Made by a program: the position numbers and the translations under genes
DNA from: an uncultured Mycoplasmatota bacterium
Lineage (GTDB): Bacteria; Bacillota_I; Bacilli_A; RF39; UBA660
Direction of reading: 5' to 3'
DNA: 32,225 nt
NCBI GenBank assembly: GCA_947645535.1
Contig: CANSDD010000002.1
Span: 1-32,225, forward strand
The notes under the pieces: generated by a model
Database searches by the model: none
Seen by the model: only the letters and a program-made list of their open reading frames with translations
What the model was told of the DNA's origin: nothing
Part shown: piece after piece, positions 1 through 32,225 of the stretch
Layout of the letters: each line of letters opens with the position of its first letter
Position numbering within the stretch: the first letter of the stretch is position 1

Positions 1-46
1 AAATAAAGCAAATCTTGTATTTTTTTATTTTGTGTCATTTGTAAGG

Positions 47-175
47 TCATAGTCCATTTTCCCATCTTGAAACTGTTTTATCTGTAACTCCTAATTTTTC
101 AGCAAATTCTTTTTGTGTAATTCTTTTCTTTTTTCGCATATCTGCAATAAACTTTCCAATCTTTTCTTGATTCAT
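47..175 (-). pseudogene. Short or truncated XRE-family helix-turn-helix protein (42 codons)
   Basis: My minus-strand translation is MNQEKIGKFIADMRKKKRITQKEFAEKLGVTDKTVSRWENGL-stop. It carries the classic HTH_3 signature (ITQKEFAEKLGVT..TVSRWENG) and follows an AAAGGAG Shine-Dalgarno. The ORF stops right after WENG, where full-length family members continue. It is below the ORF-track length cutoff. Confidence 0.4.
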
Positions 176-341
176 ATTTTTTTCTCCTTTCTTTTACATT
201 TTACAAATAAAAGTTTTTTCAGAACATACCTTAGATGTAGAATTTCGTAATTCTATAAAATTGAGAATTTTTATATCAAAAACTTTGATTTTCGATGTGA
301 ATTCTTTATTTTAAACGATGTATGAATAATCTAATATCTTA

Positions 342-364
342 TTTTACTACTAATTTACTACTTT
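342..364. repeat. Copy 1 of a 23-bp perfect direct repeat, TTTTACTACTAATTTACTACTTT
   Basis: The identical 23-mer recurs at 1607-1629. Internally it is TTTACTACT-AA-TTTACTACT, a 9-mer dimer with 11-bp phasing. Confidence 0.9.
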
Positions 365-420
365 ATATAAAATCTTCATACAATTACATAAAAATGATAC
401 ATTTTTTCTGATATGAATTT

Positions 421-449
421 TTGACAATAATTATAAAATGTGTTATTAT
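421..449 (+). promoter_or_regulatory. Sigma-A-type promoter
   Basis: TTGACA lies at 421-426, followed by a 17-nt spacer and TATTAT at 444-449. A TGn extension (TGT at 441-443) precedes the -10. Confidence 0.6.
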
Positions 450-456
450 GAATATG

Positions 457-570
457 TCAAGGGAACTTGCATAAAATAAAAAAGGGAACATTCAGTTTTT
501 GCGAGTTGAATGTCTACCCAATGAATTGTGAAGACATTTAATTCAATGAAGAATTAAGTGTCATTTTTTT
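457..570 (+). ncRNA. Candidate transcription-attenuation leader or ~110-nt sRNA of unknown class
   Basis: The unit lies downstream of the 421-449 promoter. A 5-prime hairpin spans 484-519 (GGG/ACATTCA ... TGAATGT/CCC). Its 3-prime arm TTGAATGTC (506-514) can alternatively pair with GACATTTAA (533-541), which is the 5-prime arm of the terminator. AGGGAAC occurs twice, at about 463 and 483. Confidence 0.35.
533..570 (+). terminator. Intrinsic terminator
   Basis: GACATTTAATTC (533-544) pairs with GAATTAAGTGTC (551-562) with one G-U pair, giving a 12-bp stem and a 6-nt loop. A T7 run follows at 564-570. Confidence 0.7.
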
Positions 571-603
571 ATTACTACTATCATAATGATAAGGAGAAAT
601 AAA

Positions 604-678
604 ATGATAGCAATGAGCTTAAGAGCTTTAATGATAAAAGTCCTAGTTTTCATTTTTATCAAACCTCCTCTCTATTAG
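604..678 (+). CDS. 24-aa hydrophobic small ORF (MIAMSLRALMIKVLVFIFIKPPLY)
   Basis: An AAGGAG Shine-Dalgarno sits 8 nt upstream of the ATG. The peptide has a hydrophobic core. CCTCCTC at the 3-prime end of the ORF is complementary to its own SD. No homology is recognised. Confidence 0.25.
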   Translation: MIAMSLRALMIKVLVFIFIKPPLY

Positions 679-813
679 AGATTTGGTAGACACTCAACAA
701 CTGATATTCCCTAAAGGAATTATACTATAAGTTAGTTTATTAAACAAGCGAACACGCTAATTTTTATAAACTTAAAGTCGTTTATTATAAATTAGTATTA
801 TGGAGATGAGTTA

Positions 814-1437
814 ATGAATGTGAATGAAGAATTAAAAAGATATATTGAACAAAACATATTTCCACGATATAAACTAAATGATAAAGGACATCAAATAGAG
901 CATATTAACTATGTTATCAATAGATGCTATAAATTAAGTAAAAATATGGATATTGATAATAACATGCTTTATGTAATAGCGGCATATCATGATATTGGTT
1001 ATTATGTAGATTATAAAAATCATGAAAAAGTTTCTGCTCAAATTATGTATAATGATACGAACTTAAATAATTTTTTTAATGACAAGAACTTAATAATAAT
1101 GAAAGAGGCAATAGAAGATCATAGGGCTTCATTAAATCGAGAGCCTAGAAGTATTTATGGAAAAATATTATCATCTGCAGATAGAAATATCGATGTTGAT
1201 GATTCATTAAAACGAATTTATCTTTATAGCATTACACATTTTAATAAACTTAGTGAGGAAGAAACAATTGAGGAATGTTATAAACATACATTAGAAAAAT
1301 TTGGAAACGGTGGTTATGCTAATTTCTTTGTAGAAGATATGGAGTATAACAATTATTTAAAAGAATTACGCAATCTTTTAAATAATAAAAAAGAATTTGT
1401 CGAAAGACTAAAAGAAATTAAAACTAAAATTAAATAA
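814..1437 (+). CDS. HD-domain metal-dependent phosphohydrolase
   Basis: The H...HD...H...D pattern is present: GHQIEH, AAYHDIGY, EDHRAS, SSADRN. A GGAGATGAG SD precedes the ATG. Confidence 0.85.
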   Translation: MNVNEELKRYIEQNIFPRYKLNDKGHQIEHINYVINRCYKLSKNMDIDNNMLYVIAAYHDIGYYVDYKNHEKVSAQIMYNDTNLNNFFNDKNLIIMKEAIEDHRASLNREPRSIYGKILSSADRNIDVDDSLKRIYLYSITHFNKLSEEETIEECYKHTLEKFGNGGYANFFVEDMEYNNYLKELRNLLNNKKEFVERLKEIKTKIK

Positions 1438-1443
1438 AAAATT

Positions 1444-1464
1444 TGCTACATGCTACACGCTACA
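1444..1464 (+). repeat. Three tandem 7-bp units, (T/C)GCTACA
   Basis: The sequence reads TGCTACA TGCTACA CGCTACA, starting immediately after the HD gene stop. Confidence 0.8.
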
Positions 1465-1493
1465 TAATAAGGGTAATACTATACCCTATTATG

Positions 1494-1526
1494 GCGAGGA
1501 CTTTGTGGCTACGCCACTAGTCTCGC
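1494..1526. other. GC-rich bulged hairpin in an AT-rich spacer
   Basis: GCGAG(G)ACT at 1494-1502 pairs with AGTCTCGC at 1519-1526. An inner GTGGC-TAC-GCCAC stem-loop lies at 1505-1517. No T-run follows, so it does not look like a terminator. A second small hairpin, AGGGTA/TACCCT, lies at 1470-1487. Confidence 0.6.
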
Positions 1527-1606
1527 TCATAAGACTATACTTTAATAATGTACAATGTCACAGCATTTTTAATATTTAAAATTAATGTCTCAAAAAATAT
1601 TTAAAT

Positions 1607-1629
1607 TTTTACTACTAATTTACTACTTT
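1607..1629. repeat. Copy 2 of the 23-bp perfect direct repeat, TTTTACTACTAATTTACTACTTT
   Basis: It is identical to 342-364, and the two copies are 1265 bp apart. Confidence 0.9.
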
Positions 1630-1783
1630 TGAAAGCAAAAATATAAGAAATTATAAAAATATATTCAAACATTTTCTAAAAATAAAATGTCGTAAATCCT
1701 CATAAAATAAGAATATAACAGCATTTAAGAACTTATAAAAAGTTACTTAAAAAATACTATACTTTTTATCTAAAAATTTAACT

Positions 1784-1815
1784 AAAAAAGAAAAAAGAGC
1801 TATTTTCATAACTCT
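1784..1815 (-). terminator. Intrinsic terminator of the sortase-substrate operon
   Basis: The minus strand reads AGAGTTAT-GAAA-ATAGCTCT followed by TTTTTTCTTTTTT. It starts 8 nt after the stop at 1824. Confidence 0.7.
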
Positions 1816-1823
1816 TTATTTGA

Positions 1824-2336
1824 TTAAGCTTTTACATTACGTCTTTTACGAGAAATTATAATCATTAATCCTAATGAGATAAGTGCTACTGCAGCTACTG
1901 GAAGTACATAAGCTACATCTCCAGTATTAGGGCTGTTTGGTGCTCCTATCTTCTTATATTTTACACATAAAGCACTATCTGCACTAAGATCAGAAAAAGT
2001 AACTACTCCATCTGCTGGAATTGCAATATATTGACGATCTTTTAAAATACTTTCTATTTCATATCCTTCTTTTACATTGATTTTGAATGATTGAGTACAT
2101 CCTTCATCTACCTTTATATGCATTTCTTGACCACTTGCAATTGTGATAAGTGAACTATCTCCTGATATAGTACAACTATTTTTTGTTGTTGTAATTGAAC
2201 CATAGTCAATTCCTGTACCATCTTGTCCATTAATAACATGGATATCAATTTCAGCAGCTGATGCTACTCCTGTTCCTATACATAGTGCACAAAATGCAAT
2301 TGCGAAAAAGCTCATCATTTTTAAAGTTTTTTTCAT
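1824..2336 (-). CDS. Small secreted cell-wall-anchored protein with an SPNTG sorting signal
   Basis: The N-terminal signal peptide is MKKTLKMMSFFAIAFCALCIGTGVASA. The C-terminus carries SPNTG (nt 1920-1934), a hydrophobic helix and an RKRRNVKA tail, which is the tripartite sortase sorting signal. A GGGAGAG SD is present. Confidence 0.8.
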   Translation of the reverse strand: MKKTLKMMSFFAIAFCALCIGTGVASAAEIDIHVINGQDGTGIDYGSITTTKNSCTISGDSSLITIASGQEMHIKVDEGCTQSFKINVKEGYEIESILKDRQYIAIPADGVVTFSDLSADSALCVKYKKIGAPNSPNTGDVAYVLPVAAVALISLGLMIIISRKRRNVKA

Positions 2337-2390
2337 AAAACACTCTCCCTTATTCTTACATTACCATTATCTACTATTTTGAATAGAATG

Positions 2391-4889
2391 TCAATCCTCT
2401 ATTTTCTCTTCTGTGGCATTACTTGACATATTATTGTCTATTACGACATATTTTACAATTCTCTTAGCTATTACAATAAAGCGTTTAGAACCATTTTCGT
2501 CTGTACAAGTAGAAAGGGTTAAAATATGATCTTTTGGAGTAACTTCTAAATCACTAGAAATAATGGATTTTTCTTTTATATTTTCTAGATAATCTAAAAA
2601 ACTTTCCTCACTATCAAAATTAAATTCATATTTATCTTTTGCAGAATCAAATTCATAAGCCGCATAAATTTCATATTGGTACGTAGCATCTGGAGTAATA
2701 AGCCATACATATTTGTGTTCTTTTAAATATTCTTCATTTTTATATTTTTTTAATGAACCAAACATTGTTCCATTTCTAAGATTATGGGCATAAAGAATTG
2801 TATTTTCAGAGGTAAAATCAGTATTATTACGATAATCCATGAAAACAGAGCCACTAATGTTATACTTTTTATTATATAAATGATTTAAATAGAATTCATT
2901 GTTTTCTCCTTGCGATACAGGATAGTTAATTTCTGTACCATCAATTCTGACCCAAGCGACTACTTCTTCATTCTCAGACTTTAACGGTTCAAAATCTATT
3001 TGTGGTATATCATCATTGATTGGAAATTCATCTCTATCTGGATCCACTTCTAATACTTTATTTGGAATTGGCTTCGTTGCTCCCATTTGCTCTTGAATTT
3101 TATTATAACTATTATTAGCACTCCAATGATGCCATAAAATTCTTCCAAGTAAAAATAGTGAGATTGAAAAAATTAAAATTAAAATAACAAGTATTACCAT
3201 ATAAACTTTTTGACTTACAATCTTCTTTTTTAAGACTTTTTTCTCTATTTCCTTTGCATATTTTAAGTCTAATACTTGTGTTAAATGAAGCTCAGCATTT
3301 TCATAAAGCTCTGGTTTACTCATATATTCTACATAATGATATAAACATTTTAAATGATTACTTGCGAAAAGCCATTTTTCATGATCTTTAATTACATAAC
3401 GACTAATTCTTTTTTGCTCTACCTCATAAAATTTTGTAAAATATTCATTGATTTTGGAGAGAAGTATTTCTAATGATTCATATGTTAAACGTTTTTTTTC
3501 TAAATTATCGAAAAACTCTCCTACGAAATATTCACAAAATATTTTTTCTAATAAAACTTCTGTTTCTGAATATCTAATTTCATATTTTAGAATTGTCATT
3601 ATCTCTTCAATAATTTTTGAAATATCTAATGATGTTGTTAAAATGGTTTGTTCATAATATCTAGCAAGATCTTTATGTATCTCTTTATTTCCTTTTTTTG
3701 AAAGTTCTATTTCTTTTTCATATGACATCAATAATTCTATAATACTCTTTCTTGTTCCATCACTATGATAATCTGTCATTAAATATGGAAAGGTATGTAA
3801 AACTGATGTTTTTTCCAAAACTATTTTATCAAGCAATTCATCAAGTGTTAAAATGGGCTTTTCTGAAATTTCACTTTTTTTATTCTTTACTGCTTTTATA
3901 ATTTGTTGCTCATAATCTTCAATAATACGTTGATAAAGAGATGGTGATACATCTTCAAAAAAACGCAAACGACTAATTAAGCTTTGGTCAACAATTTCTT
4001 TTTCAATACTTAAATAAGAAAATTGTTCATAAAAAGGTTCTATACCTAATATTTCTTTAATTGTATACTGTTTTCTGCTTTTAATTTCTTCATATTTATT
4101 ATGAACAAAAGATTGGTATTTATTTCTTTTTTCAAGTAAATCAAACAAATATGGTAAATACGATAAGTTTTCTTCTAGTGTTGTTTTTATAACTTCTCTA
4201 TTTATATAAAGATCATTTCCCTCATAAATAAATGGTATATCATCTTTTAATGAAACAACTTTTACATGATCTTGAAAACCTAATTGTTCAAATAAATCTA
4301 AAATTAAAAAACGAAATAGCTCTGCATAGATTTCAGAAGAAATTCTAAATTCATGATTTTTTTCAAACAAAACATAAAACAAATAACGGAGATAATGATG
4401 AGGCATTAAGTGATTTTTATAAATCATTAAGTATTTTAAAAGATCATTTAATTCAAAATCATTTAATATTTTACTTTTTTTCATTTGTTTATGATAATAT
4501 CTACCTATTTCATTTTGATAATATTCAAAACGGATTTTAGACAAAAATTCTCCAAATGGAGCAAGTTCTCCAGGATATTTTTGATATAATTCTAGTAAAT
4601 TTAAGCAGGCTTTATTTTCATAAAAGGAAAATGGATCTTCTTTCATTTGCTCTAAATACAATTTTTCTAAAATTTTTATAATAAGAGATAGATAATGAAA
4701 ATTTTTATTTCTTTTCATAATTAGAACAGTACTATTTAAAACACGTGAAAACTCATCTAAACATTCTCTTCTAGGTAAAGTGCCATTTAAAAAAGAGCAA
4801 TCATCGCTTCCATGTAATAATTGTTGATATAGAACATTATCGTCTAAAATATATAGCAACTGTTCAATTGTAGTATTCCCCTTTTTCAT
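2391..4889 (-). CDS. srtB: Class B sortase domain fused, through one TM helix, to a ~560-aa N-terminal domain of unknown function
   Basis: The C-terminal ~200 aa show sortase B hallmarks: AWVRIDGTEINYPV, ILYAHN (His codon 2784-2786), ILTLSTC (Cys codon 2505-2507) and SKRFIV (Arg). One TM helix, VYMVILVILILIFSISLFLLG, lies at about nt 3135-3205. The N-terminal ~560 aa are helical and contain no motif I recognise. Confidence 0.85.
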   Translation of the reverse strand: MKKGNTTIEQLLYILDDNVLYQQLLHGSDDCSFLNGTLPRRECLDEFSRVLNSTVLIMKRNKNFHYLSLIIKILEKLYLEQMKEDPFSFYENKACLNLLELYQKYPGELAPFGEFLSKIRFEYYQNEIGRYYHKQMKKSKILNDFELNDLLKYLMIYKNHLMPHHYLRYLFYVLFEKNHEFRISSEIYAELFRFLILDLFEQLGFQDHVKVVSLKDDIPFIYEGNDLYINREVIKTTLEENLSYLPYLFDLLEKRNKYQSFVHNKYEEIKSRKQYTIKEILGIEPFYEQFSYLSIEKEIVDQSLISRLRFFEDVSPSLYQRIIEDYEQQIIKAVKNKKSEISEKPILTLDELLDKIVLEKTSVLHTFPYLMTDYHSDGTRKSIIELLMSYEKEIELSKKGNKEIHKDLARYYEQTILTTSLDISKIIEEIMTILKYEIRYSETEVLLEKIFCEYFVGEFFDNLEKKRLTYESLEILLSKINEYFTKFYEVEQKRISRYVIKDHEKWLFASNHLKCLYHYVEYMSKPELYENAELHLTQVLDLKYAKEIEKKVLKKKIVSQKVYMVILVILILIFSISLFLLGRILWHHWSANNSYNKIQEQMGATKPIPNKVLEVDPDRDEFPINDDIPQIDFEPLKSENEEVVAWVRIDGTEINYPVSQGENNEFYLNHLYNKKYNISGSVFMDYRNNTDFTSENTILYAHNLRNGTMFGSLKKYKNEEYLKEHKYVWLITPDATYQYEIYAAYEFDSAKDKYEFNFDSEESFLDYLENIKEKSIISSDLEVTPKDHILTLSTCTDENGSKRFIVIAKRIVKYVVIDNNMSSNATEEKIED

Positions 4890-4894
4890 CTCTT

Positions 4895-5071
4895 CTACTC
4901 CGCATTATTCTCTTTTAATATTTGACTTGCCTTTAAGTAATGGTGGGCCAAATGAAGAAATTCATTTGCTTCTGCTTCTTTTTTACATTTTAATGCTTCT
5001 TTATATTTTTCAAAGTAATAAACCATTTTTTCTCGATCATTATAGCTTCTATCAAAATAATTTTTATCCAT
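4895..5071 (-). CDS. 58-aa small helical protein, first gene of the sortase unit
   Basis: My translation is MDKNYFDRSYNDREKMVYYFEKYKEALKCKKEAEANEFLHLAHHYLKASQILKENNAE. An AGGAGTGGG SD precedes it. Its TAG stop (4895-4897) lies inside the SD of the 832-aa gene, 5 nt before that gene's ATG. It is below the ORF-track cutoff. Confidence 0.5.
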   Translation of the reverse strand: MDKNYFDRSYNDREKMVYYFEKYKEALKCKKEAEANEFLHLAHHYLKASQILKENNAE

Positions 5072-5096
5072 TTATACCCACTCCTATTCTGTTTTT

Positions 5097-5125
5097 ATTT
5101 TAGCACACAATAATGAAAAGAACAA
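5097..5125 (-). promoter_or_regulatory. Candidate promoter of the sortase unit
   Basis: The minus strand shows TTGTTC, a 17-nt spacer, then TAAAAT. An imperfect palindrome, TTCTAT-N4-ATAGAA (about 5157-5172), lies just upstream. Confidence 0.5.
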
Positions 5126-5202
5126 GGTAAAAAATGAAATTTATGTTTGACAAAGATATTCTATTATGATAGAACAAACACAGATTGATAAGAAACTTCA
5201 TA

Positions 5203-5233
5203 TAAAAAAGGAGGCGCAATCTAACGTGTGCCT
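5203..5233 (-). terminator. Possible second (tandem) terminator after glyQS
   Basis: The minus strand reads AGGCACA-N8-TGCGCCT (one A-C mismatch) followed by CCTTTTTTAT. Confidence 0.3.
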
Positions 5234-5280
5234 GTTAGCTATCTTCTCTATTCTTATTTTGTAAGAATATCTTATATAAT

Positions 5281-5314
5281 AGAAAAAGAAATCTGCTTTA
5301 AGATTTCTTTTTCT
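5281..5314 (-). terminator. glyQS intrinsic terminator
   Basis: A 13-bp perfect stem, AGAAAAAGAAATC / GATTTCTTTTTCT, with an 8-nt loop lies directly after the stop at 5316. Confidence 0.75.
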
Positions 5315-5315
5315 A

Positions 5316-6692
5316 TTATATAAAGTCTTTCACTTTCTCTTCAATGTAAGATACAATGTCTTCAAGTGAAAGTGTAATTTGCTCCATAGTATCTCTATCT
5401 CTTATTGTAACTGTATTATGATTTAATGTTTCATCATCAATTGTAATGCAATATGGAGTTCCAATAACATCTTCTCTTCTATAACGTTTTCCAATATTAC
5501 CAGCTTCATCATAAGTTGTCATAAATTTTTTGCTTAACATATCATAAATTTCTAACGCTTTATCACTATGATGTTTTTTGATTAGTGGAAGTACTGCCAC
5601 TTTATAAGGAGCTAAAGATGGTTTTAAACTTAATACTTCTCTTGTGGTTCCATCAGGAAGTGTATCTTCATGATAGCTTTCGAATAAAACAGCTAAGAAA
5701 GTTCTATCAAGTCCATATGTTGATTCAATAATATATGGAATATATTTTTCATTTGTTTCTGGATCTAAATATTCTTGTGATTTTCCACTATATTCTTGAT
5801 GACGCGATAAATCATAATTTGTTCTATTATGTGTTCCATTTATTTCCCCCCAACCAAAAGGGAATTTATATTCAATATCACAAGCTTCTTTGGCATAATG
5901 AGCAAGTTTTTCATGATCATGATATCTTAAATGTTCTTCACTTAATCCTAAATCCATAAAAAATTTTTTACCATATTCTTTAAAATAAGCATAAGTTTCA
6001 GAATCTGTTCCTTCCTTACAAAATGTCTGAAATTCCATTTGTTCAAATTCAATTGTTCTAAATGTAAAATTACCAGGAGTTATTTCATTGCGAAATGCCT
6101 TTCCTATTTGTCCAATAGAAAATGGTAGTTTTGCTCTCATACTTCTTTGTACGTTTAAAAAGTTTACATATTCACCTTGAGCATTTTCTGGTCTTAAATA
6201 AATAACTGATTTAGAATCGTTAGTCACTCCCCTATATGTTTGAAACATCAAATTAAATTGTCTAATATCAGTAAAATTTGATTTTCCACATTTAGGACAA
6301 ATCACATTATGTTCTTTAATATAAGCTACCATTTCTTCTTCTGTCATTCCATCAGCATGTGCATTAGAATCGAAATCATCGATTAAATTATCAGCCCTAT
6401 GTCTTGTTTTACACTCTTTACAATCAAGTAATGGATCAGAGAATGAGCCAACATGACCAGATGCTTCCCAGACTCTAGGATGCATCAATATATCTGCATC
6501 TACTTCATAACTATTTTTTCTCTCTTGTATAAAACGCTTTCTCCAAGCATCTTTAATATTATTTTTTAATCTACTTCCAAGTGGACCATAATCCCAAGTA
6601 TTGGCAAGCCCATCATAAATTTCACTTCCTTGAAAAATAAAACCATATTGTTTACATAAATTTACCATTTTATCCATTGTTATTTTTTCCAT
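5316..6692 (-). CDS. glyQS: Glycine--tRNA ligase (alpha2, GlyQS type)
   Basis: The 458-aa length is typical. The N-terminus reads VNLCKQYGFIFQGSEIYDGLANTWDYGPLG, and RPENAQG is present. A T-box leader lies upstream. Confidence 0.97.
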   Translation of the reverse strand: MEKITMDKMVNLCKQYGFIFQGSEIYDGLANTWDYGPLGSRLKNNIKDAWRKRFIQERKNSYEVDADILMHPRVWEASGHVGSFSDPLLDCKECKTRHRADNLIDDFDSNAHADGMTEEEMVAYIKEHNVICPKCGKSNFTDIRQFNLMFQTYRGVTNDSKSVIYLRPENAQGEYVNFLNVQRSMRAKLPFSIGQIGKAFRNEITPGNFTFRTIEFEQMEFQTFCKEGTDSETYAYFKEYGKKFFMDLGLSEEHLRYHDHEKLAHYAKEACDIEYKFPFGWGEINGTHNRTNYDLSRHQEYSGKSQEYLDPETNEKYIPYIIESTYGLDRTFLAVLFESYHEDTLPDGTTREVLSLKPSLAPYKVAVLPLIKKHHSDKALEIYDMLSKKFMTTYDEAGNIGKRYRREDVIGTPYCITIDDETLNHNTVTIRDRDTMEQITLSLEDIVSYIEEKVKDFI

Positions 6693-6726
6693 GTTTTTTC
6701 CTCTTTTCTATTTTTTTAATCAATGT

Positions 6727-6850
6727 AAATAAAAATTCCCTTAGAATATAAGGACGAGTTACCCCGCGGTTCCACCTTACTTATTCTAAGAGAATCAGCT
6801 TTATTTATATTGCTCTTGGTTTCCAAGCCAGTCATTGCATTGATTTATAT
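6727..6850 (-). promoter_or_regulatory. T-box leader (glycine), unusually compact
   Basis: The minus strand carries the T-box motif AAGGTGGAACCGCGG (about 6765-6779), whose UGGA can pair with the tRNA NCCA end. A competing short terminator, CCTTA-TATTC-TAAGG (6739-6753), is followed by a T-run. Gly codons GGC (6827-6829) and GGA (6822-6824) lie in or at a small hairpin at 6812-6828. Confidence 0.75.
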
Positions 6851-6855
6851 ATTCT

Positions 6856-6884
6856 ATTTTACGCATAAATTTAAAATTCGTCAA
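6856..6884 (-). promoter_or_regulatory. Candidate glyQS promoter
   Basis: The minus strand shows TTGACG (6879-6884), a 17-nt spacer, then TAAAAT (6856-6861). Confidence 0.55.
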
Positions 6885-6887
6885 TAC

Positions 6888-8633
6888 TTATAGATAAAGT
6901 TCTATTAAATAATAAACTAATTCTGTTAAATCAATTGTATCTAAACTACCTAATTCTGTATCAGCAGATGTATTTGTATTTAATACATTTACTGTAATTA
7001 TCTTCATTTCTCCTGCTTTTATCTCATCATCTAATATTGCATTTCTTAAATTTTCTTTATTTTCATCATATAATTTAAATTTTCCATTTAGTTTTCTTGT
7101 CTCTGTATCTTCATTAGTAACTTCTAATTTAACTGTCATTGTTCTTTTATTATCTGCTATAGTAGCACTTTTAAATTTTACATTCCACTTATTGTAACTG
7201 ATTTCTTCTCTACCATTTCTACTTGTAATATTTGCTTTTGTTCTTGTAACTCCATTACAAGTATATCCTAAATCTAAATAATATTCATAGATATCATCAT
7301 AATTTTCATTCCATGTTGTATCTTTTTCTTCTTCTGTTGCTTTTTCATAATCTCTTTTTTCTAATAAACTATATCCTTGTTTTGCATCATCAAATGTGTA
7401 AGTCTTTTTTAACCCATCTGTATTTGGTAATGTAGCTTCTAATCCTTGAATTAAATCTTTTGATTCACTATAAGATGCTGTATCTTCTAAATAAGTAGTT
7501 TGTGCAATTTCTTCATTTAATACTTTCTTATTCTCTATATTATATTCTATTGTTACCTTATAATCTTCACTTATTTTTAAATCTGCATCTTCTGTGCTCA
7601 TTGTACAAACTAAATTTTGTGTTGTTGGTACATTTGGTTTTTCATTTGGTTGCTCTTTTATTGGCCCATTCTCTTTTTGTGTTGTTATCACTAAATAAAC
7701 ACCTACTCCAATTACTGCTAGTAATAAAACAACAATTATAATGATTAGTCCATTATTCCCTTTTTTATTTTTTGGCTTTTTCTGCTTTGTTGGTGGTAGT
7801 ATTGCTTCTTCTGTACTTGCAGGTGTTATTTGTGTTTCTTCTACACTTTGTGTTTGTAATATTGGATTCGTATTAGTTTCTAATGTATTTATTGTTGGCA
7901 TTACTGGATTTATTGGTAAATCATTTTCTGGTAATACTTGTTCTGCTTGATTTTGTACTGGTACACTTTGATTGATTTCATTATTCATAGTAATATCTGT
8001 ATTTTGTGGTGCCATATTTGGCATTGATATAGGTACTTCTTTGCTATTGATTGGTTGCTGTGTTATTTCATTTTGATTTGTTATTTTTGGAGCTATTGGT
8101 ACTACATTTTCTTCTAGATTGATATCTGGTGCTACAGTATTACTTGAATTTACATCTATTATCTCAGGCATCTCTGCTATTTCATTCTTTGGCTGCTTTG
8201 AAGCAGATTTTTTCATCAAAAATTTTGGTAAAGTAATATTTACTACGTCTTCTTCTTCTTTTTCAGGTAAAGTGAAAAAATTAGGATATTGATCCATTTT
8301 TTCATCAAACTCATTAGAACTTACAATGCTAATTCTTTCAATATTACTAAAATCTACTAATTCAATATCATTCCCTGATGTTTTACTAAATACTTGTTTA
8401 AAAAGGCCAAATACTTGCTCTTTTTCAGATGCTGTTTCACATTTGAATAATAAAAATTGCTCTCTCACCATAGAAAGTCTTCCTACATAAATTTCTAAAG
8501 GAAAGTCTCTTTTTTTCTTTGGAACCTCTGTATAAGCTAAATATTGATTTTGATTATATATTATTTTAAATCCTGCGACAATTTTTATATAGTGTTCTTC
8601 TTTTGTTGTATCTTTTGTGACTTTATTTTCCAT
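6888..8633 (-). CDS. Bitopic membrane protein of unknown function
   Basis: It has an N-terminal ~130-aa cytoplasmic domain and a long P/Q/N/T-rich low-complexity linker. One TM helix reads GLIIIIVVLLLAVIGVGVYLVITT. The ~260-aa ectodomain has a C-terminal part (MTVKLEVTNEDTETRKLNGKFKLYDE...) that resembles DUF4352-type beta-sandwich domains by eye. An AGGAGAG SD is present. Confidence 0.7.
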   Translation of the reverse strand: MENKVTKDTTKEEHYIKIVAGFKIIYNQNQYLAYTEVPKKKRDFPLEIYVGRLSMVREQFLLFKCETASEKEQVFGLFKQVFSKTSGNDIELVDFSNIERISIVSSNEFDEKMDQYPNFFTLPEKEEEDVVNITLPKFLMKKSASKQPKNEIAEMPEIIDVNSSNTVAPDINLEENVVPIAPKITNQNEITQQPINSKEVPISMPNMAPQNTDITMNNEINQSVPVQNQAEQVLPENDLPINPVMPTINTLETNTNPILQTQSVEETQITPASTEEAILPPTKQKKPKNKKGNNGLIIIIVVLLLAVIGVGVYLVITTQKENGPIKEQPNEKPNVPTTQNLVCTMSTEDADLKISEDYKVTIEYNIENKKVLNEEIAQTTYLEDTASYSESKDLIQGLEATLPNTDGLKKTYTFDDAKQGYSLLEKRDYEKATEEEKDTTWNENYDDIYEYYLDLGYTCNGVTRTKANITSRNGREEISYNKWNVKFKSATIADNKRTMTVKLEVTNEDTETRKLNGKFKLYDENKENLRNAILDDEIKAGEMKIITVNVLNTNTSADTELGSLDTIDLTELVYYLIELYL

Positions 8634-8719
8634 AATCTCACTCTCCTATTATTACAGTTTAACATTGAGTTTAAAAAAAAGCAATTGTTTATTCTTTAAA
8701 AAACAACTACTTTACATCT

Positions 8720-9157
8720 TTATATAATTGAAAATAAAAAGGCCATTCCGATTCCAAGTATTATACCAGCTAATACTTCAAGTGGCTGATGTCCCACTTG
8801 CTCTTTCAAATGGATAATCCCTGTCTTAGATTCTTTACTAAATAGTTCATCTAATATTTGGTTAATGATTGCTGCTTGCCTTCCACTTTCTCGTCTAAGC
8901 CCCATTGCATCATATGCTGTAATTAAAGAATAAACAAGAGGAATTGCAAATAAAGGGGATTCAAATCCTAACTTTAAACCTATTAAAAAAGTAATAGAAA
9001 AAGTAAGTGAAGTATGACTACTTGGCATTCCTCCTGAACCATTAAACAGCCTTCCCCATTTTAGCTTTTTAGAATCATATGATTCTAATATAAATTTTAT
9101 TATCTGACAAATAATCAATGTTGTAATGGGACACATTAAATATACAAATTCTTTCAT
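8720..9157 (-). CDS. Divergent PAP2 family protein (YuiD/DUF212-like)
   Basis: Motifs present are GGMPSSHTS, AYDAMGLRRESGRQA and GHQPLEVLAG. The protein is multi-pass membrane. Confidence 0.85.
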   Translation of the reverse strand: MKEFVYLMCPITTLIICQIIKFILESYDSKKLKWGRLFNGSGGMPSSHTSLTFSITFLIGLKLGFESPLFAIPLVYSLITAYDAMGLRRESGRQAAIINQILDELFSKESKTGIIHLKEQVGHQPLEVLAGIILGIGMAFLFSII

Positions 9158-9165
9158 AAACTCTC

Positions 9166-9906
9166 CTAATTCATTACTACTTTACTAATATTTTTTAAAA
9201 ATTCTTTGCTTTTTAAATAAAGACCTGTATACTCTCCATAATATTCATCTAGAAACTGTCCAATTTCTCTTTTACTAATATCTTTAATATCTAATTTTGA
9301 AATTTTTGATAGCTCGACATAATAAAACATTCTAATTAGTTTAATCGTATTACTACTCACTATTTTTTCATTTTTAAGACAATTTCTACATACATATCCA
9401 CCTTTTACACTTGATAACGTTGCTATAGAAACTTTACTACCACAAATACTACAAGCATCAATTACTGGCATAACTCCTAAAAAGTAAAGATATTTTAATT
9501 CCAATATATTGGTGATAATCATTGGATCATATCCTTCTTCAATTTTAACTAAGGCAGCTATTAACAAATCATAGATTTTATCATCTCCATTTTGCTTATA
9601 TACTTGTTCTGTTAATTCTAATAAAAAGCTTGCATAGCTAATTTTAGAAATATCTTTTTTTATTTGCTTAAATGGATTTTTTATATCAACACTTGTTAAA
9701 TTTGATAACTTATTTTCCCTATAATAGATATGAAAATAACCATAGATAAGTTTATCTGTTACACTTCTAAGTTCACTTTTCATGCCTTTAGCACCCTTGG
9801 CCATTAAACCAATAATACCATGTTCTTTTGTTAACACATTTAAAATTTTACTAGTTTCGCCATAACTTCTTACGTTTAATACGATTCCTTCTACCTTCTC
9901 AATCAT
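9166..9906 (-). CDS. recO: DNA repair protein RecO
   Basis: The N-terminal OB-fold signature is VEGIVLNVRSYGETSKILNVLTKEHG. A Cys4 zinc finger reads CSICGSK...CRNC. Its position after era and yqzL is conserved. Confidence 0.93.
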   Translation of the reverse strand: MIEKVEGIVLNVRSYGETSKILNVLTKEHGIIGLMAKGAKGMKSELRSVTDKLIYGYFHIYYRENKLSNLTSVDIKNPFKQIKKDISKISYASFLLELTEQVYKQNGDDKIYDLLIAALVKIEEGYDPMIITNILELKYLYFLGVMPVIDACSICGSKVSIATLSSVKGGYVCRNCLKNEKIVSSNTIKLIRMFYYVELSKISKLDIKDISKREIGQFLDEYYGEYTGLYLKSKEFLKNISKVVMN

Positions 9907-9909
9907 AAA

Positions 9910-10134
9910 TTATTCACCAATATACTCAAAACGGTATTCTTGATTCACTTCTGGATATTTTTCTTTGTCTACTTTACTTGTAAACATTTCATATGGTCTT
10001 ACCCATATCTCACCAGTATCCTCATGTGTATATACTACCATTTCTTCCTGTGTTTCTGAATGCTTTGCTAATGCAATTACTTTATGTAATGTTCCTTTAA
10101 AATGTTTATATGTTCCTCCAACTACTACTTCCAT
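9910..10134 (-). CDS. DUF1653 family protein
   Basis: The sequence YKHFKG..HKVIALAKHSETQEEMVVY...WVRPYEMF matches the DUF1653 pattern. Confidence 0.75.
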   Translation of the reverse strand: MEVVVGGTYKHFKGTLHKVIALAKHSETQEEMVVYTHEDTGEIWVRPYEMFTSKVDKEKYPEVNQEYRFEYIGE

Positions 10135-10135
10135 A

Positions 10136-10222
10136 TTACTTCTCCTTCCATTTTTTCCACTTCATATAATATTCTATTTTTCCTGTATTTTCAAATAACT
10201 TCCATAATAATTCTTTTTCCAT
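10136..10222 (-). CDS. yqzL: YqzL family small protein (28 aa)
   Basis: My translation is MEKELLWKLFENTGKIEYYMKWKKWKEK. It has the W-KLFE-TG-I--Y signature and the conserved position between era and recO. Its stop lies 1 nt before the next ATG. It is below the ORF-track cutoff. Confidence 0.6.
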   Translation of the reverse strand: MEKELLWKLFENTGKIEYYMKWKKWKEK

Positions 10223-10274
10223 ATTTTCTCACCTATTATTATCGTGAGAATAAAATTTAAATTTTATACAATTT

Positions 10275-11162
10275 TTACTTTTCAAAATCATAATATCCAA
10301 ATTCCATCAGATATTTTTCTTTATCTCTCCATTTTTTGATTGTTTTTACAAATAATTCTAAATAGACTTTTTTTCCAAGTATTTTTTCAATATCTACTCT
10401 TGCCTTCATACCAATTTCTTTAATCATAGATCCATTCTTACCTATTATAATTCGCTTTAAAGAATCTCTATCAACGATAATTGCTACATGAATATGATAA
10501 CTACTATTTCCTTTTTCAATTCGTTCTGTTACACAAGTAACAGAGTGAGGAACTTCTTCTTCTGTTAATAAAAATATTTTTTCTCTTACCATTTCTGAGA
10601 TTAAAAAACTAATAGATTGATTGGTTATTGTATTTTGTTCAAAATAAGCAAATTCATCTGTTAAATATTGTTTTATTGTCTTAATTAAATCTTCTATATT
10701 ATTATTTTTTAAAGCTGATACTGGAATAATTTCTTTAAAATCATAAAGGTCCTTATATTCCACTATTTTTTCTAAGATTTTTTCATGTGTTATTTTATCA
10801 ATCTTATTCAAAATAAGAATAACTGGTTTATTGATTTCCTTTAAGCGCTCTATAATATATTTATCACCTGGACCTAGATTTTCACTTGCATCTACTAACA
10901 ATAAAATTATATCTACATCATCAATACTATAATAAGCTTGTCTGTTTAATACTTGTCCAAGTTTATTATTTGGTTTATGAATACCTGGTGTATCTACAAA
11001 TACAATTTGTGATTCTGCGTCATTATAAATACCTTGTATAATATTTCTTGTTGTTTGTGGTTTTGGTGATGTAATTGCCACTTTACTTCCTACTATTTCA
11101 TTTAATAATGTAGATTTTCCTACATTTGGTCTTCCAATTAAACTAACAAATCCACTTTTCAT
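10275..11162 (-). CDS. era: GTPase Era
   Basis: G1 (GRPNVGKSTLLN), G3 (DTPG) and G4 (NKID) motifs are present, plus a C-terminal KH domain. It shares a 4-nt overlap with cdd. Confidence 0.97.
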   Translation of the reverse strand: MKSGFVSLIGRPNVGKSTLLNEIVGSKVAITSPKPQTTRNIIQGIYNDAESQIVFVDTPGIHKPNNKLGQVLNRQAYYSIDDVDIILLLVDASENLGPGDKYIIERLKEINKPVILILNKIDKITHEKILEKIVEYKDLYDFKEIIPVSALKNNNIEDLIKTIKQYLTDEFAYFEQNTITNQSISFLISEMVREKIFLLTEEEVPHSVTCVTERIEKGNSSYHIHVAIIVDRDSLKRIIIGKNGSMIKEIGMKARVDIEKILGKKVYLELFVKTIKKWRDKEKYLMEFGYYDFEK

Positions 11163-11557
11163 ATATTTAAATCCTCTTCATCGAATGGATATGGGCAAAA
11201 ATCTGATACAATATATTCTTTTGTCTCTCCTTTATTACTCATACAAATTATTTTTTTATCTTTTTCCATCATTTCTATAATTACTTGTCTACAAATAAAA
11301 CAGCAAGTACTGATTTTAGGACTATCGCACATTACATATAGTGTTTCAAAATCCTTTGGTTTATATCCATTACTAATCGCACTTACAAAAGCACTTCTCT
11401 CTGCACATATAGTTGCTCCATAAGAAGCATTCTCTACATTTACTCCTTTGAATTCTTGTCCATCTTTTGTTACTAAAATTGCCGCTACTTTAAAAGTAGA
11501 ATAAGGACTATAGGAATTATTTAATAAATTTAACAATTTTTCTTTCATTTTTAACAC
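11159..11557 (-). CDS. cdd: Cytidine deaminase
   Basis: The CAERSA zinc motif and a C..CRQ motif are present. The 132-aa length is typical. Confidence 0.93.
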   Translation of the reverse strand: MLKMKEKLLNLLNNSYSPYSTFKVAAILVTKDGQEFKGVNVENASYGATICAERSAFVSAISNGYKPKDFETLYVMCDSPKISTCCFICRQVIIEMMEKDKKIICMSNKGETKEYIVSDFCPYPFDEEDLNI

Positions 11558-11646
11558 CTCTATTATGTCAATTATTATTTTTTATTGTATTTATATTTTT
11601 AATTTAATAATTTTTCTAAATATGTATCATAACTTTTATGAGCAAG

Positions 11647-11937
11647 TTATTCATTTAGCACAAAATCTTTGATAATATATTCTTTTAATATTTTATTTGC
11701 CCAAGTTCTAAATTTAATTGCTTTCTTAGAATTCCCTCTAACCCCAATTGAAATAATCATATCTAAATTATAATATTTTGTTTTCCACTATTCCCCACAT
11801 ATTCCAAAATGGAAAATATATATTATTAATATGTTTAGTAATAGCTGGCCTTTGTACATCAAATAATCTAGCAATTGCATTCACATTTAACCATCCATTT
11901 TCATTTTCATAAAATACAATATCATTATTTTCTATTT
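11647..11937 (-). pseudogene. Decayed RhuM-family (virulence-protein-like) gene remnant
   Basis: The minus strand translates in two frames. One frame gives IENNDIVFYENENGWLNVNAIARLFDVQRPAITKHINNIY..stop. The other gives YYNLDMIISIGVRGNSKKAIKFRTWANKILKEYIIKDFVLNE-stop. These match the conserved RhuM blocks (..ITKHI.NI.., YYNLD.IISVGYRV.S..G..FR.WA...L..Y...G). There is no start codon, an internal deletion and a frameshift. Confidence 0.6.
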
Positions 11938-12387
11938 TTAACGATTTATTCCAAAATCATTTAAAATTTTATCTTGCTTTTCAAACATTATTTTTTCTTC
12001 TTCTTTCTCCATATGATCGTATCCAAGTAAATGAAGTAGTCCATGTAAAGCCAAAAAAGAAATTTCTCTTTCAAAAGAATGCCCATATTCTAAAGCTTGT
12101 TCTCTTGCTTTCTCTATAGAAATATAAATATCTCCAAGTGTTCTAATATCTCCCTCTATAGTAGGAAATGCCTCCTCTTCTAATGCGAAAGATACCACAT
12201 CTGTAGGTCTATCTACTCCCCTATATTCCTTATTGATTTCATGTATTCTATTATTATCAACAATAATAATATTAAAACTCACATTTTCTACCCCTTCATA
12301 TTTAGTACTGTAATCCATCAATCTTTTTACAGTTTCTAACTCTTTTATTTCTTCACTTGTTTCATTAAATATTTCAATTTCATTCAT
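11938..12387 (-). CDS. ybeY: rRNA maturation endoribonuclease YbeY
   Basis: The zinc motif HGLLHLLGYDH is present. The 149-aa length is typical. Confidence 0.95.
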   Translation of the reverse strand: MNEIEIFNETSEEIKELETVKRLMDYSTKYEGVENVSFNIIIVDNNRIHEINKEYRGVDRPTDVVSFALEEEAFPTIEGDIRTLGDIYISIEKAREQALEYGHSFEREISFLALHGLLHLLGYDHMEKEEEKIMFEKQDKILNDFGINR

Positions 12388-13002
12388 TTACATTACTCCT
12401 AACCATTTTCCATTTGACAAATATAAAATAGATGCAATAATCAATATTACTATTAGTATATTATAAATTAGTTGGCTTTTCAATATTGAAGGTAAACATT
12501 CTTTTAGCTTCATAATGAAAATATAAATACCAAAACCAAGTAAAGCTCCTAAAATATTTAGTAAAATATCATCTACATCAAATACTCTTCCTATTTGAAG
12601 TTGTGTAAATTCAATCGTAAAAGATGCTAAAACTGCTAGCAAAAAAATAGAAATCGGCTTTTTCAGTTTTAAAAAATAAGAAACAAAAAAACCATAAGGC
12701 ATAAACATAATCATATTGCCAAGCACATTTTTAAAAAATAATTTGGAGCCTATTGAATAACGAAACATTTCTTTAAACGGAATAAAATTAGACGTAGACC
12801 AACTAACATCTTGAAATGTAACAACATAGAATAAACACATTACATATATAATAAAGCAAAGTCCAAGTATTTCTTTATAAAAAATTACTTCTTTTTTCTC
12901 TTTGATTATCCATACAGTTCTCATTGATACAATAATAACAGAGCAAATGAATATCATTGGCCATGAATTACTTAAAATATCTAAAAAGGTTTGACGAAAC
13001 AT
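12388..13002 (-). CDS. VanZ family membrane protein
   Basis: The protein is multi-pass membrane. It carries the VanZ-like C-terminal motif EFTQLQIGRVFDVDDILLNILGALLGFG. Confidence 0.8.
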   Translation of the reverse strand: MFRQTFLDILSNSWPMIFICSVIIVSMRTVWIIKEKKEVIFYKEILGLCFIIYVMCLFYVVTFQDVSWSTSNFIPFKEMFRYSIGSKLFFKNVLGNMIMFMPYGFFVSYFLKLKKPISIFLLAVLASFTIEFTQLQIGRVFDVDDILLNILGALLGFGIYIFIMKLKECLPSILKSQLIYNILIVILIIASILYLSNGKWLGVM

Positions 13003-13010
13003 GAAATCAC

Positions 13011-14198
13011 TTACTCACTTTCTATATTTTCTTCTACTATAATATTTTGATAACTTGTAATATCTTCTAATACAGTAAAAAATATTTCTAATTCTATTTT
13101 ACTCTCTTTTAGTTCAACTTTCAAATTTTTTTGACTAATAATTGATTCATTTGACGAAAGCTTTTCTTCCATTTTTTGTCGTGCTAATGCTGAAGCCTTA
13201 CTTATTGCTTCATCTTCTGTATTTACTTCATCAACTACTTTCGTTTCAAATTGCTTTTCTTTAGAAAATGAAATTGGTAAAAATGAATGATATAAAAGTT
13301 TATTTTCCTCTATATTTTTAGTTTTATAATAATTCCAAGGATAAAGTTGAAATTCTTTATTTAAAACTCTAAGTGTATATGCTGTTTGACTTTTTCCTGT
13401 TGGAATCTCTTCTTTATAAACAAAAGGATAAGAAACAATTACTTTATACCAAACCTCCCCATATATAGTTCCCTCTGCACTAACATTTTCTTTTAATTCA
13501 TCATTTAATTTTAACTCTCCGCTAATTACTACATCTCCTGCCTTTACATAATCTCCTTTATCTCTAATAATTTCTCCTTTTTCTGCATCTACTCTTCTTA
13601 ATACTGCACTTTTACTCGCCACTACATTTCTATTTTCGCCTTCTTTTTTTATCTCTTCTATTTTTCTCTCTTCTACTCTAACTACATATTTCGTTCCAAC
13701 TGCTTCTATTTCTAACCATTCAATCTTGTCTTTATTTCTATTTATGATATCTTCTTTAATTTTTTCAATCTCATCGAAACTTTTTTTCAAATTGAATACT
13801 TTTATTCCATGAGTTTCTAATTCTTTTGTAAGTAATGTTCTAATCTCTTTATCTGTATGAATAATCTCTATTTGAAATATGATATGAGATAAAAAATACA
13901 ATAGACAAATACCTAAGACTAGTCCAACTATAAAAAAACGATTTAATTTTAATTTTTTCTTTATCTTTAAACTACCAGCACTCCCTACTAAATCGATTTC
14001 ATAAACCGTTTTAATTTCTATTACTTTTTCGTAATCTTTTTCAAAAATTGTGATAATTACTGTTTTAGGATTTGGATATTTTATATTTAAAATATCAATT
14101 TTATGTTGATAAAGTCTCCTAATAAAACGTTCTAAATTTTTCCCTTCTACTTTTAAGATTACTTTTCCTTTCAACTTATTTATTAAAGGATCATTCAT
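13011..14198 (-). CDS. yqfD: Sporulation protein YqfD
   Basis: It is 395 aa with one TM after about 85 aa. The central VVASKSAVLRRVDAEKGEIIRDKGDYVKAGDVVISG block is present. It follows yqfC, as in Bacillus. Confidence 0.85.
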   Translation of the reverse strand: MNDPLINKLKGKVILKVEGKNLERFIRRLYQHKIDILNIKYPNPKTVIITIFEKDYEKVIEIKTVYEIDLVGSAGSLKIKKKLKLNRFFIVGLVLGICLLYFLSHIIFQIEIIHTDKEIRTLLTKELETHGIKVFNLKKSFDEIEKIKEDIINRNKDKIEWLEIEAVGTKYVVRVEERKIEEIKKEGENRNVVASKSAVLRRVDAEKGEIIRDKGDYVKAGDVVISGELKLNDELKENVSAEGTIYGEVWYKVIVSYPFVYKEEIPTGKSQTAYTLRVLNKEFQLYPWNYYKTKNIEENKLLYHSFLPISFSKEKQFETKVVDEVNTEDEAISKASALARQKMEEKLSSNESIISQKNLKVELKESKIELEIFFTVLEDITSYQNIIVEENIESE

Positions 14199-14202
14199 AT
14201 TA

Positions 14203-14442
14203 TCACCTAAATTCTATCATTTTAATTGTTCCAGATATTAAAATTTCTTCTTGCATTAGCTTTGAAAGAGCAAGATTTTCCCCTTTTATAATAATTACTT
14301 TATCAGAATAATACACTCTAACTTCTCTACTATCAAAATGTCCAATACTATTGTAATTTGCAATATGTACCCTATTTTCATATATATGCATAGAAAATTC
14401 ATCTTCTAAAATAAAACTTCGAACATTATCAAATAGTTTCAT
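14203..14442 (-). CDS. yqfC: YabP/YqfC family sporulation protein
   Basis: It is 79 aa and sits immediately upstream of yqfD. The pattern (..V.I.NY..I..F....V.V.......I.G..L.I) fits the YabP family. Confidence 0.8.
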   Translation of the reverse strand: MKLFDNVRSFILEDEFSMHIYENRVHIANYNSIGHFDSREVRVYYSDKVIIIKGENLALSKLMQEEILISGTIKMIEFR

Positions 14443-14527
14443 GAAACCACCTATCCCTATTATATGAAAAAGAGAATCAATCTATGATTCCCTTACTAAT
14501 ATTATACTCTATAAATTTTAAAAATCC

Positions 14528-14767
14528 TTACTCTATGACATTTAAATTTCCACCATATTTAATATCATAGTCATCAAGCATCTCATAAAAGGTTTCTTTA
14601 TCAAGAGCAACAACATCCTTTATATCAATAATAATATCGGTTACTCCATATTCATTTAAAATATAATAAAGTTTTCTTTTTAGCTCTAAAATGTTTTTAC
14701 TATTTGCCATACCTTTCATACTCACATAGAGTGTATTTCTACTAAATTCAATTTCTGTTTTGAGCAT
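14528..14767 (-). CDS. Small STAS-like (anti-sigma-antagonist-like) protein
   Basis: The region LYVSMKGMANSKNILELKRKLYYILNEYGVTDIIIDIKDVVALDKETFYEML aligns by eye to the SpoIIAA N-terminal two-thirds. The DSSG phospho-serine position reads DKET. It is only 79 aa. Confidence 0.4.
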   Translation of the reverse strand: MLKTEIEFSRNTLYVSMKGMANSKNILELKRKLYYILNEYGVTDIIIDIKDVVALDKETFYEMLDDYDIKYGGNLNVIE

Positions 14768-14861
14768 ATTTCTAACCTCCAGTTTATTATGTTCTTTTGT
14801 AATTTATACTATAGCACAGTTAAACATGAGAAAAAACAAATTCGACAAAACTAGAAAAAAC

Positions 14862-14890
14862 TTGTCTTTTGGATATGGGCATGGTACAAT
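14862..14890 (+). promoter_or_regulatory. murT-gatD promoter
   Basis: TTGTCT, a 17-nt spacer, then TACAAT, with a TGn extension (TGG at 14882-14884). Confidence 0.6.
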
Positions 14891-14914
14891 AAACATACTG
14901 TTTAGAGGTGTTTT

Positions 14915-16252
14915 ATGAAAAAATTTCTACTTATATTTTTTGGAAAATGCATGGTTATTGTAGGAAAACTATTTAAAAAAGGTAGCTCTCTTCCTGGTGA
15001 TATCATTTTAAAAATTGATTCTAAATTTATGAGAGAATTTGTGTTACCAAAGGTAGTGATTGCTGTTACAGGTAGTTCAGGTAAAGGTTCCGTTTCTAGT
15101 ATGTTAAGGGAAATTTATAAAAAGAATGGTTATAAAGTTGCGCATAATAGTAAAGGCTCTAATTTAAGTGCTGGAATAATGACACTTTTATTAGAAAATT
15201 CTACTTTATTTGGAAATATCAATAAAGAGATACTTATTTTTGAAATTGATGAACGTTATACCAAACATGTATTTCCATACTTAAAACCCAATTATGTAGT
15301 GATTACAAATTTAACAAGAGATCAGCCACCTAGACAAGGACATTTTGATTTAGTTTTTGAAGAAATAAAGAAATCTTTAACAGATGATATGCATCTTATT
15401 TTAAATGGAGATGATGCCTATTTAGAAAAATTTGTAGACGGTCATAATGGCCCTATTACCTATTATGGAATTTCTAAAAATAAATATTCTTATACAAAAA
15501 ATAAATTTCAAACATTAAATTTAAATTATTGTCCAAAATGCAACAAAAAGTTAGAATATAAATATTATCACTTCGAAAATTTAGGCAACTATGTCTGCTC
15601 AAAATGTGATTTTAAAAGACCTAAAATTGATTTTGAAGCAACAAAATTAGATTTTGACAAAGAAGAAATAACAATCAATAAGAAATATCAAGTTCATATG
15701 TCATTTGGAATTTTATATGCAGCATATAATTTACTAGCAGCTTTTACAGTTTCTGTAATAAATGGATTAGATGCAGATATTGTTTGTAAAAATATTGAAG
15801 AAATATCTCAAAATAAGAAATTATATGACGAATATCAATATAATGGAAGAATGGTTACTGTATTAAATAATAAAAATGAAAATAGTACAACGTTTAATCA
15901 ATCTTTACTATTTATTGAACGATTTTCACATAAAAAAACAATTGTTGTTGGTTGGAGAGAAATTAGTAGAAGATATAATTATGATGATTTGTCTTGGCTT
16001 TATGATATTGATTTTGAATTACTTAAAAAACAAGATATCGATAAAATTGTTTGTGTTGGAATACACCGTTACGATATTGCAACTAGAATGAAATATGCTG
16101 GAATTGAAGAAAAAAAGATTATGATTTTTGATGATTTAAAAGAAGCAACAAACGAAATAAAAGCACATACAAAAGGTAATATCTATGCAGTGCTTAATTT
16201 TGATTACGTAGAGCCTTTTAATCGCTATATGAAAGAAGGCGATATCTTATGA
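14915..16252 (+). CDS. murT: Mur-ligase-family protein MurT (lipid II isoglutaminyl synthase subunit)
   Basis: LPGDIILKID, the P-loop VTGSSGKGS, TNLTRDQ and LNGDDA are present. The MurT-specific Cys4 ribbon reads CPKCNKKLEYKYYHFENLGNYVCSKCDFKR. The DUF1727 C-terminus includes DDLSWLYDIDFE. Confidence 0.88.
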   Translation: MKKFLLIFFGKCMVIVGKLFKKGSSLPGDIILKIDSKFMREFVLPKVVIAVTGSSGKGSVSSMLREIYKKNGYKVAHNSKGSNLSAGIMTLLLENSTLFGNINKEILIFEIDERYTKHVFPYLKPNYVVITNLTRDQPPRQGHFDLVFEEIKKSLTDDMHLILNGDDAYLEKFVDGHNGPITYYGISKNKYSYTKNKFQTLNLNYCPKCNKKLEYKYYHFENLGNYVCSKCDFKRPKIDFEATKLDFDKEEITINKKYQVHMSFGILYAAYNLLAAFTVSVINGLDADIVCKNIEEISQNKKLYDEYQYNGRMVTVLNNKNENSTTFNQSLLFIERFSHKKTIVVGWREISRRYNYDDLSWLYDIDFELLKKQDIDKIVCVGIHRYDIATRMKYAGIEEKKIMIFDDLKEATNEIKAHTKGNIYAVLNFDYVEPFNRYMKEGDIL

Positions 16253-16983
16253 ATATTACAATAGCCCATCTTTATTATGATTTGCTTAATTTATATGGAG
16301 AAAGTGGAAATGTAAAAGCATTAGAATATCAACTTGAAGGTCAAGGAATAACTGTAAAAATAAAGTTTCTAACAATTGGTGATACTCTAGATTTTAGTAA
16401 ATATGATTTTGTTTATATGGGAGCTGGTACAGAAGAAAACCAAAAATTAGCTTTAAAGCATCTTATCAAATATAAGGATAAAGTGAAAGAAGCGATGGAA
16501 AATGGTACTTTTTTCCTAATTACTGGTAATTCATTAGAATTATTTGGAAAATGTATTATTGATAGAAACGAAAAAAGAACAAAAACTCTTAATGTATTTG
16601 ATTTTTATACCAAACAAGAAAACTTTAGAATGGTTGATGAAGCACTTGTTAAATCGAAATTTATAAAACCTTATATTCTTGGTTTTCAAAATCAAGGTAG
16701 TGTTATAAAGAGTAATGATCAATTTATTTTATTTGATGTTGTGAAAGGAATTGGTAGTTTTCCAAATAGTAAAATTGAAGGTGTTCACAAAAATAATTTC
16801 TATGGTACTTACCTTATTGGTCCTATTTTGGTTAGAAATCCTGAATTATTAAAATATATGGTAAAAGAACTTATTACTAGTAAGAAAAAGGATTTTAAAT
16901 TTAAACGATTTAATTTAACTTTAGAAAATAAGGCTTATAATGAATTTATGAAAAATTACTATAGTGAATATATTGAAAATTAA
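16249..16983 (+). CDS. gatD: GatD-like (CobQ-type glutamine amidotransferase) partner of MurT, with catalytic residues apparently substituted
   Basis: It shares an ATGA overlap with murT. It aligns along its whole length to my recollection of S. aureus GatD: YMGAGTEENQ vs FIGGGSDREQ, DFYT, GFQNQG vs GFENHG, and GTYLIGPILVRNP vs GTYLHGPILPKN. Confidence 0.8.
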   Translation: MNITIAHLYYDLLNLYGESGNVKALEYQLEGQGITVKIKFLTIGDTLDFSKYDFVYMGAGTEENQKLALKHLIKYKDKVKEAMENGTFFLITGNSLELFGKCIIDRNEKRTKTLNVFDFYTKQENFRMVDEALVKSKFIKPYILGFQNQGSVIKSNDQFILFDVVKGIGSFPNSKIEGVHKNNFYGTYLIGPILVRNPELLKYMVKELITSKKKDFKFKRFNLTLENKAYNEFMKNYYSEYIEN

Positions 16984-17001
16984 ATTATTATCTGTTATAA
17001 T
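16973..17001 (+). promoter_or_regulatory. Near-consensus sigma-A promoter inside the last codons of gatD
   Basis: TTGAAA lies at 16973-16978, followed by a 17-nt spacer and TATAAT at 16996-17001. A TGn extension is present (TGT at 16993-16995). Confidence 0.6.
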
Positions 17002-17007
17002 GTACTT

Positions 17008-17118
17008 ATGAGACAAATTCTCATAAAAAAATGGATGTACTTAATTTTGTTGGTTGAGTATTTGCCATCATTTGTTTGTGGTAAGCACACATTTACGATA
17101 AATGAGTGCTTTTTCTTT
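17008..17118 (+). ncRNA. Candidate ~110-nt sRNA of unknown class
   Basis: It starts about 7 nt after the -10. A 5-prime hairpin reads ATGAGA-caaat-TCTCAT (17008-17024). It ends at the terminator at 17083-17118. Confidence 0.4.
17083..17118 (+). terminator. Intrinsic terminator (murT-gatD and/or the sRNA)
   Basis: The structure reads AAGCAC-ACATTTA-cga-TAAATG-A-GTGCTT followed by TTTCTTT. Confidence 0.7.
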
Positions 17119-17402
17119 ACGGTTATGTAATTGAATACATTAACCAAAAACCCCTACTACTTCATCTACTTTTTAAATTGCAGTAGAATCAGTAGAAAAA
17201 TTATGAGAATCAAAGCAGCAATTATATAAATTACCATTTCACTTGTAAAATCAATCATAAAACAGATTTGTATCATATTTCGTACAGATTTTCAAAATTT
17301 TCTTAGCGAATATTATATAATCTGTTATTTTTTTATTACAAATTTTTAAATTTTATATGTTTCTAAAAAAATATTTTTTTGCTACCTACTACCTCAGAAC
17401 AA

Positions 17403-17425
17403 CACAAAAAAAGCCAAGAAGGCTT
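17403..17425 (-). terminator. pheST terminator
   Basis: The minus strand reads AAGCC-TTCTT-GGCTT followed by TTTTTGTG. It overlaps the pheT stop codon. Confidence 0.65.
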
Positions 17426-19808
17426 ATTTATTTCTAAGTACTGCATCTAATTTTTTCGTTACTTCTGCAATAATTTTATTAAAGATTACTGTTACTTCTT
17501 CATCATTAAGTGTCTTATTTGGATCACGAAATGTTAAAGCATAAGCAATAGATTTTTCATCTTTTCCTACATTTTCACCTACATATACATCAAATACATC
17601 AATATTGGTAAGTAATCTACTGCCTGCTTTTTTGATTACATCTTCTACTTCTTTAGACGTAACATCTTCTTTTACTATAAACGAAACATCTTTTTTCACA
17701 CTTGGATATTTTGGTATTTCTTTAAACTTAATTGCTTTTACTTTTAATTCTAATATTTTCTTTAAATCAAGTTCAAATACATATACTTCCTTCTTACAAA
17801 TACTTGGATGTACTCTACCAATAAATCCAATAATATTTCTATCAATTATGATACTAGCGCTCATTCCTGGATGTAATTCTTTTACTAAATTATCTAAACT
17901 AAATTGATAACGATTATGTAGTCCTAAATAGTCTAATAAATTTTCTACAATTCCTTTTACTAAATAAAAATCTACCTTTAATTCTTTTCCTTGCCAAGTA
18001 TTTTCTTCATATACTCCACTTAAAAGTCCTGATAACATCATATTCTCTTTATACTCATCATTTTCTTTATAATAAATTGCACTTGTTTCAAAAATATGAA
18101 TGTCTTTTCTATTTCTAGCGCTATTATAATCATATACATGAAGTAATGATGGAATTAAAGATGTTCTCATTACTTTTCTATCTTCACTCATTGGCGATTC
18201 TAATATAACTGGTTCATATTTTTCATTATGAAATATATTTATTTCATTTTCACTTACTAATGAATAAGTTATCACTTGATTCAATCCAAGCGCACGTAAG
18301 TGTCTTCTAACGTTCTTTTCTAATTGTTCTTTTTTGGAATAAGTTCCTTTTTTCATTATATTCGTAGGTAGACTTCCAACTACTTTATCATATCCATATA
18401 TCTTTCCTATTTCAGCTATTACATCTTCTTTAATATTTACATCTATTCTTCTAGTAGGAACATAAACTTCAAATATATTATATTTGATTTTATATGTAAA
18501 TCCTAAACGAGTTAATATTTCTTCTACATCTTCTTTCGTAATATTCATACCAAGTACAGATACAATTTTTTCAAGTGATACTTCTATTTTTTTATCTTCC
18601 TTACTCGCTATATCATGCATCAAAATACCTGAATAAATTTCTGCATTTGCATATTGTTCTAATAATTCACAAGCTCTATTCATAGCTAGTATCGTACGAC
18701 TTGGATCTACACCTTTTTCATAACGAATACTGGCTTCACTTCTAATGATTGCTTTTGATGTATAACGAATACGCAAAGGATTAAAAATAGCTGCTTCAAT
18801 AAAAATATTTTTTGTATCATTTTCAATCTCTGTTTCTAATCCACCCATGACACCAGCAAGCGCTACTGGTTCTTTTTCATTTGCAATAACGATATCACTT
18901 GTTTTTAATACCCTAGCTTTTCCATCTAATGTATTTAACATTTCTCCTTCGTTTGCCATTCTAACAACAACAGTATTTCCGAGTTTATCTTTATCAAAGA
19001 AATGAAGTGGTTGTCCATATTCAAGCATAACATAGTTACTAATATCAACAACATTGTTAATTGGTCTAATTCCACTTGCCATCAGTCTGTTTTTAATGAA
19101 TTTAGGACTTTCTTTAATTTCTACATTTTTTACCATTTTTCCTAAATAAATAGGACAATTATCTGTTCTTACATCTAACTTCATGATATCACAAATATTT
19201 TCTTTTGTTTCATGTAGTTTTATATCTGGTAATGTTACTTTTTGATTATAAATAGCGCCTATTTCATAAGCCATTCCAATAATATTTAATAAGTCTGCTC
19301 TATCAGCAGTAAGTTCAAAATCAATAATTTCATCATCAAAACCTAAGTAATGTAGAGCATCTTCACCAACTTTAGCATCAGCATCTAATACATGAATCCC
19401 TGCATGATCTTCTTCTTTTAAATATTTTGATTCAAGACCAAGTTCTGCCATAGAACAAATCATTCCATGAGATTCCATTCCAGCTAATTTGGCTTTTTTA
19501 ATAACACCTCCAGGAAGTTCTGCACCAATAGTTGCAACAATAACTTTTTGCCCCTTAGCTACATTAGGAGCACCACATAATATTTGAACAGTCTCACTAC
19601 CAATATTTACTTTACAAATATGTAAATGATCTGATTCTGGATGATTAACGCAATCTTCTATATATCCAACAACTAATCCTTTTGCATTACAAAGTTTTTC
19701 GATACTTTCATATTCATTTCCAGCAAATACCATTTTCTCTGCTACTTCACTATAAGGAATATTAGATAAATCAATATAATCACTTAAAAAATCTTTACTT
19801 AAACGCAT
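17424..19808 (-). CDS. pheT: Phenylalanine--tRNA ligase beta subunit
   Basis: It is 794 aa. The N-terminal tRNA-binding OB domain reads HPESDHLHICKVNIG. The B3/4, B5 and C-terminal FDX-ACB layout is present. It overlaps pheS by 1 nt. Confidence 0.97.
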   Translation of the reverse strand: MRLSKDFLSDYIDLSNIPYSEVAEKMVFAGNEYESIEKLCNAKGLVVGYIEDCVNHPESDHLHICKVNIGSETVQILCGAPNVAKGQKVIVATIGAELPGGVIKKAKLAGMESHGMICSMAELGLESKYLKEEDHAGIHVLDADAKVGEDALHYLGFDDEIIDFELTADRADLLNIIGMAYEIGAIYNQKVTLPDIKLHETKENICDIMKLDVRTDNCPIYLGKMVKNVEIKESPKFIKNRLMASGIRPINNVVDISNYVMLEYGQPLHFFDKDKLGNTVVVRMANEGEMLNTLDGKARVLKTSDIVIANEKEPVALAGVMGGLETEIENDTKNIFIEAAIFNPLRIRYTSKAIIRSEASIRYEKGVDPSRTILAMNRACELLEQYANAEIYSGILMHDIASKEDKKIEVSLEKIVSVLGMNITKEDVEEILTRLGFTYKIKYNIFEVYVPTRRIDVNIKEDVIAEIGKIYGYDKVVGSLPTNIMKKGTYSKKEQLEKNVRRHLRALGLNQVITYSLVSENEINIFHNEKYEPVILESPMSEDRKVMRTSLIPSLLHVYDYNSARNRKDIHIFETSAIYYKENDEYKENMMLSGLLSGVYEENTWQGKELKVDFYLVKGIVENLLDYLGLHNRYQFSLDNLVKELHPGMSASIIIDRNIIGFIGRVHPSICKKEVYVFELDLKKILELKVKAIKFKEIPKYPSVKKDVSFIVKEDVTSKEVEDVIKKAGSRLLTNIDVFDVYVGENVGKDEKSIAYALTFRDPNKTLNDEEVTVIFNKIIAEVTKKLDAVLRNK

Positions 19809-20857
19809 TATTGTTCACTCCCTTCGGTGCGATTGAAATCCTCTAAAAATCTTAAATCATCTGTATAAAAATTACGAATATCATTAATTCCATATTTAAG
19901 CATAGCTACTCTCTCTGGCCCTATTCCAAAAGCAAATCCTGTATATTTTTCAGGGTCATAGCCACAACCTCTTAATACATTTGGATGAACCATTCCAGAA
20001 CCTAATATTTCTATCCAACCTGTTCCTTTACAAATAGAGCAACCACTTCCACCACATTTAAAACAGCTTACATCTACTTCTAAACTTGGTTCTGTAAATG
20101 GGAAGAAGCTTGGGCGAAAACGTATTTCTCTATCCATTCCAAATAATTTTTTAGCTAGTTCTTCTAATGTTCCTTTTAAATGAGATAAACTAATATTTTC
20201 TCCTACTACTAATCCTTCTATTTGTGTAAATTGATGAGAGTGTGTTGCATCATCATCATCTCTACGATATACTTTTCCTGGACATATAACACGAACTTCC
20301 GTTTTTTCTTTATTTGCATCCATTACTCTTGCTTGTACTGGAGAAGTTTGTGTACGAAGTAACATTTCTTCTGTAATATAAAAACTATCTTGTGCATCTC
20401 TTGCTGGATGTCCTTTTGGTAAGTTTAATTTTTCAAAGTTATATAAATCTTCTTCTATTTCAGGCCCTTCTACCACATCATATCCCATTGATACAAATAA
20501 TTCTTCTATTTCTTCAATTACTTTTGTTAATGGATGAATTGCTCCAACATGAAGTTTGGCACTTGGAAGTGTAATATCTATTTTTTCTTTTTGTAGTTTT
20601 TCATTTAATTCTTTTTCTTCTAATGCTTTTTTAGTATTTTCAAATAAAGTATTTGCTTCATTTTTTACTTCATTTAATACTTTTCCAAATTCTTTTTTTT
20701 CTTCTACTGGTAAATCTCTCATCATAGTAGTAAGTTCATTAATTGGCCCTTTTTTCCCTAAATATTCTACTTTTAAATCATTTAATTCTTTTAATGTAGT
20801 AATACTTTTTATTTTTTCTTTCATTTCTTTTTTCAAAGTTTCTACTTTTTCTTTCAT
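19808..20857 (-). CDS. pheS: Phenylalanine--tRNA ligase alpha subunit
   Basis: The class II motifs [12 protein letters not shown] and [18 protein letters not shown] are present. Confidence 0.97.
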
Positions 20858-20877
20858 AATCTCATTCCTTTCTTAAT

Positions 20878-21100
20878 AAAAAAAATCACAAATCCATATA
20901 AGGACGTGATTTATGCGTGGTACCACCTTAATTTGTAGAATAATCTACCTTGAAACTGTAACGCGTTACCGTTATATGTTTTGCATATAAAACTCCAAGA
21001 TGAATTCATAAAGTGATATTATCTATTTCCACCAACCATAGACTCTCTTTTAATATCTTCCATTTATTACTACTTCTCTTCTTCGCTTTTTTTTATAAAC
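20878..21100 (-). promoter_or_regulatory. Canonical T-box leader, Phe specifier UUC
   Basis: The minus strand shows a GA/K-turn region (GCGAAGAAGAGAAG), AAGAGAGTC and GGTTGGTGGAAAT distal elements. The specifier loop is GAA-TTC-A, with UUC at 21002-21004. The T-box motif AATTAAGGTGGTACCACG lies at about 20916-20934. The terminator is AAATCAC...GTGATTT followed by T7. Confidence 0.9.
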
Positions 21101-21106
21101 AAGTTT

Positions 21107-21135
21107 ATTTTAGCATATTTTCATCTTTCCAGCAA
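21107..21135 (-). promoter_or_regulatory. Candidate pheST promoter
   Basis: The minus strand shows TTGCTG, a 17-nt spacer, then TAAAAT. Confidence 0.55.
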
Positions 21136-21157
21136 GAATTAATTTTCGCTTTTGTTT

Positions 21158-21718
21158 TTAAATTTCATTTTTCTTCACATATTGTGAATGGGAAAAAGAA
21201 TTATTGATTTCCTGTAAATCTGAAAACTCAATATTACATTTATGATAAATATCTTTTACTTCATCAAAAGTTACATTTTCTACATACCATTCAAAATATT
21301 TTGAATAATGTTTACTTCTTTTAAATAGTTCTACTCTTCCTGCTACTGTAAATAAATCAATAACTTCATTATCATCTAATGTTTCATTTATTCTTTTAAA
21401 TCCTAATCTTTCTAAATTTAATACATCATCTAAAAGTGCAACACTTTTATAAGAACAAGGTTCTAAATCTAATCTTCTTTCTATAAAATCTGTCAAATAG
21501 GATAAAGCTTTAAATGCATCTTCTCTATTCATTCCTTCAGGTAACATAAAAGGTATAAATGGCCAGTCAATTGCTCCAACAGCACTATCCTGCTTTCTAT
21601 AATATTTCATATAATATAGTCTATATTTTGTTTGATTTCCAAGTGGATGATCTTCTAATTCTGCATCAAATTCATAATCTCTATTAACGAATAATTCTAA
21701 CGTTTCCCTTAAACTCAT
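21158..21718 (-). CDS. Hypothetical protein (186 aa), no recognisable family
   Basis: The ORF is clean and preceded by a GAAGGAG SD. The protein is soluble and acidic. I recognise no motif. Confidence 0.65.
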   Translation of the reverse strand: MSLRETLELFVNRDYEFDAELEDHPLGNQTKYRLYYMKYYRKQDSAVGAIDWPFIPFMLPEGMNREDAFKALSYLTDFIERRLDLEPCSYKSVALLDDVLNLERLGFKRINETLDDNEVIDLFTVAGRVELFKRSKHYSKYFEWYVENVTFDEVKDIYHKCNIEFSDLQEINNSFSHSQYVKKNEI

Positions 21719-21879
21719 ATTTTTTTACTCCTTCATATAAATAAACAATTTTTGGCTATTTATTTTAAAACTTTAGATTTTCCTTTTTCTTCTATTTCTT
21801 TTGTTAAAAGCTTTCTTATATCACCATTAAACAATTCTATAAATGTCTGACAAAGAAATAACCATATTTCAGGTTGTTT

Positions 21880-22213
21880 TTGCTTAGGATTAAATACAAA
21901 TCTAGTTTGCTCATCATTATAATTTTTTAATGCATTTTTCCAAAGAGTATATGAAACTCTTTGATAATTTAGATTCTATACATTTATATAATTTTTTATG
22001 ATTTTCTATATCTACAAACTCAAATTCTTCTAGATTAATGCGGATAATTTGCTTTTCCTCTATCCCACTATTTAATAAATATTCTGTATATAAATCAAAT
22101 AGCATTGATTTTCTGCACCTTCTTATTCCAGTTATTATTTTTATTAAGTTTTTATCCTTAAAATGAGTTAATTGTTTTTAATATTCTGATCTTGGTATTA
22201 TATCAATCCATCC
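21880..22213 (-). pseudogene. Remnant of an AAA+ ATPase (DUF4143-type) gene
   Basis: The minus-strand translation is WIDIIPRSEY-stop-KQLTHFKDKNLIKIITGIRRCRKSMLFDLY...IIRINLEEFEF...KKLY. This matches the family N-terminus (Y..R..Y...L....DK.LIKVITG.RRCGKSTL). The Walker A Gly is changed to Arg (GIRRCRKS). There is no start codon, an in-frame stop at 22178-22180, a frameshift after the Walker B region, and about 250 aa of C-terminus missing. Confidence 0.55.
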
Positions 22214-22298
22214 TAGAAAAAGGATAACACTATTTTTTATTATTGCCAATTTTATAAATTGCAATTTACAAATTTTTGCTTTTTATTGTTTTTGTAAA

Positions 22299-23063
22299 TT
22301 ATATTTTATTTTTTAGTGTACTATACGATTCAACTAATAAAATAGATGCAATTACTAGCGATAATTCCATTAAAAATAAATTTGAATAAATATAAATTGT
22401 AAATAAAAGACTTGCTAGATTCGCACTTATATGAACAATTATAGAGGCTTTTAAATTAAAACGTTCATATGTAAAAATAAGCATAAAGTTAAATATAAAA
22501 GCATAAATAATTTGAAATATATTTGTATGACAAAGTGAAAATATAAGTCCTGTTAAAAGTAATGATTTCATAACTGGATAATATTTTTGTAATCTGTGAT
22601 AAACAATTCCTCTAAATAAATATTCTTCTAAAATAGGTCCAACTAATACTGTCGTAATTATCGATATCATAATATTACTACTTCCATTAAATAAGTTAGT
22701 TATAGAAAAAATAGAATTGATATTTCCTAAAATACAATTATAAAGTAAGCTAAATGAAACTCCAAAGATTATTAGCAATAAAATATCTAAAAGATCTATT
22801 TTTTCTTTTTTTACGGTATTTTCTTTATGATATATTTTATAAAATATAGGGAAGAATATCAAAAATGATAAGATAACTAAAACAATATTATATTTTGATA
22901 GAAAACTTCCTAATTCAGTAATAAAACTTTCTGTTCCTATCCATTCATTTACATCGAAAACATTTTTTGAAACAATAAAAATAATAGTTGCTATAACGAT
23001 CATAAAAAATTGGCTTACAACAAACAATAGTGGCAAGCCAATGATATTTAATAATCTTTTCAT
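22299..23063 (-). CDS. CPBP family intramembrane glutamic endopeptidase (CAAX/Abi-type)
   Basis: The protein is multi-pass membrane. Motif 1 is PILEEYLFRG, and FSLCH and HISAN histidines are present. Its ATG overlaps the SPFH stop as TAATG. Confidence 0.88.
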   Translation of the reverse strand: MKRLLNIIGLPLLFVVSQFFMIVIATIIFIVSKNVFDVNEWIGTESFITELGSFLSKYNIVLVILSFLIFFPIFYKIYHKENTVKKEKIDLLDILLLIIFGVSFSLLYNCILGNINSIFSITNLFNGSSNIMISIITTVLVGPILEEYLFRGIVYHRLQKYYPVMKSLLLTGLIFSLCHTNIFQIIYAFIFNFMLIFTYERFNLKASIIVHISANLASLLFTIYIYSNLFLMELSLVIASILLVESYSTLKNKI

Positions 23064-23950
23064 TATTTTTTTTCTTTTAACATTTCACTAATTGTTGTTC
23101 CAATTGTAGCTATATTTTGTAGTTCTGATGGAACAATAATTTTTGTTGATTGACCATTTGCAACATTCGTTAGAGCTTCAAAACTCTTAAGTGTAAGTAC
23201 TGATGAGTCTGCTTTCGCTTCTTTTAATAAACGAATTCCTTCTGCTTCTGCTGTTTTTAATTTAATAATTGCTTCTGCTTCACCTTCTGCTTTTTTAATT
23301 TTTGATTCCTTATCTGCTTCAGCTCTTAAAATCGCACTTTCTTTTTCTCCCTCAGCAATTAAGATACTAGATTTCTTTTCTCCTTCTGCTTGAAGAATTT
23401 TTTCTCTTCTCTCACGTTCTGCACGCATTTGTTTTTCCATCGCTTCTTGTATATCCCTAGGTGGAATAATATTTTTTACTTCTACACGATTTACTTTAAT
23501 TCCCCAAGGATCTGTTGCTTCATCTAAGATAGAACGCATTTTTGAATTGATAATATCTCTTGAGGTAAGAGTTTGATCTAATTCTAATTCTCCAATAATA
23601 TTACGAAGTGTTGTAGCAGTTAAATTTTCAATTGCACTAATTGGATTTTCTACTCCATAAGTATATAATTTTGCATCTGTAATTTGAAAATAAACAACTG
23701 TATCTATTTGCATTGTGACATTATCTTTTGTAATAACTGGTTGTGGATCAAAATCTTTTACAATTTCTTTTAATACTACTTGATTCGCAACTCTATCTAA
23801 AAATGGCAATTTAAAATGTAATCCATTTTTCCATGTTGTATAATAAGATCCTACCCTTTCAATAACATATGTTTTTGCCTGAGGCACTATTTTTACATTA
23901 GGTATAATTAGTACTGCAGCAAGCACTAATAAAATTAAAAATACTTCCAT
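23063..23950 (-). CDS. SPFH/band 7 (stomatin-like) protein
   Basis: It has an N-terminal TM and an SPFH core. The coiled-coil tail reads PPRDIQEAMEKQMRAERERR. Confidence 0.93.
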   Translation of the reverse strand: MEVFLILLVLAAVLIIPNVKIVPQAKTYVIERVGSYYTTWKNGLHFKLPFLDRVANQVVLKEIVKDFDPQPVITKDNVTMQIDTVVYFQITDAKLYTYGVENPISAIENLTATTLRNIIGELELDQTLTSRDIINSKMRSILDEATDPWGIKVNRVEVKNIIPPRDIQEAMEKQMRAERERREKILQAEGEKKSSILIAEGEKESAILRAEADKESKIKKAEGEAEAIIKLKTAEAEGIRLLKEAKADSSVLTLKSFEALTNVANGQSTKIIVPSELQNIATIGTTISEMLKEKK

Positions 23951-23953
23951 AAT

Positions 23954-24385
23954 CTACTCCTCTACTTTCTCTACTTTTAGTTTCACACCATCTATTCCTA
24001 AAATTTTGACAATACTATCCTTTGGAATTTTCTTATTACTAGAAGCACTCCATTTCTTTCCATCTACTTTTACTTCTCCAATAACATTTCTAGAAATCTC
24101 TTCTGTAACAATTCCTTCCATTCCAATAATCCTATCAAAATTTGTTTTTTCTTCTTTTTTAGGTTTCAAGAATTTTAACAGTATTGGTCTTGTTGTAATA
24201 AGTAAGAAAATTCCTAGAATTACAAAAATACCAAATTGTAATACAAAATTATCATTTGTAAGTGAAACAATTAAAGCTACTAATGCGCTTACAACAAACC
24301 AAATTGTTGTTAAGCCTATTGTCATACATTCTACTAATGTTAGTAAAATGACAACTCCTAACCATATATAAGACATGTACATCAC
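23954..24385 (-). CDS. NfeD family protein (short form: membrane region plus C-terminal OB domain)
   Basis: It has a three-TM N-terminus and the C-terminal OB pattern GMEGIVTEEI...GEVKVDGKKWSA...VKILGIDGVKLKV. The track start at 24385 is GTG. An AGGTGAT SD favours the ATG at 24376 (MSYIWLG...). Confidence 0.88.
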   Translation of the reverse strand: MMYMSYIWLGVVILLTLVECMTIGLTTIWFVVSALVALIVSLTNDNFVLQFGIFVILGIFLLITTRPILLKFLKPKKEEKTNFDRIIGMEGIVTEEISRNVIGEVKVDGKKWSASSNKKIPKDSIVKILGIDGVKLKVEKVEE

Positions 24386-24393
24386 CTAATTTC

Positions 24394-24422
24394 ATTATAC
24401 ACTAATTTTAACAAAAATTCAA
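24394..24422 (-). promoter_or_regulatory. Promoter of the NfeD-SPFH-CPBP operon
   Basis: The minus strand shows TTGAAT, a 17-nt spacer, then TATAAT, with a TGn extension. Confidence 0.6.
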
Positions 24423-24465
24423 ATAATGGTTATTTCTATATTATATGTATCATATATTACTTCTA

Positions 24466-24492
24466 ACACAAAAAGTCCTATGATTGGACTTT
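24466..24492 (-). terminator. Intrinsic terminator overlapping the stop of the 158-aa gene
   Basis: The minus strand reads AAAGTCC-AATCATA-GGACTTT followed by TTGTG. Confidence 0.6.
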
Positions 24493-24954
24493 TATTTTAC
24501 TTTCAAATGCTTCAATTTCACTTTCCCTACCATATACTTCTATAGATACTAATTTTAATCCATAAAAATAAATTCTTTCTACTTCTCTTTGATAACCTAA
24601 TGATTTAAATTTATTTGAAATCTTATTTTCTATTTCCAACAAATTCCCATCTAATAAAGAATATTCAAAATTATCATCACTAAATTTAGCTAAATATAAT
24701 TCTGGTATTTCATATTCTATCCTTCTTAAAGAAACTCCATTCAATAAAGAGGTGATATTTTTAGTTGTAATCGCCCTCTTTGAAACATCTATTTTTCTTA
24801 CTACAAAATTATTTTCACTATCATAGTTTAAATAGTTTTCTATAAATGTTGGCTCTAATTTTTCTCCCTTATACCATAATAGTAAACTTAATATCATTAA
24901 AAAGATAATAGCACACCACTTTTTCACAATGTCACCTCTTTTATAGAATGACAC
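24478..24954 (-). CDS. Hypothetical membrane-anchored protein
   Basis: It has a single N-terminal TM (WCAIIFLMILSLLLW). The track start is GTG. An AGAGGTG SD favours the GTG at 24927 (MKKWCAII...). Confidence 0.6.
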   Translation of the reverse strand: MSFYKRGDIVKKWCAIIFLMILSLLLWYKGEKLEPTFIENYLNYDSENNFVVRKIDVSKRAITTKNITSLLNGVSLRRIEYEIPELYLAKFSDDNFEYSLLDGNLLEIENKISNKFKSLGYQREVERIYFYGLKLVSIEVYGRESEIEAFESKIKVQS

Positions 24955-24987
24955 TTTTTTACAAATTTATAAGAAAAAAATATAGAA

Positions 24988-26211
24988 TTATAATTTTAAT
25001 TTTCTATATATTTTTTTTAAAATAATAAAACACATAACAATAAAGGAGAAAATGATTCCTAAAATTATAACTTCGATTTTATGTTCTATTACATAGTTTT
25101 TGATATCTAAAGAAACTTTTTGATTTAAAATAATATCTTTTGTTGCTATTACATCTCCATCATAACGAATTGTTAACATTCCAAGTTTAGTTCCTTTTTT
25201 TATAAATGGATCTACTTCTATAATACCATCATATTCAAATTCTAAATCCTTTTTTTTAAAATCTTTTGGAACATATTTTTGAATATTCTCATCAGCATAT
25301 ATTGATATATTTTTTTCTTTTGCGTATTTAGTACCTATTTCTAATATTATATCTTCTTTTTCTATGACAAATTGATTGCTAAAATTTTCTATAAAATATC
25401 CATATATTGTTCTAGCATCTAATAAATGATATGGGGTTTTTCCATAAGGAGCACGTGCTGTAACAAGCATATAATGGACATTATCATATTCAGCAACGCT
25501 TGCTAAACAAAGTCCTGCATCAAAAGTAGAACCTGTTTTCCCACCTTTTACATATTCCATATCTAATCCATATCTTTTTAAATTTTTAGAAGTTGTACTT
25601 TGAAATATCAAACTTTTATCACTAATTGTATAAGAAGGATTTGTAATCATTTCTTTAAAATCTTCATTTTGAAGTGCATATTTAAAAATAGTCGCTACAT
25701 CTTCTACAGTAGAATAATGATTTTCTTCATCTAGTCCTGTCTCATTCATAAAATGTGTATTTTTTAAGTTTAATTCTTCTGCTTTTTGATTCATTAAATC
25801 AATAAAGTTTTCTCTTCCACCTGCTACTGTCCTAGTTAAAGCCAAAGCGGCATCCGCTCCAGATGGAAGTAATAATCCATATAATAAATCTCTATATGTT
25901 ACAATTTGTCCTATACTAAAGCCAGCAACAGAGGCATTTGCTTCTTCTAAACCTTCAAAGTCTGAAGATGTAAGTACAATTCTTTCTTCTAAATCATGAA
26001 TATGTTCAAGCGCTACAATAGCAGTCATAATCTTCGTCATAGAGGCAATTGAAATTTTTTCCCCACTATCTTTTTCGTATAAAACTTTATCTTCATCTAA
26101 ATTATATAAAATAACATTTTCTGATATTACATCTAATTCTACAGCTTGTACAACTGGAATGAAAATTGTAAATACCAAAAATACAATCAAATAACGAATA
26201 TATTTTTCCAT
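24988..26211 (-). CDS. Serine-type D-Ala-D-Ala carboxypeptidase (PBP5/DacB family) with a C-terminal membrane anchor
   Basis: The SxxK motif is SMTK and the KTG motif is KGGKTGS. The SxN position reads SGAD. A signal sequence is present. The track start at 26277 is TTG with no SD, so I place the start at the ATG at 26211 (MEKYIRYLIVF...), preceded by GAAAGGAA. Confidence 0.88.
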   Translation of the reverse strand: MEKYIRYLIVFLVFTIFIPVVQAVELDVISENVILYNLDEDKVLYEKDSGEKISIASMTKIMTAIVALEHIHDLEERIVLTSSDFEGLEEANASVAGFSIGQIVTYRDLLYGLLLPSGADAALALTRTVAGGRENFIDLMNQKAEELNLKNTHFMNETGLDEENHYSTVEDVATIFKYALQNEDFKEMITNPSYTISDKSLIFQSTTSKNLKRYGLDMEYVKGGKTGSTFDAGLCLASVAEYDNVHYMLVTARAPYGKTPYHLLDARTIYGYFIENFSNQFVIEKEDIILEIGTKYAKEKNISIYADENIQKYVPKDFKKKDLEFEYDGIIEVDPFIKKGTKLGMLTIRYDGDVIATKDIILNQKVSLDIKNYVIEHKIEVIILGIIFSFIVMCFIILKKIYRKLKL

Positions 26212-26345
26212 TTTTGCTTCATTCCTTTCACTTTGTTCAAGGTACGCATGACTATGAACAATATAATTATTTTTCAAGTTATTTATGATTATTAGTATGC
26301 TATGATTGATTCTATAAAATTATACGATAAAAAATCATATTATTT

Positions 26346-27608
26346 TTAGCCTTCTTCATAAGGAATTATTTCTGTTACAAATGTAAATTTTTTTCCTAAA
26401 TTATTTGATAAATATAAGGCTTTCAGATTTCCATATTCACCATCTGCTCCTTGTCCTACAATGACATACAACATGTCATCTTCAAAAACAGGTATTTGTG
26501 GCATATCATAAGTTTCTAAAAATGATAATTGGGGATTTACTTTTGATAGAGCTAGATTAAATTTTCCTTCTTCAAAAATCACTTTTTCAAAATGATTTCC
26601 TCCATCTTCACTTCGGTATAAAACACCTGATGTTCCATTTGCTTTATTATCTGTAATAAACATAATTTGTTCATTTATAATATTATATTCAGATGAGGTG
26701 TGAAGAGATTCTAAATCATTTTCAATTGTTTCAAATGTCTCTCCTCCATCAATAGTTTTTAAAATACGCACTCCAATAACTCCTCCTAATGAATTTCCAC
26801 ATACAGTAAATACATAACCAATTTTTTCTGACACAAAATGTACATATATAATTGGTTCATCTACTGGAATGTTTAATTTTTCAAAACTTCCTTTTTTATT
26901 ATTAGAATAATAAACATTTTTATAATCTGCTAATAAAGTTACATTTTCTGATATTTGATACATTCCATCTTCTATTTTATACTCTTTTTCTAGACTTAAT
27001 GGTTCTATATCAGCTTTCACATAAGTTTCCCCTTTATCATACGTTAAGTAAATACTTCCATTTTGAATTTTGTAAAAATAAATATTTTCCTGTTCCTTTT
27101 CTCTAAGCTCTGCAATATCCTTATAATATTCTTCTTCTCTTTCAAAGCGACCTGATTTATTACCGTCTTCTAAATCATACTGCACAATTGTTGTTCTACT
27201 ACTTACATGATAAAGTTCACTTTCTTTTTCAAAAGTTAATACCCAATTACAATAAAGTGCACCATTCTTTTTCTCATATATGCCTAAATTCTTGGTTTTA
27301 AAAAAAGGAGAATATTTTGGAAAAAGCGTTAAGTTAATTAAAACTTGATTATCATTTAATATTTCAATATCATTTATTTGATAATCCTTTAAAGCTTTAT
27401 GAAACCATACATATTGTTCTTTATATTGTTCTAAATAAGAATATAGAAAAGATCTACTAACGTCTTCTAAATCTTGGCTTTTGATTTCTACTTGAAAATG
27501 GGTAATATCTAATGTTTTATGAAATGTAAATTGTAATAAAAAGAAACTAAGTATTAAAATGATAATCAGTATTATTGTCATTAAACATATTTTTATTTGT
27601 ACTTTCAT
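26346..27608 (-). CDS. Membrane-anchored protein with Asp-box (BNR) repeats, probably a beta-propeller
   Basis: An N-terminal TM is present. Asp-box-like motifs (S/T-x-D-x-G-x-T/x-F/Y) are TYDKGETY, TIDGGETF and SEDGGNHF, with a weaker SNNLGKKF. An AGGAGG SD is present. Confidence 0.7.
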   Translation of the reverse strand: MKVQIKICLMTIILIIILILSFFLLQFTFHKTLDITHFQVEIKSQDLEDVSRSFLYSYLEQYKEQYVWFHKALKDYQINDIEILNDNQVLINLTLFPKYSPFFKTKNLGIYEKKNGALYCNWVLTFEKESELYHVSSRTTIVQYDLEDGNKSGRFEREEEYYKDIAELREKEQENIYFYKIQNGSIYLTYDKGETYVKADIEPLSLEKEYKIEDGMYQISENVTLLADYKNVYYSNNKKGSFEKLNIPVDEPIIYVHFVSEKIGYVFTVCGNSLGGVIGVRILKTIDGGETFETIENDLESLHTSSEYNIINEQIMFITDNKANGTSGVLYRSEDGGNHFEKVIFEEGKFNLALSKVNPQLSFLETYDMPQIPVFEDDMLYVIVGQGADGEYGNLKALYLSNNLGKKFTFVTEIIPYEEG

Positions 27609-27670
27609 AGTACGCCTCCTAACAAGATTATCTTTACTTAAAAGTTTCTTTTATAACACTCTATAATATA

Positions 27671-28000
27671 CTATTTCCTAACATTCTCTGCCTTCATACA
27701 TGTTAAGCTTTTCACTTTTGCTTTTTCATTAAATGATTCTGCATAGTAATTAGCTAGCTCATTTTGTGTTCCTGATATGAAACTATTGGTAGAAATATCA
27801 TATGCTTTTGTTATAAAAAATGTTCTATCATATTTATCTTCCCTAAAGAATACGATACTTCTTTCATTATATTCTAGCCATTCTCTCAATCCAGCTATAC
27901 CATCAGTATAATATGTTCCAATCTTTATTTGATGACCACAATTATTCAAAGTGACTTCCTCCCATGAATAATATTCTTCCAATTTTGAAGTAAATGTCAA
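27671..28000 (-). CDS. Hypothetical protein, start uncertain (possibly disrupted)
   Basis: The track start is TTG without an SD. A well-placed ATG with an SD at 28055-28057 is in the same frame but is separated from the ORF by an in-frame TGA at 28028-28030. An alternative internal start is a TTG preceded by GGGAGGAAG at codon 18. Confidence 0.45.
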   Translation of the reverse strand: MTFTSKLEEYYSWEEVTLNNCGHQIKIGTYYTDGIAGLREWLEYNERSIVFFREDKYDRTFFITKAYDISTNSFISGTQNELANYYAESFNEKAKVKSLTCMKAENVRK

Positions 28001-28081
28001 TGTTAAAGTTTCATTTATCCTCTCTTCTCATATATTCATTTCATGCACAATTGACATTTTTATTCCTTCTTTCTAAATATG

Positions 28082-28109
28082 ATTATATCATATTTAGTAT
28101 TATTTTCAA
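28082..28109 (-). promoter_or_regulatory. Promoter upstream of the 109-aa ORF
   Basis: The minus strand shows TTGAAA, a 16-nt spacer, then TATAAT. Confidence 0.6.
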
Positions 28110-28120
28110 ACTTGTTCCAT

Positions 28121-28147
28121 AACAAAAAAGAGATTACATTTCTCTTT
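28121..28147 (-). terminator. Terminator of the MATE-fusion gene
   Basis: The minus strand reads AAAGAGA-AATGTAA-TCTCTTT followed by TTTGTT. It overlaps the stop codon at 28134. Confidence 0.6.
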
Positions 28148-30122
28148 CTTTTAATATTTTTTCAATTAATTCAGCTGATTTTTCTACTCCTAATATATCT
28201 ACATTTAAACTCAAATCATAATTGCTTGCATCTTTCCATTTTCTATTTGTATAATACTCATAGTGTTTCTCTCTTGCTTTATTGATTTTATCAATTTCTT
28301 TTTTTGCTATTTTTTTATCCAAACCATAATATTTTATACTTCTTTCTACTTTATGTTTTGAATCACTATAAAGAAAAATGCGAAATACATTTTTTTCTTC
28401 CTTTAATACATAATCAGCACATCTTCCAATAATAACACAAGAGCCTTTCTTAGCTATTTCTTTAATTGCTTTTGCCTCTGCCAAGAAAATAGTATCATCA
28501 TTACTTAAATTTTGAAAATAAGAACGATTTAATTCAGATAATAGATTTCCTTCTTTATTTTGCTCTTTTTCTCTTATATAAGATGCTGATAAGCCACTTT
28601 CAGTTGACACAATTTCAATCAAGTTTTTATCATATAAACTAATGTTAAGCTTATGTGCTAATAAATTACCTACATATCTGCCACCTGAACCATATTCACG
28701 ATTAATTGTAATAATTGGTCCTGCTTTTTGAACCCCTTTTATATCTTCTAATTTATTTATAGTTATTTCTTTATTTTCTTTTAAATGTTTTACTTCATAA
28801 AATAATAAAGAACTTGAAATTAGAAAAGCAAGTCCATCAGCAACAGGTCCTGCATATAAAACTCCCATAACTCCAAATAAACTTGATAAAATAAATGCTG
28901 CTGGAATAAAGATTAAAATTTGTCTTGATAAACTAAGTAATGCCGCTTTTCCAGATTTTCCAATTGCTTGAAAGAAAATTCCAGAAGAAATTTGAATTCC
29001 ATTAAATATTGTTAGCATTAAAAATATGCGAAATGTTAAACAAGCAAATTCATTATAAAGAACATCACCTGAACCAAATAATCCAATTAGTTTCTCTGGT
29101 ATTGTTTGGAATAATATAAATGCACATATTGAAATGAAAAGGCTAAGTGTTAAAACAATTTTTAATGTTTTCTTTACTCTATCATAATTTCTAGCACCAT
29201 AATTAAATCCAACAATTGGCTGGCTTCCTGCTGCTACTCCAATAATTATACTAGATAGAATTTGATTGATTTTCATAACTATTCCAAGTACTGTAATCGG
29301 TATTTCACTTCCAAATTTACTACTTGCTCCATATTTACTTAATAAATTATTTTGAACAGCAATAATCACTACAATAGACATTTGAGTAATAAAAGATGAA
29401 ATTCCAAGTAATGATACTTTTTTAGTATTCTCTATAGAAAAAGTCATTGTTTTTTTATTCATTTCAATTGATTTAAACTTTCTGATATATAAAATATTTA
29501 TTAAAAATGTTACAAATTGACTAATAATTGTTGCGATTGCAGCACCTTTTACTCCCATATCAAATACAAAAATAGCAATTGGATCTAATATAATATTTAG
29601 TATTGCTCCTACTACCATAGATGTCATTGCATATTTCGGTGATCCATCAGCACGAATGATTGAGTTAAAAGTTGTTCCTATCATCATAAATGGAATACCA
29701 AGTGCAATTACATATCCATAATCTAACGCATACTCTCTTAAATTATCTGTGCAACCAAATAAATTTAATAAATTAGGTAAGAAAAGAAGTGCAAATGCGC
29801 AAAAAAGAATTGAAATAATAACAGAAGAAAATATACCACTCCAAACTCCTTTTTGTGCTTCCTCTTTTTTCTTTTCCCCTAATTTTAAACTAAGAAATGC
29901 TGATGTCCCATCTCCAAACATAAGTGCAAATGCCAAACAAATGACAGTAATTGGAAATACTACATTTGTGGCTCCATTGCCTAAATAACCAACTCCCCAA
30001 CCAATAAAAATTTGATCAACTATATTGTAAAGTGCATTTACAACAAGTGAAATAATACAAGGAATAGAAAAAGCTTTTAATAGTTTTCCAATATTTTCTG
30101 TTCCTAAATCTAATTTTTTCAT
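28134..30122 (-). CDS. MATE family efflux transporter fused to a C-terminal cytidylate-kinase-like domain
   Basis: The N-terminal ~455 aa form a typical 12-TM MATE transporter (ALYNIVDQIFIG.., IRADGSPKYAM, GAAIATIISQ, AAGSQPIVGFNYGA). The C-terminal ~195 aa start IITINREYGSGGRYVGNLLAHKLNISLYDKNLI, the N-terminal signature of standalone cytidylate-kinase-like family proteins (about nt 28137-28722). I place the start at the ATG at 30122, after the GAGGAGG SD, rather than at the track start of 30182. Confidence 0.85.
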   Translation of the reverse strand: MKKLDLGTENIGKLLKAFSIPCIISLVVNALYNIVDQIFIGWGVGYLGNGATNVVFPITVICLAFALMFGDGTSAFLSLKLGEKKKEEAQKGVWSGIFSSVIISILFCAFALLFLPNLLNLFGCTDNLREYALDYGYVIALGIPFMMIGTTFNSIIRADGSPKYAMTSMVVGAILNIILDPIAIFVFDMGVKGAAIATIISQFVTFLINILYIRKFKSIEMNKKTMTFSIENTKKVSLLGISSFITQMSIVVIIAVQNNLLSKYGASSKFGSEIPITVLGIVMKINQILSSIIIGVAAGSQPIVGFNYGARNYDRVKKTLKIVLTLSLFISICAFILFQTIPEKLIGLFGSGDVLYNEFACLTFRIFLMLTIFNGIQISSGIFFQAIGKSGKAALLSLSRQILIFIPAAFILSSLFGVMGVLYAGPVADGLAFLISSSLLFYEVKHLKENKEITINKLEDIKGVQKAGPIITINREYGSGGRYVGNLLAHKLNISLYDKNLIEIVSTESGLSASYIREKEQNKEGNLLSELNRSYFQNLSNDDTIFLAEAKAIKEIAKKGSCVIIGRCADYVLKEEKNVFRIFLYSDSKHKVERSIKYYGLDKKIAKKEIDKINKAREKHYEYYTNRKWKDASNYDLSLNVDILGVEKSAELIEKILKEREM

Positions 30123-30136
30123 TTTTACCTCCTCAC

Positions 30137-30162
30137 AGAAAAAAACACAAATATTTTTGTGC
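30137..30162 (-). terminator. Terminator-like hairpin between the helicase gene and the MATE SD
   Basis: The minus strand reads CACAAA-aata-TTTGTG followed by T7, about 15 nt before the SD. It may be the helicase terminator or a leader attenuator. The stem is weak and AT-rich. Confidence 0.3.
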
Positions 30163-30291
30163 ACGTGTTGTTCGTTAATCATTATATCTCATAATGTTCG
30201 TTTCCAATTTAACCAATGCTTTCTCATTTTAACACACATTTTTTTTAAATTCAAGTAATTTTTAAATGAAAAAAATAAGAAAAATTTTTCC

Positions 30292-32225
30292 TTATTTTTT
30301 TACTTTTATTTTCTTTTTTGAAGGTTTTATTATTACACCTTTTTCGAATTGAAATCCCATATTTTGTAACCGTATTAGTTGCTCTTCATTAATTCTAATT
30401 TTTCCATTTTTAATAGATAATAATATATCTCCAATCTTATTTATTTCCTTATCTAATTGCTCTCCTGGATTTGGAAGTCTATGATTGATTTCATAAAATT
30501 GTTCTATCTTGTTTATGTTTAACTCTATTTTAACAAACTTAGGTGCAAATGAGAATCCAAGACATAAAAGTCTATTCATTTCTTCTTCAAGTAACTTTAT
30601 TTCTCCTTTTTTAATACTTTTTACAAAATATCCAATTGCTACTCCTTTATATGTTTCCTTTTGCTGTGGCAATCTTTTATTTTCATTATAAAATTCTTCT
30701 ACTAAAGTTAACTTTTCATCCACGTGTTTTCGCTTATTTTTTATTTTTGCATTTTGAAGGTTCATTCCAAGCTTTTCTAATTGTTTTCTTTGATTTTCTG
30801 TAATATTGATGTTTCCATCTATAATATCACTTAAAAATTCTCCTAATTTAATAGCCTGATACATTTCATTTTTCTGTGGTAATCTTCCTTTTTCATTGTA
30901 AAAAGCTTCTATTTTTTTTATCCCACGATTTGTTCTAATTATCATTACTTCTTTACAAAATCCTAGTATTTTTAATCTTTCCAATTGTTCTTCTGTAATT
31001 TTCGTAATTCCTCTTTGAATACAATTTAAGAATATTCCAAGTGCTACTCCTTTATATTTTTCTCTTCTTCTTGGTAATCTTCCATTTTCTCTATAAAATT
31101 CTTCTACTAATTTAATTTTTTCTTCTTTCCTTTTCTCATTTTCCACTTCAGTATTTCCATAATTCAATTGAAAGCCAATATTTTCTAGTCTTTGTCTTTG
31201 TGCCATGGTAATATGTGTTTGTCCTCTTTTAATATTTGTCAGAAATATTCCAATTTTTACTGTTTTATATATTTCATTCTGACTTGGCATTCTTCCTGTT
31301 TCATTATAATATTCTTCTACCAATGATAATTTATACTCTTTTTCTTTTTCTTTATCTTTCGTTTCTAATATAAATCCTAGTTTTTCTAATCTTTTTAATT
31401 GTTCTTCCATTATTTTTGTATTTCCAGATTTTATACTATTTAAGAAATTTCCTATTGTTACTTCTTTATATTTTTCATTCGTTTTTGGTAATCTTCCATA
31501 TGTTTCATGAAACTCTTCTACTAGTTTTATTTTTTCTTCTTTTTCTTCTTCAATATTTTTTATTTCTACTATAAATCCTAACTTTAATAATCTATTCATT
31601 TGCGCTTCTGTTATTTTTGTATCACCTTGTTTTATATGAACTAAAAAACTTCCTAGTGCTATTTCTTTATATTTTTCTCCCTGTTTTGGTAATCTCTTAT
31701 TTTCTTTATAAAACATTTCTATTAAGCAAATCTTATATTCTTTACTTGTATATGTTTGTAACATACTTTCTATATCATTTAATGTATCAAAAACTTCTCT
31801 TACTTCTTCTAATACTTCAAAACTTTCTATTTTTTTAAATTCTTCTTCATTTATTTTATTCTCTTTTATTAGTTGCTCTCTTTTCTTTCTTACTTTATCT
31901 AAAAATACTTTAATATCTTTATTTGACCTACTATTATTCACAATATCATATATTGTTACACTATTATTTCCTAAAGTTAATCCTCTACCTAATTGTTGAA
32001 TAAATAAATTTGGTGATATTGTTGGTCTAAGCATTATTATATTGTCTATATTGGGATCATGAAATCCTTCATTTAACATATCTATACAAAATAATAATTT
32101 TAAATGATTATTATTGGAATAATAAAATGATTTTAGTACTTCTTCATTTTTATTATTTCCATAATAAACCGAATAAATATCCATCTCTGGATTTACTTTC
32201 GAAAACCATTTATATGCTTCTTCTA
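30292..32225 (-). CDS. SF2 (DEAD/DEAH or type III restriction Res-like) helicase, C-terminal part only, with seven HA (helicase-associated) domain repeats
   Basis: The frame stays open to the window edge (..EEAYKWFSKVNPEMDIY..), so the N-terminus is off-window. The helicase C-domain reads LLFCIDMLNEGFHDPNIDNIIMLRPT and motif VI reads QQLGRGLT. Seven repeats of about 55-65 aa follow the pattern F(Y)xENxRLPxxxExYKxxxxGxFLxxIKxGxxKIxEEQxxRLxxLGF. Confidence 0.85.
   Translation of the reverse strand, partial: EEAYKWFSKVNPEMDIYSVYYGNNKNEEVLKSFYYSNNNHLKLLFCIDMLNEGFHDPNIDNIIMLRPTISPNLFIQQLGRGLTLGNNSVTIYDIVNNSRSNKDIKVFLDKVRKKREQLIKENKINEEEFKKIESFEVLEEVREVFDTLNDIESMLQTYTSKEYKICLIEMFYKENKRLPKQGEKYKEIALGSFLVHIKQGDTKITEAQMNRLLKLGFIVEIKNIEEEKEEKIKLVEEFHETYGRLPKTNEKYKEVTIGNFLNSIKSGNTKIMEEQLKRLEKLGFILETKDKEKEKEYKLSLVEEYYNETGRMPSQNEIYKTVKIGIFLTNIKRGQTHITMAQRQRLENIGFQLNYGNTEVENEKRKEEKIKLVEEFYRENGRLPRRREKYKGVALGIFLNCIQRGITKITEEQLERLKILGFCKEVMIIRTNRGIKKIEAFYNEKGRLPQKNEMYQAIKLGEFLSDIIDGNINITENQRKQLEKLGMNLQNAKIKNKRKHVDEKLTLVEEFYNENKRLPQQKETYKGVAIGYFVKSIKKGEIKLLEEEMNRLLCLGFSFAPKFVKIELNINKIEQFYEINHRLPNPGEQLDKEINKIGDILLSIKNGKIRINEEQLIRLQNMGFQFEKGVIIKPSKKKIKVKK
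30343..31737 (-). repeat. Array of seven tandem coding repeats (HA domains) inside the helicase gene
   Basis: The repeats start at about aa 150, 218, 286, 357, 422, 492 and 557 of the track translation. They are joined by E/K-rich linkers. Confidence 0.8.

Follow-up and report, generated by a model that had tools for sequence, protein, structure and literature searches.

Sortases are commonly viewed as small, autonomous ectoenzymes that are regulated via the expression of their substrates or via separate sensors for the cleaved peptide. The locus analysed here raises the question of what a sortase does with a large additional domain that is predicted to lie in the cytoplasm. It is located in a stretch of 32,225 nucleotides from an uncultured Mycoplasmatota bacterium (contig CANSDD010000002.1, positions 1 to 32,225), which is referred to below as the window. 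An initial annotation, made from the sequence alone, had described the protein as a giant sortase.

A predicted class B sortase at the C-terminus of an 832-aa protein

2391..4889 (-): giant sortase ORF, 832 aa, ATG start
2457..2996 (-): class B sortase catalytic domain, predicted extracellular (aa 632-811; His702, Cys795, Arg803), from Pfam, NCBIfam and PDB matches

The sortase had been assigned to the C-terminal part of the protein. In agreement with this, TIGR03064, the NCBIfam equivalog for class B sortases, matched aa 562-806 (212.9 bits, cutoff 153.75), and the match spanned model positions 4-235 of 235. The Pfam Sortase match comprised aa 648-810. In a PDB search with the whole protein, aa 632-811 matched solved SrtB structures with an E-value of ~1e-38. 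The catalytic residues had been called intact and were indeed recovered as His702 in YAHN (nt 2784-2786), Cys795 in TLSTC (nt 2505-2507) and Arg803 in KRF (nt 2481-2483). This triad was invariant across 13 aligned orthologues. Judged by its sequence, the C-terminal third of the protein is an ordinary class B sortase, predicted to be catalytically competent.

The length of 832 aa, about threefold that of a normal sortase, lies outside the canonical size of class B sortases, which comprise ~220-290 aa with a short cytoplasmic stub. A size census of the 120 best sortase-domain relatives, which represent the nearest canonical SrtB proteins and do not include the giant family itself, revealed only full-length proteins of 240-289 aa or fragments, with a single exception. 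The extension of this protein (P0133, 435 aa) is C-terminal and of low complexity, not N-terminal.

The fusion is conserved in diverged lineages

A frameshift or misassembly joining two genes had been named in the initial annotation as the artefact that would undo its reading, and orthologues were surveyed for this. All 13 full-length database clusters (49-62% identity) keep one fused ORF, and the distant representatives P0135 (33% identity) and P0136 (24% identity) are also fused to the sortase domain. A single fused ORF is likewise carried by 8 species-level genomes. A related cluster member, P0014, is a 331-aa fragment, as expected on short contigs. Altogether, 15 or more diverged orthologues with 24-62% identity retain the fusion; they come from low-GC 'Bacilli/Tenericutes' gut MAGs, and their fused ORFs measure 793-832 aa. 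As independent assemblies of at least 15 diverged lineages all show this single ORF, an assembly artefact is excluded, and frameshift and misassembly were rejected. The giant sortase fusion is real and old.

One predicted membrane helix separates the two domains

3129..3203 (-): single TM helix / signal anchor (aa ~563-587), from hydropathy, flank charges and conservation

One TM helix at about nt 3135-3205 had been proposed, with the large domain inside and the sortase outside the cell. The giant sortase has a sole hydrophobic segment, which maps to nt ~3129-3203 and reaches a Kyte-Doolittle 19-residue maximum of 3.1 (next best window 1.17). Every giant orthologue has one TM, and the sequence ILILIFSxSLFLL is nearly invariant among them. 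The N-terminus is devoid of a signal peptide. Around the helix, 6 K/R are located on the N side versus 1 on the C side. Based on the positive-inside rule and on the standalone homologues described below, which have neither TM helix nor signal peptide, the N-domain is predicted to be cytoplasmic; the proposed orientation with an extracellular sortase is thus supported in silico. An extracellular N-domain was rejected on the same two grounds, the charge bias and the soluble standalone homologues.

The N-domain is related to soluble HExxH...E proteins

3222..4889 (-): predicted cytoplasmic N-domain (aa 1-556), degenerate homologue of the standalone HExxH...E family, from profile search, hhalign and reciprocal HMM
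4128..4145 (-): F249-D-L-L-E-K254, degenerate active-site position matching F-H-E-x-x-H of the standalone forms in alignments and hhalign
4002..4004 (-): Glu296 in YLSIEKE, in the alignment column of the invariant downstream Glu (candidate third metal ligand)
3747..3788 (-): motif P-x-L-x-x-x-Y-x-x-D-G-x-x-K (aa 368-381), common to fused and standalone forms; L370 and Y374 invariant, G378 nearly so

The N-terminal ~560 aa had been described as helical sequence without a recognisable active motif. Searches of aa 1-556 against Pfam, NCBIfam, PHROGs, PADLOC and the PDB gave no family. AlphaFold2 models were calculated for the N-domain and for P0139, one of the standalone proteins (pLDDT 76 and 73, pTM 0.45-0.48). 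The N-domain model was mostly helical. Foldseek searches with the N-domain model against the PDB, and with the P0139 model against the PDB and BFVD, returned only generic alpha-solenoid noise (TM <0.3, E >0.007) and no solved or viral structure as a match.

Relatives were revealed by profile searches. With an N-domain profile, HMMER detected standalone proteins among 1.84 billion protein representatives at E-values from 2e-11 to 8e-4. An alignment of the N-domain with the standalone family by hhalign gave 99.4% and an E-value of 4e-21 over 241 columns. Conversely, an HMM built from the standalone members alone found every giant sortase (E 5e-29 to 2e-12). The homology covers roughly aa 11-445, and the motifs YY.DNY....E and P.L..EY..DG..K are common to fused and standalone forms. 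The domain had been regarded as one of unknown function. This holds insofar as no named family was found, but its orphan status does not, since it is homologous to the standalone HExxH...E proteins.

The alignments were inspected at the putative active site. The standalone forms carry FHExxH in 8/8 cases, whereas 12/12 giant sortases in the alignment have F-[DEVF]-[LE]-x-E-K there, with both His lost. In the fused forms, the catalytic-Glu column is Leu in 11/12 and the second-His column is Lys in 12/12; a Lys in place of a metal ligand is characteristic of dead enzymes. Most close orthologues have an acidic residue in place of the first His together with an invariant His263. In P0135 and P0136 the first-His column is Val or Phe, and P0136 is without His263. 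Glu296 is kept in 10/12 giant forms, and the equivalent Glu is present in 8/8 standalone forms. Motif loss therefore correlates perfectly with fusion (12/12 fused, 8/8 standalone), which provides a natural example of an enzyme-to-pseudo-enzyme transition that coincides with a domain fusion.

Because the fused forms lost the HExxH residues, we read the N-domain as a probable pseudo-enzyme, that is, a catalytically degenerate member of the HExxH...E family. Assignment to the zincins draws on the HExxH...E signature and the succession of secondary structure elements (strands, motif helix, Glu helix), not on similarity in fold or to a named family. In the N-domain, strands at 208-230 are followed by a helix at 245-262; this order is compatible with a zincin, although Foldseek gave no zincin match. 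In comparisons of orthologues, dN/dS was 0.06-0.12 in the N-domain, which places it under strong purifying selection, and 0.04-0.08 in the sortase domain.

The standalone proteins form a rare family without a name

The standalone members (P0139, P0140, P0141, P0142, P0143, P0146, P0147 and P0149) all contain the invariant FHExxH...E. They are soluble proteins of 295-572 aa, without TM helix, signal peptide or sortase domain, and, like the giant sortases, they are encoded in low-GC genomes of Bacilli. Sequence and profile searches of the family against Pfam, NCBIfam, PHROG, PADLOC and the PDB gave no credible match. The sole family hint was DUF6782, obtained with one standalone member at an E-value of 0.05. 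In a word-indexed search, the family profile recovered nothing beyond its own first member, and hence no named relatives. Their sequences suggest a rare and previously unannotated family of putative zinc peptidases. A defence function was also considered and rejected, as PADLOC was empty and the neighbours were housekeeping genes. A Spo0A_C protein adjoins standalone paralogues.

None of the standalone loci examined has an adjacent sorting-signal protein. With no sortase substrate near these pairs, the domain family should have some other primary ligand, possibly only the small protein described in the following.

A small ORF precedes fused and standalone forms

4895..5071 (-): 58-aa helical small protein, upstream partner, from the ORF and its conserved position

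The stop codon of the 58-aa gene had been placed inside the Shine-Dalgarno sequence of the sortase gene. Indeed, the TAG directly follows GGAG, 5 nt before the sortase ATG, and because of this distance translational coupling of the two genes is likely. The 58-aa protein shows 65-76% identity across all 8 genome loci. It matched no credible family in Pfam, NCBIfam, PHROGs or PADLOC. A helical ORF of ~50-66 aa precedes the gene in 8/8 genome loci and in 7/7 other relatives examined in context, and it abuts fused and standalone relatives alike. Pairwise BLAST of the small ORF from a further locus (L009) with the 58-aa protein was not significant (E 0.47); only the group profiles were supportive, with reciprocal cross-group matches at E 5e-4 and 4e-4. 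Since the small ORF precedes every relative examined, fused or standalone, the 58-aa gene appears to be an ancestral partner of the N-domain family and not specific to the sortase. The unannotated HExxH...E family newly exposed here would thus come with an obligatory small partner.

A predicted dedicated substrate completes the three-gene unit

1824..2336 (-): 170-aa dedicated substrate with signal peptide, ~110-aa Cys-containing beta-rich domain and sorting signal, from the ORF and synteny
1827..1934 (-): sorting signal consisting of SPNTG, hydrophobic segment and the tail SRKRRNVKA, from locus alignment
1783..1817 (-): hairpin resembling a terminator behind the substrate gene, with a trailing U-run (fold -9.8 kcal/mol, z -3.1)
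5097..5125 (-): candidate promoter TTGTTC, 17 nt, TGcTAAAAT, with a plausible extended -10

A gene for an SPNTG substrate had been reported 55 nt behind the sortase gene; it starts 54 nt after the sortase stop. Pfam and NCBIfam gave weak LPXTG_anchor and NPXTG matches for its product. The substrate gene lies directly downstream of the sortase gene in 8/8 genome loci and also in L014 and L015. Each locus encodes one [S/D]PxTG signal, and the window contains none other than SPNTG. Close relatives have SP[NDAE]TG as sorting motif, and the most distant relative has DPDTG. In Clostridioides difficile, SPxTG is established as a motif for class B sortase (PMC4155245, PMC5118464, PMC8225981). Even in substrates whose mature domain has diverged, the TM segment and the C-terminal V-[K/E]-A tail are retained, and the tail follows the pattern ...K-R/N-R/K-N/S-V/L-K-A. 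A census of co-occurrence had been suggested, and the 58-aa gene and an [S/D]PxTG substrate were found with every fused form examined in context.

The spacings of 5 nt and 54 nt bear out the tight three-gene unit of the initial annotation. The consensus scan for promoters and terminators did not call the promoter that had been proposed at 5097-5125, but the scan is uninformative at 25% GC (36 promoter-like sites versus 29 expected). The hairpin at 1783-1817, which had been annotated as a terminator, was missed by the scan because its stem is AT-rich. Upstream, glyS ends in a 20-bp hairpin (5275-5320, -21.5 kcal/mol, z -8.9). The location of the unit downstream of this strong terminator argues for a promoter of its own. 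The trio is intact although the flanking genes differ in L007, L008, L014 and L015, and it constitutes an independent unit bracketed by hairpins. An origin from a mobile element or phage was not supported; the contexts consist of chromosomal housekeeping genes, though the flanks differ among lineages. MurT/GatD and a PBP5-type carboxypeptidase are encoded in the window, from which we conclude that the cell has a wall for anchoring. The sporulation gene YqfD is also present in the window.

Comparison with known systems

The architecture had been proposed to be undescribed. No N-domain family was found in Pfam, NCBIfam, PHROGs, PADLOC or the PDB, NCBI names the protein only 'class B sortase', and no sortase with a large cytoplasmic domain was found in the literature searched. 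By these databases and this literature, the giant sortase does not belong to a described family.

SrtB of C. difficile (CD2718, MEROPS C60B) is of the same class according to the NCBIfam equivalog and the PDB matches 4ux7 and 5gyj. It shares the His-Cys-Arg triad and the type II membrane anchor, and it recognises (S/P)PxTG and not NPQTN (PMC4155245, PMC5118464, PMC8225981). CD2718 comprises ~225 aa with a short cytoplasmic stub and serves several dispersed substrates, whereas the giant sortase carries an additional 556 residues in the cytoplasm and is encoded beside a small partner gene and a single client. By sequence, the PDB match of highest rank was SrtB of Staphylococcus aureus (1qx6, 1ng5, E ~1e-38), which together with IsdC likewise represents one sortase with one adjacent substrate. 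It differs in its NPQTN motif, its haem-uptake operon and the lack of a cytoplasmic domain, and nothing in the giant sortase unit suggests iron acquisition.

In BlaR1/MecR1, an extracellular domain that forms an acyl-enzyme is joined across the membrane to a cytoplasmic zincin-type domain. The likeness of these M56 proteins to the giant sortase is by analogy only, as a Pfam search gave no M56 similarity. BlaR1 combines several TM helices with an active HExxH site, which cleaves both the protein itself and BlaI, whereas the giant sortase has one TM and a dead motif. In Streptococcus gordonii, the membrane-retained C-peptide of a sorting signal is read by the two-component system SGO_1180, a precedent for such a remnant being sensed by another membrane protein (PMC11326707). 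The reader there is a separate histidine kinase; a reader in the giant sortase, which is hypothetical, would reside in the sortase chain itself.

Proposed function and alternative explanations

Our preferred reading, whose chances we rate as about even, is that of a three-gene surface-display cassette in which the N-domain and the 58-aa protein constitute a non-catalytic binding module for a cytoplasmic ligand. It starts from the anatomy, homology, motif loss, selection and synteny observed for the cassette; what we infer from it is the association with the small protein, the nature of the ligand and any coupling across the membrane. The N-domain would descend from the soluble HExxH...E family of putative zinc peptidases, which always travels with a ~58-aa helical partner. 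In the lineage in which it was fused to the membrane anchor of a sortase, both metal-binding His and the catalytic Glu were replaced (F-D-L-L-E-K). Even so, strong purifying selection has continued to act on the domain and on its partner. The former peptidase scaffold, in complex with the 58-aa protein, may then hold a cytoplasmic ligand, most likely the conserved cytoplasmic tail of the substrate sorting signal or the peptide left after cleavage. Binding of this ligand could recruit, gate or clear the single client of the sortase. On the outside, the sortase is predicted to cleave SPNTG between T and G and to link the substrate to peptidoglycan, while the nearly invariant TM helix might mediate an intramembrane contact. 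Cell-wall anchoring would in this way be coupled to a cytoplasmic partner or signal. The conserved positive tails are in part expected for any sorting signal, which to that extent counts against the substrate tail as ligand.

A selected 556-aa pseudo-enzyme domain with a small partner would imply that anchoring depends on the cell interior in at least one lineage. With three genes and one substrate, the cassette represents a minimal system in which a coupling between cytoplasm and sortase-mediated display can be tested directly. The hosts are uncultured gut Bacilli with reduced genomes and few surface proteins, each of which is probably important for host association.

Alternatively, the N-domain and the 58-aa protein could tether or oligomerise the sortase at a cytoplasmic landmark such as the division site, the pole, the forespore or the secretion machinery. 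The substrate would then not be contacted, and the single client would be displayed at a defined place or time. The ancestral pair occurs without a sortase substrate, which suggests that the domain natively binds something other than a sorting-signal tail. The near-invariance of the TM helix is compatible with self-association, and these genomes contain sporulation genes (YqfD in the window, Spo0A_C beside standalone paralogues). However, Pfam, NCBIfam and Foldseek searches revealed no domain known for localisation or for binding the cytoskeleton, and the unusually conserved tail and TM segment of the substrate are left unexplained. We regard this as a possible explanation, though on the unlikely side.

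A bolder version of the preferred reading, which we put forward as a speculation with little prospect of being right, views the giant sortase as a bidirectional membrane-spanning device. Here, the dead-peptidase domain and its partner would read the tail of the sorting signal or a cytoplasmic cue and license, time or report covalent display by the extracellular sortase. If true, this would be the first sortase activity wired directly to the cytoplasm within one polypeptide, and the standalone HExxH protein with its ~60-aa ORF would represent a new putative protease-and-partner system in reduced-genome Bacilli.

Signalling in the manner of BlaR1 appears improbable. Occupancy or acylation of the sortase would be relayed via the TM helix to the N-domain and its partner, or a cytoplasmic cue would activate the sortase. 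An extracellular domain that forms an acyl-enzyme is indeed paired with a cytoplasmic zincin-derived domain, and the small partner could be released or sequestered. Furthermore, streptococci monitor sortase processing via the membrane-retained C-peptide (PMC11326707). On the other hand, only one TM helix is present, the unit has no conserved gene for a regulator or DNA-binding protein, and similarity to M56 or BlaR1 is lacking. With the peptidase signature destroyed, a proteolytic output of the BlaR1 type is impossible.

It is very improbable that the N-domain is still an enzyme, with a metal bound via substituted residues such as Asp250, Glu253, His263 and Glu296, or another hydrolase, for example one that degrades the cleaved sorting peptide. 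Such an activity would fit the retention of Glu296 (10/12 fused forms) and of His263 with the acidic first-His substitute in most close orthologues. It is at odds with Val/Phe at the first-His column in P0135/P0136, with the Leu (11/12) and Lys (12/12) replacements of the catalytic Glu and second His, and with the absence of His263 in P0136.

An artefact (misassembly or frameshift) or a decaying fusion with the N-domain as functionless baggage is scarcely credible: no support was found for either, the orthologue survey with its single ORF in at least 15 diverged lineages refutes the former, and the low N-domain dN/dS and invariant motifs throughout the domain speak against the latter.

A complete class B sortase with an added N-terminal domain

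The window has a GC content of about 25%, and nearly all of its genes lie on the minus strand. The analysis centered on a trio of genes:

4895-5071 (-), small ORF of 58 aa
2391-4889 (-), giant sortase of 832 aa
1824-2336 (-), substrate (client) gene with an SPNTG sorting signal

The C-terminal part of the giant sortase is a complete class B sortase. The NCBIfam model TIGR03064 (class B sortase, equivalog) aligned along essentially its full length to aa 562-806, scoring 212.9 bits (cutoff 153.75). Pfam Sortase spans aa 648-810, and among solved structures, SrtB of S. aureus, B. anthracis, L. monocytogenes, C. difficile and others matched aa 632-811 with E-values of 1e-38 to 1e-29. The catalytic residues lie where the initial annotation had placed them, namely His702 (nt 2784-2786), Cys795 in TLSTC (nt 2505-2507) and Arg803, and none of them varies among the aligned orthologues. 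The TIGR03064 match starts at aa 562 and so takes in the signal-anchor helix that belongs to the sortase itself. Thus, what is otherwise a canonical SrtB has gained 556 extra residues (the N-domain, aa 1-556) at its cytoplasmic end. The protein has every sequence-defined feature of class B sortases, size and architecture excepted. P0001, the representative of the database cluster, is listed at 100% identity; it and the window translation differ at two N-domain positions (Pro39 to Ser, Arg469 to Cys), which looks like strain-level variation.

Membrane topology was analyzed with a 19-residue hydropathy scan. Only one segment scored above 1.6, at aa ~563-587 (peak 3.1; next best window elsewhere 1.17), in agreement with the single TM helix described before. 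This helix is nearly invariant across orthologues, and no N-terminal signal peptide was found in the giant sortase. Six Lys/Arg residues were counted in the 15 residues preceding the helix versus one in the following 15, and standalone homologues of the N-domain lack any hydrophobic segment. Based on the positive-inside rule and on this homology, the N-domain is predicted to be cytoplasmic and the sortase domain extracellular, as had been proposed. The latter is probably an active, orthodox SrtB outside the membrane.

The claimed unusual size was borne out by comparison with the 120 nearest SrtB relatives, none of which carries a large N-terminal extension. With one exception these are full-length proteins of 240-289 aa or fragments; the exception, P0133, is extended by C-terminal low-complexity sequence. 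Identity to the 120 SrtB domains was at most 47%, apart from one fragment. A sortase with a large cytoplasmic domain was not found in the literature searched, which included a 2021 review of sortase biology.

The fusion is conserved in uncultured Bacilli

Searching with aa 1-556 alone recovered 13 full-length clusters (793-832 aa, 49-59% identity), and the Pfam sortase domain was present in all 13. Members are labelled "class B sortase [Bacilli bacterium]" at NCBI. A species-per-genome collection contained 8 giant-sortase loci, whose MAGs are named uncultured Tenericutes or Bacilli. Two deeper fused branches emerged when 1.84 billion representatives were searched exhaustively with a profile: P0135 (824 aa, 33% identity) and P0136 (826 aa, 24%), which also carry the sortase domain. 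The giant sortase is not an artefact: joining of two genes by misassembly or frameshift, the alternative named in the initial annotation, fails because the same single protein occurs in 13 clusters and in P0135 and P0136. The taxonomic range is narrow, with a small number of lineages among uncultured gut Bacilli of low GC content.

The three genes form a conserved unit

The order small ORF (50-61 aa), giant sortase, substrate is kept in 8/8 genome loci and on the P0135 and P0136 contigs; the co-occurrence of small ORF and SPxTG-type substrate with the giant sortase, put forward as a check, was therefore found throughout these loci. The trio is intact despite different flanking genes in L007, L008, L014 and L015. 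In the loci L003-L006, an unrelated 300-aa gene (L003:6850-7752), without counterpart in the window, lies between the trio and the upstream gene glyS. The trio hence tolerates insertions at its upstream border.

Spacing within the unit is as tight as claimed. The TAG stop of the small ORF lies just after GGAG and 5 nt ahead of the sortase ATG, and the substrate gene starts 54 nt past the sortase stop. The glyS gene is terminated by a hairpin with a 20-bp stem (-21.5 kcal/mol, z -8.9). Where a terminator had been proposed after the substrate gene, a hairpin with a 10-bp stem and a following U-run folds at -9.8 kcal/mol (z -3.1). Based on these signals, the trio is probably an independent operon, with a putative promoter. 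A locally GC-rich stretch (5200-5245 (-); …ggcacacgttagattgcgcctcc, then a T-run), which had no Rfam match, separates the glyS terminator from the candidate promoter.

The N-domain is related to standalone HExxH proteins

In line with the claim that it holds no recognizable motif, searches of Pfam, NCBIfam and PADLOC assigned the N-domain to no family. Its AlphaFold2 model, built from 11 sequences (pLDDT 76, pTM 0.45), consists largely of helices plus a small sheet of three strands at aa 208-230; PDB hits to it were limited to generic solenoids. The exhaustive profile search reached past the fused proteins to a few soluble ones, P0139 to P0149, which measure 295-572 aa (E-values over the whole library, 2e-11 to 8e-4). 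F-H-E-x-x-H is invariant in 8/8 aligned standalone proteins, followed ~41 residues later by Y-Y-x-D-N-Y-x5-E-x-D and further on by P-x-L-x-x-E-Y-x-x-D-G-x-x-K. Alignment of the fused and standalone families with hhalign gave a probability of 99.4% (E 4e-21, 241 columns), and an HMM built solely from standalone members matched every giant sortase (5e-29 to 2e-12). As judged from these profiles, the relationship is solid.

The standalone family itself had no match in Pfam, NCBIfam, PHROG, PADLOC or PDB, and a structural search with a P0139 model (pLDDT 73) gave no neighbour. We regard it as a putative zinc peptidase on the basis of its HExxH...E signature, whose elements lie on successive helices that follow a small sheet, rather than of a fold match. 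In two loci (L009:6323-9719, L010:896-4292), the standalone paralogues P0141 (496 aa) and P0146 (572 aa) stand in tandem on either side of a 60-aa ORF. Only the second paralogue has a small ORF of its own. The tandem lies among glycolysis genes and immediately follows the gene of a 222-aa protein with a Spo0A_C domain.

In the fused proteins, the HExxH columns read F-[D/E/V/F]-[L/E]-x-E-K. Both His are absent in 12/12, the second being Lys in all, and the catalytic Glu is Leu in 11/12; the downstream Glu is retained in 10/12. Thus motif loss (12/12 fused) and motif retention (8/8 standalone) coincide perfectly with the presence or absence of the sortase fusion. Among five closely related orthologues, dN/dS was 0.06-0.12 for the N-domain versus 0.04-0.08 for the sortase domain, hence the N-domain is not decaying. 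Loss of the motif under maintained selection points to a pseudo-enzyme held for a non-catalytic role. A remaining catalytic activity is improbable, since the ligand positions of the fused forms hold Lys, Leu, Val and Phe.

The small protein as a partner of the N-domain

A 58-64-aa ORF abuts or overlaps the start of every standalone relative with a readable contig (P0139, P0146, P0140, P0143, P0149), and a small upstream ORF also accompanies the distant fused P0135 and P0136. The small proteins share the pattern t-D/E-E-E-K, then M-v-Y-Y-Y-E-l-Y-k-k-A-l-E...E-A..Y-L.L-A..Y. When a profile of the sortase-associated small ORFs was run against 1,533 six-frame ORFs, the P0139- and P0140-associated ORFs ranked top (E 5e-4 and 0.02). 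With the profile built the other way round, sortase-associated ORFs came first (E 4e-4 and 0.06). Adjacency to both forms and the reciprocal matches indicate that the pair predates the fusion and that the 58-aa gene is the ancestral partner of the N-domain family. The small protein is more conserved than the N-domain (65-76% versus 49-59% identity). As this conservation persisted after catalysis was lost, we infer a stable subunit rather than a consumed substrate.

Substrate and cell wall

Close relatives have SP[NDAE]TG as the sorting signal; in the most distant relative it reads DPDTG. The signal runs on into a conserved segment, TG-D/E-x-x-Y/I-x-L/F-P-L/V-A..., and the substrate tail ends in K-R/N-R/K-N/S-V/L-K-A (KKKVEA in the partner of P0136). 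Membrane segment and C-terminal tail of the client are unusually conserved. No second sorting signal of the [S/D]PxTG type turned up when all ORFs of the window and of every locus were scanned. C. difficile SrtB uses (S/P)PxTG (PMC4155245, PMC5118464, PMC8225981), and an SPxTG substrate with a class B enzyme is therefore an orthodox pairing.

The host retains wall genes and some sporulation genes:

14915-16983 (+), MurT/GatD pair (lipid II glutamate amidation)
13011-14198, YqfD
24988-26277, PBP5-like carboxypeptidase

MurT/GatD and the PBP5-type carboxypeptidase indicate that the organism has peptidoglycan for anchoring. This agrees with a report that RF39-like reduced Bacilli keep most wall genes, sortases missing only in RFN20 and ML615J-28 (PMC10868615). 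The MurT/GatD block is the sole plus-strand block in an otherwise minus-strand region and coincides with a local GC-skew flip.

Possible role of the N-domain

Enzyme and substrate logic are both familiar here; what has been gained is a conserved pseudo-enzyme domain in the cytoplasm together with a small partner. The source family of this domain (an HExxH-type protein with a small ORF) is itself undescribed. In the favoured reading, the N-domain and small protein would together form a cytoplasmic binding module, with the client's cytoplasmic tail, or the membrane-retained peptide after cleavage, as its most likely ligand. Tail binding could provide two-point client recognition, with the motif read outside and the tail inside, or serve remnant clearance or reporting. 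Membrane proteins reading sorting-signal remnants have a precedent in S. gordonii (PMC11326707). The main rival to a binding module is a localisation or oligomerisation scaffold. Non-proteolytic, BlaR1-like coupling across the membrane is compatible with the dead motif; BlaR1-like proteolytic signalling is ruled out by it.

Other features of the window

1444-1493 (-), Rfam ssNA-helicase RNA match (RF03070; 43.6 bits, gathering 41.5), directly after an HD-domain gene on the opposite strand (814-1437 (+))
6888-8633 (-), 581-aa protein with one TM helix, a long low-complexity stretch rich in Q/N/P/T, and no assigned family
28134-30182 (-), 682-aa protein with a MatE / polysaccharide-biosynthesis (flippase-like) membrane domain and a C-terminal cytidylate-kinase-like domain (PF13189)
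30292-32184 (-), 630-aa protein with helicase-associated (HA, PF03457) and pseudomurein-binding (PMBR, PF09373) repeats
20897-21092 (-), T-box leader (RF00230, 116 bits) upstream of pheS/pheT (17424-20857)

The 581-aa protein shows ~40-42% identity to its counterparts in L003, L004 and L006 versus 64-84% for adjacent genes, and evolves much faster than its syntenic neighbours. The 682-aa protein is an unusual transporter-kinase fusion, and HA with PMBR repeats are an odd combination for a murein-walled bacterium. The T-box leader before pheS/pheT is ordinary and served as a plausibility control for the annotation.
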